Assembly (NCBI GenBank): GCA_030704615.1
Contig: CM060731.1
Location: 41,044,001-41,108,000, forward strand
Length of the DNA stretch: 64,000 nt
Direction of reading: 5' to 3'
Source of the DNA: Takakia lepidozioides
Taxonomy: Eukaryota > Plantae > Bryophyta
In this document: one piece after another, positions 1 to 64,000 of the stretch
How the letters are laid out: every line of letters begins with the position of its first letter
How positions within the stretch are numbered: the stretch's first letter is position 1
Made by a program: the position numbers and the translations under genes
Notes under the pieces: generated by a model
Told to the model about the DNA's origin: nothing
Databases searched by the model: none
The model's input: only the letters and a program-made list of their open reading frames with translations

Positions 1-1022
1 TGCAACTGATTGTGCACATTAAAGGCTTTTCTATGGATATAGTCACAGCACATCAGAGGGTTCTTCAAAAATTCCAGCTTAGCGTACCTCTCTCTTGAGG
101 AAAGTCGTAAATCTTTGCTCAGAGATAGCTACTCTGGAGTTATGGCAGACAGAAGTATTGACAGTCCTTGAGATTGTGCAACTAGCAAATTCTGGGGGTA
201 CTGACCAATTTCTATCCTTGTGGAATTTTCTTCGATGTGTGATTTGTTTCTTTGAATTCTTGAGTTTATCATCTTCCTGAATAGGTTCTTGGACCCTCGC
301 TATCATGTGTTTTACATGGAATACTTGTGATTCAACAGAGGTTCTCCTGGTGATTGAGTTTATATCCATTACCATTCAAGTTTCTTGTTCTGGCAATAGA
401 CATGTATGTTCAAAATGGGGCTTCTTGTCTTGAGATTGCTGGGGTGTGATCATTTTCTTTAAATTCGTTTCTACTGCTCTAAAGGGATCACATGACCTTG
501 TCGATTTCCTTGTAACTAAATATCAGATATACCATTTGTGGTGGATGATTGGGGTGAACCTGATCCGTTGCTGGTTCCTGTAACTGCAGGTCGCTAAAGC
601 TAGGCATACTTCCTCGGCAGAACAGATTGCCAGGTTTGGAAACTCCAAGACTTTTCATAGGAAAGCTCCGTGACAGCCCTCCAAGATCGGGTGTCACACC
701 TGACAAGGTCGTGACCTTGAGATCTACCAGCCATGACTGCGATCCGCTGACCAAAACCTGCCTTGAGTCACTCTCTTCAGACCATGGCGTTGCTGGGTGT
801 GTTACCTCACTAATACTCTTTCTGTTACCTGTAACCCGAAAGACAACACATGTTTTTCAGCTTGGATTACTCGTATCTACTTATGCAGTCTAAAAATGTA
901 ACTAGGCATTTTCTTGAAATGTTATTCTGCTCTCACATCTCTGAAGGCTTTATGTTCGTTTTCAGCGTGGAACTTTTGAAACTATGGTTATTCTAAGTTG
1001 TAAGGTGTGCATGGGCATGCAG

Positions 1023-4000
1023 GGCCATGCTGAAGACGCTCCATGTCTTCAACATGGATCACATGGACAGCAAGTACCTTTGCCGTGCCATTGCAGCCTG
1101 CCCTTCTTTGACAGACCTGGAGGTTGTGGGCCTGTAAGCTCCTTCACTTTCTCTATCCTCAGGCCAAGGGAAATAAGTTATTCTAGGTGCCAATATTTCC
1201 TTCTCTTGGTAAGTGTACTCATCATTTAATTGTATGAAAAGGGAAGCAATAAGCAAGGACTTTTTTGGTGCATTGCAACAGATACATCAGTATCAGGTCA
1301 CTGATGGAGTGCCTAGGAACCTATTGCCCTAAGCTGGAGCGTCTGTGTTGCCAACCAGGAAAGTCGAGTGGCTTGGGTGGCTGGGGCTCAAGTAAGCAAC
1401 CCATATACATGTGGCAATTGACCCCGCACTCAGTTTGAGCGGAAGAGAGAGAGAGATTGTACTCATAAGACGTTGTTTGCCGTAGCCTTGTGGCCCGGAA
1501 GAGAGAGAGAGAGAGAGAGCGCTTAATGTCCTTTACCTGCGAACATTCCTTGTGTGTAGCCCTGCTGGATATCAACTGTTCCAGAGCCATTTTGGGCTCT
1601 AACCTCCCAGGGCATGGAGAAAGTTGCCATACATGCCATAGTTCTTGCACACAGCCGGCGACAATCTGATACGGGGTATGTAGTATCTGTGGTGAATAGT
1701 GAGTTTGAGCTAGCTGGAAATTGATGTGACAAGTATGACCATGTGAACTGATACTCTCGGTTATACTGTCAAGGACAAGGCAGAGAAAGGGGGACTCTCA
1801 CTCCATGATATATGTCTCACCAGGTTCACCGGAAAGCGTAAAGGGGGGGGCATGCAATCATCTTGTGAAGGGGTGTCCAGGCATTTCTTGTCTAGCTCTT
1901 CGCAACTACTTGATAGCAGATCATAGAGCAAATATACTTTTGAAGGTACGTCATGAACAATGTGTTGTGTTTTATTTGTAATCCTCAACCCACGCCCAAT
2001 TGTTTTTGAGCTTTCATGGTTGTCTCCCTCCAGATGCCCGTAGGGTGGTAGAGTGTATATAGGCCTTGATGATGTCAGGCCTTCACTTGTTCTCTGTACA
2101 GGGACTGCCCAAGCTGACTCTTATCGATTTCTCTGGAGCAAACAAACTCACTGGTGTCTTCCTCAGGTGCATGCTCGTCTTTATACTTTTTGTCAGTACT
2201 TCCAATGCACCTTACTCTTTTCAAGTTGACAGGAACTCATTGTGTGGTGTACTGTCCAGAACCTTATGTCTATGTTGTATTGGCAGGGGTATTGTGGGGC
2301 GGGGGGAGCAGGGGTCTTTCTTGGAGACTCTGCTGTTGCGTGACTGTGTGCGGTTGAGAGAGGTATGAGTATTGGATGGCCCAAGTACACAAGTGTATGG
2401 AAGGTTGTAGAGATGCAGTAACCTTATCAAGCAGATGCATGAGTCTTGGTTGTGGAATACTATGTGCGCGCTCGAGGGATACAATTTTTTTTCCCCTTTG
2501 TGGGAATGTAGCATCAGAGGATAGACTGTACACTTGTAAACATATTGATCAGTTCAGTAAGATTCAATGCCAATCTTCCATGTTGCTAGTGTACATCAGT
2601 GGAAGCTTTCCCCTGAAATGATCAAGTCAGTAGATGGTTAGGTGATTTCTTCCACTGCCACATTGCAAGAAGAACGATGCAACCAATTTTGTATTGCTCA
2701 ATTAAGGGTTGGTGACCTCACTCATCATCCTCACATAAAGCTCTTTCTGGTATTAGTGGCCGCCTGCCGCCTACTCCAATGCAAGGGACTGCAGTTTCAG
2801 GAGCTCAATATATGCATATGGTGAAATATAGGCCTTTCCTTAAAGATGTACTTGGGCTGTGTAAGGGTAGGTTGAGGTGGAGCGATTCATGTGCATGCTG
2901 ATCACAGGTGAATGCAAGAATTTACGCCATCTTGTACGTGACTTGCCTTCTTTGTTTTTTCTGTGGTGCTTTGACATGCTCATAATATCTGCAGTTTTAT
3001 TCTTGATTCGGGCTATACGTTCTTTTCAAGCATGTTTAGCTCATTATTCATTGACTACAGAGTGTCTAGAACAAGCTTGTAGACAGGAAGTCAGATGTGA
3101 GAAAGTGGTTGAAGGCTGAGTGTCATTGCAGGATGTATCAAATAAGGATGGGCTCGCCGGGCGAGATTGGTTTGACAGACGGCTTAGTCCAAGGTACCAG
3201 AAACATACTTGCTGCTTGTTATAAGTCTGGAGGTTGCTAACCTGAAACTGAACATCGTACTGTTATACACTTAAGTAGAATGTAGGAATCTGTGTATGTT
3301 GGATGCACTGATCAGAGAGGGAAAAGGTGAGGGAAAGCAGAGGGATACAAGAATGGGTTGGGCAAGAGGAAGACTAATAAAAGTCAGGATTTCTGGATCA
3401 AATACCTTACATTCAATTTCTCTTCATTTGCGATTATTGATATAACTATGAATACCTGGATTCGTTTCTTTAAATGATTTTTTCAATTGGTTGAGACATG
3501 TGAGGGATGTAATTGGGGTGGGGAATGTAGTACGGAGCAGGCCATTCTGCGGGTGCGTCAAGAAAGGCCAGAGCTGTGTCTTCTTGACGACTTTCCTGAC
3601 CAGAAAAGGTTTGCACTAATTCTTTTGTTTGACAGAGCATAACTATGGTAGAAGATGGAATATCCCAGAGGGAACCAGTGATGGATTAGGGAACATGTAC
3701 ACTCCATATCTTTGTGATGGATGTGGGAGTGTCTTTGGTAAATATGGTCATGTGTCCATCCTTGTCTGATATACATGGCAGATAGGCTTTTGTCATAGGA
3801 CTTACATGCTTTGTACACGAGGAATGATGTTAGGTTGGGAATTCCCCTTCGAAGTCTTGGGAGAAGTTCCTCACTCGATTCCTAACTTCCCAGTGGGGTT
3901 TGGGGAACACTCTCGGAAGTACCACACCCCAATAGGTGTGACCCAGAGTATGCTGGAGAATTGGAAAGGGTCATCATCATCTAGTTGACCACTGGTTTCC

Positions 4001-4875
4001 AGTAGATCCAATAAGATCTCGAACTCTTCTAGTGTCAAAGAGTGCTTTTTGTTTGTTTGGTTGGTGAATAGGCCGATGGAAATGATAATGGTTGATAATG
4101 GTTGCTTCAAGCTGAATTATATATCGTTTCAACCTCAGTTAGTTTCCTTTAGTTAACCCCACAATCGAGACCATTATTATATAGCTATATGGATGACTTT
4201 CCCCTATATTTTTTCTTCATTGGATCATGTTGTCCAAATAATAGACCAGCTGGCACTTCTATTCGTGTGGTCAGGGTGCAGGAAGCCACTACAGCTACCT
4301 ATCGTCCTTTCGGTTCTCTCTTGAGAGGTTTGCCATATTCAAGTGGGTAGTTGTGCCCTGCAGCTATGGTTGTTGACCTTTGATGAGCTAGACATTTAGA
4401 TGAAGTGGTCTCTTCTCACAGTGGAGGAAAAAATCTGACAAAATTCAAGTTCTTAATGAATATATGCCCATGTGAGGATGGTTGCTGATGGGGAAGAATG
4501 ATGGTGGGCAGCAGCAGTGACAGTGATTCGCTGAATTCCAGCTTTGATGACAGCGACGACAGTGGGCCGGCCCGGATCAACTCCTCAGACTATCTGTCCA
4601 GTACCAGTATGAGCGACAGTACTGATGATGATGAAGATGACAACGACTCTGATAGTGGGTTTTCTTGCCATGAGGAGGTTCTGGCTTATCAAGGGGAGAA
4701 AGCAGATAGCGACATGAGTCTGCTTAGCAAACACAGTGACGGCCTTGAGGACCTTGATGTATTCTCAGACAGGGAGCAAGCAGATAGCGACATGAGTCTG
4801 CTTAGCAATCACAGTCTTGAGGACCTTGATGTATTCTTAGACAACGAATCTGGGCATGACCTGACTGTTGATTAG
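1023..4875 (+). CDS. F-box/LRR protein, SKIP17/At4g00755-like (5' part upstream of the exons identified here)
   Basis: Phase-consistent GT-AG exons: 1023-1133, 1282-1391, 1824-1945, 2102-2166, 2287-2362, 2871-2933, 3132-3193, 3531-3608, 4512-4875. They give LKTLHVFNMDHMD..ACPSLTDLEVVGL / LVKGCPGISCLALRNY / LETLLLRDCVRLREVEVERF..KNLRHLDVSNKDGLAGRDWFDR / ERPELCLLDDFP and an acidic tail, matching my recollection of the SKIP17 family. Confidence 0.8.
1410..1520 (-). mobile_element. Rearranged 3'-end remnant of the RTEX-like LINE family, intronic, with (GA)n tracts
   Basis: GAGATTGTACTCATAAGACGTTGTTTGCCGTAGCCTTGTGGCC is identical to ~8670-8712; TTGACCCCGCACTCAGTTTGAGCGG matches ~8714-8738. Confidence 0.8.
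4701..4845 (+). repeat. 78-bp in-frame tandem duplication in the acidic F-box tail (ADSDMSLLSxHS..LEDLDVF x2)
   Basis: AGCAGATAGCGACATGAGTCTGCTTAGCAA repeated at ~4701 and ~4779. Confidence 0.85.
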
Positions 4876-5477
4876 GACACTTTTGGGGCTTGCCTCATCA
4901 GTTTCCCAATCGGGCATGAGAATATTATGCTCGATATAGACTCGGGCATATCCCCTCCTCATCCCGGATTCCAGTTGGTCACATTGAGAGCATAGCTTGT
5001 CCACCAAGGCTGTGTATACTACTGGTGTCTGAATCGAGATGCCTGCCTTTCTTCCCCCTCCTTTTTGATCGGCCATTAATCAAAGTCTTGCTGGGGCGGG
5101 TTGGTTTGTAGTGTTACTATCGGATTTGGATCCTCTCATGGAGGGGCACAGTTTTGTGCCATTTGAAAGCATTCTCTGCGGGAATCGTGTACCTCCTGCA
5201 AAATTCAAGCTACCGAGTCTTCCACAATCGAGAGAGCTTCAGCTGTGTAGTGCATTCATATCTCCCTTTGACTTGATTACATGGCACTGTAATCTTAACA
5301 AGGAACCAGAAACATTGGAGGGTCTTTGGAATGTATGATATATTGCAACGGTCTTTATGGCTGTTGCCTACATGGACGGAGCCGTCATCATTCATCATTT
5401 ATTCATTCCTGCTATTACATCCACGGACGTAGTTCGTGAGTAAAGGGTGACCCGGCGGCAGCAGCTAGACCACATAA

Positions 5478-5542
5478 AACCCTAAACCCCTACATGTTTC
5501 CGGTATGGAGTGAAATACCGTCCCACGAAACGCCGGGCCCAT
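5478..5542. promoter_or_regulatory. Telo-box (AAACCCTAA) and site II-like (GGGCCCAT) motifs upstream of SSB
   Basis: AAACCCTAA at 5478-5486 and GGGCCCAT at 5535-5542; this pairing is typical of plant promoters of organellar and proliferation genes. Confidence 0.5.
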
Positions 5543-5810
5543 CCCTCAGGGTGGAGCCCGGTGTTTCGTCGACGGATGATTCAGTGGCGTCGACGACAGC
5601 CCGGTGAATCCGAGGGTCCGCCCTACGGAATCGCTGGCGGGTTCGAGGCTCACCCGGCTGTGGTTGTCTCTCTCCCGAGAAGGCGGCCAGACTGCGTGCG
5701 AGAAGCAATGCAGATGGCACAAAGGATTTGAGAGTGTGTCTGTGGGACAGAGATAGTGAGAGATCTGCGGGGGAAGATTGAAGAGTGTGGGAGAAGGAGT
5801 GTTGGCAGAT

Positions 5811-8800
5811 ATGGCTTCGCCTGCCTTGCAGCTGTCCCGTGGTCTGGCCAGGAAGCTGTTCTCATTTGGCGCTGAAGGTAGTCATGGGCCCCATTTGCAA
5901 GCTGATTCCTATGGCGCAGTTGCCTTTCTGTTTCCATCTGCTTTCCCGGGCTGTGCATTTTCGCACAGCTCGTGATTTTTGGAGTTTTGACTACGTAATC
6001 CATTGAACTCCTGGCTTATGTTCCATAACTGTCCCCTTGTTTGCGAAATGTTTCGCGCTTCGTCTAATTTGTGTTTGTCAAAGCACATTTTCCGTCACCC
6101 ATATTGCCCATACAGAAATTTAAAATTTCGAGGAGTAAAGTCATATTAATATGCTTTAGCCTTCAAGCATGACTAATGTGAATTCGGGTTGGTGTTACTG
6201 CTCCAATTCGGGGACCCATGATGCAAATGGCAGTCACTCCGGACGCTAAGAAGCTGAATGCTGATATTCTGGCGATTGTAAATGTCACACCCCGTAAAGG
6301 AAGGAGATTCGATGCTCTCAGTAGCGGTTGGATGTAGTTGTTACCTGAAGAAGGCTCAAGTTACATACCATGGCTAAAAGTAGCAACGAAAAGATACTTA
6401 ACACGCTAGACTGCTTAAAAATCTGAGATTACGTCCTTCCCGGTCTTCTTGCTTCAGTCTTTGCATTTCACTGAATTATGGTCATAGCCACTGAGAGGCA
6501 GCTGCTGTTCTTCCAGGTTTTCAGGCTATCTGAGGCTTCATGTCCCAACATTTTTGTAACATTTGATTTGAAAACATCTGTTTCTACGGTAAAGCGGTCA
6601 GGGTTCCTTAACTGGATGTCAATCTGTGGAAGACTGGAGTAGGTTTCTCCCCTACTTTGAGGATCTCATGGGATTAGATAGACTTCGAGGTCTTCTTAGC
6701 GTGACATTGTCTCCAACAACATTCTAATTGCATTTCCACTGGATGACATTTGAAGTCATTTGACATTGAAGGCACTTCTTGCAGGGGGTGTGCGGACAGT
6801 AGGGTGCTCTTCAGCAAAGTGCTGTGCCTTCAGCACCCAGGACAATGATGACAGCGGTGTGTTTTCCGAATCCAAGGTCCCAGAGGGGGACAGTCCTGAC
6901 GAAGACACCCATCAGGGTTTGACAGACCCTGCATCTGAATCATTCTTATTTGATCCCCCTCCTTCCTTTCAGACTTTCTCAGACCCTGAGCCTGAATCGG
7001 CCTCGGTTGATTCCCCTCCTTATAATGACCCCCCCAACATGGATGGAGGGCAACCTGATCAGTTACCTTCAGAGTCTCCAAGGGGCTTACCGATAACAGA
7101 TCGACCATTGGCAGAGGGCTATTCTCCACGCACAATTTTCTCTCCTCGTGGTGTTTACAAGGTTTGTTTACTCCGTGTTTTTGAGGAGTGCAGTCTGCCT
7201 CTTGTGCAAAACTGTCATTTGGTCCTTCTAGATTGTTACTTGTGACACTAGCTATGGAATTTTTTGTCTACTTCTGGTGTTAGCAGAAACTGCAAATGCG
7301 GACCTGGTAGAAAATGGTCTCCTGCCTGTTGGAATCATACCAAAGTGTTTGTGTGCACTATTGCCACAATATCTAATTGGTGTGTATTTCTATCGATGCG
7401 CACATTGTAAGTACACACTGATATCTCTCTCTTGCTCACTCATCCCTGCACCTCTGGTCACCAACTTTTAAAATCTCAAGTCTGAGCCTAAAGCCCTACT
7501 CCTGTTGGGGTCTGATTGCTGGGCAGCTCACACACAGCAGATCGATGCTTGTGTGAAGTGCTTTCTAGGGGAGATCTGGAAAGCCTAAACCAATTGTTTA
7601 TATAAAGGTAAGTCCCACTACTGGAGTGAGCCCCTCACAAAGGTAGTTTCTGTTGCCTGTTCCCTCTTGTTCTGCCCAAATTAGGCACAGGGTCTATGAC
7701 CACAAGGCTACGGCAAACTATGTCTCATGAGTACATTCTATCTTTGGCTCGCTCTATCTGTTTGTGTGTAAAACTGTAGTTTTCTTGATTTTAATGCTAA
7801 AACTATGTCCTGGCTGAGTCTGCCCATGTTGACACAGAAACTCACTGTGTCTGCAACTTCAGTCGGCAATTGATGAAGTCAGTGGGGAACAGCCGGTCTC
7901 TCTATCAGGATGTAGTTGGTTTGTCTTGTGGACCCTCTAGTTATGAGATAGCATTCTCTCGTTTCTCGCTTCTTAGGCATGTCTTCCTTCGAAAGGTTGT
8001 CCTAGTGTGTTATTTTTATCTTTGAAAGTACTTCTTTTCCTTGGGATGTGGCTACCTCGTTTAGTTCAGTTAGCTCAGTTCGTTCAGAGTTTGCTAGCAC
8101 TCACATCGATATACTAGCAAAATCAATGTGTTATCACTCAGTGTATTACACTGTATTCCAGTGTTATCAACCAGTGTAGTATTTACACCATGCATGTAAT
8201 TCAGATTCAGCTTCTTTGACTGAGGGCAGCTGGACTGCAAGTCATATGGAACTTCTCATGTGCTGTGTTCAAACAGGCCATACTGCTGGGAGAAGTGGGC
8301 CAACCCCCAGTGCAAAAAATATTGAAGAGTGGGCGGTCAATCACCATCTTCGCTGTAGGTACTGGGGGTATCCACAACAACCGGCGTCCATTTGAAGGGG
8401 AGTCTCCAGAAGAGTTTGCAGAACGGAGCTACACTCAGTGGCATAGAGTGGCAGTTTATCAAGAGAAAGTGGGAGGCCTTGCAATGCGTTCCATGAAGCA
8501 AGGGTGCCTTTCTCTTAGGACCTCCTCACTCTCACTAACATCAAAGAAGCAAATTGAGGAGGAGAGAGAATGTACTCGTAAGACGACGTTTGCGTATCCT
8601 GGTGCCCATAGACCCCACGCCCAGTTTGGGCGGAACAAAAGGGAACAATAGGGGGAGAGAGAGAGGGAAGAGATTGTACTCATAAGACGTTGTTTGCCGT
8701 AGCCTTGTGGCCATTGACCCCGCGCCCAGTTTGAGCGGGAACAAAAGGGACAGAACCTGCCTCTGTCAGGGGCTGACGTTGGTAGTAAGACTTCCATATA

Positions 8801-9984
8801 AAGAATTAATCCGGGTTTTCCAGATATCCTCTAGAAATCCCTTCACACAAGCATCAATCTGCTGTGTGTGATTTGCCCAAAAACTAGGCCTCAGGAGGGC
8901 CTGGGCTTTTGGCTCAGCCTCGAGACTTTCAAAGTTGGTAAACAGGGGTACAGGCACAATTCCCTTAATAGATTTGAAGAGAGCGTCTCTTTGGTGAGAG
9001 AACCCTGGACAGTGTATCAGAAAATGAATACTGTCTTCAGATTGCCCACACAACGGGCAATTGCACTCTCCCTTTCCTCTCTGCTTCTGTTTGCTGTTCA
9101 AAGGTAGGCTTCCTGCCCTGAGTTTAAATTTCAGTCTAGTGCCGAGAGTGGGTAGACCCTTGAGGGAAGAGAGATATAGAGAATGCAGAGGAAGGGTGAA
9201 GGGGCTTCCTGGGATAGCTCTCTCGTGAGTCTGATGTCTTTGGCCATCATTAGTTTGAAGATTTAAGGTGTGATTCAAAGTGCAGGGGTTGCTGCACCCA
9301 TATTATACCATCTTCTGCAGATACGCTGGAAGTAGTCAAGTCATCCTTTTGCAAAAGACAATCGACAGTAACAGACGATCTTACTGTGTGGTTCTGCACA
9401 CCATTCCTTTTTACAGGACGCAGGTGTATGTGGAGGGGAACATTGAGACAAGGATCTACAATGACCCTGCTAGCGGAACAGTCAAGCGGATTCGTGAGAT
9501 TGCCATCCGACAGAATGGTTTGACGTTTGAACCCTTTGTAGGAGCTGTCCTTTGGTGACTTCATTGCCTGTCGATTGGGATTAAACAGGAGTAAAGGAGT
9601 GGTACCCATTGTTGCCCTCCTCTTATTCAACTTAAGCTCTTCCCTCCTTATCTCCTTTTCCTTCCCTCCACTCTCTCTGTTTGGATGAAGAAAGAGATTG
9701 CATGCACCTTCTGCTGACTATGCGGGAGGGGACAACAAAATGCAGGCCGGCTACTATTCATGGACCAGCCAACCACAGCCAGGCCAGAGTTTTCCCCATT
9801 GTTCACAGACCAGCCGACTACAGCCAGGGCAGACTTTGCACAAGACAGAGAGAACACATCAGTGTTTGCACAGGACAGAGAGAACACGTCAGTGTCTGCA
9901 CAGGGCATAGAGGATACATCAGAGGCTGCCCAGAACCAAGAGGAGGCACCTGGCCAACCCATGCGGCCCTTGGACTTCGTTTGA
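5811..9984 (+). CDS. SSB: Organellar (mitochondrial-type) single-stranded DNA-binding protein
   Basis: Exons 5811-5877, 6785-7161, 8277-8503, 9417-9517, 9746-9984 with consistent phases. N-terminal targeting-like peptide, then OB-fold RGVYKAILLGEVGQ..QWHRVAVY..GTQVYVEGNIETRIYND..IREIAIRQNGRLLF. Confidence 0.92.
7400..7755 (+). mobile_element. 5'-truncated degenerate RTEX-like LINE copy in SSB intron 2
   Basis: Translates to IPAPLVTNF*NLKSEPKALLLLGSDCWAAHTQQIDACVKCFLGEIWK, homologous to ORF 8766..9278, followed by the same 3' UTR (CCACAAGGCTACGGCAAAC..TGAGTACA). Confidence 0.85.
8560..8650 (-). mobile_element. Second short 3'-end copy (SINE-like or extremely truncated LINE) of the same family
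   Basis: Diverged duplicate of 8660-8750 with a (CT)n tail on the minus strand. Confidence 0.75.
8655..9200 (-). mobile_element. 5'-truncated non-LTR retrotransposon (RTEX-like ORF2 C-terminus with CCHC finger) in SSB intron 3
   Basis: YL..TRLKFKLRAGSLPLN..CPLCGQSEDSIHFLIHC..QR..IWKTR, short 3' UTR and (CT)n tail. Clade assignment is from motif recall only. Confidence 0.8.
9763..9905 (+). repeat. Short in-frame tandem repeats in the SSB C-terminal tail (DQPTTAR x2; AQDRENTSV x2 plus a partial unit)
   Basis: Visible in ORF 9760..9984; 30-bp unit GCACARGACAGAGAGAACACRTCAGTGTYT. Confidence 0.8.
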
Positions 9985-11529
9985 ATCGGAGATTTCTCAC
10001 AACAGAAGGCAGGTCCTTTCACCCCTGTTCCTTTCAAAGACAAATGAGCAAAGTCAAGAGTTATGGTAGTGCCTTATTCTTCCTCCAGGTTATCGTCCCA
10101 CCATCTGGTTTTGGATATATTTCTATATATATATGTACACTGGGCCTGAATCTACAAAACTGGTCCTGGGGCTGCGTGATAAACTGGTTGGAGCGAGTTA
10201 TGTTTCTTCTGAAGTACTGGAGCTTATCAGGTCTAGTAATGCTTCTAGTGCACTTTGCTTAGAGCAGCCACAGAACAAAGGGAACGCAACTGAAAATTCG
10301 ACATAGTGATGATGATCACATTGAGGTCTAGGTGAAAAAGTGTTAACTGTTAACTGGCAAATTAGCTCAGATTTCCAGTTTCCTCAGTTTCCGGCTGCCT
10401 CTGAACGAGTCTTAGAACTGAATTAACCAGAATCGTTGTATGTTCTTTGCTCGTGGCTGCTGCACTTTGAAGATGTGCATCTTCATCAACATTTCCATGC
10501 CATTGACAATCTCCATCAACCTCTCGTGAGTTTATGCCTCAGGGGATGAGGGGATAGAAAGACTTTTTGGTTCTCTTACTGCAATCATAGCAGGGATGTC
10601 TGTCTTCTGAAGGCCGACTGACACATCTTTGAAGGTAAACAGCTATCCGCAAGTGTACATTTTTCACCTCACAGGTGGCACGCCTGTGCGCACTCTTTGT
10701 ATGGCCAATGAACAATTGAGGTCACTTTGTCGCCTGATAATTTTTGAAAAAATCATTCGGTAATCTCTACACATTTGCTTTGAATGATCAAAGTTCTTGC
10801 AAATTTCTCCCTCAAGTTTACCTCACTGGCAGATTTGGACATGAGCTCCCCTTTCATCTGACCCACCTCCAGAACTCAGATATCGCAAAGGCAAAGGAGA
10901 AACTTTCAGCTCTTTTTTTTTCGGTCTTTTGCTGTTCTCTTTTAAAACAGGGGACAGAGGACTTAAGAATGCCTTAAAACGGGAAAAGATACAAATGGTG
11001 AAAAAAATAACCACCGGAGAGCCGGAAAGGCAAAAACACAGGGGGAAACCCCCAGAACCAGGAAGACAATGGGGTGAAAAATAGGAAAGCAGCCATCAGA
11101 ATCTAGAAAGAATGTTGAAGAAGAGAACCAGCGAAGGCACAGAAAGAGGCCAAAGCTGAAGAGAAAGTAGAACTAGGCACCACAACCGAAGTCTAAGTGT
11201 GCCCTGGATTTAAAGAAGCTGAGCTTGTGGTGACGCCAGTTGACCTCTGGGTCAACATACTCCACAGAGGACTTGCCAGGACAAGCGCAGGTTTGTATTC
11301 CACGAGGTGGTCTAGGCAAACGTGCGGGTGCAGAGGACACCGTTCTTGCCCAAGGAGTTGTCCAAAGCCGAAAAACATTGCCTTCTTTGCCTTTCTCCAC
11401 ATCGAGACACCGTTGAAAGCAAAGAATGCCAAGCCTTACCATATTAGTACGCCCCTCAGTCATCATATCCGAGTGAATTCTGTAGAGAATCATTCTAATA
11501 ATGGGGGCCTCGCTAAAAGCACATCTTGA

Positions 11530-12355
11530 TTTCCAAGAAATATTTTGAGCTAGCACTGCTCCCAACGCCTCCCCTAAAGCATCATTGTGTACATGAAATG
11601 CCACATGCCAATGTGGATTAATCAATACTGGTGTAGTTGTTACTGCAGCGCTAGAGCTTCAAATGCCTGCTAACACCTAGGTGTCTAATCAAAGATAGCA
11701 TCTTTCTTCAGTAGTTCTTTCTTCAGTAGTTTACTCATATGTGCTGCTAACTGTGCATAACCCCTGATAAACCTTCTGTAATAGCTTGCGTGCCCAAGGA
11801 ATCTTTTGCCCTTGGCATTAATTGGTGTTGGTGCCGCTCTTATAGCTTCTGTCTTCTTGGTATCTACAAGCAGTCCCTTCTAACATACAATATGCCCCAG
11901 AAGTACTCCTGAGCTCATACAAGAAGTGCACGTTTTTCTGGATTCAATCCAAGGCCCCTCATCCTGCACCTTGCCAAGCAAAGCTCCAACTTCTGCAAAT
12001 GCTCATTTAGGCTTAGAGCTGTAGACACTGAAATCATCTAGAAATACTTGCATAAAATCATCCAAGCATTCTTGGAATGACTCACTGATTGCTCTCTGAA
12101 ATGTGGCTCGAGCATTACAAAGTCCAAATGGCATGACCCTATAAGCATATGCTCCTCAATATGTGATAAAAGCAATTTTGCTTTGATCTTCTTCTGCCAC
12201 TTGCACCTAATTGTAACCACTAAGCCATCCATGAATGAATACATTTCATGGCCTACTACAGTATGCAGTACTGCCTTTGTGAACGACAATGGAAAAGGAT
12301 CCTTCTTGGTGCATGCATTCAACCTTTTATAAATGACACAAACTCTCAGTTCCAG
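11530..12355 (-). mobile_element. Degenerate Ty3/Gypsy RT-RNase H fragment
   Basis: LRVCVIYKRLNACTKKDPFPL..GHEMYSFMDG and FHVHNDALGEALGAVLAQ, with frameshifts. Confidence 0.85.
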
Positions 12356-13218
12356 GCGCATCCCTGGGTCAGATTTCAGAGGACACCATACAGTGTTGGG
12401 AATATGTTGGAAGAGCTCAAGGCTGTTGAAGAAGAACACAGAGATGAGGTGAGCTCAAAAATATCAACAGAGTGGTGAAGGAAGTCGATGAGCAGCTGAA
12501 GAAATTAGTCGAAGAACGCGTGATGCAAATTGACGGACGCATCAAGGAACTGAATAGACTGGCGATGGAAGTGAAGGCATTGCTCTTGTTATTGAAGCAG
12601 CAGCGTTCACTTGCAGCAGAGAAGGAAATGAGGGGAGCACCAGTTGGGTTGTTGCTTCAGATATATTTTATAGAGTGAAGCAATAAATTACTCGCTCAAC
12701 ATATTATTTTTTTCCTCTTAAAAAGTGACAATTCACTCAGTCATCCCAGGTTAAAATTTCGCCCATCCCCATCTATGCTTTTCGGATACTGCACTCACAG
12801 CAGCGCAAGAAATTGTTATGGCAAAGGAAGTCTATCCAACTCAATGAATTACACTAGAAGGGGTTTACAAAGGAAAGGGTAGCCATACAATGGGTTCTTA
12901 TGTCAAACCCATTCTTGGATGATGTCAAGAATGGGAATGGGTTCACATGCGAAATTACCCTTAGTGAATTTGGCGTCCCTTAGCAAGATGCTCTAGTTGA
13001 TAGTGTATGCAGTAGACAACTAATTGCTTGTCTTTTTTGCGATCCTGAAATACAAATCTCTCAATTTGTGGATTCACAAATCGAACCTTGGAAAAAATGC
13101 CTACCTACCATATGCACCAGTGCAAAAACAGAAATGATTAAAAAGGCTTATGATATGTTATTGGAGTGAAAAACATCCCTCTTATCCATATTGAATATCT
13201 TGGGCTTCATCCCCTTCA

Positions 13219-13252
13219 TATATATATATATATATATCTTGCATTGTGTCCC

Positions 13253-13307
<55 letters not shown>
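13219..13307. repeat. Compound (TA)n/(TG)n microsatellite
   Basis: Directly visible. Confidence 0.95.
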
Positions 13308-13310
<3 letters not shown>

Positions 13311-14347
13311 AATGGGTATCTTCATATTATTTTTAGTTTTTTGAAGAAACCTGAGCGAAAAAAAACAAAACAAGAAAAAAAAAACTGAGCAACGGCTTTA
13401 AGCCCTTGAGGGTGAAAATGAACCCCCTTTTGAGTCTTGAGGCAAACTGGGATATAGCCCCTTAACCCCAAGGCAGACAAACCGTAAGGGATTGAATACC
13501 AGACCCAGTACAGACCAATGCACAACTTGATCGGCAAAGACAAAGTCCCAACATTCATATTCTCTTTTTTTTTTGGTTACTAAGTCACGTCATCTTCATA
13601 GAGAAGATCAGAGTCTTCAGTTGTGGGCTTGGGTTGGAAGCTCCCCCATCATCCCAGCCCATCCAACTTCCAAAATCATCTTTGCATAGTAGCCATCTCT
13701 GATGGTCAAGAGTCTCCCAATTGAGGTGAAACCACACTTGTCAACTTGTATTGATGTGTGACATGTGCTTGTGTTTAACAAGTGGAAGGGATGAGCGAGT
13801 GGCAATCTGGGATTTTGACCATGGACACCGAATAAATAGACTAGTTGATGCCAGTGGAGAGAAGAGACCTTTATTCAATCGGTCACATTTTTAATAAAGA
13901 ATAAGCTCTTCATAGGGTACAAGCTTGGAAAAAAGATCTCCAATTCCAACTCCACATGTAATGTATCCGAACGTTCATCCACATGTACAAACGTTCATTT
14001 TTGTCCCTATATTTGCAGCTTTTCGTGTTATGCCCTGGAGCCATGGGCTCGGGCCCGTAATTTCAGATTACAGACAGGTGAGGTTTTTCTCAAAGTCTTA
14101 AATTCAGTTTTCACTCAATTTCAATCAATAAAATGGATTGTCATTGAATAATCGCGAAGCTGGAGCACCTACGAGCTTTACAGATCACTGCACAACCTGG
14201 AGACTGTCGGCGACCATCCTTGCCAACTGTGCAGTTACCCAGATGGGCGATTATGTGTTCTCTTGGTTCAGTATAAGTGTCTCATTCTTTCTGAGTTGTA
14301 TAATCTATGGGCATCACGAGAGACTGACTGTGGCAGACTCACTCAAT

Positions 14348-15370
14348 TCATGAGTGTGCAGGCCAAGCTCTAACCAGATGTAGATCTGGTACTAGGCCAT
14401 GGTATGTCTGCTGTTGGAACCTATGAGGTGCAGTGTCCTCATAAGGTAGAAATTCCTGAGTTGTCTGGTCAATTGAATCATCAAGGTTGTTCCTGGGCCG
14501 GCCGAAATTCTGACGTATATACTCCCGAGAACCTCCTGCATAAGGGCTGATATCCTCCTCAGTTTCTTGGTCATCCAAATCATCAACCTCAAGGTTGTCC
14601 CTCTGATCCTGATACTCCCACCAAGGATTCTCGAAGCGAGGTAGAAATTCCTCAATCGAATCATCAAGGTTGTTCCTGGGCCGGCCGAAATTCTGATGTA
14701 TATACTCCCGAGAACTTCCTGCATAAGGTCTGATATCCTCCTTAGTTTCTTGGTCATCTGAATCATCAACCTCAAGGTTGTCCCTCTGATCCTGATACTC
14801 CCAACGAGGATTCTCCCAGCGAGGTAGTCTGATATCCTCCTCAGTAGAGCTGGTACTAGGCCCTGGTATGTCGGCTGCTGGATCCTCAGGTGCAGTATCC
14901 TCATCGTCCTCATAGTCATCATAATCCACTAACTCACCGAGGTTAAGGCTGTCTACTAGAGCCTGATACTCCTCAGGAGTTAAAATTCTGCCCATATCAT
15001 CCTCATTTGTCAGGTCGTCCGAATCCTGATCTTGCCCCCAATCAACCTCGTCATGTTCAGGCTCGGGCTCGGGCTCGGGCTCAGGGATCCAGGGCCCATC
15101 TGGGCAAGGTGGAATTATAAGTGTTGAGTCAACGTGACTCAACCGCTCTGGCGCTGAGGTTGGGCGCAGATGTTCTCGGCCACGGATTGGATATATTGGA
15201 CTGTTATCTCCAATACCTTGCCTACAAACTGGGCATACTCTTGGGACGTGTGGCATACCACGGAAGCACCACCGATAGATGCACTCCCAGCAAAATAAAT
15301 GGCCGCACGAAGTAACAACTGGATCCCAAGTTGCCTCTTCCATGCAGATTTTGCATTCAAACTGCGCCAT
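14348..15370 (-). CDS. Single-exon C3HC4 RING E3 ligase (RNF5/RMA-like RING) with acidic, internally duplicated C-terminus
   Basis: ATG at 15370: MAQFECKICMEEATWDPVVTSCGHLFCWECIYRW..CPVC..IYPIRGR. The ORF-track start at 15421 is TTG. Confidence 0.75.
   Translation of the reverse strand: MAQFECKICMEEATWDPVVTSCGHLFCWECIYRWCFRGMPHVPRVCPVCRQGIGDNSPIYPIRGREHLRPTSAPERLSHVDSTLIIPPCPDGPWIPEPEPEPEPEHDEVDWGQDQDSDDLTNEDDMGRILTPEEYQALVDSLNLGELVDYDDYEDDEDTAPEDPAADIPGPSTSSTEEDIRLPRWENPRWEYQDQRDNLEVDDSDDQETKEDIRPYAGSSREYIHQNFGRPRNNLDDSIEEFLPRFENPWWEYQDQRDNLEVDDLDDQETEEDISPYAGGSREYIRQNFGRPRNNLDDSIDQTTQEFLPYEDTAPHRFQQQTYHGLVPDLHLVRAWPAHS
14445..14825 (-). repeat. 183-bp (61-aa) tandem duplication within the RING gene
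   Basis: RWENPRWEYQDQRDNLEVDD...NNLDDSIEEFLP followed by RFENPWWEYQDQRDNLEVDD...NNLDDSI. Confidence 0.9.
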
Positions 15371-15605
15371 GGCCCTGGCGTTGTGCAATCCGGAAATAAC
15401 GATCCTAGTGCCCTGCACCAATGCTGTTGACCAGTCATAACAAACTAGGAACGGACATATAAATCAAGAACAACTTTTGAAGAAGGGATGCCCATACACC
15501 AGAAAAGATGAGAGGAGAGAAAGCTAGACCCATCTTGATCAGATAGTCCATTAAAGTTACAAATAAGGACTTATACATGTCAAATTAACAGTTAGATGTT
15601 ACTTG

Positions 15606-16756
15606 TGTTAAATTTATGGAGAGATAGACTTGTAATTGATAATGAAGAAGATGGTACAATAGTGAGCGTGTGCTCACTTTAAGACATGTGAACAGTCATG
15701 ATTATTGATATAACCAATAGGTCTAAATCACGCACATCACAACTCTTTGTCTAAGAGTTGTGTCCCTCAAGATTCACCATATGACATGTTGAATGTTAGA
15801 ATTGACTTCCAACACCCTCCCTCAAGAAAACATTCAAGAGTCTAAATTACGAAAGCCCTGTTTTTGTCCAACAATGCTATTAAAGCATATTCACATCATT
15901 TTAATCTTTGATTAAATGATATGTATAGAGTTGTTGGCGTTGGCCAACGACCTCTAGCATGTGCTCCCTTGGTCGAACTGAGATTTCGTTCACATCAAGG
16001 TGAAATCGTTATTGTGACCAGCTTGTTGTCAATTAGTCAGAGATAGCTTGATTTTCAAACATAAGTTCTTGTTGGAGAAATTACTCATTTGAAGTTCAAA
16101 TGCACCAATACTAAATAGCACTTGATGTTATTGGGATGACACCTTAGATCTCTTCTTTAGGTTGATGCCACATGAAGGTTTTGAAACAAGTTTGTTGGAA
16201 CTCCAAGCATCATTAACAATATAATTGTCATGCTTGAAACACACTTTAAAATGTTTGGCCATTAGACTCAATTGTCTCCCTGACTTCTTTGCATGTTTTT
16301 CACCATGAATATTCGTTCGTGGGCTTCTTTGCCTAGGAATAATGTTCACCACATTTAGGTGCATATTATATTAATGCAAAGTTTCGTTTATGTATAACAT
16401 GTTTTAGATCATAAAGACCTTAGATCTTCTTTGATAGTTGGTTGACTATCATATCTACTAGTATTGTACAATACTAGCATGATAATCTTAATTAGTCGAC
16501 TCTCATTAGATTTCTATGGATCGGTTGAGCACTAGCTCTGATACCATGTTAAATTTACGGAGAGAGAGACTTGTAGTTGATATTGAAGAAGATGTTACAA
16601 TAGTGAGCGTGTGCTCACTTTAAGACATGTGAACAATCATGACTATTAATATAACCAATAGGTCTAAATCACGCACATCACAATTCTTTGTCTAAGAGTT
16701 GTGTCCCTTCAAGATTCACCATATGACATGTTGAATGTTAGAATTGACTTCCAACA
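15606..16756 (-). mobile_element. Non-autonomous LTR element (TRIM-like, ~1.15 kb)
   Basis: ~210-bp TG..CA LTRs at 15606-15814 and 16547-16756 (about ten differences). tRNA-iMet PBS TGGTATCAGAGCT at 16534-16546 (-), PPT GAGGGAGGG at 15815-15823 (-). Non-coding interior; no matching TSD. Confidence 0.92.
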
Positions 16757-17444
16757 TGATAGTCAAGCAACTATCAAAGAAGATTTAATTAGGTCTTCAT
16801 GATCTAAAACATATTATATATAAAACCAAACTTTGCATCAATATAGTATATCATAAGCACCTAAATGTGGTGAATATTATTCCTAGGCAAGAAGCCTACT
16901 CACGAAGGAATATTCATGGTGAAAAACATGCAAAAAAGTCATGGAGACAATTGAGTCTAATGGCCATTTCAATCATTTTAAAGTGTCATTCAAGCATGTA
17001 ACAATTTATATTGTTAATAATGCTTGGAGTTCCCACAAACTTGTTTTAGAACCTTCATAGAGTTATGTCACAAGGCATTAACTTAAAGAAGAGATCTAAG
17101 GTCATCCCAATAGTACCACTATTGGTGCATTTGAACTTCAAATAAAACAATTTCTCCAACGAGAACTTCTATTTGAAAATCAGACTATCTGACTAATTGA
17201 TAGCAAGCTGGTCACAACAACGACTTCCACTTGGACGTGAATGAAGTCTCAGTTCGACCAAGGGAGCATCACATGCTAGAGGACGTTGGCCAACGCCAAC
17301 AACTCAATACATCTCAATCAAAAGTAAAATTATGTGAATATGTTTTAATAGCATATGTTGGACAAAAATAGGGCCTTCATAATTTAAACTCTTGAATGTT
17401 TTCATTGAAAGAGGGTGTTGGAAGTCAATTCTAACATTCAACAT
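16757..17444 (+). mobile_element. Inverted partial second copy of the same LTR element (interior, PPT and start of LTR)
   Basis: Reverse complement of ~15786-16452; ends GAAAGAGGG-TGTTGGAAGTCAATTCTAACATTCAACAT. Confidence 0.88.
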
Positions 17445-17848
17445 AGATTACAAATAACGTTGGGCACACCCAACAAGGTAGCAAGATTTGAATACTATGC
17501 CCTTGTCGCATTCTATGAGAACACATCATGTACACTTGTATTGTTAAACACTTCCCGCCCATCCTTCATGCTCCACATTTGCCAGAGATGTTGACAAGGA
17601 TATTCTCCAAACTTAAGCATGATGAAATTCGAGCTTTGACAATGTCAACACATACTTGTTTGTCCTCCTCCACTCCTAGGCTGGCATAGGCACTAAGAAC
17701 ACAAATAAAGGTGACCATGTTTGGTGTCACTCCTCCATGTTGCATTTGCTTGTAGATATTGAAAGCCTGTGTATCACACCCATGCTGAGCATATCCTCCA
17801 ATCTTAATATTCCATGATATTTCCTACAAGGAATATATAGAGCGTGGT

Positions 17849-20800
17849 CACTACAGCAAATGGGGGGGGGGTTTGCGACGCCAGCCGTGCCCCCACGCCC
17901 TGCGCGGCGCCGAGCGTGCGACGCCAACCCTGCGGAGCCTTTTTGTGAAGCCGGGCCGTCACAACCAAACCCCGCGGGTCGCCACCTGGCATCGGGGCCA
18001 GGCGGCGACGCCTGGCCGTCGCACGGGTGGATGAAGGGCAGAAGACAGCCCTTCCGTGCGACGCCCACGCATCGCCCCCCAGCGAAGGTAGAAGGCAGCC
18101 CTTTCTGGCGACAACTGGCCGTCGCCAGCGGAAAAAGATAGCCCTTTTTTGCCTTTTCTTTCATCGCAGCCCTTATTTGCGACGCTCGGCCGTCGCATGG
18201 TGGCATGAATAGCAAAAGGCCTTGGCATCGCAAACAGCCCGGCTGCCCTATTCTTACCAAAAAAAAAAAAAAAAGGTCGCAGTATGTGATTTTTATATGT
18301 CCAGTGAGCTCAATGATGATGCACTAATTAGGTTTTGGCTAATGAGTTGCAAGTACGAAATCCCCTTTACCATAGACCAGCTCGAATCTAGTTTGAATTC
18401 GAGCCGCGCACAATGTGGCATGCTCACTCAAATCGATGCCTGTAGTACATATCACTTAGTGCAAATTTTGTTCCAAAAACTCTGGATACTACCACATGTG
18501 TAGCGTTAATTTCATGTAGGAACTCATCAGACGAGGATTCAGACGCACAGTGTGTCAGAGCTCATCAATCTTGCATCCGAATTGCGTCAGAGATCAGAAG
18601 TTTAATGTAAAGTCTTAAAGCAATAATAAACATGAAATTAGTACACTCACCTGATACAATGGCAGCCAACATGATATGGCTTTTTTAATTGAAAGATACG
18701 GAGGGATGTTGTAATTCACCATGGTCACCGGCCAAGTGGAATGACTACATGACTGGACAGAGAATGGGTTGACCCCATCCGAGGAGAAGCCGAGGTGGAC
18801 ATGTCGTGGGTCCTCTAAGAGAAAAGGCCACATCTCTTCAATATGCCTCCATGCTTGTGAATCTTGTGGCCCACACACCTTTCCCGAGGGGCTCCGATGC
18901 GAGGTGTGCCATCTCATGAGTCTGGTTAATTCGGGGCTTGTCGTCGCCGTTTGTGACCCCCGGCTTCATAAATCCAAAAAAATGCGTCACAGTTCGCGAC
19001 GCGTGGGGGTCGCAGGTAGCGATGGCAGGGCTTTCTAGGTTTAAGTTTAGGGCCTTTGGGGGTTCTTTGTTTTTTTTGTTTTTTTTTTCATATGATACTG
19101 GGGTAAGGTGTTTGTTTTTCTTTATGGTTTAGTTTGTTGTTGTGGATCTTCTTGTAGATTGTGACATTCATTTTGATATTCTCTTGATACCACATCTGTA
19201 TGTGTTGCTCCAACATATTCATTGCCTCTGCCTTTTTTTTTTTGAAAGACTACCAGCCACAACCATATTTGATCAAACATAGAAATAAGCTACAATATGC
19301 ATGTACATGTACAATCAATCGAATGGATGGGTATAGTTTGGTACGAGAATTGTTATGTAGCTTTGATTTTGTGTCTAATCAACTTGAACATCATCATCCG
19401 GAGCTTCTTCATCCTCATCAAGCTGCAAGTTTTCTTGGTCATCGGATCATCGTCATAAATGGCCCGGTCCTCAAAAGGCACCTCCAAATCATCCTCCACC
19501 TCGTTGTCAATGGTCGTGTCTTCATCTCCTTCTCCAACATCCGTATCTTCTGGAACTTCATCATATAGGGTCCGGGATGCATTGTCCGGGGCGTCATCAT
19601 CATCTTCTACCCCCTCTACCCAACCTCCATCATCAGCATCATTATGACCAGTCTCTCCGTCCACCCCTCCTCTTCCTTCCACATCCGAGGGGCTTCCTCA
19701 TCCACCCTTGTCATGTACTCCGTGCAATAGAACATAACTTCTTGTAACGTATACCCCTCCACCATGCTACCCTCCGGGTGCGTCATTTGTCTTACAAATC
19801 CTTTCAAAGTCTTCATATAACGCTCAATGAAGTACATCCACCGAGAATGAACGGGGCCGACAATCGAAGCCTCTTCCACTAAGTGCACTACCAAGTGCAC
19901 TTGGATGTCAAAGAAGGAGAGAGAAAGGTGCATCTCCAACATACACATTACCTCCGCCGTCTCCTTCTTCATGCGTGGAAAATCCACTTCCTCCAACTCT
20001 TTGGTGCAAATCCACCGGAACAAGCCTCCCAATCTATAGATTGTCTCACGATCCTCGGGAGTCAATGTCCTACGTACTGCAATGGGCAAGATGTCTTGCA
20101 ATAGATTGTGGTAGTCATGAGACTTCAAACCATGGACCCGTCTTCTTCGCTGACCTTCGTACGGAGGGATGACCCATAACCAGCTGGTGTTTGGACAGCA
20201 CTTATGGTGGCTATCATTTTCTTGTATTCCTCCTTTGTCCATTGCCAAGGTGCGCGCCTATATTTCCACCGTACAACACCCTTTGGGTCCACACCATTTT
20301 GTTCGGCCCATAGATGGCGCATGCGACCCTGCTCCTCAAGTTCTTTTCTAACACCGAAAGAATCTCCTTTGCAGCCACTCCCTTCTTTGCCAGCGTGCCA
20401 TGAAGAACCCGAAAAAGAGACGAGCAGACATTCTTCTCAATATGCATGGGATCTAGAAGATAGGTCCTACATATATCCCCACCCACAAATACTTATATAA
20501 ATTTTTTTACGTGGAAGTGACAATGCAACGCATACCAAATGTGCAATATCACATGCATGCATAGGGATTTGACAGTGTTTTTATGGAATATGTACAACCC
20601 AATATGGCAATTCATAGAAGATTGAAAATCGTTTCATGCCGGGCAAGTCCACTTCACCGTCCGTGCCCGCAAGAGCCTCCTTCAATCGGTCCTCCCAAAA
20701 CTGCCCGGACGGTGTCATAGGGGGGGGGGACGTACTTCCTCTTTGCCATCAAACAAGTGTTTCTCTCTTCTTCTCCATCGATGGCTCAAATTTGCGGTAG

Positions 20801-20870
20801 TTGGGATACACCATCTTGTGAAGATGGCAGGAACTATGTGCATCAAGATCATCGCCACAATGCAAGCAAC
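17849..20870 (-). mobile_element. CACTA (En/Spm) transposon: one terminus with subterminal repeats and a fragmented TnpD/Tnp2-type transposase
   Basis: CACTACAGCAAA at 17849 followed by many GCGACG/CGTCGC repeats. Transposase_21 piece DSQAWRHIEE..LGFSSDGVNPF..STWPV..NYNIPP (18615-18917); YLLDPMHIEKNV (20214-20486); GLKSHDYH..FFDIQVHLVVHL..GPVHSRWMYFIERYMKTLK..HPEGSMVEGY (DUF4218 region, 19616-20248). Opposite TIR not found. Confidence 0.9.
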
Positions 20871-21402
20871 TTTATTTTAACTAATTCTGGACTTTTGTTT
20901 GGTCCAGAAATAATACAAGATATATGAATAATTATAATATATAATAGAAATAAAGAGATATATCTATAATTATTTGACTATTTGTACACTATATAAAAAC
21001 AAATTATATAATCCTCCACACATTCTATGCAAAAATACAAGTATGTATTATGGTCTTAGATGAACATCCACTGCCAAGTTGATGTTCATTAAAATGAATG
21101 GGAGGATGCAATGAATCAAACAATGATGAGAGCTCCGATATCCAAAATTACATACACAAACAAACATAGAACAATGGCAGAACCAAATATGAAACAATGA
21201 TGGCATGTGATGAAGAGGACAATATGGGAAAACGAGTCTGTCAGGACCTGATTGATGATATGAAACATTCATATTTTATTTGAAACTATATCATTCAAGG
21301 CGATGGACCAACAGAAAAATGAATGTCAATTGTCCATCCATTCATGGACTTAATGCCATATAAGCCATAGATTCTGAAGCCATAGAACCCTTATGGCTTA
21401 TA

Positions 21403-22572
21403 CTAACTCATTAATAATACTGAGCCTCCTCCCAAACGGCTCGCAGTCAAGGCATGTGTCCGAAGACGCCTCTGGTTACCACGGCCACTTGCAACAATCT
21501 CCGCACCAGAGGACATGAAGATACTTTCAGGAAGGTGAAACCGGCTGACATTGTCATCTGAAATGTTACTGCCAACTCTACTTGATGCCCTTGAAGCCTC
21601 CTGGCACGCCCGCCATTCTTCCCAATCACGTAGCTCTTGTTCATCTTTTAGAATTCGTTCCTTGAATGTAATTGGGGACAAGCGATTGAAATGATAAATG
21701 TTAGACCCAAAGTGGAAGTTTTGCATATGGATTTTTTGAGGTAAGAGTGCAAATGCAAATGCAAAAGAATTGGAAAATCAAATCCTGAACAAACAACAGA
21801 ACAGTGGGATCTACGTGCCTACCAAGGTAATCAAGTTCTTTTTGTTGTGGGATCCAAACACGAGGATCAAGATATCTTCCATACCAGGCCCAGCAGACAT
21901 GGTCTCGACCAATAGGCTTATGAGAACATTTTGCTCGATTCTCGCTAATGTAATCAACGATTGTTGAAGCTCCAGCCATCTCCGATATAAAAGGCCACAC
22001 TGCTTTTGTCATATCATCCCGGTCATGCAAGCCGTTTGGTGAAGGCTTGAATGAGAAATGGAAGAATCCAGTATTTTGTGGGTTTTGCAGGCCCTTTGAT
22101 GGCTCATCATCTACAAGAAATATTTGCCCCTGCGTAGCAAACGGTCTACCAGGGTACCTAACAATAACATTTCGAATATCCTTCACAAGATATTTCATCT
22201 CGGGCCTGATATAACCGGTGGTATCCTTACAATCCTCAGCAGACCATATGAAGCAAAACTTCTTCGCTATTTTCGTGGGGACGAAGCTCTCCAATATCCT
22301 ACAAAGAACACCTCTATCAGCACATGACCAAATGGCCACGTGAAAATGCTTCAATGCAAGGTCTAGAAACTCCAAGACTCCAGGACGAGGCACCACAAAT
22401 GGTCTGTCAGGAACTTGAAGTGTCACAATTCTGAAACGAAATTTCTCCTTAAATAGTTCACCGCCGGTTGGGGGTGGCCGATAACAGAGGAGTCCGTTGA
22501 CACTCAAAATTAACAACATCCGTTTCCTCTTCCCCGCTGTTGCATGTAAAGGATGAGAGACAAAGTTATCCT
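21403..22572 (-). CDS. FCP1/NIF-like (HAD-fold) phosphatase-domain gene, probably CACTA-associated; catalytic Asp replaced
   Basis: KRKRMLLILSVNGLL..RPGVLEFLDLALKHFHVAIWSCA..FCFIWSAEDC..VKDIRNV..IFLVDDEPSKGLQNPQN. Acceptor near 22572; probable further exons ~21660-21403 and ~23340-22770. Confidence 0.75.
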
Positions 22573-25500
22573 GAGCAGGTTAATCACCACTGACATTAGT
22601 GTTTCTGCCATGAAAATACCCATGACCCAGAATGATTGAGTGTATAGAAGATCAACACGATTGTGTAGAAAATGGCAAAATCTTGCACAATGTTGTAGGC
22701 TTGGAATGTTTCAAGAGGAGGGTTAATATTGCTAAGAAGAGGAATGTTGACTGCCAAGTGGATGTTCAAGAAAGTACCTTGTACGGAGGGAAATTGATGA
22801 AGGTATCGTGCTGCATCCCCGCCTGTTGAGAAAAGATGGAGTTAATTAGTGCATAACCAAACGAACAGAAAAGAGAAGAAAGTGGAGAAATGATATCGAA
22901 TAATACCGATGTTGCCTTATTAAAAAGTCTCGCTGGCGGGCTTGGGATCCTAACGGACGTGTTTTGACGAGACCCCGGTATGTCCGAGGTATTCATTTTC
23001 TTCCTCGAGTCTGCTTTGTCTCTGAAGAGGGACTTCTCTCCGGTGGAACCGATTTATAGAAGAGACGGAAATGGTTTGGGGGCCCTATTCCACTTCCTTG
23101 GTGCAGAACATTGCGCCAACACTACAGGGTCGGGAAGCCGAGAAGTTGCAATTGAAATTTCGTCCTCGTTCTCGTCCAAAGGGTTGCGGAGAAGGGAAAC
23201 GGAATGGAAATTGTCCCTTAAGCACTCCACATCCTGAATGGAATTCACACTTAACGAAGGGATTACCTCGGAACAGATTTCCAATGAAGATGTCGTTTGA
23301 CGGGAATGTCACAATCCGCAGATTTTCTGGCCTGGAGTAAAACAAGAACATCAGATCAAGTACTAAGGAGACAGAGAATGAAGCAGAAATGAAGCAAACA
23401 ACGAAGCAGACAATGAAACAGAAACCTAATGTACACCGAAGCACGGACTGAAGCACTGAAGCAGAGATGAGAGTGCACAGAAGAATGAAGCAGGATCCAA
23501 ACGAATTGAATTGAGAGCAGGCCATATGAATTGAGAACATGCCAACACATGACTTAAGAACGGGCCAACACAAAACATGAAACATAAGACAAAAAGAGGG
23601 AGTTTTCAATGCTGTACCTGCTTGTGCCGGCCATTTTGGTGCCCCTGCAACCACAATCCTTCGTTTGATACTCTCTTCCGCACCTCGGCCTGCCGGTAAT
23701 TGCACTGTGCTCTCGCCTCTGCACTCGTCAATCTCCACTCGCCACTGTCCTGTCTCTCCTCCCCACTCTTCAAATTTCACCTATTTCACTCTCTCACCTT
23801 TCACCCTCTGCTCTCTGTGCACTCGGCCAAATCTGCTCTCTTTCTCTCCACGCTCCAGTGTACAGTCGCTACAAAACGCGCTCCAAAACTCTTCCCTTTC
23901 ACGCTCTCCTCTCTCAACAGTCAAGCTCCCACTAACGCAGCGCTTACGCGTAGAAAATATGAAGCCCAAAGGTTGGGCTCAAAGAGCGCACCCCTTATAA
24001 ATGACCTTCAAGAATGATCTGAACCATCGCCTCCGTCCGAAATCGAACGGTCGCGCAGCCCAAATGGATGTTCTGCCCCATCCACGCAAACTAACATTAA
24101 TACTGTCCATCCACACACATGAAATTAGTTCAACTTTTGTTCCAAATTGAATGACGAATGCACACATGTTTAGACAGACAACTCGACAGACGAATGAAAA
24201 AATGACGAAATGACTGTAATGACGCCATTGGTCAGACTCTGCAAGTTGCAACCCTCACGCTTACAAAAATCTTAAAATAGATTCAAAGCCGCCAAACCTT
24301 AACCCACACCCCAAACGCACATGTGACCACCCACGTGACACGCCTAGGCAGTCGTTTCGAACTCAATCTGCCAGAGGACATAACACTGTACCTACGGATT
24401 CGTCACATTGTATAATCATTGTCTCATTATGAGCCGTCCACAATCACTTTCGGCTGTTAGCCGCCAGGCGTCAATTTTCCCTGACAACACTCGCAAGTGC
24501 CATTTGACATACGGCTTTAAGGATAGTATATGGCCCCTCGTGTCGGGCATTCCTCGATTTAAGGTCCAGAGCCAACATAGGGACTGCCCATTTATCGAGG
24601 GATACCCAGCACGAGGGGTCCATCCCTACATTAAACATGTGCAAGCAAACAACACACGATAGAGTATTCCGCACACCTGAAATGCTCCGCCCTCGCTGTC
24701 CAATGCAATGCGCTGGCATGTAATGCCCCGCCCTGCCCAAATGTTGTATTCACTGTAACAAAAAAAATCTCAAAGTGCTTTATGGTTCACCTCCGGATTC
24801 CTCCTAGCTAATTATAATGATCGATTGTTAATGTGCAGTCCAGAATTAGTTGTGGCGATTAGCCGCATGACTTCATTTGTCCAGGCCACTTGTCAGAATC
24901 GACATCCTTCACGCTTATTCCAGAGTCTGCTGTCAGAGCCGCACGATAATGATGCCAGATATGTAATCCTACTAACGGACAAGTACGATAGAATTCAGTC
25001 TGATCGTGGCCGTTATCGTTTGTTCCATAATTGATGTGACAATGGCTGCTGTCAATAAATGGAAAATTGTGCACACTTTCAATGAAGCCGTGATTTCGCG
25101 AGTTGAAATAAGCCGTTCGATTCCGCCTTAATCCACGGTGTCCACAATCGATCCGGGAGAGAAAGCATACCACACTGCCATTGGAGCGATTCAAAGATGA
25201 AAGTTACTTGTCACCTCTATATAACATCCGACTCCACACAGCACCAACTTCCTACTGTGAACCTCTCACTTGCTTCTTTTCTCTCACGCACCTCTCTGGA
25301 CATCCTGCACCTCTCTAGACAACGTGTACCTCTTTGCCTGTCCTGCACCACTCTGCCCATAGGGTACTTCTGAAGCAGCCTGTGAGTCTCTCCCTGCTTC
25401 CTTAGTCTCGGGTGTCAACTGCACATTTCTCACAAATGATAGTATAATACTCATTTTTTTGTGTACTCTTCATGTGCACCAGCTAAACTTGCTTTTGTTT

Positions 25501-25589
25501 GTCTAAAGTTACTCCCAAACCTCCATTGGGCAGTCGCCACATTATTATTCATCCATCCATAGAATCAATTTTTCATCAACAGATATCAT

Positions 25590-25883
25590 CCAACCTCCAC
25601 TGTCCAGTGGAGGTTGGCATTTGTGACTTCATCTGACAGTTCAGATAGATGTAGTCTATACTCCGCCCTCATACTCCACTTTAATTCCAATTGTTTTTCA
25701 TCAGTTCCAGTATAGATCCAAACATTGACTTTACTTTTTCAGACCATATTGTTTTTCTGATTCAAAACCGTCGAAAAAGTTATATTTAAAGTTTCTCCTT
25801 TCGGTGGCACGACGTTCTTTCCTTCAGTTAATCTTCCGTCCTGTAATAGGATTTTACTGAACCTCCACTGCCCAGTGGAGGTT
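25590..25883. repeat. Two copies of a perfect palindrome AACCTCCACTG-NN-CAGTGGAGGTT
   Basis: 25590-25617 (13-bp arms) and 25860-25883 (11-bp arms). Confidence 0.85.
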
Positions 25884-26551
25884 ACTAACTTCATGGGGTT
25901 CCAACTAGGCGAAAAGGTGTTTATGTCGTTTCCTGGATCTCCTTCAGTGGTTGCCTCAAGAGATTGCCTGAATGTTTCTAGGGAAGGAACTTGCCACGGA
26001 CACCACTTGTGTTAGTCTACCATTTCATGTAGAGAGCTGTTGGGGCTGCTCTGACATACTACTTTAGCCATACCGTTGTAATACGCCTTTAATTCTAGGA
26101 ACCGTTGATATCTGCGATGACCCTGATAAGCCTACTTGGCAGTTGTCCACTCACGCCTTGCCGCGTGGTAGTGACTCACATGTGATGTGGCAGCTGAATA
26201 AAGGGGTTCCTGAAAATGGAATCGGGGAGGTATTTTTGGTGTGCAAACTTGGTGTACGAGAGAGAGAGAGGTGTGTGCATGAGACAAATGTGCATGTGAG
26301 AGCAGGTTCTGGTGTGGTAACTCTGTACGTTCTGTGGTATGTGACTGACTCCTCATCGTGAGATTCGATGAGGCCTGCTCTACCGTGCTACTTCCCCGGT
26401 TACATGTGCATGCAGGAAGAGGAAGGAGAATCCCAACCATAAGCACGTTTTGTGGTGGAGATGGGGTTTACTGATCTTAACCTACCCTTGCTAACCATGG
26501 CCGCTCTTCACTGTTCTCAGCCGCGTCTCCTGTTGCGATCTTCTGTGTACT

Positions 26552-27760
26552 GTGTGTGTTGTATTGCTGCTCATCATGGTGTCTCACGGTTCTCTCCCAG
26601 TGGCTTCTGAAGTTTCAGCATCTGCTTCCTCACAATCCTCTTCCGCTGGTGTGGTCACCAGCTCCTCGTCCCCCCGTGTGCATCGCGTTCATCGTGCTGC
26701 TTTAGCAGCAACTCGTTCCCGTGACTATTGTGCTACTCCTCGCTCTACTTATCCAGCTGCTCCTCTACGTCACACAGCGCGCCCTAGTTCACCATTGTTT
26801 TCAAGGGAAGACACAGACCCGCACCCATTTGAGGAGTATGAAGAACCTTGGCATGAAGAAACGCTGGATTGGGACGTTGACCCCGTTGTTCTAATTCCAG
26901 AAGAGGTCCTAGCTCAGGTGGAACATGACCTCTACCAGCAAAAGATTCTGAATCTCCATGAACAGCAACCTCTACATGAAGATGCTCGTCGTTATGACTG
27001 CTTCCTAAACGCCATCAGAAGGGAATTTAGCGAGCCTCCTATCTTACCTCACTACAGCGCATGCAACTCGAAGACAATTGCCTGAACACGCAACATCTTC
27101 CTGTGGTAACTGACGAGGCTACATTGTGGGAACAAACCATCCTTCCGATCGCGAACATCAAACAGCTAGCTTCTCGACGACAAAGTCTCAGCTAGCAGTT
27201 ACTGGGCATTCCCGCAACTTTGATATTTGGTGACAAGGAAGCAGCTCTTACGTTTCGCAAGGGAGATTGCCTCATAAACCCTCTATGGCTTGACTTCTTT
27301 GTGCAAGGCCCTGGTGCTTTGTTGTTGCATGCAATTCGTTTTTGCAGCACTGTCTCTTTGGACTGACAGGTATCGTATTGTGACCTTCTTCATGGCATGA
27401 GCGTTGTGAACGAAAGGGTAGACACATATGATTTGATAGTCTACCCTGCTCGTATGTTCGAAGACGAATGGATAGTGCACTTACAACGAGAAGACCGCAT
27501 AGCTAACTACCCTCTGAGCTCCATACCGATCCGTGAGTGGGGTTATCCCATAGTGCATGTGGATTTTTGGCAAAAAACCCCTATAACTTGGCAGTTCCTA
27601 ACCGCTGCTGACTACAAAAGAGAAGACTTCTTGCTGCTCCGTATTAGCACCACTCAGGTGTGGCAGTTTGAATCCATCTCCAGCACGTCTTCATCATATT
27701 GCAATCCCACGGATAGACGAACGGGTACTGGAGGATTTGGAGAGGCAGGGAGACCAGCTC
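26552..27760 (+). pseudogene. Extra ORF upstream of gag in Gypsy copy 1 (unknown domain, broken)
   Basis: YDLIVYPA-x19-YP..IVHVDF..WQFL..WQFES aligns with the copy 2 ORF 35895..36809. Confidence 0.6.
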
Positions 27761-28889
27761 GTGTACCTCCTGAGAATGTAGAAGTGTGTAAGAACGCTCC
27801 TCACCCCTTTTGCTTGACATCGTCCGTTGAGATGCCTAGTACCACTAAGTCCTGGTTGCCGTTCAGATTCTCCCAAGAATACAGACAACGTGCCCATTCC
27901 CCCAGTGACCCCTCCTTTGATCAATGACTCAAAAGCTAAAAGAAAGATGGAACACCTTAATTTTAGTGTCACCAAACCTCTACCCAAGGTGACCAATGAT
28001 TCTGACAGTGAAGTGCCTTCTTTGGTTGGAGAAGAGATCATTACACCTGGCATTCATTTGGATAACTCCTCCCCCGGAGTGACAATGGGTGAGGTGTCCA
28101 GATTTCCGTCTTCATTAAAGATCCTTATGAATCAGGCTGTGGCTATGGATGCTGTCCAGAAACCTGTGGCAGTACCCAAACCCCATGCCACTGGTCCCAA
28201 GGTCCAAGCTCAGGCCTATCCAGAATTCAGATTGGGAGAAGACTATGATAATTTTCTAGAACTGTTTGAGAGTATAGCCTTGTTGAATGGAGTCCCTGAA
28301 GATTTCAAAGTTCATTCCTTCAAAATGGCACTTAAGGGACAAACCAGAACCCTACTCAATGCTGATTTAGTGGGAGAAAGGAGTCCTTCGTGGAAGCAAG
28401 TTTTGGACAGCGCCACCAAGCTGTTCAAACCTGATGAGCTTCCCTTGGAGACATTTGGAAAATTGTACAATAGGAAGTACAAATAAGGTGAACCTTTGTG
28501 GCAATACTACTTAGACATCAAGGTAGGAGCTGCTTCAACAAGGGTGATGGCCAAGAAGTGGTCATCCCTTTGACTACTATGCAGTACTCTCGCAACATCA
28601 GCAGAGCCAACCTGTCTCAGATCAGGGCTACACCCCTCCTGCTACGCCATCCGCTTCCTCCGGGAGTAATGTGATCCACCTCTACCAAATCCCCGACATT
28701 AATAGCCTTCGGCACTGGTTAAAGAGGCCTCCCCGCACCTCCTTCCAAGAGCCTAAGGACGTGTTAAGGAAAGTGACGGTAGGTTAGTCAATTGGCAGCA
28801 ATTCATGCAGATGGGAGCTCCTAAGGACTCTCTTCTCCAATGGGCCACACCTGTTGTTCGACAAAAAGGGGGTCAGCCAATACCTGTAA

Positions 28890-29165
28890 GAGATAACACT
28901 ACCTTGCTACGTGCTCAAGCTGATTTTATCATCCCTGCTATGTGCCAGAAAGTTGTACCTACAGGGCAGGCTTTCATGTCCAGAAGGACACTATCTTGAA
29001 ACAGTGGGATGGCAACGTTTGGCTCTCCGGAAACATTCCATGGTTGCTCCACTTGTTGTTGATAGAGAGTTTAGAGGGGAGATTAAACTACTAATAGCAA
29101 CCCTGAACGCATTCCGGTCACAGTCCGAAAGGGGCAAGTTATGGCTCGTATTTCTGCAACTCCTA
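28890..29165 (+). pseudogene. dUTPase-like domain N-terminal to RT, Gypsy copy 1
   Basis: Reconstructed across two frameshifts: LLRAQADFIIPAMCQKVVPTGQAF-CPEGHYLETVGWQRLALRKHSMVAPLVVDREFRGEIKLLIA-PERIPVTVRKGQVMARI. Confidence 0.8.
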
Positions 29166-32100
29166 TTAGTGACATTGAGGACATCCAGGAAGGATTCTCC
29201 CTTCAAGAGATGGGAATAGTGAATTTTGATGTAGACGCAGTCTCTGCCTTTGCAAAGTATTTTGCATCCCCTCTTGCTGAGAATGATGACACAGTAAATG
29301 AGACTCATGTCAAGGAGGTGCTAGAAACTGTGAATATAGGAGACTTGGAAGAACACCAACTTAAGAGGCTTGAACATTTGAGCAGACGTAACATTGATGT
29401 GTTTAGCAAGGGACCCACTGATCTTGGAAGAACCACCCTCGCTGAACATGATATAGAAAGTGAAGGAAAACCTGTCAAACAGTATGCCTACCGTGAAAGT
29501 GTGAAGGAACACACCTTTATACAAGAAGAGATCAAGCGCATGTTGGATGCTGGAGTTATTCGCCCCTTTGTCTCACCTTGGGCTAGCCCTATTGTCCTAA
29601 TAGGAAAGAAGGATGGTGGGATCAGATTCTGTGTAGACTTCAGGCGTCTCAATGCCATAACTAAAAGGATGTATACCCTTTGCCAAGAATTAATGAAACA
29701 GGTTGGATTTGGCATCAAGTTTCTGGCAGGTACCATTGACAGAACAATCTAAGGAAAAAATAGCATTCGTTTGTCGCATGGGCATGTTTCAGTATGAGGC
29801 TATGCCGTTTGGCCTTTGCAATGCCACAGCCACCTTCCAAAGGCTCATGGACGTGGTTCTTGGAAACCTGAGGTGGGAATGTGCTTTAGTTTATATAGAT
29901 GATATTAACATCTATTCATCATCCTTTGACAAGCATCTCATGGATTTACAGCGTGTTTTCTGTAGGCTAAGAGCAGCTGGTCTGAAAGTCAAGACAAAGA
30001 AATGCGAGTTCTGTTTTTCAGAGCTCAAGTTTTTGGGTCATTGTCTTACTGCTGCTGGCATTAAGCCTGATACTACAAACCTGGAAACAGTTTGGAATTT
30101 CCCCATGCCCACTGACAAGCGATGTGTGAAGTCCTTTCTTGGATTAGCTTCTTATTACATGAGGTTCATCAAGGACTTTGCTAAGATAGCTAATGCTCTG
30201 ACCAAGCTTCTGTCCAAGGACGTCAGGCTCTCTTGGGGGATGCAACAACAACGTGCATTTGAGAGGTTGAAGGTGGCCCTCACCACTGCACCAGTCCTGG
30301 TTTATCCTAACTTCTCTCTTCCTTTCAGATTGCAAACCGATGCTAGTGATGTAGCTAACTCTGCCATCTTATGCCAAGAGAGTGATGGCAAGGAACAAGT
30401 TGTTGGTTATGCTTCTCGCAAACTTGACAAACACGAGAAGAACTATTCCATTACCGATAAAGAAGGTCTGGCTGTTATCTTTGGGGTTAAACATTATCGT
30501 CAATATCTTCATGGCAGCAAGTTTGTGATTGAAACAGATCATCTACCACTTAAAGCCATGAAGCTCCTCGTGAGCTCAATGAGCGTTTGGCTTGATGGGT
30601 CTTGACTCTTCAGGCTTATGATTATGATATTGTTTATAAGAAAAGAAAGGAAAACACCAACGCTGATGCCTTGACTCGCATTGAACCTCATGTCCCTGTA
30701 CCTTACAGCAGAATCGAGGATCTGCTAGTTGACCTTTCAGCCACTGACCCGGCTGCAAATCCTGATCAGACCACAAACTTTTATTCCTGCATGAGTGTTT
30801 CTCATTTGGATAAGGTGTTGGGCTGGGATTTGCTTCTTAGGGATGGCACTTAAGGTCACTGTTGGTACTGGCACTGCAGGCAAGGGATTCACTCCTGTGA
30901 GGGAACATGAAGTTGCCTTCTAACCTGAATTTGGGCTGGTTCCCGCCTCTCTTGTATGCTGAACCATGTTCTTTAATTGATGCTCTCTCACTGGTACTAT
31001 TATGATTTATAAGCCTTGTCTGTTCTATAGTAAGTTGTCCTTCTGTAAGGGTTCAAGGTATAATGGCATGGAGACCCCAGATGCATGACACTCCTTGCTA
31101 CTTGGTTCTAACCCACGAAGATGATGGCCTATGTATGGCAGACATGGAGGATCTTCTGCATGAGGCACTACTCCATAAGTGTCAACACGGTGTCACGCAG
31201 GCAGGAATAAGTGACCTTGTTCGACGTCAGGTTCTCTACAACCAACACTTGCACGTAGTGAGGGAAGGAGTCATGTACAGAGTGTTCAAGGGTGTCCTCC
31301 CAGCCTTATGGAAGTGCCAATGAAGAGTTCTCTCCTTGTAATGTTTGCATTGTATCACGACTCAACTTTTGCTGGTCATTTTGGGGTGAAGAAGACTGTT
31401 GCCAGGATCAAAGAGAAGTTCTATTGGAAAGGCATGTGTAAGGATGTAGCCTTGTATATCTCCCTGTGTGTGGGCAGCAATGCCAAAGCCAAACTTCCTC
31501 GTGCCCCGGTGGTTCTCGAGTTGCAGTCCATTCCCGTAACCTCTGCATTAGCTAGGGTGGGTATGGATCTCGTAGGACCTTTGAATCTCACGTCGAAGGG
31601 CAATAGTTATATTATTGTAGCTACGGATTATCTGACCACAAGTGGGTAGAGGTCCAACCACTGGTGTCTAAGGATAGTGATGGTGTAGCTCAGTTTTTCT
31701 TTGATGAGATAATCTTGAGGCACGGATGTCCTTTGGAAATCCTTACTGATCAGGGCAAGGAATTCTGCAATATTTTGATGTTGATGATATGTCACAACAT
31801 GGGTATTCATCAAGCTACCACTCGACCTTATCACCCTCAATGCAACGGACTCACGGAGCGCTTCAATCAAACCATGTGTCTCATGCTGGAGAAGTGTGGA
31901 GGTCTCACCCAGGAATGGGATGTGCTTCTTCCTCCTCTCATTTTTGCTTTTAGGACTGCTGTGCATGCCAGTACTCGCCGCACTCCCTTTGAACTTCTCT
32001 ATGGTCGTCCTTGTGTCTCTCCTATCCATCATACTCCTCTCAACCCGGTGATTGCGGAACCAGAAGATTGGGAATTATTTGTTACTGATCTGCTGGCTCA

Positions 32101-33199
32101 TCATTCTCGGATCATAGATGAGGCTAAGTATAATATCTCCAAGGCTCAGCTAGCACAAGCCAAGCAGTATAATAGGCGAGTGGTTTATTCTTCCACATTT
32201 GTTGCTGGTCAAACAGTCTGTATCAAGGTGCAGCATGGTGCAATCGAGTCCAACGGTAAGACTCGCATTGAAGGGCCCTATCTGATTCATGAAATGACTG
32301 CTGGTAACAGGGCTAGATTGTTGCCTCAGCATCCTTCAGTCAAGGAGATCCCTGCGGAAGTGTCTATCGCTGATCTGTTGCATTCGAGACTACAGTTTGA
32401 TCTTAACATGTGTGAATGTGGAGGGAAAGACAGTGGAGATGTCTCCCAAGACGAAGGCTCGACAATGATCCCGGAGCTTTTTTGAAGGTATCCAAGCTGT
32501 GGCTTCATTCCAATTTAGCTCATGTGCTGATTTCACAGCACTTACAGCATTTCAAGCCACTGGGCTGACCATATCAGAAAGCAATTGTCTGTTGGTCTAA
32601 CTGGGGATAGGTAACATCGATGACACGGAATGATCACATCAGCACCACCAGAGATGAAAAGAAGAACAAACCCAAGCCCTAGCGATTGGGAAATGTGAGA
32701 GCTCGCTGTGTATTCACTTTGCTCTTAACTCCACCTATACTCCTGCATCATTGCAAGGAAACACACCATTTGGCAAAGTCCATCGGTGAAGACTCTGTTT
32801 GCGTCTCTATCATCCCCTCACAAACAGTTGCAAGGGTTCCTAACAAATAGGCAGAATGAGGAGCTAAACAACAGACCTCTCTAAAATCATTCCACTTCCA
32901 CACGACCTCGAGTTGTGGGGCTAAAGAAAAGATAGACACCGAAAAAACTCAAGTCAAGCTTACATAACTTACCAGCAAATACTTCAGAAAACAGAAGAGG
33001 AAAGACATAGCAAGGCGTTCCTAGAGTGACCCGCTCTCTGGCCTAGGTCATGCACGCGAGGGGGTTCACATGGAAAGAGGCCCTAACCCCTCTGACTGGC
33101 CTTTCCACATGTACTCCTGTGGCTGCTAAAAATGTTACAGGAGCAGTGGCTGAGGAAAACAGTCGTCTTATTATTTCCTAACAATTGCATAATATGCAA

Positions 33200-34120
33200 A
33201 TATCAGTTGGCATTGAGAGCATTGTTAACACAAAGAAATGTGATGTGGTTGGGCTTCAGCGCTTCCCACATTATTTGCTCATACATCTCCAAAGCCTCAA
33301 TCCCACACCCATCTTGTTGCACTTACCCTGCAATCATGGTACTCCAAGACACCACATCTTGTTCAGCCATGTTGTCGAACATTCCCTTTGCATCTTTGCT
33401 GCACCTACATTTGCATACATGTCCACCAGGGGAGTGTTCAGAATGACATCTGGTACAATTGCAGCTTTGACGATGTCACCATGGACTTCTGTGCCCTTTC
33501 CCAGAGCTGCCAGGCTCGCGTTGGGCATACATGGTCCACCAGGGCATAGTTCAAAATGACATCTGGTACACACACCAGCTTTGACAATGACACCATGGAC
33601 CTCTGCAGCCATTTTCCAGGGCTGCCAGGCTCCCATTTGGCATAGGTGTCCACCAGAGCAGAGTTCAGAATGACGTCTGGTACATTTCAGCTTTGACAAT
33701 ATCACCGTGGACCTGTGTGTCCATTCCACAACTGTCAGACTCACATTTGGCATACATGTCAGCAAGGCAGTGTTCAAAATGAGATTTGGTACAATTCCAG
33801 CTTTGACAATGTCACCATGGACCTCTGCTCCCTTTTCCAGGGCTGCCAGGCTCGCATTTGACATACATTACACCAGGGTTGTGTTCAGAATCACATATGG
33901 TACGTTCCAGCTTTGACGATGTCACCATGGCCTCTACTCTCTTATCTAAGCTGTTAGGCTCACATTTGGCATACATGTCCATGAGGGCAGTGCTCAGAAG
34001 GACATCTGGTACAATTCCAGCTTTGACAATGTCACCATGGACCTCTTTGCCCAGTTCCAGGGCTGCCAGGCTTGCATTTGGCATACATAGTGACAAAGGC
34101 TTGAGGCTCAAACATACCTG
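33200..34120 (-). pseudogene. PLS-class PPR pseudogene with a ~112-bp tandemly amplified unit (~6 copies)
   Basis: Repeated ASLAALExGxEVHGDIVKAGIVPDVILNTALVDMYAK with frameshifts; ends in DVVSWSTMIAG-like sequence. Confidence 0.85.
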
Positions 34121-34950
34121 AATTGAAACAGTCGATTGCTGATCTTGTTAGGTTGTGAACACCTGTGACTTCTTAGTGGGGATGACAGTGTTGCTTGGGA
34201 TCAACTTTGTCATGACTCCTAGTATTCCTCTTTATGGACTGGCCCTGCTAGACAAAGATTGTACTCTATTAACTGCTCCATATGACCACGTCCGTCGCCC
34301 TCAATGGGGATATCAACCATCTCCTAGCCAGATGCAGGGTTTCTAACCCTTAGAGTATGGAGGATGTGCGATAGCAAGAGCTAGTACATACCAATTAAAC
34401 ATCATGCTAGAAACCACAGGTTGCTGCAAAACTGCTCATCCCCCGATTTGGCTAAAGACAGGGAGGGGGATTGTGCTGAGCAGCTGAGAGAGAGTCTCTG
34501 TCAAAAGCCAAAACTGATACAATGAAAACATACGGTAGACCATGAGCGATGGGGGCACATAAAGCGGATGTGGTTGCAAAAAACACAAATGACCCACACT
34601 CACCTCGTTTTCCATCTGCGTCATCATTTTCCGCCATCCCCGTCCCTCTCCCGCCTTTCATATTCTTACCGCGTCTGCATATCCTTCTAGGTACTTTCGT
34701 CTTCCGCTCTCTCACAAAATACACTCACACACAAATTTCCAGGAGTTTCTCTCTCCTCCTGTTACATTGGAGAAAAATGCACACCTCGAAGATTCGTTAG
34801 CCTACACGCTCGATACCTTCATTTGGCTAAGGTAGTTTCTAAGTAGGTTGTTAACGGGACAGGTCTACTCTAAAACGGTATTAACGGGGAATGGCATTAA
34901 TGGGGAAGGTACATCAGGAGAAAAGCACCTCTGCGTGGTCTCTCCCTTAA

Positions 34951-35777
34951 CCCTTAAGTTCCCAAGCCTTTTTTTGACTTTTTACCAATTTTGGGTACCC
35001 AGCTGCAGTAAATTGCCCCTAGAAACCTACCAAAAATCATCAGGAGATTCCAACCTTATAGCAATGGGCCCAGCTCATTTATGCATGACATACCAAAAAA
35101 TGAGCCAAGTCTACCGTGGAAATTATGAGATTATAGCGTTGGCCCCGGACCTCAACTATCAGGTCCCAAAGAAAAAGTGAGAAACAAATAGGTTTGACCA
35201 AATCAAAACCTAGCTTTATCCAATTTTGCTTGCCCCAAGACCCACCATTTCCAAATCACTAGTGGAGTGGCTATGACCCCACTAAATTGCAGGGCCAACT
35301 GATTTTTGCACCTATGGTTGCTTTGCATGCAATTACATGGGGATAGAAATCTCAAAATTGACAAGAGAAAATGTGCCTCCAAATGAAGTACTTTTTTTTC
35401 TACAAATTTTTTAAAAGCCAATGGTGGATGTGTGTATGTAATGCTCACAAACCACAGGTGAAGTGCTTTTTCTAAAATTGCTAATTTTCTGCCAAAAATG
35501 ACCTTTGGAGTGCAATATGTTTTGGGCTTGTTTACCTGCCACGTCAACGGTCAACAAGCCCTTTTCAGGCCCAAAACGTAAATGAGAGATCTAAGATATT
35601 TTTTTGTAGGTCGTAGTTTTTTTTTTTCTTTTATAATTTTGTTTTTGCACCATACTCGAGACAAATCCCTTGTCATTAAAGCTTCAGGAGCGGGCCCCAT
35701 CAGATTAGATCTGCAAAAATTAGGTCAAACTGCAAATTCAAAGTGACCCGATTCAAGTCGCTTGGGAATTTAAAGGG
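34951..35777. mobile_element. piggyBac-like non-autonomous DNA transposon A
   Basis: TTAA|CCCTTAAGTTCCCAAGC ... GCTTGGGAATTTAAAGGG|TTAA: TTAA on both sides and a 17-18-bp imperfect TIR. Confidence 0.75.
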
Positions 35778-35940
35778 TTAAGGGAGGAGCCAATAAACAA
35801 GAATATGGCACATATTGTAGTTCATCCTGCAATGGCTAGATTCCCTCTACCTACCTTTTCGACATTTGGATGAATAGACACTGGATGATGACCGTTGGAA
35901 AAGGGCTTGGATGAAATCAGTTGGAAACAATCTATTTTAA

Positions 35941-36809
35941 AAGAAACTCCCGCTGGTCATTTTGAGTCGATTTTTGCCAGCATCGAGCGTGCTTCGGTTG
36001 ATCCTAGCCTGGTGGTTGAAGTTGATTATCCGCCTCTTGGTGCTCCGGTTGAACGCTCTGAATTGGTCCTCGACACGCCTTCTGATCACTGGGTGGCTCA
36101 GCTTGAGTTGACTGCTGCATTGGAGGGTCTGAAGCCCACCTATACTCTGCAAGAAGAAGCAGAACAAAGGCGAAAGTGCATCCAAGCGTTTGAAGGGGCT
36201 AGACCGGCCAAGGCCCTGCAACGTTTTTTTGTTGCGGAGATAGCACGCAAGCTTGCCAAAGACAAGCTCTTGAAGGGTTGGTGGCTCTCGTGGGCTGAAG
36301 TTGGTGTTCTGCAGTTCACAATAGTTGGGGAGGTTTCTGGCGAGTGCGAGAACTTCCTTCCGCCCAATTTACCCAGTGCGCATCGTCTGTGGGAGCTGGT
36401 GAAAGGTGGCAGTTCTCTTGTCTTGGCCAACCTGAGGCCCACCTGGAAACCTGATTACAATGTGGGCATAACTTGGGATGACCATGTTGCAAGCATTCCC
36501 GTCTCTCGCTTTCCTCATACTGTGCATGATATTTTGATTTTTCCTGCTATTGTGTGTAGACAGGAAAGATTGGGTTACTACTTGCCTGGATTTCTTGTTA
36601 CTTATTATCCGGTGCATACACTGCTTGCCAATGAGAAGTTTATCCGCTCCATTGTTCGAGTGGCTTTCTCGCTCAAAGTGGACGAAGAACTGTGGCACTT
36701 TCTGGGTGAAGGTGTTTACATGCTTCACAAACACAGATTCATAAGTGGCTATTGCATCAAAGATTGGGAGTCCAAATTGCGGCCTGCACGATCCTCAAGC
36801 AGAAGGTAA
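35941..36809 (+). CDS. Open extra ORF (~290 codons) of unknown function upstream of gag in Gypsy copy 2; true start probably deleted
   Basis: Uninterrupted frame; C-terminal HDILIFPA-x19-YP..IVRVAF..WHFL..WES is homologous to the copy 1 ORF. Confidence 0.65.
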
Positions 36810-37569
36810 CCACTTGTTTTTAACAAACAGACTACAATGCCTGTCACTACTCGGTCTGGCAAGGAGCCATGGAATGTACTAGATGAATTGGATAATGTGG
36901 ATCTTACTAATGATGTGAAAGTTACACCCTTCCTGATCCTATGTCTGAAACCTTGTCTCCCGAGGAGCCACTGCCAGGTAATGATACCAGTCCGACCCAA
37001 GGGGTCCCTCCAGCCTCTGATAATGTGCCTAACCTCAATATTCAGGGCATTTGTGATGCTATGGCTACGTTGTCTAGTTGTCCTGCTCAAGTCTACCTAC
37101 AAAAGCATCATTATCGCAATGAGAGGCATATGGTAGAGATGATGGATGAGCGCATGAGGTTTAAAAATGCTAAACTAGGGAAAAGCTGTCTACCTGTTGT
37201 TCATTCTACTCATCAACATACTTCCGACTGTTCTCATGGGGTTGCCATGGTTAAGGGTGGCTTTACAGAGGCCTCTCCTACATTACTGGAGGAGGTTAAA
37301 ACCTTACAAGAAGAGCTGCACACTCAGCTTCAGGCTGTCAGGGCAGAAAGATCCTGGAGGGCCGCACCTGCCAAGCCTCCTCCTGTTGACTCTCATCGTG
37401 GCCACACTCAGACTGGCCCACGGTATGAGGTTCAAGGTAAACGTGTGGCCTGTTTCATTAATTGTGGGTCACTTGAGCACTGGACCCGCTTCTGCACCTA
37501 TGCCGCTCTTGTCCCTGGTATGATTGAAGAACACAAACGAATTCAACGCGAATAGAGGGGCAAACAGCC

Positions 37570-37608
37570 TTTAAATGAACCGGATCGCTTGCGAAAGGGC
37601 CAAGCGGT
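37570..37608 (+). promoter_or_regulatory. Putative -1 programmed ribosomal frameshift signal (gag-pol)
   Basis: T TTA AAT heptamer in the gag frame (PLN), 7-nt spacer, stem ATCGCTTG/CAAGCGGT; pol (37651 frame) is -1 relative to gag (36941 frame). Confidence 0.65.
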
Positions 37609-38280
37609 TAGTATCCCACAAACCCTGCAAAGGATGACTCCATTGTTTCTGTGATGTTGTCCAATGAATTCAAATTAATGCATTGTGAAGCCAATAAGAA
37701 GCTTGGGAGGGAAAGAGTGCACCTTCTCATGACTCAATGTCACATATGGCACCTATCGTTTCATGTGCCTGTTGACAAAGGCTGTACCATGTCTGCTGTT
37801 CCATTGTCCGTGGTTCGACTACTTGGTCTCAAACTCACTCCAGCCACAAGTCTGCAGGTGACCATTGCAAATGGCACGCGTTATGAACCCCTAGGTTTGG
37901 TCACCATCCCTATTAAGGTCAGTTACAAGTCGGTCACACCGACTTGTATCGTTACCATTGGTGAGCAGTTGCTATTAGGCTTGGATTGGATGTGTGCTGT
38001 AGGGCCCAAGATTGATGTGGTTGAAAACATCATGTGGCTTGCCAGTGGCAGCTCCTCACCCCACAAGGTGCAGCTTAACTCTGTCTCCTTGCCCGCTGGT
38101 TGTTCCACTGCGCATCTCTCCCACATGCGAACCATTGTTGTTGAAACAAGACGACAGACTGGTGAGCAATACAACTGGACACGTTACTTTAACTTTGCCA
38201 AGACAACTCATTCCACCTTGTATCAGTGGCAGTCACCTTTGCCTAGTAAGAAGAGTGGCCCTCCCATTCCAATCCCAGCT

Positions 38281-38552
38281 AACACCACTCTTCTTCGCAA
38301 TCCCACTGACTTTGTTATATCTGCCTCCTCCCAAAGGATTGTTTATCTTGGCCTCACCTTTCTTTGTCCACAAGGTCGTTATCTTGAAGTCGAGGGATGG
38401 AAACGCTTGATGCTTTCCAAACATTGCTTGATTGCATCTGGGGTGCTGGATCGGGGCTTTCAAGGGGAGCTCAGACTTCTTGTTGCCAACCCAGAACGCA
38501 TACCTATCACCATCCGCAACGGTTAGGTCCTCGCACGACTCACTGCCACCCC
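38281..38552 (+). pseudogene. dUTPase-like domain between protease and RT, Gypsy copy 2
   Basis: LLRNPTDFVISASSQRIVYLGLTFLCPQGRYLEVEGWKRLMLSKHCLIASGVLDRGFQGELRLLVANPERIPITIRNG*VLARL, in frame with the protease. Confidence 0.82.
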
Positions 38553-41500
38553 ATTGATAGATTTAGGAGAGGTCCAACATGCTTTAAGATTTGCTGACAT
38601 TGGCCTGTCTGATGATCCTGTAGATCAATTGCATCTCCTGGCACAATCTGTGGCTGCACCCAAGGTCTGTCCCCTCACTCCTGCGCAATCTGCTCATCTT
38701 GACTAGGTCATGACTGATATCAAAATGGGCTCTAGTCTCACTGAAAATGAAAGGTCTCGTCTATATCATGTTATTCGTGACAATCTTGATGTTTACAGTG
38801 CTGGTTCTCATGACTTGGGTTGTATCGATGTTCTCCATCATGACATTGTCACTGAGGGTAGCCCTGTCAAACAATATGCTTATAGAGAAGCGTCAAAGAG
38901 TGCGAAATCATGCAAACCGAACTGACCAAGATGCTTGATGCAGGAGTTATTAAACCCTCTATTTCCCCCTGGGCCAGCCCCATCATGTTGGTTGCCAAGA
39001 AAGATGGTACCACCCGTTTCTGTGTTGATTTCTGACGTCTCAATGCCCTAACCAAAAAGGATGTATATCCCTTACCTCGCATTAATGATACTTTGGATCA
39101 ACTCAACGGTGCCACTCTCTTCTCTTCCTTGGATCTTGCTGCGGGCTTTTGGCAGGTTCCACTCACAGAGTCAGCCAAGGAGAAAACTGCGTTCACCTGT
39201 AAGATGGGTCTCTTTCAGTTTGAGACCATGCCTTTTGGATTATGTAATGCCACTGCCACCTTTCAACGTCTCATAGATGTTGTTCTAGGGAACTTGCGCT
39301 TGGAATGTGCATTGGTATATGTTGGTGACATCAACGTTTACGCAGTTGACTTTGATTCTCACATGCGGGATCTGAAGCGCGTTTTGTGCAGGCTCAGAGG
39401 AGTACACCTCAAAGTGAAAGCCAAGAAATGTGATCTGTGCATGACGGAGCTTCATTTTCTTGGCCACCTTCTCTCAGCTAAAGGCATTAGCCTTGACCCT
39501 ACCAAAATTCAGGCTGTCTGGGAATATCCCACTCCACATGACAAAAATTGTGTCCGTGCTTTCCTTGGGTTAGCCTCTTACTATCATCGTTTCATTAAAC
39601 ACTTTGCTCACATTGCCGTTGCGCTTAATCAGTTGTTATGCAAAGATGTTCGATTTCTTTGGGGCAGGTCCCAAATCACTGCTTTTGAGAAACTCAAAAT
39701 CGCCCTCACTAGTGCACCCATTCTGGTCTTTCCTGATTTTTCACTACCCTTTATTCTTCAGACCGATGCCTCTGACTTGGCTGTTTCAGCTATTCTATGC
39801 CAAAAGAGAGACGGCAGGGAACATGTGGTGGCCTATGCTTCCAGGCGGTTAAATGAACTATAGCATCACTGATAAAGAGGGCTTTGCAGTCATTTTTGGG
39901 GTGAAACATTTCAAGCAGTATCTCCATGGTTGCCCCTTTGTTATTCAGACTGATCATCTTCCATTGAAGGCTCTCAAAACCCCACAAGCACTCTCGGGAC
40001 GCTTGGCTCGGTGGTTACTTACTCTTCAAATGTTCGGGTACGACATTGAGTACAAGAAAGGCAAAGCCAACAGCAATGCCGATGCTCTCACATGCATTGA
40101 GACTAAGTCCTCTGCCCCTTATGTTACCTTAAATGACCTTGCAAACTGCTTACCATCTGGTGCTTCACCCTTGCCTTCTTCCTCTCCTGACGGATCCGAT
40201 TTACTTGCTTTGTTTGCCACTGTTCCTTTTCTCCCACCTGATCTCATGTCTGAATGGGATTTGCTTTCATTTTCTGCTGCTTGAGGTTGGTTTAGAGTGT
40301 TGTCCTGTCACTGAGGTCATATTCTAGGTATGATATCTCTCTCTCTTCTCTGATTGAACTGTGCTTTTCTTCTTCTAGTGCTGGTTTTGGCACTGAATCC
40401 TCTCCATAGGGATATCTGCTTATGTGCTTCATTATCCTTGGTTGCATCTTCATGAAGTCTCCCTTGTCATTCAGTTGAGCTAAAAGCTTCCCATAGAGAT
40501 CACCGAGGCGGACACTCTGTTATGCTCACACTAACCCAAGGGCTGGCTATGGAAGTTGCAACCATGGATGATCTACTTCACCAAGCCCTCCTCCAGAAGT
40601 GTAAGACCAACACTCATCTGTCGGGCCTCTCTTCCCGTCTCCTCAGGCAAGTAAGCTATCATCTCCCTTCTCATAGGGAGCATGAAGGTAAGTTGCTTAA
40701 GGTAGTTCATGTTCATGGGCAAGAGACTGTTGTGGAGGTCCCTACTAGGAGCTCTATGCCTGCTTTACATGAGCTTTACCATTGCTCACTATATGTTGGT
40801 CATTTAGGCATTGACAAAACTGTCAAGAGACTCCAAGAAAAGTACCATTGGAAGGGGTTAACTAAGGATGTGGCAGATTTCATTTCTAAGTGTGTTCCAT
40901 GTAAGTCCAAAACACTGCTGCCTAGGACCATCGCTCCTCTTAAATTACAACCAATTCCGGTGACTGAGATGTTTGCCCGAGTTGGTCTTGATCTTGTTGG
41001 GCCCCTCAAAACTACGACTAAGGGCAATAGCTACATTGGTGTGGCTATTGATTACATGTCTAAGTGGATTGAGATCCGACCATTGGTTGCTAAGGACAGT
41101 GACGAGGTGGTTCAATTCTTCTTTGATGAAATCCTGCTACGCCATGGTTGTCCCCTTGAAATTTTAACTGATTAGGGTACGGAGTTTTGTAACCAGCTGA
41201 TGGAGGTTGTGTGCTTTAATTTAGATGTCAAGCATCGCTTGACTGCTCCCTACAACCCCAGTGCAACGGGCTTACAGAGAGGTTCAACAAACCATGTGCC
41301 AGTTGTTAGAAAAGAACGGGGCTCTCATTGAAGAATGGGATATTACTCTACCCATTCTCATTTTTGCCTAAAGGACCTCGGTACATGCTAGAACTCGTTT
41401 TTCCCTTTTGAATTATTGTATGGCCGCAAGGCTCGCACCCCTCTTCATGTCCCTGTGCTTCAAACTTAGGTTGAGGAGCCCATCATATGGGAAGACTTTC

Positions 41501-43084
41501 TTACTCACCTCACTTCTCATCGTTTGCGTTTATTAGAGACTCCTAAACACAACATTCAAGTTTATCAAGTTGCTCAGGCTAGAAATTATAACCGTAGGGT
41601 TGTTTACTCTGAAATTTTTTCTCTAGGCCAAACTGTTTGTGTTCGGTTGCAGCTTGGCAAACAGGTACCAAGTCCAAGATGCAGATCGATGGGCCTTATC
41701 TGATTAGTGCGATTCTGCCTGGTCGACAATACCGTCTCTTTCCTCAACATCCTTCTACGACGGAGATTGCAGGGACTGTTCATGTTTCTCAACCTGTCCC
41801 TTCTAAGCTGTAGTTTGATTTGACCTGCCTCAACGTGGAGAATCGTCATGTGGTTTTAACTCCCAAGAAGCGTGCTCGACTTGATTCTGATTCAGTTGCT
41901 ACCTAGACTTACTCATGACACTATCTTTATTCAGCTACTTCCTACCTAGGATCCATCTCATTTCTCTTTGTAGTTCTCCAGGTTGCACACCTCACAAGAT
42001 CGGGTTTTTCCCCGACAAGGTTTTGCCCTTCACTCAAATCGCAGAGCAAGGTTTTCCTTGTTGCGGTTTTTTCATCCTATTTTGGTGTGACCTTGGGCGA
42101 CACTGCTCCCTGTCTTGAGCATAGTGTTTGTTAGATAGCTCGCTGGAGCTCGCTTCTCTGTGTGCCAGGAGGCTTTACATATGTAATGGCTAGATTCCCT
42201 CTACCTACCTTTTCGACATTTGGATGAACAGACACTGGATGATGACCGTTGGAAAAGGGCTTGGATGAAACCAGTTGGAAACAATCTATTTTTAAACTAA
42301 GTATTGTCTTCTGTTAACAGCTAGTTTATCTCTAAAATTGAATAAGGTGGCGTCCTATCTGGACAGACACCCGGATGGAATCCAAATAACCAATCAGGGC
42401 TTGCCACTTGGTTAGATGAGATTGTGGGTCTTCGTTTATAAAAGAGATCAATACGACGCTTAAGGCGGCGGTGTACGTTTGGTGTGAAAACCCTAGTGTA
42501 CCTGTGTGTGAGTTTTGGATGAAGAAGGTGTGAGTGAGGATGTGCTGTTAATCCATGTGAATGATTCTGACTCCTCTCCGTTGGATCCTGCCTATCTCGC
42601 TAGCCTGCTTTACCGAGTACACATCCCCGTGATAGCTCAATACCCGTAGAAGAAGAAGAATAACGGGGTGGGCGAGAATCTGGCTTTACAATCCTCTGAT
42701 CTACTAAAAAACCTTCCAATCATATATTTCTTATCTAGCTCTCATACTAGACCAAATGAATGGATGGATGTTCATGATCAAGAAGATTGTCAACAAGCAC
42801 TGTGGCTATATTGTGATAACCAGTGGTGGTGTTCATCAATAGAAATTGCCACTTGGAGGGGTTAGGTGACCTTTGGTACTTCGATTCTGATCGATTTTGC
42901 AGTTGCAATCCACTAGTTTCACAGTATGCCACATATCTGTCATCCACCTTGTTGTTGAAGAGGATGAACCTACAACTCACCTACCATGGAGGGCTAACTA
43001 CCTATAACTAATAGCCTTCACCAAGCCAGCTCTATGTACCCTCCTACTTGTTCCTAGAGTTAGGTGATAGATAGGTTACCTCGG

Positions 43085-43639
43085 TTTCAACTTTAAAGTG
43101 ATTTGGGTCTATGACTAGTAAGATGTTAACAATATCATAACTATATCGTTCTACTACTGTCTTGACGTCTTGACCTATCATAACTGTTACTCTATTAGGT
43201 AAGGGTTGGTTCGAATCTAGGATACCAAATCTTACTGCATATGCTAAATTTTGGCAGGGATGGTACAAGTTCCATGAGCATTGTGTATGTAGTGTACACA
43301 AGGATGTAGCACCAATTGCCTTTAATTAGCTTTCTTCCTTCTAGAGGAGGTAACTGAAAGTTTCAACTTTAAAGTGATTTGGGTCTATGACTAAGATATT
43401 AACAATATCATAACTATATCCTTCTACTACGGTCTTGACGTCTTGACCTATCACAACTGTTATTATGTACTCTATTAGGTAAGGGTTGGTTTGAATCTAG
43501 GATAACAAATCTTACTACATATGCTAGATTTTGGCAGGGATGGTACAAGTTACATGAGCATTGTCTATGTAGTGTACAAGGATGTAGCACCAATTGCCTT
43601 TTAATTAGCTTTCTTCCTTCTAGAGGAGGTAACTGAAAG
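43085..43639. repeat. ~277-bp tandem duplication (2 units)
   Basis: TTTCAACTTTAAAGTGATTTGGGTCTATGACTA...TAGAGGAGGTAACTGAAAG at 43085-43360 and 43361-43639. Confidence 0.92.
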
Positions 43640-43856
43640 AAGACTAAATATGTAAACTCTTAGGACAAACCATACATCGACGTTTGGCTTGTGCAGCTAG
43701 TTTAAGGAGTAGGTGATGCCCGACCGCATGCCCACTACCTAATTTCACTAATGCCTTTACCTAGATGTATAGAGCTATAGAAGCTCGGTGTTATGCTCTT
43801 CTTGGATATTGCCTATAAATACTACGGAAGATAATAGGAATAATGTAAGAACTTAA

Positions 43857-44850
43857 CCCCTAAACGACGAGCCGACCTGAATCGGGTCGGCCCGATTTTT
43901 CATCCATCCGTAGCATGCACTGATGAAGTCCGATGAATGAGCAGCTTGAACGAAAAATGTAGCGCGGAACGAGCTGCACATGCAGGTCTTTATGGCGCCC
44001 CTAACAGAGAAAAACTCCGCCGTCAGGAATTTTTTGGAGTTTGGATGGAGGGGGGGTGCACGGCAGTTGACCATCGACATGGCAGGTGGCAGCGGCCATG
44101 CGGGTGGGATTTTGCGGCGAGGGCATGCAAGGGTTGGAGTCGGGGGCTTGTGAGGCCCTCCCCAAAATGTCGACGAACATGGGGACGGCTCGAATGAGCT
44201 GGCCCTGGCAAATAATGGGAAACCTCGACGTGGCCCGGAAAACGTCGCCGGATTCAGGCGAAATTCCGGCCACCGATTGCCTGACCTGGATGAGGCCGGA
44301 AATTTCACAAAATCCCACATCCCAAATACAATTTAGGCAATTTTTGGGAAACTCTTGGGCAGGCTTGTGTAGTTCTTAGCCTATGAGGGACTGACTGTTG
44401 GAATTCCCAAATGAAGGAGAATTTGGGGTCCCAATGGGCCTATACCATTTCCTTTGCAAATTCTCTTTTTGGACCCCCATTCCAGTCACATACAAAGCAC
44501 CCCCCCTTTCATTTTGGGAGATTGGGGTGAAATTTGGTGTGAGGGTTTGGGATTGTGCACTTTACAGGAATATAGCACTTTTTCTCCCAGGAAAATTTGC
44601 TTGGTCAAACATGAACTTTTGCTTTGTTTTTTCTATTTTCAAAAAAATGCACCGTCTTCAAATGTTATAATCTCCCAAACTATAGGGTGGAATCTCCCCA
44701 AATTTGGGGGGCTTATGCATCTGGTAGGTAGGAAGCAGTTTGTACGATTCATCCATGTGGATGAACGTTGGTGGGCAGGTAGCCGCTGACGTGTGAGGGT
44801 GGGTCCCGGAATTGTCCAAAAACCCAAAAACACCTCTCGTCCTTTAGGGG
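43857..44850. mobile_element. piggyBac-like non-autonomous DNA transposon B
   Basis: TTAA|CCCCTAAACGACGAG ... CTCGTCCTTTAGGGG|TTGA: 15-bp TIR with one mismatch; right TSD has one change. Confidence 0.65.
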
Positions 44851-44895
44851 TTGATGTAAGAACTTATTATCTTCCAATACTACCTTGGCTGATTT

Positions 44896-45365
44896 TTCCA
44901 TGGTTTAGTCAAACATCCGTACGCAGTCTACTGTAGGGAGAGGGAGGGGAGCTCAACAGCCAGTATGTATTCGACTATGACCAGAGGACTTTCGCTTAGT
45001 AATATGGCCACCTCAGCGGCATTCGCAGGTCTGGTTTACCTCCATAAGGAAAGGGAGGACGTGGGTCCGGCAGTTGCTATCCTTGCTGTCCGGAGAGAGA
45101 GAGAGCGACTATATAATATGATCTAGACGCTTGCGGCTTGTTTCGAAAGTTTCCTTCTCCACTCGCATCGTCGGGATCAACTACGCATTGTGGATTGTTC
45201 AAAACAGCTAGCACTACCCTGCTGCCTGGGTCTTCCATTGTTTAGTCGAACATCCGTACGCAATCTACTGTAGGGAGAGGGAGGGGAGCTCAACAGCCAG
45301 TCTGTATTCGACTATGACCAGAGGACTTTCTCTTAGTAATGTGGCCACCTCAGCGGCATTCGCAG
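44896..45365. repeat. ~135-bp direct repeat pair
   Basis: TTCCAT.GTTTAGTC.AACATCCGTACGCA...GGCCACCTCAGCGGCATTCGCAG at ~44896-45028 and ~45233-45365. Confidence 0.88.
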
Positions 45366-46333
45366 TACCCAAACCTCCTCGGAATTTGAGGTTTAGCTCC
45401 GTTGGGAGGCCGGTGAGGCAGGTGTGCCCAGCTTGGCTACCAAAGATTGTCCAAACATTACCAAAGATCGCCATGACTGTGATAGTTCCCAGGTAAGCGT
45501 TGTTCTTGTACGAGTCTATGTTGCAATCCTACCTTAGTCTTTCCTCCTTCTCTAGAGAACTGTGGTCTGTTCCCATGCTTTCTTGTGCTAGCGAAGCCAA
45601 TGCCAATTTGTGCGATGTCCAAAACATTGGAACTGAAGTTACACCAACGATGAATCTGCACGAGTTTGAGCAATCATCTACCAGTGAGTACAAATATATC
45701 TAATCCGTATGTGAAGGCAGTTCAAATGAGAATAATAATGAAACATGTGTACAGCGTCCCCCTATATGTACCTGAAGATATGTGCTACCGGCGGGACCTA
45801 CATTCCTCTATGCAGTTCCAATATAACTCATATCACCCTTGAGCACGTACTACTCTATACAAGGTCAATGTAAATGGATGAGATCAACTTGAAGCGGTCC
45901 AAACATTTTGAACATTCTTTTCTAGTTGCAAGCCGGTTTCCCTTACAAGTATGAGGGAAAACTGTGCGCTCAGACCAGCTATTTCACACAATTGTTAGAC
46001 TGCACAGATTGAGATTTTACGTGAATTCAAACCTGCGAGAGTGCTTAGCGCTACGTTCCTGGTTGAGGCATTGGGTGATCATTTCTCTACCATCCTGAAA
46101 GTAGGAGCTCACCCCTCCCCAGCAATTCCCCGGGACTGCTCCTCGGCTCCATCTCACTAGTTTTTTTATGAAAATGTCTGAACATTATCTGTAATTACCC
46201 ACTGGGAGAGTTGTAAGAGTTGAAGAGACATCATGACCAGGAGAGTTGAAGAGACATCAGCAGCTCTCCCAAGGGTCTTTTGCACCATTCTATAAATGCA
46301 TTGGTCAGCCGCAGTACTTGTTATTAACTGGTT

Positions 46334-47945
46334 ATGATCGCTAACAGGCGGGAGATTCGGAAGCCAGCTCCTGTGGACCCTAGCCCTGGGAAAGCTTTAA
46401 TACCATACCCCCGCAGAGAAAGTGTGCAACAAGTTCCCATGAAGAATTTGGAGGTAATAGGTTCCTTGGATCACTGGGCACAAGAGAGTTTGCTACCAAT
46501 GTTGAAACCTGTGGAGAAGTCCTGGCAACCCCAAGACTTCCTTCCCGACGGATCTTCGGAAAGCTTCTTTGAGGATATAAGGGAGCTCCGAGCCCGGGCT
46601 AATGAACTCCCTGATGATTATCTGGTCTGCTTGGTTGGAGACATGATAACTGAAGAAGCACTGCCCACATATCAGACAATGTTCAACACTTTCGAGGGTG
46701 TAAGAGACAAGACGGGCTGCAGTCCCACCCCATGGGGGATATGGGTTCGGGCTTGGACGGCGGAGGAGAACAGACATGGAGATTTGTTGAATCGGTATCT
46801 CTACCTGTCAGGCCGGGTCGATATGCGTATGGTGGAGAAAACAACCCAATACTTGATTGGCTCTGGCATGGTACGTTACATTCTGAGTCCACTGCATTCT
46901 TCTCTCGCCTTTGAAAGATTGCATCTGGCTGAGTGAATGACAATCTATCAATTTGGAATACATAGTGGTTGAGACTACCAGCCCAAGAATACTACAATGG
47001 AATTCAACTAGAGCTTCGATGGCCGTCTCGAATTTCAGAGCCCTAGCTTTAAATATATAACGTTGAGAATCAGCGGTTCACTTCAAAGGAACATAAACTC
47101 AAATCTTTTATTCACTAGGCGTCATCATAGATCCTCTCTCAGAGCTCTCAGAGCTGGTCCGTCCTCTATGATCCCTCTGACCACTCATCCTGTGCCTCTC
47201 TGTGCCTCCTCTCTGTAAAGATCCCTCTCGTACATTTAGTTCCAGCACACCCTCAGTCGTCTCTTGGCCTCCAAGGCCTCTTCAGCTCACTGTTCACATC
47301 AAGGGTTATTGAACTTTCAAATGTGGAATATCTCAACGTATAACAAGATCTTGGGCACCATGGGTGGATGGAATGCAGGAACCACAGATAGATAACAACC
47401 CCTACAATGGCTTCATCTACACGTCCTTCCAAGAGCGTGCTACCTTCATTTCTCATGGAAACACCGCTCGGCATGCTAAAGTATATGGGGAACATCACCT
47501 GGCCACCATTTGTGGCATCATAGCCTCTGACGAAAAGAGGCATGAAATTGCCTACAGTAGAATAGTAGGCAAATTGTTTGAGCTGGACCCCAGTGGCACC
47601 ATGCTTGCTTTTGACGAGATGATGAGAAAGAAAATCACCATGCCCGCCCACCTCATGTACGATGGGGCAAATGGAAATTTGTTTGATGATTACGCGGCTG
47701 TTGCACAGCGATGCGGGGTCTACACAGCCCAAGACTATGCAGACATTCTGGAGCATCTCATATCTTACTGGAACGTTGAGCAACTGACTGGTCTGTCGGG
47801 AGCGGCGCAAAATGCTCAGGACTTCGTTTGTAGACTGCCAGCCCGCATTCGTAAGCTGGCCGAACGTGCCCAACAAAAAGATCGGGGTGAAGCTCGGATG
47901 CAACCTTTTTCGTGGATCCACAACAGGGAGGTCACACTCATGTAG
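46334..47945 (+). CDS. Soluble acyl-[ACP] desaturase (stearoyl-ACP desaturase family)
   Basis: Exons 46334-46870 and 47379-47945; [47 protein letters not shown] di-iron motifs; TATAAAT at 46291. Start uncertain. Confidence 0.95.
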
Positions 47946-48599
47946 GAACGTTTCAGGCACACATCTAGCGCCTGCGGGACGATTCTTGCTAATAACTATC
48001 TAACATCTCTGAGCTCGAGCTAATATTATCTACATTTGGAAGATGTCCGACCATCGGTATGTGGATTTCCAGACAGATTCTTTTGGAGCAAACCTCCTCG
48101 TGTAGCTCGCGCCACAAACAATTCTGCAGGAATTCATGCGTTTGGTCCCTTGCTTACAATACATTGGATTACTTATAGTAAGGGGGGCGATTATGTTGTA
48201 TGTAACTTTGGGTTCTTTCGATCATGCAGCCCGGCGATCATTTGTGATCATAAAGTAAAGTTTCCGTGTTTCTTTCTTGCTGCTCCCGATGGCCTTTCCC
48301 CGTTGTGTGTCGGTCATTTGACATACCTGTGCACGCCTCAAAACTGCACAACGTTTTTCTGCTTCTGGATCCACACGAATGAACATTCACACTTTGCACC
48401 CACTTTCGTACTTCTTTACACAGAGTGACGAGAGATCTGTAGCATCAAAAACGTACTCGGAACTTCTGCAGACCTAGTTTCAAGTTTCACTCTCCTTCAA
48501 ATAACTCATTGACATTTTCCTAGCCATCACTCGATCAGCGTGAAGCTCCCAAGGATTTTATGTTTCAAACATCGCTCTCGATTTCCGTGGTGAACAGGA

Positions 48600-48920
48600 A
48601 GGTGTTTGGCTTGAATCCACTGTGGATAATGTTGGCATGCACTGCTTTCCCTCTGCTAAGTCTGTCAAGTTGATGCACTCCTGCAAGAGAAAGACATAAG
48701 TTTTTGAGTCTGCCTGAATGCCTCGTTGGTTCAAAATGTGCAGTCCTTCCTTCAGCTGTCCCACCTTACACAGCGGTGCCCGAAGAGTTCTTGTTGACCA
48801 CCCTTGGTCCTCTTCCAAAGCAGTTATACTGGTGGAGGGGCTGCTTCCGATGCCAGTCTGATATCCAGCAAACAGCAGTGCATGATTCCCTCGAATTCTG
48901 CATGACTGAAAACAAACCAT
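48600..48920 (-). pseudogene. N-terminal fragment of a PLS-class PPR gene
   Basis: LCKVGQLKEGLHILNQRGIQADSKTYVFLLQECINLTDLAEGKQ, then frameshift. Confidence 0.7.
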
Positions 48921-51216
48921 CATAAAACTTTTGACTCGTATAATAAATCTTGTAGATACTTCACAGATGGATGTCTTGTGAGGCCAGGCCTCTTGTCACC
49001 CATGATACAGAATCAGACCCGTCTTAAACCACGAGAAAACAGTTATCAATTGGAGTTGGACCCTGGAATCATCATGAAAGCAATACCTGTTCCGTTTTAG
49101 GCGTGGACCTCCATGCTTTACAACATTAGAACCATCACCATATTGTGCTCGAATTGGTATCATCACAGCAAGCTCTGCTTTATCCAGATAGAGTTAGACC
49201 AACTGTCAATCCACAGGACCTCATTTTTGTGCTTATGTCTGAAACCTGGTGATCTTGGACTTTTCTGTGAAATCCATGGGTGGGCAGCTGAGCAGCCAGA
49301 GCTTCAACCACAGTCTCACAGTGAGCAGGCTACAAATAACAGCTATATAATATAGTGCTTCTTGAACAACAACCTACTATCATGCCTGCTACCAAGAAAG
49401 GACACCCTTATGACAACAACAATCACATTCACCTCTGATTCTTTTTGACAAAGAACTTGCAATTCTGCCTTAAAATCTTAGCAACTGTGCATAGCACTCC
49501 AGTCCACGAAACACCAAAATGCTAGCTTCACTCACAAGCCCTCCTTGATACCCTCTTTCATCTAGTAGATGAAGGTATCCGCACCTTCTCAGACCTGTTG
49601 TCCAACCACTCTGAAAGATATGAGAAGAACTCCTGACAGAGCCTTGATGTCCTCGTTAATGGACATACGTGCAAAAACTGCAAGAACATGAGAACTTGCT
49701 AGCTTCCAATTTCCTCTCGAATGAGGAGCGGTATTGTGTTAGCCTGCTGCAAGTTATTGTGGGCTCTTCCTCTGTCTTTGTGCACACTAAAATATACAAA
49801 CATACCAGGATTTCCACAGGTTGCTGAAGAAGCCTGAAGGATCTTGTGGTGCCCAGGCCATCCTGCAACCCGAGCTCATTTTGCGTGATGCTCCAGTTCC
49901 TCCACAGAATGTGTTCGACCACCCTCTGTCCTTCCGCCATAATCTGCTGCCCACCCTCACCCATCTTGTAGTCTCAATGAAGCTCCAACGCTCACACCAG
50001 TAGGCTTCCCATCATCTCATATCGAGCTCACATTACACGTTTCATGGCAGCCAGCTTCCTCCATCTCCCAATCCCTTTGTGCGCGTATGGAGGTTTTGGG
50101 CTTTACAGTATATACGGGTATCCATACGAAATATACTTTACTTTATTCGAAAACCTTAGAATCATCGTAGAATCTCTGTTTTCCGACAGGGCACAGGCGA
50201 AGCTCCTTATTGGCTGTCATGTCATAAAATGATTAAATTCTGCACTAATAAGAGAGATCGGTGACGAGCTGGCAAATCATCCATATGGATGAAAGTAGGT
50301 CGAGGATCGTAAAATGGGTTTCAGATATTTATCAACTAAAATACGAAGTGTGTCGACTGGTCGAGCTAAGTAGGTATAGCGAAAGTTTAGTTCGTTGACA
50401 AGGATTCATCCATCCATGTCGGGGACCGGCAATGAGCGGTAGGTAGGCGAGTCAAAGCGTGGCAGAGGAGCTACGATAATTGCGTCTTATAAGTTTTACT
50501 ATTCTTTACTTTACTGCCAGTTACCGCGGTCTGTCTGCAGCCCAAGCATCCCATCGCAAAGGCTTTGCACGGATCTGCGTCTGACATCGAAGTACTGTGC
50601 TTCGAGAAATTGAGACGAGACAGTGAGCTGATCGGTGGAGATTCGAGAGGCGGAGCATGGATGTGAGCAGCGGAGTTTTCCAAATGCAATCCTTGTGCTG
50701 AGTTCACCACTAATTGGAGTGAATTTCTTTTTGGAATTCTATCCTCGGGTTTTGCATCAAGCAATTGGGACGCAGAGGAAGTGATGTGGAGGGGATGTGC
50801 GTGTTTGGGCAATGGGTATTAGATCCGGTTCTTCACGCCCTGCCGTGGTGTGTTATATTGGTGGAAGGGTGTCTGCATTGCTCAGCAGTTGCAGAGCGAT
50901 TGCACTGATCCGGGGTCTGTGTCTTACTATGTAGGTGTGAAGAGCGGGATATTGGACAGGTATGGACCCGGGACTGCTCTTGGGATGCTCTGAGACAGCT
51001 CGAAGACAGGATTTTGAGAGATTAGATGGCGGGGATGTGATGGGCGGATACGCTGAGATAGAGGAGTTTTTGGGTAGAGGGGATCTGTAGAAGTAACTCA
51101 GCAAGGAAGCTGCATGGAGCAGGGTGGCCGCGAAAGTCTTGTTGCGCCCCTGACCATCCATATTATTCGACATTTCTTGATATTAGGGTAGTTCAGGTAG
51201 CGATCCCATCTGCTAC

Positions 51217-54200
51217 ATGGCCGTCCGGCTATCTCCTTCATCGAGTGGCGATGCGAGTAGTTCAGGCAGCGCGGGCTTTATTGAACACACTGTTTCTAAG
51301 CTTGACACTCTGGCGGGCATAGCTATCAAGTATGGCGTCGAGGTATAAACTTTGAAACTTCCCCAATTTCAGTTAGAGTTTGAGATGTAACGCTTCAAAT
51401 TGATCTGTGACAATGCAACAGACAATTGTTGTTTGTCCATTAGTTGAACGAAGGGAAATTAAAAAAATTCTCTGGTAGCGAACTTGCTGTTGTGGAAAGG
51501 GAATTGAGGAGCTCTTAATATATGATAAGCATTCCAGAAATGAGAGGATAACTGGCCGCCCATGGCCCTCTCGTTGTTTCCTGCATCGTGTTCCAGTTTT
51601 ACACTTGCATTCAGATGCGGAATTTGCCAAGAGAGACAATGTTATGTTCAACCTTCGACTTTCCCTCCCTTGCACGTGAAACTCTGCATCATTGTTTCAT
51701 TGACTACACAGCTTCAAAGATTGCCCGAAAATCGTGTTGTGGTTTGCACCTTTGTGGATTCCTGGTGTCTATGGATTGCTAGTAGATTGGATTCATTTAA
51801 TTAGATGCATAATTGCATGCTACAGATTGTAGGGCTACAACACTTACAAGAACCATGTGATGGTTTTTACCTCGAACATGCAGCTTTTGCAGTTTCCATA
51901 TATTGTGAATGATTTGAATGTCACTGCCTGAATCCTCTGCTGTGGTGTAAAAGGGCTGCGGAAAATCAGGAGAGGAGGAATACAAAGAGCTTCATAGAGC
52001 CCTTCCTTAACTGCAGTGATCCCCTCATGGCCTGATACATTTGATCCAGCCATTTTTTGGGATTGGGTGAGCTGTTTGTTTCAGACATGGGCACTTCAAG
52101 CTGTCTGGGTTATTGTTCACATACAGGACCACTGCCATGTATCTGCATGCCTTCCAAGTTTCAATGTGTATGGCCTGGCAATAGGTTACATGATGCCAGC
52201 AAGAGTCGTTTGCTGACCTTCAAAGAGCTGCACTGAGAAGACAATGGCCTTTTATGCCCTTTCAGCGCTCTCATAGGCCAGCATGAATGGAGGGGGCATT
52301 TACAAATAGCTGTTGATAGAAGTTTGATTGTCTTGGTAGAAAGGGCATGACCTTTTTTCCAATTGGGTCATCGTGTTGCAGGTTGCAGATATTAAGCGAA
52401 TGAATGGGTTGGTTACAGACATGCAAATGTTTGCACGCAATACATTGCGAATACCTCTGCCGGGCAGGCATACCCCTTCAGCTGCCCTAGCAAGTCCTCC
52501 AGGCAGATCAGGGTAAGTGAATGGACAGCCCTCTTTAAGGGCAGCTTATGATTAGCTATTCAATGAACTTCCATCATAGCCTGTGACTAAGTTAACAGGA
52601 AACCTAATTAGTCTTTTGCAGACTCGCATTGTCATTAGGTTTTGTTCTGGGGGTCTCATATTGATGGCTTACGACCTAGCTGTAGAAGGGCATTCACTGT
52701 TCACCTGGCCTGTCAATCTAGGTATGGGCATTCATTTGACAATTGTGAAGTTCTCTTTGCTTTGGTCCATAAGAGAAGTTTGGCAAAGGTGAAAACGTTC
52801 GAGCTTCCCATATAAGAATCGTTTTGTACCCTAGGAGCCCTGTGATGCATTTGTCTCTGAAAGAGAGAGGCACATTTGCTGAGGTTGTTCTGTCATTACA
52901 ATTTTAGCTTTGTGCTAGTGTTCTTTCATCTGTCTCGTACCCATGTGCTAGCCTCTTCAAGTTTGCAATATTTTACCAAGTTTGCGGTCAACATTAGGTT
53001 GCCTGGCATTAGCACACTTCATTGTCAACAACAACTTAGCTTTATGTTGGCAATTGCAAAGCTCTCCTTGTAGTTCTGCTCTCACCTCCTCCTACATTGT
53101 CGATTTGCCACACTCTTTCAGTCATTGGAGATTTTAAGCTCAGACAGAAAATGTTGCCACTTGTCATTTTATCTCCTTATGTGTACCAAATGGTCATTGT
53201 TTGAGTAACCTACATGCCTCAGCATCGATTGAGAGTCCTTTTTGTCTTGGTGTTCTGCTATAGGGACGTGACCTTTCCTAGAGCGTTGTGCAGGTTGCTG
53301 TGCAATATTGTAGACAGTTCAAAGAGCAAGTGGTTCTTCTTCTGTCAGTGCAAGAGTGAGTAGGCATGCCGTTGGCCTTCGTGTACCTGCTACACATATT
53401 TGCTCACTGTCTGCTGTGGGTATCAGGCTATTTTGGCCCTGCTCTCCTTATGAGGCAACTTGGATAGCAAAACTGCTTGGTTTCCCAAAAGCTCAATTTT
53501 GAGGGATTCATTGCGGACAGACAGGTAGAAGAGTTGGTTTAGTTCCGCTCCAAAGGTATCAAGGGCAGTGAGGTTATAGCTTAAGAGTGTTTTATTGCGT
53601 GATGCAGATGCTCAAGTTCTTCTACCTGCCCCATGTTTGGCAAGCACCACTCATCTTGCAGCCACGACTCAAGTTCAAGAGATGGCAGCTACAGAGCCAC
53701 GGAAAGGAGGCCTGTGACATCTGCTATGGGCCTGTTGAGGGGTTATTATGGGCTGTCGTCTATGTCCACAGCAGGTAGTGAAGGCAGGGAGATGGCTATC
53801 TACAAATCGAACAAAGATTTTCAGACAGAAGACGAATCATTCTCTCGTATTGTTAGAGGTTCAGAACCTGTCAACACCAGATACTCCTCCAATAGAGGGG
53901 GAGAGGTTGGTTCTTTTGCATTCGCAAAAGAATCTTGTAACAACTTCCTTGACAGCTCTTTGGGTTCTAATTCTGGAGTCCAACATGCTGCAGCAGATGT
54001 TAGTCCATTATCAAGGTCGAGTAGAGATTCCATGGCTAAACTCGAGAAGGCTGGAGATGATGGAGTTGGGAATGATGCAGAGAAAGGAATGAAGGAAAGG
54101 TCAGTTAGGAGGCGTGCAAAAGTTGAGGGTATTGGTGATGAGGTTTCCAGTAGGCAGGATATTGCTGCTGCTGGAGAGAGAGTTGCTGCATCTTGGAGGG

Positions 54201-54550
54201 CTTCAGTCCCTCGGCCAAAAGTAACACCAAAAGCTGGAGCAGAAGCTGAGGCAAATTGCCCCACACCCTGGCCAGGACCCTTTGCCTCTTCAAATGGCTG
54301 GCATAATTGCAATGAAGTGGTTCTGGGAGGGAGTGGAAGTAAGGGCCTTGGGACCACTTTGCTTGGAGGGATGGGGTCAAAAATACGGCGGTCATCGAGT
54401 GTAAGTAGCCTTCAGGAGGAGGGAAAGAGTAAGGGGGATTCTCTAGCACTGCCATTAGCAAGTCAAGGGCCGTTACAAAGTGGGTCCAGATCTAGTGTCT
54501 TAGAAGGTCTTGCAACTATTGCTCGTCGTACCAAGGCTGCGTTAGATTGA
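51217..54550 (+). CDS. Intracellular LysM-domain protein (At5g08200/At5g23130-like)
   Basis: Exons 51217-51342, 52382-52512, 53608-54550: FIEHTVSKLDTLAGIAIKYGVE|VADIKRMNGLVTDMQMFARNTLRIPLPGRH; SAMGLLRGYYGL; C-terminal KAALD. Start may lie further upstream. Confidence 0.9.
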
Positions 54551-55609
54551 CCACCTGTGAGTATTCTTTGGATGCCCTAGAGAGTAGGAGGTTTAGTGCG
54601 TTGCATTGATTCCACCTGCTCTAGAGGGTAGCCCTCTCCTCTCTCGTTTTGGTACCGTCATTGCTGCACTAGTCAATAACAGTCTATCAAACCAACCAGA
54701 AGAACCACTCTTTGATGGGACTCTGTCCAGAAGGTCAGAGCTGCGATCCCATGAAGTAGTGTAGTAGCCCTAGCAACGAGACTTTCGATGATGTTGGCAT
54801 CTCCGTTGATTATTTGGCTTGTTTAGTGGCCTTGTGGGCGGTCTTTTGGTCATCAAAAGTGAAGTCCCATTATTCCTTTGTTTTTAACATATATGTTCAT
54901 GTATATGTCACGTTGTTTCACACATGCCAAGTATCACCTCATGAGAACGTGACCCTATTCCACAGTGCTTGTTGAATGTGGGTGGGAGAGAAGTATACAC
55001 TCAAGAATTAGGGACTATCTGGTTGAATGTTGGTCATGTGATGTAACTCGCGGTTGAAGTCCATGCCTCCATCAAGCCAAAACCTGGAGTCTGAAAACTC
55101 ACTACTTTATTTAGAATCATGTAAGGCAATTCTTAATCATGACAGGCAATGCATCTCTACATTACTTGGTTTTATCTTCATACATGTGTTAACTGACCTC
55201 ACTTTGACAAGTAGACTGTGACTCTCATCACATCCAACATGAATTGTGAAAATGTTGTAGAGTGATAACTCACACTGTTGCAGAGTGATAACTCAGTGCC
55301 CAGTTGAGGCAAAGACATCATATGCAACACCTTGACTCAGCACTGACCACAACATTTTTTCCTTGCAATGGGTTGGTAGGGAGGATTATCCAACTACTAA
55401 GTTACAAACTGAACAGCAAAGAGGTTTGATTCAACTACCTAGATAGGCACACAAGATTTCTTCCTTTCTTTTTCACCTGGGTGTGTAGCACTCTGACAAG
55501 AGGATAAAGGGTGGCCCACCCATAAGCTCTCCTTTGGGTCAAACGCAGTGGGAGAGAAAGCTGGATCGTCACCATCGGCATCGCTACCTTGGTCTGGTGA
55601 GCTGCGAAG

Positions 55610-58600
55610 ATGGTGGCAGCCATGGCCAGCTTGCCCACAGTGGGTATTGCTGGACCCAGCAGGGCGCTGCTGGGCAGCCCTGCACTGGGCGCAAGCTTGC
55701 ATTCGCCTTCTTCCTTTCCTCGAAATCACTCGGCTGGCCTTCTCCCCCTGTGCGTTGCGCAGCATCAGAGCGACCGTAGCTTGTCCAATGACACAGCTGG
55801 AATGACAAGCAGAGTTGGTGGTGTGTTGATGCCCCTGTTGGCTGCCGCCCTCGTTGGTGAGTCAGTCTGCATCTTTCACGCTGTGTGACTGGGAGGCATG
55901 GCATCGCCATTCTCATGGTAAACGTGTCTTTGCAGTAGTTATCAGAGAGTTTAGTGCAAAAGTGGCGCATAGACGAGCTACAGGCACGAGCCTAGCTGTT
56001 TTAGGAGACGGGTACACGTGCATGTCCTTCGGATTGATCCGATTCAAGTAATCCTGTTCATTTGAGGGTGCACGAATAGAGGCCTTTCATTAATGTAGAA
56101 CCGATAGATTACTGCTCCTGTCCTTCCTTTTTCCCCTGTGGATTTTGAATGCTGTGTGTGTGGATTGTTGTGGAATTGACTCTCAGCGCTATGAAGCAGC
56201 CTGAATCGCTAAAGTAAGTCGAGTCTTTGATTGCAAGCAGGAGAACTCCAAATATCTTGTCTGCTTATGCCCACTATATCTAGATGTAGCGGTGTATGGG
56301 CCTCGAAGCGTCTAGATTCTCGGATTGCAAAGGTCTGAAAGTAGCCACCATGCTGTCTAACTTCGCAGCTTGCCACTTTTCGTGCTGTTCTGCATTGATG
56401 TATGGATGATAATCATATGGGTGTTGATGATTGGAAGAGAGCTGCTGTACACTTACAATTTAAGTGTGGGTAATGGAGGTCAGGTGGGGGCCAGATAATG
56501 GAGGCAGTGATGGCTCCAGCCCCCGCACTGGCTGTGGGTGTCGTGGATGTTGCAGACCCATCAGGCCAGGATACATACAGGGATCTCCTTCAGAAATTTA
56601 AGGTGTGACTTTGTGGGTTTTGTGATCCCTTGATCCCTCACATGTGAGCCTCAAAACTGTTGGTTGTTGCTCAGTAAGATAATTGCTTTAGTACACCTAT
56701 CATAACAGATAGGTAACATTGAGACCTAACCTGCCAGGGAATTTTTCCACTGGTCATAATGAGGTTTTATTTGGAGATGTGTTTGTAGCACAGTTTGTCA
56801 TTATCTGCATGCTACAAAGTGACCATTGCTTGACGTAGTTTCTGAAGGATCAGCCTGTAATGGAATTGGTATGCAAGGGTACATACGTGATGTGTCACGG
56901 TCACGACGTGGTGGATGGCAGGAGAGAAGAGAAAAAGCACTGACGCCATCAGCACCAGGTCCAGAAGCGCCAGAAGAGCAGCAAGAACAGGAGAGCCCTT
57001 CATCGTCCGCACTTACGGTAAGTAAATAGCTCTTAATGGAGCGACTGGAATTTGCAAAATGAGATTGAGATGGGGCACATAGTCCTCAGCTAAAGGAGCT
57101 CATAGCACGTTTGGCCGCAAACGATTGTGAACAGAAGTCCAGCAAAACAAGAATCATCCACCAAAAGATTTGATGACAAAAATTCCAAGATAGCTGGTCC
57201 TGCTCCCTGCCCAAAGCTGTTGGTGGTCCAATAACAATGCCTTGCCAACTAGTGGGATGGCACTCCATCGGGGTTTGAACTTTCCTGTACCTTAAGCAGA
57301 TTCATGAATCTAAACCTCTATTGGCAAGGAACTCTACTTCAGCAGATGACAAACTCATGTTAGCACCACAGAACTATGTTGGCCTGCATGCGCCTGTGGA
57401 CTCTGGCCACTTAGTTATTATATCTATTTCTTCATTTTACCTGAGAGGTCTGGTCCCCAAACAGGGTAACTAAGGTGTTGTTATAACCCATTCCCTTAAG
57501 TCATCAAGCAAATCTTCCACTGACACTCCGGCCGGCACATGGTTTTTACCAATGAACAGCCTGTGCAGTCATTTGCACTTCTTGGAAATTAGCATGTTCA
57601 AGGGTTATACTTTTGGGACTCCTTTTGGTAAGTTCTAGATAGGGCATGAATAAAGTGTTTTGCCGGCTCTTTTGGTTACTCTTCATTGGTTCCAACAAGA
57701 TCTATGGTATAATTTGATTGGTAAGGAACTATTATATTGATGCGTGTAGATTGGGAAACCAGCCTGATAAACACTGCTTTGGGTGGCAGCGGCTGAAAGA
57801 GAAAGCAGAGAAGGCCCGAAAAGAGAGAGAGGCCAATGAATTGAAGGTGACTAATGAACAAAAGATTGCTCGGGATCAAATAGAGAAGGAGAGGGCTGCC
57901 AGGGAGAAAGAAGCTGCTACCAGGCAATCTATTGCTGAGAAGGAGAAGGCCGTGGTTGAGAAGGTACAGGATGTGGATTGGTCTTTCCATCACCACTTGC
58001 GGAATATTTGTATGCTTGGGAGGGTTCACTGATCTGGGTGAATCTATTCATGTGAGTTCAGATAGAGTTTCGTTATGCTCTGGACATCCATGGTTGAGAC
58101 ATGGATGTCAAATGTGCTTTCCTTTCAGGCATTGTCAACAAAACGTACATGTCCTGTCCTTTCAGGCATTCTAAATATACTGAGGTGGTAGCTGTGCAAT
58201 TGTCCTTTGGGAATAGACTGCAGCACAGAAAGCAGAGGTTGCGGTGCCGACAAAAAATGTTAAGCAGAAGAGCCATGGCTTTTTGCCTCTGTTCGTGTCA
58301 CAGTTCTTTCTTCTTTTAGCTACTGTTGGCGCGGGTGTTGCCCTTTTTGTCTTGCCTGAAAGCTCCTGGAAAGATGTCCAACAGGTAAACTCTCAGCTCA
58401 TAGTTTCTTTGGGTATTTCTGGATGCTATACACATTAGTTGAGTGCTGTTTGGTACACCTCATACCTTTGAAAGGACCGCTTCATTATCACAGGCCTGGT
58501 AGCCAAATCATTGATTTCTTGTGGACATACATACGATCTGATGCTGTTTGGTAGGTCAAGAATACCTGCTCATGGAATGATCACAGCCAGAGACAGCCCC

Positions 58601-59453
58601 TGCACAAGAACATAGGAAATTAACTGCCTTGTCAGGCACTTCCTCTGATTCTTGACTTGATTTCACTTTAGCAGTACACCCAAGTTTGTGGATAAGTGAC
58701 GATTGGTTTGAACCTCGGCTGAAGTAATGTGCTTTACGCTTCTTCAGCAAGATATGGCACAACTGTGTGCTAAGGCTGATAAGAGGGAAGGGACAATGGT
58801 GTGGTGCAGAAAGTGGATGACGCTGTGGAGAAGGCAACCCCAATTGTGGAAGATGTCATTGTCAAAGCCACACCTGTGGCGACACAGGTGTACCTTCATG
58901 AATCCCGGCACTTGGTGACATGCCAAGGATATGATTTGGGCTAACAGCAAGAGGCTTTGCTCAATGAGAGGGATTACTTGACTCAAAAGTTCCCTTGTTA
59001 TCTAGTGTCGGATCTGCTGTGAGCTGAGGTTAACCTGAATTATGTGCATGAATGCTAATGTGCCCATCAAGTGAAGAAAATCATTGAATAAGGACAAGGG
59101 TTTCTGATCATACTGACAAATGGACAGTGACTTTACATCACTACTGAATATAGCAGCAGTCTTTTGATTTCTCTCCCCCCTCATATGACCTCATATAAGG
59201 AATCTTTTGCACGTCCCCGTTGATCCTTGTACCTGACAGAAGATTATCTAAGCTGAAGCATGATGCAAATGTGCAGGCATGGCAGAAAGCACAGGAAGCA
59301 GGTGAGCAGGCAAAGCCTTATGTAGTGCGAGCCTGGGAGGGGGCCAAGCCCCTGGCTGCAAAGGCTGTGGAGGCTTCAAAGCCAGTGTTGAAGGATGCTC
59401 AATTGAAGGCTGCAAATTTGCTGCAGCAAGCACAGAAGAACCTCAATCAGTAG
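55610..59453 (+). CDS. Uncharacterised plastid/thylakoid-targeted single-pass membrane protein
   Basis: Phase-consistent exons 55610-55856, 56484-56602, 56922-57017, 57790-57963, 58217-58384, 58810-58887, 59277-59453. Ser/Ala-rich transit peptide, hydrophobic stretch ending in PALA, E/K coiled coil, TM FLPLFVSQFFLLLATVGAGVALFVL, amphipathic 11-mer-like tail. Confidence 0.75.
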
Positions 59454-61273
59454 TCTAGGCCTGCCTACCTGTTGAACGACTGGCCCCTATGAATAGAGCA
59501 TCCAGAGGAGACAGCTGATCAAAATGAGTAGTTATTGTGCTGTCTGCTTCAGTTTTGCCACTGCCTAGAGTTCTTAGTTCATCTGTAAGGTGCGGAAGAA
59601 TTAGTAAAAATCGACTGAAGCATGTTTATTTTCATACGTTAATTTACAGGTCATTCAATCTTCCTTCTGTAGATCGCAGTATATGTTATCACCCTCAACA
59701 TAAACTACTTCCATAGTGACTTGTTATGAACTTCATGTGAAAAATCTCACCTGAAATAGTCAGTAGTACTCTATGTAGACTTCATTCTCAGAAACATAAC
59801 GAAATGCAGAACAGAGATTTGACTCTCTTGGGTATGGGCCCACTTGTTGCGTGGTTGTCAAACCCAGTTTGTAGACAGTTTCTAGTAGACATCTCCAATG
59901 GACCCTCCATATACTCTGTCCTGCAAGTTTTCTGTGAACGTGAGCTCTACTCTGCTTTGGTTCTAACTGACCACCCTTGAAAGAATATTGGTTTGAGAAA
60001 ACCACCTCTGGCATGGCCAGCTCTTTTAACCTGACAAAAGGCTCAATCTTTGTATCACTTTCACTTCTACAAAATGCAGTGTCTCTGGTAGATAAAGGGC
60101 GTTCTGTGAAATGGCGCCTCTATGAAAGAGATTGTTGTAATGTGTTGTGGTCTCGAGAAGAAATCCGGGGCCAATACCAGGATCATAGATGGAGCTGTAT
60201 TTTTTATTTTGTATTTTGTGTAGCTATGGAGCTCCTTGCAACGGTGCACCAATGTTGCTTATGAAGTTTATAAAGAGGAACTGCAAAGGTTCACCATCAA
60301 ATGGAATGACCTATGCTGCAGCGGAAAAGAAAACAGAGACCACACATTCAGATGTAAATCTGGGGTTCATGTGATTGAGGTATTGTGCCAAGTGCCACAC
60401 AGCAGTTCACACACTCTTGGATATGTCCAGCGCCCACACATAAGACATCAGTTGCTAGCAGGTAATTTTGTCATTCAGATATTCTCTTACGGATCTCCCA
60501 TCATATTTGTTATTCCTCTATCCCTTCAACCTTTGCCTTAAATCTTGTATCGCAATGTCATTTCCCGGCGGTCCGTACCTCCCTTCTCTCACCTGAGCTC
60601 ACTGAACTACATGAATGCAATGGTTTTACTCCATGGTCTCTCCGGGCTTTCCCAGCAACTCAATCAATTACTGGACCATCAGGACTTGGTGCGCCACCTC
60701 TCTGAACTCTTTGGCAAGGACAGATTTCCTTTGACGGATTAGGTGCGATTTTTACCAAGATCAAGTCTCATATCCTTTTTACTACAAACGCCTACTTGCG
60801 GCACTGGTCTCACTACTCTGATTCCTCTCACAGCAGCATCCTCCCTACAGGCTCATGCAAGGCCCTCGGCCCTCCTTGCATTTCAGAAATCTCCCTCTTA
60901 AAACAGCTATGGCAAGGCAGCTATGTCCCTTCCAGCCACATAGTTTTTGTTGAACTACTAGCCCACATGTGCATGCTCATGCATTTGGTCCCACCTGGTC
61001 AGCGAAAGGGTGTTGTGAGAATTTCTTTTGTGCTACAGGGCTTAGTGTGCTTCCATCTGGAGACACTAACACCTGAGGAAATCTGTATAAATACAAGGGA
61101 GGAGTTTGAGAGTCCCCTAGTGGCTGACCAAGACGACCTACACTGTCCCAGAGGAGAGTAAAGGCTCAGTGGAACTCCGAGACAACAGAATCTACAGCAC
61201 AGAGCCAGGGTCACACAGAGGAGGGGCCAAAAATTGGAGATGAGAGACTACTACGTTGCAATTTGGCAGTCTC

Positions 61274-63929
61274 TCATGCAAAGCTGCCACTGCTGGGGGG
61301 ACTGTTGGAGCCTCTGTACTGAACCATGAGCTTAATGGCATTACTTCCTGAAAAGCGTGTCACCTCGATACACTCTTGCAAGTCAGCGTCACAAGCAAGT
61401 ACCATCCATTCTGCATCATCGTCCAGGTACTTTAGATCAAAGTCCTGCTCTCCCAGTTGGAATCTGCACCCTATCTGGTCTCTCAAATCCAAATACAGTA
61501 CAGTTGGGGGAAGCTTAAACCGCACAGTGTCAGATTCCAATGTGACCTTCACTGTGATGGCTGAAGCCTCATCCTGGGGCAGGCGGCTAGTACCCCTGCT
61601 TGATGATGGTGGTGAGCCACAGTTGCTGGCTCCCTGAGGTGAATCCACGTCAGACAAGTCTGGCTGAGCATTTCCCTCCCTCTCCTGATCAGGCTCATTG
61701 AGTCTGTTATAGGCCTGGTCATCGCCATCAGGACTAGTGGATGACTCCAGGACCTTCAGTCCAACAGATGACGGAAAGTTTGCTCTGTGCAATGTTGCCA
61801 GGGCCATATAACCCCCATGCACTTGTGTGTCTTTGCCAAACATAGCTCCTAAAACCCCAGCCCCTGAGTCATCCTCAGCAAGAGTGTTGTGAGTGCTGCA
61901 TCCTGGATGTGTAGTTGTCAGACCTGCAGCTGTTGAGACATTCTCTGGAGGGAAATCGGCCCCTCTGTGTGAGGTTGACGTGGAAGCATTTCCGATGCCT
62001 GCGCTTTGGCAGGAGTTCCTATCAGTGATTCTCTGAATTTCCGCAGTTTGCAGCCCAAGAGCACCATCATCAGCAGTAAATAATCTTACGTCATTTGCGT
62101 CCCTTTGATCTCCCGAGGAAGAACCCCTCAAGCTCAAGTTTGTTGCAGCTGGCTTAAATGAATTATTTTGAGGAGACAACAAAGCATGGATACCATCTTC
62201 ACTTATTGTCGCTGGTGACCTGTCTGTGATCCCCTTGATGGTCACAAGCTGTTCCTTGGTATCACTATCCTTGAGAGGTGGAGTAATGACCGAATTTCCG
62301 TCCATCTGTGACATCTCCTTCCCAATTCGTATTCCTGTCACTATGGCTGCTGAAGATGCTAGGTCACCTGTTAGTGCATTGATGTGCAGTGCTCCATCTG
62401 CAACGTGTACTGAATCAAACACGCCCTGCAGCTTTTTTAGAGAGCGATTTACTTTGTTAATTTTTCGTGATGGCCACCTCGAGATCCCGTGTTGCCGGCA
62501 AATCCTTTTGAGTGTTGTTGGGCACACTGCATCAGACCGCGGATGTGGGACCACCTTAGTACTCCCAGTCACTGGATATGTCCAGAAATAACAGAGTTGT
62601 GCAAAAAATTGCATGAGGCTCTTAGGATGGCTGCAGGATGTTGAACAAGGTGAACTAAGTTCTATTTTGCTCCATTTAGGTTAAGGCAGTTGCATGCCGA
62701 ACAGCTGCAAAGCTGTCCCTCCAAGAATTCCTGATCTGTAACAATCTCAAGATGTGGACGCAGCTAAATTCTTTATCACGGCAAGCATTTTTTCATTAGC
62801 AAGTCTTAAGTAAAGTAAATTCCTACCTATGGATCTCTGGCTCTCATGCACTTTGGGTTCCAAACATCAAAGTCAGGAAAGGGAATCTTAGGGGCAAACC
62901 TCCAAGGTTCTTTGCAGCATTCTTCAGGCTGCCAGTGAAGTACTTTTGAAGCATATCGAGACCAATTGTCTTCTCAGTTGTCCCTCGCCTCCTGTCTAGC
63001 CTTTGCCTATGATTTCTGGCATCCTTCTCCAATGCAACCCCTGCCACAGAAGTTGTACCAGCAACCCCTTCTTCCATTATGCCTCTCTCGAATGATGTGG
63101 ACAGCTGCGGCTGCAATGGCGTCTCCGGTTGCTGTTGTAAAGTTTGTCGTACTTCTTTCTGACCTGGTGCTGATTGGGTTGCACCATCCTGAGTCATAAA
63201 AGGGTTGGTTGGATAGAAACCACCTACACATGAGGCATTGGTTGTGTCTCTGTCCACAGCATCAACGCACTTTGACAAGTTACTCTCAGCTTCTGAATAT
63301 TCCTCGAGGACAGCAGCTGCCCTTTCTTCCTCCAGCTCCGTGTCAGTAACTGTGCGCAAGCTTCTACAGACATGCTGCATTGTGATGGAGAGGGAATTCA
63401 ACATCACTTGCTGGACATCGCTTTCAGTGCAAGTTGGCGGTAGGAAAAACTCCAGGACAAAGTCATCACTGCCAGAGTGAGTGCTTCTAAGCCGAATGGC
63501 AACAGCTGCAGCTAGGCCAAACCACTGTGCATAATGTGCAAGTGGATACTCGATCTTGGTATAATTCTTCACATCCCTTTCAAAAAAAGGCAGGTTGGAA
63601 TCAAATGCCTTGCCTGGCACCCCCTGTCCCTTCTCTAGAGAATGCTCTAGACATGCATACCGGAATCCCCACATGTTGGAAGCATCTCCAACATAGCAGG
63701 GGCCATCTCCTGTACGAAGCCTCGTTCTGCAGCTACTATGGCTAAAGCAGTTGCTCCTGCAGGCACTCATGCTGTTGTTTTCGAACCTAACCCTCTTACT
63801 CCCATTTATTGTTATGGCATCCATCTCAAAATGGGTGCCAGGCACCCAAGTCTGAGCAAATGGCAATTTATGAGTCTCACACACAGCTGTCAACACCTGT
63901 GCAATCTCCGCCAATGCAGCTTCGCGGCC
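61274..63929 (-). CDS. NLP: NIN-like protein (GAF C-terminal part, RWP-RK, PB1), 5' exons beyond window
   Basis: Exons 63929-62900 and 62526-61274: [36 protein letters not shown]; [14 protein letters not shown]|[26 protein letters not shown]; PB1 [34 protein letters not shown]. Confidence 0.96.
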
Positions 63930-64000
63930 CTGTGTGCACATCTGATGCATCGGACACATTAATTAGCACAGAATAACTTACAACTAACTAATTTTCAGCA

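Follow-up and report, generated by a model that had tools for sequence, protein, structure and literature searches.

Extra domains in the Pol polyproteins of retroelements are rare, and they reveal the factors by which replication is limited in a particular host. The stretch of DNA analysed here, 64,000 nucleotides from Takakia lepidozioides (GCA_030704615.1, CM060731.1:41044001-41108000; hereafter the window, with positions counted from its first nucleotide), contains two Ty3/Gypsy copies, each with a stretch resembling a trimeric dUTPase ahead of the reverse transcriptase (RT). The locus raises the question of whether this stretch is still an enzyme, the unselected relic of one, or a domain kept for another role. 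The reading that we prefer, and to which we assign a probability of roughly 60%, is that these elements carry a domain before RT that is homologous to dUTPase and predicted to adopt its fold, in which four of the five motifs are without their catalytic residues, and that this domain, predicted to be non-catalytic and likely to form trimers, is a structural or binding module of Pol kept by selection.

Organization of the two Ty3/Gypsy copies

The window contains two dead, diverged Ty3/Gypsy copies of a plant genome, E1 (~27.8-32.5 kb) and E2 (35.8-42.3 kb), both decayed and both on the plus strand. In each, the Pol domains follow the order RT, RNase H, and integrase, as recognized with the Pfam profiles RVT_1, RT_RNaseH(_2), Integrase_H2C2, and rve, and no chromodomain was detected with Pfam in either copy, the E1 integrase included. 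E2 is flanked by two direct repeats of 115 nt, identified by repeat finding, blastn, and alignment (5′ copy at 35828-35942 and 3′ copy at 42182-42296), which are 97% identical to each other and are possibly a very short LTR or the remnant of one. The element measures ~6.5 kb between its repeats, and no target-site duplication was recognized. The ORF list places two ORFs at the upstream end (35892-36809 and 36914-37555), and this presumed gag region (35892-37555) had no Pfam match and, for the first ORF, no usable ESM Atlas match. The Pol domains of E2 that follow the dUTPase-like stretch are an RT with a frameshift and a stop (38737-39467; RVT_1 E 5.8e-25, translations, and tblastx), an RNase H (39660-40140; RT_RNaseH_2 E 3.8e-21 and RT_RNaseH E 3.6e-18), and an integrase with a zinc finger, core, and C-terminal part broken by several frameshifts (40762-41879; Integrase_H2C2 E 6.5e-15 and tblastx frames).

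In E1, the presumed gag is an ORF from the same list at 27818-28486, which had no Pfam match at E ≤ 0.01 and was unalignable to E2. The E1 RT lies at 29345-30041 (RVT_1 E 7.8e-24, residues 3-115 of the ORF at 29697-30605) and matches that of E2 at 67% over 243 codons in tblastx; the RNase H lies at 30234-30724 (RT_RNaseH_2 E 2.4e-35 and tblastx); and the integrase, with its H2C2 zinc finger, core, and C-terminal part, lies at 31341-32462 (Integrase_H2C2 E 2.6e-15, rve E 8.2e-7, and tblastx to E2), with a GPY motif seen in the ORF translation. No direct repeats flanking E1 were found with blastn. A sigma-70 promoter scan and a tRNA scan of the window returned nothing useful for a eukaryotic element.

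A dUTPase-homologous domain ahead of the reverse transcriptase

The first-pass annotation had reported a dUTPase-like stretch before RT in both elements, and we found it at those places with all of the quoted residues present. In E2, the domain occupies 38257-38562, with a remnant extending to ~38610, and is in a single frame with an in-frame TAG at 38524-38526. In E1, the domain (28871-29221) was delimited by three-frame translation, tblastx to E2, tblastn by relatives, and the motif table, and it is broken by two compensating frameshifts into three frame pieces (28871-28948, 28947-29099, and 29096-29221). A linker of about 60-90 residues separates the domain from RT. The motif I region reads NTTLLR in both copies, with Leu at the canonical Asp column, and motif II reads GWKR in E2 (Trp-Lys) and GWQR in E1 (Trp-Gln), without the Arg/Lys-Ser. 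Motif III, DRGFQGE in E2 and DREFRGE in E1, keeps its Asp and has Phe three positions on, and motif IV, VLARL in E2 and VMARI in E1, has Ala-Arg instead of Ala-Gln. The remnant of motif V in E2 lies around 38590-38610.

The same annotation had placed the domain between protease and RT in both copies, and this held for E2 and not for E1. In E2, an aspartic protease with the active-site triplet DKG in this copy (37738-37992) is followed by the domain (38257-38610) and by RT from 38737. The Pfam matches of this protease were below the cut-off (Asp_protease_2 E 3.3e-4 and gag-asp_proteas E 3.9e-4), and its ORF is colinear in BLASTP (33% over 286 aa, E 4e-50) with P0111, a retroelement fragment from the protein search described below, whose own protease has the triplet DTG and a Pfam match above the cut-off. 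In E1, no protease was detectable upstream of the domain, either by tblastx against E2 or by tblastn with the relatives; the elements in which the order of protease, domain, and RT is demonstrated are just E2 and, among the relatives, P0111, P0115, and P0123. Two other origins of the stretch were considered and dropped: a fragment of a host dUTPase gene, since several diverged elements have the domain in frame as part of Pol, and a pararetrovirus, since integrase is present.

Two of the checks that the annotation had proposed, a search against Pfam PF00692 and structure prediction, both returned a dUTPase. When E2 was translated through its TAG, with the stop read as X, the domain matched PF00692 with E 1.8e-6 and 28.2 bits, above the gathering cut-off of 22, over profile positions 19-106 of 129; the ORF ending at the TAG scored 18.9 bits. 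A phmmer search of the PDB with the E2 domain gave 52 matches at E ≤ 10 (best E 6.1e-5); all 45 that were informatively named belonged to the dUTPase/dCTP-deaminase superfamily, three matches were dCTP deaminases, and four had uninformative names. The nearest ESM Atlas clusters were dUTPase, with a score of 0.95. The three E1 pieces alone had no Pfam match; they were 46-51% identical to the E2 domain in tblastx, and the E1 core was matched in tblastn by four of the five relatives tried (P0111, P0112, P0113, and P0123). On the evidence of these alignments, the domain is demonstrably homologous to the trimeric dUTPases.

The AlphaFold2 model of the E2 domain had a mean pLDDT of 83.8, with residues 11-110 at 87-98. 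Among the Foldseek matches listed from the PDB, all were dUTPases (best E 4e-6, probability 1.00, rmsd 1.8 Å over 92 columns), and the named matches in the viral library BFVD were mostly dUTPases. The E2 domain is thus predicted to adopt the jelly-roll β-barrel fold of trimeric dUTPases, although the input alignments of this prediction and of the trimer prediction below contain canonical dUTPases, which favours that fold, and both predictions may lean on solved structures.

The trimer was modelled with three copies of residues 190-325 of P0111, an intact natural relative that is 34% identical to E2. The ipSAE was 0.56 versus 0.00 for the best control; in the calibration of this score, 20 of 30 proteins solved as same-chain pairs reached the mark, as did 1 of 23 solved as single chains. 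The runs agreed in at least 48% of their contacts, and partner pLDDT was at least 61. The score of P0111 may reflect its likeness to already solved trimeric dUTPases. In the modelled trimer, the Trp-containing segment of one copy (residues 241-245) is predicted to contact the motif III hairpin of another (residues 255-259).

Residues lost and gained across degenerate relatives

An exhaustive search of 1.84 billion protein representatives at E ≤ 1e-3 yielded only 36 matches to the domain, and eight of these (P0111-P0115, P0123, P0132, and P0133) were diverged retroelement fragments from other sources that have degenerated in the same way. Parts of a protease were also present on P0111 and P0115, and P0123 carries the end of a protease and the start of an RT. 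When longer proteins were sought with the domain alone in a word-indexed search, none matched. A search with the end of the E1 domain together with the start of its RT found 109 Gypsy proteins at 30-68% identity, including proteins from fish, sponge, and oomycete; PF00692 was found in none of these 109, and none matched the E2 domain in phmmer at E ≤ 10. No locus of the relatives was confirmed in metagenome contigs, whether searched with a four-row alignment or with P0112 alone, or in viral contigs searched with the four-row alignment.

The ten degenerate members, namely E1, E2, and the eight fragments, diverge to about 25-35% identity, and when the motif table was compiled, they differed from the canonical dUTPases at the same places. 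The motif I Asp was present in none of the eight family rows covering it versus 18 of 18 canonical rows, and the (R/K/H)-Ser of motif II in none of ten versus 20 of 20; in seven of the ten, motif II instead contains a Trp that is new to the family. The motif IV Gln was retained only in P0113 (1/8; canonical 19/19), and in the four closest members it is replaced by Arg. The GFGS-type motif V occurred in none of eight family rows and in 18 of 20 canonical rows, the other two being truncated. The first-pass annotation had called this motif absent; the GFGS is indeed gone, but the site is remodelled, and a hydrophobic-Gly-hydrophobic remnant stands there in all eight family rows, mostly with an acidic residue or Asn before this arm.

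Motif III behaves differently from the others, in that its Asp is present in all ten family members and in all 20 canonical rows. An aromatic residue follows in nine of the ten members, Phe in E1 and E2 and mostly Tyr in the relatives. Phe in place of Tyr had been counted among the shared changes, and it is present in both window copies, but it represents no meaningful loss, given that 3 of the 20 canonical dUTPases in the alignment have Phe at the same position. That the Asp of motif III and the hairpin that binds the nucleoside are both fully conserved may reflect residual catalysis or nucleotide binding and not a purely structural role.

In a tree whose alignment included the trait columns themselves, the branch joining all ten degenerate rows had a weak SH-aLRT value of 74, and the group of seven rows with the Trp had a value of 94. 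The comparison shows that the ten diverged members have lost and gained residues in the same pattern. We infer that dUTP hydrolysis has been lost, because every member is without the Asp of motif I, the Arg/Lys-Ser of motif II, and the P-loop-like arm of motif V, and all but one are without the Gln of motif IV.

Selection on the domain and variation among genomic copies

When E1 and E2 were compared, pN/pS was 0.39 (0.28-0.52) for the domain, 0.39 for integrase, 0.27 for the RT core, 0.79 for the linker, and 0.94-2.37 for out-of-frame controls; these ratios are rough, with pS saturated (0.73-0.83) and the codon alignments picked by amino-acid similarity. As estimated in this way, the comparison shows purifying selection on the domain comparable to that on integrase.

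The E2 family is highly multicopy, with 51 to 139 contigs per run matching the E2 domain at a likeness of at least 80%, and other genomic copies have a sense codon at the position of the E2 stop; among the datasets listed as containing the sequence, none was of RNA. Among the 40 listed of 191 differences between copies, 20 fell within the domain. Seven of these 20 were near-fixed in the other copies, all seven were non-synonymous, and they are, the stop included, damage private to the E2 copy in the window. The remaining 13 listed domain differences were polymorphic, and 9 of the 13 were synonymous. No variant among the 40 listed of 191 differences restored a canonical catalytic residue. The core proposition of the first-pass annotation, that selection rather than decay has shaped the domain and that it is probably non-catalytic, is supported by the predicted fold, the eight further fragments, the pN/pS, and the polymorphism of the copies, and it was upheld in every test that was run.

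Possible role of the domain

If the domain is a non-catalytic module of Pol, as we prefer, the trimer would have been kept while the former active-site cleft was rebuilt, with the conserved Trp standing where motif II had its Arg and, among the four closest members, an Arg substituting for the Gln of motif IV. The hydrophobic-Gly-hydrophobic arm would occupy the place of GFGS, and the rebuilt cleft may hold this C-terminal arm or another ligand without any turnover of dUTP. A more far-reaching proposal, which we put forward only tentatively, is that a Ty3/Gypsy clade in a bryophyte-like plant and in other sources captured a dUTPase and converted it to a pseudoenzyme, with the barrel kept and the cleft rebuilt (Trp, Arg, and arm) as a new binding site that retrotransposition depends on. 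If so, no conserved pseudoenzyme domain would have been described in a Metaviridae Pol before this one, and the classification of plant elements would lack one of their polyprotein domains.

It is rather unlikely, in our estimation, that the domain serves as a sensor of a ligand or partner instead of as scaffolding, binding a deoxyuridine nucleotide or a protein of the host or the element at the rebuilt inter-subunit cleft. Hydrolysis-independent action has been reported for phage and herpesvirus dUTPases, and the features of the family that would suit such a role are the retained motif III hairpin, with its nearly invariant aromatic residue, and the clustering of the newly conserved Trp, Arg, and remodelled arm at the old active site, together with the predicted packing of the Trp segment against the neighbouring hairpin in the P0111 trimer. 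Regulatory roles of enzymatically inactive herpesvirus dUTPases are also described in the accessible text of PMC4531489. However, the residues that hold the triphosphate are lost, and the present data fit binding and plain structural conservation equally. The retained motif III also bears on whether the domain is still an enzyme, either acting as a dUTPase through unorthodox residues or hydrolysing nucleotides with an altered specificity. The invariant Asp is the one that positions the nucleophile, coordinating the attacking water according to the accessible part of PMC4531489; Phe at the Tyr position is compatible with canonical enzymes; and P0113 retains the motif IV Gln. Nevertheless, every family member lacks three features, the Asp of motif I, the Arg/Lys-Ser of motif II, and the arm of motif V, whereas the canonical rows covering each motif have them (for motif V, all but the two truncated rows). 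Moreover, active retroviral dUTPases have all five motifs (PMC4531489), and in bovine immunodeficiency virus (BIV), which has partial motifs, activity was undetectable (PMC4261571), as stated in the text available from these two papers. Continued catalysis by the domain therefore appears improbable.

The shared changes could also reflect common descent only, if a captured dUTPase lost its function and was carried as a neutral relic. E1 and E2 are homologous, so ancestry alone predicts shared residues; both copies in the window are decayed; and the linker behind the domain is near-neutral. Yet the domain and integrase have the same pN/pS with synonymous divergence saturated, the degenerate form persists over ten members at about 25-35% identity with newly conserved residues, and the domain polymorphism among copies of the E2 family is mostly synonymous among the differences listed. 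Without selection, an insert of ~110 codons should have disappeared or become scrambled, and we regard the relic explanation as very improbable. We retain the non-catalytic module as the best explanation. Should transposition depend on the domain, it would offer a tractable case of a mobile element that has put an enzyme fold to another use, as well as a marker domain for classifying such elements; if it is not needed, it is a modest addition to the catalogue.

Comparison with known systems

The list of retroelement dUTPases given in the first-pass annotation had missed the bdelloid rotifer elements, the plant badnaviruses, and the inactive relic of BIV. Among plant elements, the non-chromovirus lineages of REXdb (Phygy of Physcomitrella and Selgy of Selaginella) resemble the elements described here in being compact plant Gypsy elements from hosts of a non-seed-plant kind in which a chromodomain is undetected (PMC6317226, accessible text). 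The Phygy elements differ in size, at 7.7-10 kb versus ~6.5 kb between the repeats of E2 (PMC6317226). In the accessible text of that survey of plant LTR elements, "dUTP" does not occur, and the row for Phygy lists no extra polyprotein domain. In our literature search, no plant Gypsy lineage was reported to carry a dUTPase barrel that is full-size and conserved but depleted of its motifs.

Some badnaviruses, namely cacao yellow vein-banding virus (here CYVBV), piper yellow mottle virus, and Dioscorea bacilliform virus, carry a trimeric dUTPase domain in ORF3 according to the available text of PMC5649073 and PMC9963457. They too are plant reverse-transcribing elements with a dUTPase-fold domain in a polyprotein, and their domains were among the BFVD structure matches of the E2 domain. 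However, the passages available from these papers describe a trimeric dUTPase with predicted activity, and they place the domain upstream of the protease (in CYVBV, between zinc finger and protease). Badnaviruses are also pararetroviruses and lack an integrase.

The dUTPase-related proteins of herpesviruses are known by the term DURP. Herpesvirus dUTPases and their related proteins are likewise a case in which the dUTPase fold has been redeployed non-enzymatically, according to the accessible part of PMC4531489. Unlike the domain in the window, they belong to large DNA viruses and are monomeric proteins of duplicated fold encoded by free-standing genes, not domains of Pol. In BIV and Jembrana disease virus, a dUTPase-derived piece of Pol without most motifs and without detectable activity is likewise conserved (PMC4261571 and PMC4531489, accessible text); for the elements described here, inactivity is predicted. 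In BIV, the dUTPase-related part has no activity and yet is required for replication (PMC4261571, as far as the available text goes). The BIV piece, as described there, is truncated, with ~74 residues, and its place is between RT and integrase, whereas the domain described here is a whole barrel of ~100-120 residues between protease and RT.

The same layout is found outside plants. Fungal Ty3/Gypsy elements bearing a dUTPase include PosPlaTy3-5 of Postia placenta, elements of Phanerochaete chrysosporium, and Tmt1 of Tuber (PMC2864245 and PMC5408684), and the Gypsy-like elements Juno, Vesta, and TelKA of bdelloid rotifers have the order PR-dUT-RT (PMC5408684), as given in the accessible text of these papers. 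As in E2, a dUTPase-derived domain lies between the protease and RT of a Gypsy-type Pol. The domain is called a plain dUTPase in those texts, whereas the elements described here, whose host is a plant, are without the catalytic residues of four of the five motifs and conserve new ones instead. The layout, in fungi and rotifers, and the inactive relic, in BIV, have each been published, though not together in a plant Gypsy element.

Two Gypsy copies carry a dUTPase-like domain

The window contains two decayed Ty3/Gypsy copies, E1 (~27.8–32.5 kb) and E2 (35.8–42.3 kb), and in each of them Pfam identified RT, RNase H, an integrase zinc finger, and the integrase core, in this order, on the + strand. 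The copies were alignable with tblastx from 28829 to 32462 in E1 and from 38215 to 41879 in E2, with no E1–E2 alignment upstream of 28829/38215, and their amino-acid identity was 46–51% for the dUTPase-like region, 67% for the RT core, and 54–63% for the integrase. Translations and tblastx revealed several frame changes and stops in each copy, indicating that both are dead. A 115-nt direct repeat bounds E2 (35828–35942 and 42182–42296, 97% identical); it overlaps the start of the first ORF of E2 and is far below the usual length of plant Gypsy LTRs. A repeat search and blastn found no repeat flanking E1, and Pfam found no chromodomain in E1 or E2.

The first-pass annotation had placed a dUTPase-like domain between protease and RT in both copies. 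This holds for E2, in which the protease was seen as weak Pfam matches and its ORF was colinear with P0111, a related retroelement fragment whose protease passes Pfam (33% over 286 residues, E 4e-50, BLASTP). In E1, the domain lies upstream of RT, and no protease match was found with tblastx against E2 or with tblastn using the relatives. The residues previously quoted for the two domain copies were all present in the translations. The E2 domain (38257–38610) is a single frame with an in-frame TAG at 38524–38526, and the E1 domain (28871–29221) consists of three frame pieces (28871–28948, 28947–29099, and 29096–29221). The middle E1 piece is out of the frame of its flanks, shifted by +1 and then back 150 nt apart; such a compensating frameshift pair is unusual for random decay.

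The E2 ORF stopping at the TAG scored 18.9 bits on Pfam dUTPase, under the cut-off of 22, and the domain with the stop read as X scored 28.2 bits (E 1.8e-6, profile positions 19–106 of 129). Against PDB sequences, phmmer returned 52 matches at E ≤ 10 (best E 6.1e-5), of which the named ones were dUTPases plus three dCTP deaminases, and four others were uninformatively named. The nearest clusters in the ESM Atlas were dUTPases (score 0.95).

Predicted fold and trimer

The AlphaFold2 model of the E2 domain had a mean pLDDT of 83.8, with residues 11–110 at 87–98. Foldseek gave 216 PDB matches at E ≤ 0.001, all of those listed being dUTPases (best E 4e-6, prob 1.00, rmsd 1.8 Å over 92 columns), and the named BFVD matches were mostly viral dUTPases, including lentiviral Pol and badnavirus polyproteins. 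This outcome was favored by the modeling alignment, because its 32 rows comprised 20 canonical dUTPases together with the window rows and eight degenerate relatives.

For the trimer, residues 190–325 of the intact relative P0111 were predicted in three copies as a stand-in for the window's own domain. The score was 0.56 (median of 3 runs) versus 0.00 for the best control, with contact agreement of at least 48% and pLDDT of at least 61. This passes a mark that, in calibration, was attained by 20 of the 30 proteins with structures solved as one-chain pairs and by one of the 23 with single-chain structures, and because trimeric dUTPases are solved, the pass may reflect only likeness to known trimers. 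The modeled trimer brings one copy's Trp segment into contact with the motif III hairpin of a different copy, which is the location of canonical dUTPase active sites.

Degenerate relatives and their motif pattern

A HMMER search over all 1.84 billion cluster representatives identified 36 proteins at E ≤ 1e-3 (best 1.7e-12, 34% identity), of which 18 were scanned in Pfam and all 36 sequences were inspected. Eight were short fragments of retroelements in which the domain is degenerate (P0111–P0115, P0123, P0132, and P0133), from JGI/IMG, Logan, and ENA records; P0112 was present on 22 contigs of up to 97 kb. The domain is preceded by a protease with DTG in P0111 and by a protease end in P0115 and P0123, and in P0123 it is followed by an RT start. 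Canonical motifs were found in 27 matches, and the remaining one (P0120) was a repetitive protein without a dUTPase match. Among the other database matches, P0121 (ENA contig, 334 aa) has a Pol beta-barrel domain (PF22936) and then a dUTPase in which all five motifs are intact; it seems to represent a further retroelement whose dUTPase is apparently active.

Motifs were counted in the degenerate family, including E1 and E2, and in 20 canonical rows retained after seven multi-domain or tandem matches and P0120 were excluded. The motif I Asp occurred in 0/8 family rows versus 18/18 canonical rows, the (R/K/H)-Ser of motif II in 0/10 versus 20/20, with Trp for the basic residue in seven of the ten, and the motif IV Gln in 1/8 versus 19/19, with Arg in E1, E2, P0111, and P0112. 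The motif III Asp was present throughout (10/10 and 20/20); the aromatic position after it holds Phe in both window copies, Tyr in seven relatives, and His in one, and Phe in 3/20 canonical rows. Motif V had been described as absent, which is correct for the GFGS type (0/8 versus 18/20); a remnant persists in its place as hydrophobic-Gly-hydrophobic in 8/8 rows, mostly behind an acidic residue or Asn. These counts indicate that the degeneration is patterned, recurs well outside the window, and is accompanied by new conserved residues. In a quick tree that included the trait columns, a weakly supported branch (SH-aLRT 74) united the ten degenerate rows, and the seven Trp-bearing rows, including E1 and E2, grouped at SH-aLRT 94.

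Selection and other host copies

Nei–Gojobori proportions from ungapped tblastx codon alignments of E1 and E2 gave a pN/pS of 0.39 for the domain (101 codons; bootstrap 0.28–0.52), 0.39 for integrase, 0.41 for the RT start, 0.27 for the RT core, 0.79 for the linker behind the domain, and 0.94–2.37 for out-of-frame readings of the same DNA; the figures are rough and the true ratios lower, because synonymous sites are saturated (pS 0.73–0.83).

Sequence words from the E2 stretch were 27–33% represented in four runs of one sample, and 51, 108, 139, and 113 contigs per run matched 38150–38750 at ≥80% likeness, most of them 90–99% alike, so the E2 family is highly multicopy. Forty of the 191 differences among copies were listed, 20 of them inside the domain. 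Seven of these 20 were near-fixed in other copies and all residue-changing, including the TAG site, which is a sense codon there (Gln, as in E1); they mark damage private to the window's E2 copy. The other 13 were polymorphic, nine of them synonymous, and none of the alternatives among the differences listed restored a canonical catalytic residue.

Other features of the window

Between E1 and E2 lies a tandem array (33407–34088; ~6 copies of a 110-nt unit, 76–80% matches), the minus-strand translation of which presumably resembles repeated PLS-type PPR helices; its 177-aa ORF (33334–33867) had no Pfam match. Directly downstream of E2 are short tandem duplications (43084–43639 and 44896–45365; units of ~276–280 and 337 nt, 92–95% identity). 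A third Gypsy-type remnant (11176–11658 and 12251–12349, both −) showed a weak RT_RNaseH_2 match and a tblastn match of the P0123 RT start. ORFs at 14351–15463, 19619–20257, and 21704–22579 (all −) encode a RING finger, DUF4218, a domain of transposase-associated proteins in plants, and a phosphatase domain of the NIF type. Two exons of a plastid-type stearoyl-ACP desaturase lie at 46328–47999 (+; FA_desaturase_2, E 2e-68 and 8e-81, Pfam); the second exon had its best named match in the moss Ceratodon purpureus (80% identity; other plants 52–72%), hinting that this plant DNA belongs to a land plant and perhaps a bryophyte. A NIN-like protein gene at 61277–63962 (−) encodes GAF_NLP, RWP-RK, and PB1 in two long exons.

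Interpretation and comparison with known elements

The domain is probably a non-catalytic module of Pol with a structural or binding role (probability roughly 0.6), with the barrel and hairpin, and likely also the trimer, maintained under selection. Active trimeric dUTPases, including retroviral ones, possess all five motifs (PMC4531489), and on this basis no dUTP hydrolysis is predicted for the domain, which lacks Asp in motif I, Arg/Ser in motif II, Gln in motif IV, and the arm of motif V. Residual enzyme activity, for which the retained motif III Asp may be cited, a residue that positions the attacking water in dUTPases (PMC4531489), therefore appears unlikely.

Both window copies are dead, and a neutral relic might be proposed; the patterned motifs, the pN/pS ratios, and the other host copies argue instead for the earlier inference of a selected, repurposed domain rather than decay, and make a relic quite improbable. 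The main rival is a more specific role, in which the same inactive domain would sense a ligand or partner; we consider this possible, if doubtful. The reading as a structural or binding module of Pol is preferred.

No published case of a dUTPase-like domain in plant Gypsy elements turned up in our literature search, and the text of a plant LTR element survey does not contain "dUTP"; the survey lists Phygy without an extra domain (PMC6317226). Outside plants, the reports on Postia PosPlaTy3-5 and related Phanerochaete and Tuber cases (PMC2864245) and on bdelloid Juno, Vesta, and TelKA (PMC5408684) place a dUTPase between protease and RT. Some plant badnaviruses are described as carrying, upstream of their protease, a dUTPase domain of the trimeric kind (PMC5649073, PMC9963457), and BIV as having a truncated piece, related to dUTPase, which is inactive and required for replication (PMC4261571). 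The Takakia domain is real and is a variation on these known kinds, not a new kind.

Follow-up and report, generated by a model that had tools for sequence, protein, structure and literature searches.

Background

Extra genes carried by LTR retrotransposons are raw material for retrovirus-like complexity, and few of them have any functional evidence. In retroviruses Gag itself may be extended at its N-terminus, as in the MA/p12 domains and the glyco-Gag of murine leukaemia virus. Among plant Ty3/gypsy elements, those of the Tat/Ogre group are described, in the excerpts of the literature used here, as having extra ORFs (eORF/aORF) upstream of gag (Steinbauerova et al. 2011, cited in PMC4408406 and PMC7264820), and the excerpt of PMC4408406 reports these eORFs with a plant mobile domain or a transposase-28 domain. 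According to excerpts of two further papers, fungal Gypsy elements bear a dUTPase, in one family between PR and RT (PMC2864245), and LTR elements with extra ORFs occur in bdelloid rotifers (PMC5408684). The word dUTPase is absent from Neumann et al. 2019 (PMC6317226).

Here we describe a region upstream of gag in two Ty3/gypsy elements, copy 1 and copy 2, which lie in a window of 64,000 nucleotides (the whole stretch of DNA that was analysed) from Takakia lepidozioides. Like the Tat/Ogre eORFs as the excerpts present them, it is a lineage-specific sense coding region of unknown role in a plant Ty3/gypsy element, placed after the 5' LTR and ahead of gag. Unlike them, it shows neither a plant mobile nor a transposase-28 domain (Pfam gave 0 families for either upstream ORF, even at E<=10), and its ORF is in the gag frame. 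The present elements also differ from Tat/Ogre, to the extent that these excerpts describe it, in being compact, in having a dUTPase-like domain between PR and RT, and in an RT that is nearer to non-plant/metagenome sequences (47–61% identity) than to angiosperm sequences (35–42%) among the matches listed. With the fungal and rotifer elements they share a Ty3/gypsy organization with an acquired dUTPase domain and additional ORFs; however, those hosts belong to other kingdoms and a comparable upstream ORF is not described in the excerpts of PMC2864245 and PMC5408684. A possible resemblance to extended retroviral Gag consists of protein sequence placed 5' of the capsid and in frame with it, where an internal AUG could still give a short Gag. 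As differences, a stop intervenes in copy 2 and the region is large for such an extension (at least 288 codons, more in intact copies).

Two decayed elements of different families

The order PR, RT, RNase H and integrase (H2C2 finger plus DDE core) typical of Ty3/gypsy (Metaviridae) was found with Pfam and by tblastn with Gypsy polyproteins. The order PR-dUTPase-RT-RNaseH-IN is common to both families, with copy 1 lacking PR owing to a deletion. Both elements are decayed and both have ~1 kb of additional sequence 5' of gag. The features, all on the plus strand, are as follows.

26552–27085, plus strand: copy 1, coding-like stretch at the 5' side, in frame 2 and starting at an ATG, first Ser-rich and then acidic (196-codon open frame; codon-position chi2 34.6)
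27367–27831, plus strand: copy 1, putative ORF with ATG at 27397, stopless into the gag ATG (open frame; chi2 5.7)
27832–28531, plus strand: copy 1, gag start MPSTTKS... and a capsid-like ORF at 27860–28486 (conserved start; X7 contig)
28829–32485, plus strand: copy 1, dUTPase-like domain, RT, RNase H and integrase, without a protease region (Pfam, tblastx, tblastn)
35828–35942, plus strand: copy 2, 5' LTR remnant limited to the first 115 bp (111/115 identical to 42182–42296)
35943–36809, plus strand: copy 2, upstream ORF (ORF0), 288 codons and TAA, 5' part missing (open frame; contigs; synonymous variants; codon-position chi2 34.1)
36525–36773, plus strand: copy 2, C-terminal block of ORF0, HDILIFPA...KDWES (alignment; 12 of the 14 synonymous polymorphisms fall at 36567–36800)
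36810–36836, plus strand: copy 2, spacer of 27 nt that separates the ORF0 stop from the gag ATG, T-rich, ending in a CAG that resembles a splice acceptor
36837–37555, plus strand: copy 2, decayed gag that starts with MPVTTRS... in frame with ORF0 and then changes frame (ORFs; conserved start)
37612–41879, plus strand: copy 2, pol with many breaks (protease, dUTPase-like, RT, RNase H, integrase; Pfam, tblastn with P0006 and others, tblastx against copy 1)
42182–42621, plus strand: copy 2, 3' LTR, with 42621 as its candidate end

The sequence-only reading had treated the two as copies of one element. Their RT DNA is only about 65% identical (64.6% over 1302 nt), and judged by this distance they are therefore separate Gypsy families. 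A second, archaeal-type RNase H characterises the Tat/Ogre lineage. In Pfam, the RNase H of the pol ORFs matches solely RT_RNaseH and RT_RNaseH_2. The closest relatives of the RT in a word-indexed search are P0004 (61% identity), which begins downstream of the protease, and P0006 (58%), which begins at the protease; neither contains gag or upstream sequence.

The upstream region belongs to its Gypsy element, because contig depth there resembles that of the rest of each copy. Summed contig depth, which is not equal to copy number, is 1891 over 36206–36772 and 2005–3850 over the remainder of copy 2, and in copy 1 it is 108–154 over 26567–28267, comparable to 112 over 28835–29401.

The 3' LTR of copy 2 ends at the candidate position with ...GTACA followed by CATCC, and the same five letters precede the 5' LTR. 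Contigs that fit from 35943 onwards (three in run X1, one in X6) have 104–125 different letters ahead of that position, and a contig of run X5 that continues beyond 35942 matches window positions 42297–42324 at 27/28, not the ORF. Contig depth past 42296 remains at element level. These loose ends and the LTR continuation indicate that, in the copy present in the window, a deletion has fused 115 bp of LTR to the interior of the ORF, which is 5'-truncated. The open frame of 305 codons (35892–36809) therefore begins with 17 codons of LTR and has no start codon; its sole ATG is at residue 276. The earlier placement of both ORFs in sense between LTR and gag holds for copy 2, with the gag ATG at 36837 following the LTR remnant. 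In copy 1 the ORF immediately precedes the gag ATG, and a search for an LTR found none.

Selection on the upstream frame of copy 2

It had been pointed out that the copy 2 frame stays open while gag-pol is broken, and the 305 open codons do stand against at least six frame switches and at least six in-frame stops in pol. This openness is not evidence of selection on that copy, because the chance of 864 unbroken nt is ~0.1 at the estimated rate of roughly one break per 390–420 nt in gag-pol. Variation among other genomic copies is more informative. The variants used are the best-supported 40 of 105, taken from collapsed contigs, and 36 of them fall in the copy 2 ORF. Those counted as polymorphic have an X1 share of 0.06–0.90 among the other copies. 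Within the best 40 of 105, 14 of the 16 polymorphic variants are synonymous in the ORF0 frame, compared with an expected fraction of 0.277 (binomial P=1.0e-6), and 13 of the 16 are at third positions. Where at least 90% of the other copies differ from the window, only 6/16 are synonymous (Fisher P=0.0046 versus the polymorphic set). The remaining five frames give 1, 2, 2, 2 and 11 synonymous variants of 16. By this synonymous excess, ORF0 of the copy 2 family is a genuine coding sequence that was under purifying selection during the spread of the family. A simple comparison of genomic copies reveals in this way one orphan region kept by selection, which gives studies of expression, of the proteome and of structure a defined target.

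Codon periodicity is high at 35943–36342 of copy 2. At 36543–36842 it is low, although the variants there prove coding.

The upstream region of copy 1 and its likeness to copy 2

In copy 1, codon periodicity is high at 26600–27099, and codon-position chi2 in 300-nt windows reaches 47 within the Ser-rich to acidic stretch (26552–27085). No periodicity is seen between 27085 and 27832 (chi2 about 5). Periodicity cannot decide the case of copy 1, because close to gag both copies have low values, even where the variants of copy 2 prove coding.

The motif strings and spacings from which a shared protein had been proposed are present, with gaps of 19, 12, 7 and 20 in the copy 1 block YDLIVYPA...WQFES (27427–27675) and of 19, 13, 8 and 18 in copy 2. 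Tested by the shuffle statistics that had been suggested, the pairwise alignment taken alone does not exceed chance. BLASTP of the two ORFs gives 16/66 identities at E=0.10, and the Smith-Waterman score of 42 is reached by 88/2000 and 100/2000 shuffles. When copy 1 is read further upstream, with X at the breaks, the score rises to 48 and is reached by 37/1000 shuffles. Alignment within a band anchored on the gag ATG, a band picked after the alignment had been seen, is matched by 1/300 shuffles at ±40 and ±60 codons and by 18/300 at ±20. The blocks lie at a colinear distance from the gag ATG (156 nt in copy 1, 63 nt in copy 2). The C-terminal block is the only likeness between the families 5' of the dUTPase: tblastx of both elements finds no match 5' of the dUTPase region, and the N-terminal halves of the upstream regions show no likeness (1785/2000 shuffles reach the score). 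The gag regions, whose position makes them certainly homologous, are less alike than the block (872/1000 shuffles reach the score).

The likeness of the upstream ORFs between the families is therefore borderline. A shared origin of both upstream regions is nonetheless plausible, because the elements share a rare layout of which PR-dUTPase-RT is part, and the block is colinear with the gag ATG. The claim of a conserved protein in both elements can be kept for the copy 2 family, where the region is coding and under purifying selection; between the families, the alignment is reached by 4–5% of unconstrained shuffles.

The junction with gag

The start of gag is conserved in both families as ATGCCT, encoding M-P-x-T-T-[KR]-S, with a purine at -3, and both upstream ORFs are in frame with it. 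In copy 1 the frame is open from 27367 past the gag ATG at 27832 (465 nt, divisible by three) with no stop between. In copy 2 the ORF frame is the frame of the gag ATG and a single TAA (36807–36809) intervenes, 27 nt upstream of the ATG. Other copies have insertions in the spacer behind 36813, 36816 and 36826, and in one diverged contig the net length change from 36774 to 36826 is +5, which would place ORF0 and gag out of frame there. Variants in copy 2 gag at 36869, 36878 and 36887 are all at third positions of frame 0, and a zinc-knuckle-like CX3CX4HX4C is found near the end of this gag. In copy 1, the X7 contig of a relative (record 24) has ~185 additional letters within 27859–28095 and 1036 more at 28531/28532.

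Runs X6 and X7, whose RNA nature is a guess, contain colinear contigs across both upstream regions. One of 4182 nt spans 26569–29473, and one of 601 nt spans the ORF0-gag junction.

Searches for relatives

The copy 2 upstream region is, within the libraries searched, an orphan with no detectable relative. An exhaustive phmmer (HMMER) search of 1.84 billion representative proteins with the translation of 35943–36806 returned 0 matches at E<=0.001. A word-indexed search of 5.8 billion proteins, of near and longer lengths, found no relative of this ORF, phmmer against the PDB gave no homologue (best E=1.7 and 1.1), and none was found among viral and prokaryote genome contigs, or in metagenome contigs queried with the copy 2 ORF and a PR-dUTPase alignment. 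For both ORFs, the ESM Atlas gave no usable match and phmmer against 120 Gypsy polyproteins nothing below E=1. As had been anticipated, no profile of a known gag family (e.g. Retrotrans_gag PF03732) was matched by either ORF, and the copy 2 region matched no eORF domain or host protein. AlphaFold2 models of the 305-residue copy 2 ORF alone (pLDDT 35.6) and from the two-row alignment of the C-terminal block (pLDDT 29.9) had confidence too low to be searched by fold. The description of the protein as not env-like is borne out by its position 5' of gag and by the absence of a hydrophobic segment in either ORF, the maximum Kyte-Doolittle 19-residue mean being 1.09 in copy 2 and 0.51 in copy 1.

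Interpretation

The region is an orphan 5' coding region, likely either an N-terminal extension of Gag or an extra ORF. We tentatively favour the reading in which the upstream stretch of copy 2 is a real, selected coding part, probably an in-frame N-terminal Gag extension shared, in very diverged form, with the copy 1 family. In an intact element the upstream region would be translated from full-length RNA ahead of Gag, likely as one continuous ORF0-Gag product from which the element protease would then likely cut the ORF0 part. Once released, this part might, purely speculatively, work together with Gag when particles are assembled or RNA is handled. Ordinary short Gag would likely be made as well, from the conserved internal ATG, and the TAA of copy 2 would be a later change, of that copy or of its family. 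Because each ORF shares the frame of the gag start, such an extension seems at least as likely as a separate protein. Of the lineage-specific accessory protein proposed earlier, the orphan coding region is what stands.

It is possible, if rather doubtful, that ORF0 is instead a stand-alone accessory gene, the first cistron of the genomic RNA, ending 27 nt before gag, with Gag made by reinitiation, from an internal entry site or from RNA spliced at the acceptor-like CAG. The TAA exactly ends an otherwise unbroken frame of 288 codons and the T-rich spacer behind it accepts insertions in other copies; the net +5 of the diverged contig would put ORF0 and gag in different frames; the good context of the conserved gag ATG fits an independent start; and plant Tat/Ogre elements are known to carry extra ORFs ahead of gag, at least in the excerpts of PMC4408406 and PMC7264820. 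However, copy 1 has no stop before the gag ATG, and both ORFs share the gag frame, for which the chance is 1 in 9 if the frames were free. Gag translation behind an ORF of more than 330 codons requires a special mechanism, and none is evident. Contigs across 35800–36920, which drop rare forms, contain no splice joint between ORF0 and gag, and no joint of any kind save one that resembles a strand-switch artefact.

That only the copy 2 family has a real ORF, with the copy 1 ORF (27367–27927) an open frame in a non-coding leader, the motif match fortuitous and the 5' regions unrelated, is unlikely. The weak alignment scores, the missing periodicity at 27085–27832, the dissimilar N-terminal halves and the choice of motifs by eye all agree with it, and a frame of ~186 codons is expected by estimate about 0.3–0.8 times by chance in six frames of 64 kb. 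On the other hand, this frame runs right up to the gag ATG in the same reading frame, the best local alignment is colinear with that ATG in the anchored comparison, and shared descent is the simplest explanation for ~1 kb of extra sequence before gag in two related families; copy 2, too, has low periodicity where coding is proven by variants. Capture of a host-gene fragment, or a decaying remnant without a role for the element, is very improbable. LTR retrotransposons do capture host sequence and the protein has no recognisable retroelement domain, but the two large protein searches returned no relative, and the synonymous excess among family copies implies that the frame was of consequence during the spread of the family.

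The elements may also represent an undescribed lineage of plant Gypsy elements that bear a dUTPase and a conserved orphan gene on the 5' side, in which ORF0 would be translated from unspliced RNA and Gag from RNA spliced at the acceptor-like site just before its ATG, ORF0 being an accessory factor, for example against host silencing. This combination is quite improbable. Should the regions of both families prove related, they would define a lineage of plant Gypsy elements that has a dUTPase together with a conserved 5' protein.

Minor observations concern other parts of the window. The stretch 35072–35638, of very high copy number, is uncovered in run X6, where absent cover is no evidence. The sequence at 33.3–34.1 kb on the minus strand, considered as a candidate for PPR repeats, has no Pfam match and is a 110-bp tandem repeat.

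Two decayed Gypsy elements

The window holds two decayed Ty3/gypsy elements, copy 1 and copy 2, both on the + strand within 26.5–42.6 kb. Rather than two copies of a single element, they are distinct. Their RT-region DNA is 64.6% identical over 1302 nt, and the proteins (tblastx) are 67% identical in the RT and 46–51% in a dUTPase-like part, 5' of which tblastx found no alignable sequence. The domain order, (PR)-dUTPase-like-RT-RNase H-integrase (Pfam), is common to both, as is the start of gag (ATGCCT..., M-P-x-T-T-[KR]-S).

Features of the two elements
26495–27085, +, copy 1: 196-codon frame 5' of the gag ATG (27832), with a strong bias by codon position (chi2 34.6)
27367–27927 (ATG at 27397), +, copy 1: 186-codon frame upstream of the same gag ATG; no codon-position bias (chi2 5.7)
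27803–27831 and 36810–36836, +: motif within ~30 nt before the gag ATG, pyrimidine-rich (ACC.CTT.T..TT.ACA) then AG
28829–29219 (copy 1) and 38215–38526 (copy 2), +: dUTPase-like domain between protease and RT; weak in Pfam (E=1.4e-3)
35828–35942 and 42182–42296, copy 2: 115-bp repeat, 111/115 identical; covers no more than the initial stretch of the LTR
42621, copy 2: candidate LTR end (...GTACA then CATCC; the same five letters precede the 5' LTR)

The dUTPase-like domain scores 18.9 bits in the window, under the Pfam cut-off of 22. P0006, a protein relative (58% RT identity) that spans the PR-dUTPase part, has a clear dUTPase domain (PF00692, E=1.5e-8) and aligns with this part of copy 2 at 173.6 bits. 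A dUTPase in this setting has been reported for Gypsy elements of fungi (PMC2864245). The word dUTPase is absent from one plant survey (PMC6317226), and no title or abstract opening returned by a literature search describes one in plant elements.

A search for LTRs of copy 1 found none. A related contig of 4182 nt from run X7 fits 26569–29473. Compared with it, copy 1 is short of 1036 letters at 28531/28532 (the NC/protease region) and of about 185 between 27859 and 28095, immediately 3' of the gag start. Conversely, 121 letters of copy 1 (28637–28757) are missing from this contig and are skipped by DNA and presumed RNA contigs alike.

Copy 2 lacks its PBS, leader and ORF start owing to an internal deletion. 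A contig from run X5 that fits 35831–35942 continues with 28 letters, 27 of which match 42297–42324, and contigs that fit from 35943 on (three from DNA run X1, one from X6) carry 104–125 different letters before this position, stop-free by eye in the ORF frame across the 30 letters shown. Together these junctions place the deletion from LTR position ~116 into the ORF. The first 17 'codons' of the copy-2 ORF as originally drawn are LTR sequence, and its sole Met is residue 276.

A selected coding region upstream of gag

The copy-2 ORF (35943–36809) is a real coding region, kept under selection before gag in its family. Contigs of other genomic copies, aligned at a likeness of at least 80%, yielded 105 variant places. 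The best-supported 40 of these were used, 36 of them within the ORF, and were grouped by their share in X1; the contigs collapse copies. Sixteen variants are polymorphic among copies (X1 share 0.06–0.90), of which 14 are synonymous and 13 at third positions, where neutrality predicts a synonymous fraction of 0.277 (binomial P=1.0e-6). Among the 16 that represent private decay of the window copy (in which it departs from 90% or more of the other copies) 6 are synonymous (Fisher P=0.0046 between the classes), and among the four found in the X6 contig alone, one. With the cut at 0.8 the synonymous counts become 11/11 polymorphic and 9/21 private. The remaining five frames score 1, 2, 2, 2 and 11 of 16, the last being the antisense frame with wobble positions in common. 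The sequence-only reading had noted that this frame stays open amid a broken gag-pol. It is open; however, with ~12–13 breaks in 5 kb of gag-pol, a run of 864 nt has roughly a one-in-ten chance of staying unbroken, so that openness is not in itself remarkable.

Neither a word search of 5.8 billion proteins nor exhaustive HMMER on 1.84 billion representatives found a relative of the copy-2 ORF, which on these searches is an orphan. The upstream ORFs of both elements had no match among 120 Gypsy polyproteins, in the PDB or in the ESM Atlas, and contain no hydrophobic segment. Plant LTR retrotransposons are known to bear additional ORFs on either side of gag-pol (PMC7264820, PMC6317226). However, those upstream of gag in Tat/Ogre elements are reported (PMC4408406) to carry a plant mobile or transposase-28 domain; the ORFs here have neither, as Pfam returned no family at E<=10.

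Relationship of the two upstream regions

The motifs and spacings by which the two ORFs had been likened are exact in both. The overall likeness is less secure: BLASTP gives 16/66 identities (E=0.10), and the Smith-Waterman score of 42 is equalled by 88/2000 and 100/2000 shuffles. Extending copy 1 upstream, with X at breaks, gives a score of 48, equalled by 37/1000. The N-terminal halves are unlike (1785/2000). If alignments are restricted to those colinear with the gag ATG common to both elements, 1/300 shuffles match (bands of +-40 and +-60 codons) or 18/300 (+-20); this band was picked post hoc, with the alignment already known, and the result is only suggestive of relatedness. As a yardstick, the gag regions, homologous by position, are less alike (872/1000), so non-significance at such divergence and decay does not exclude a common origin. 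Codon periodicity is also low at 36543–36842 of copy 2, where variants prove coding, and thus does not decide the status of the copy-1 ORF. What stands of the proposed conserved protein is a selected orphan coding region in one family; its homology with the copy-1 region is likely, on grounds of layout.

Relationship to gag

A Gag-associated role is likely for the copy-2 product. In copy 1 the upstream frame reaches the gag ATG stop-free; in copy 2 it is the same as that of gag, with one TAA 27 nt upstream of the ATG. Such agreement in both elements has a chance of one in nine if frames are free. Variants at 36869, 36878 and 36887, just 3' of the copy-2 gag ATG, are all third positions of that frame. 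We tentatively regard the region as an in-frame N-terminal extension of Gag, perhaps now stop-split in the copy-2 family. Against fusion, the TAA exactly terminates an otherwise clean frame, and the spacer before gag is T-rich and accepts insertions in other copies (net +5 in one diverged contig); a stand-alone first cistron is a somewhat less likely alternative. The copy-2 spacer ends in a pyrimidine run, TTAAC and CAG, a splice-acceptor-like arrangement put forward as an idea only; the pre-gag motif of both elements might likewise be an acceptor or a cis signal of some other kind. None of the contigs was spliced at the ORF-gag spacer.

Surroundings

The genome in the window is plant-like. 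Other features identified with Pfam are:

11173–11658, -: additional RT_RNaseH_2 fragment
14348–15463, -: RING-finger ORF
19616–20257, -: DUF4218 ORF, of a family presumably associated with plant transposons
21701–22579, -: NIF-phosphatase-like ORF
46328–46936, +: stearoyl-ACP-desaturase-type fragment
61274–63962, -: NLP-type gene (GAF_NLP, RWP-RK, PB1)

A 110-bp tandem repeat (33407–34088, ~6 units, 76–80% matches) stands out in the DNA run, with a summed contig depth of ~3–4 x 10^5 that greatly exceeds all else, and looks like a satellite; PPR repeats, the first guess here, are unsupported by Pfam. Just upstream of copy 2, 35072–35700 is a very high-copy repeat (~10^5 in the DNA run). Two tandem units of ~276–280 bp, 92% identical, lie at 43084–43639, ~460 bp 3' of the candidate copy-2 3' LTR end. 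Inverted and direct repeats of 200–700 nt (75–95% identity) at 15606–17444 and 7445–8954 are likely other transposon ends.
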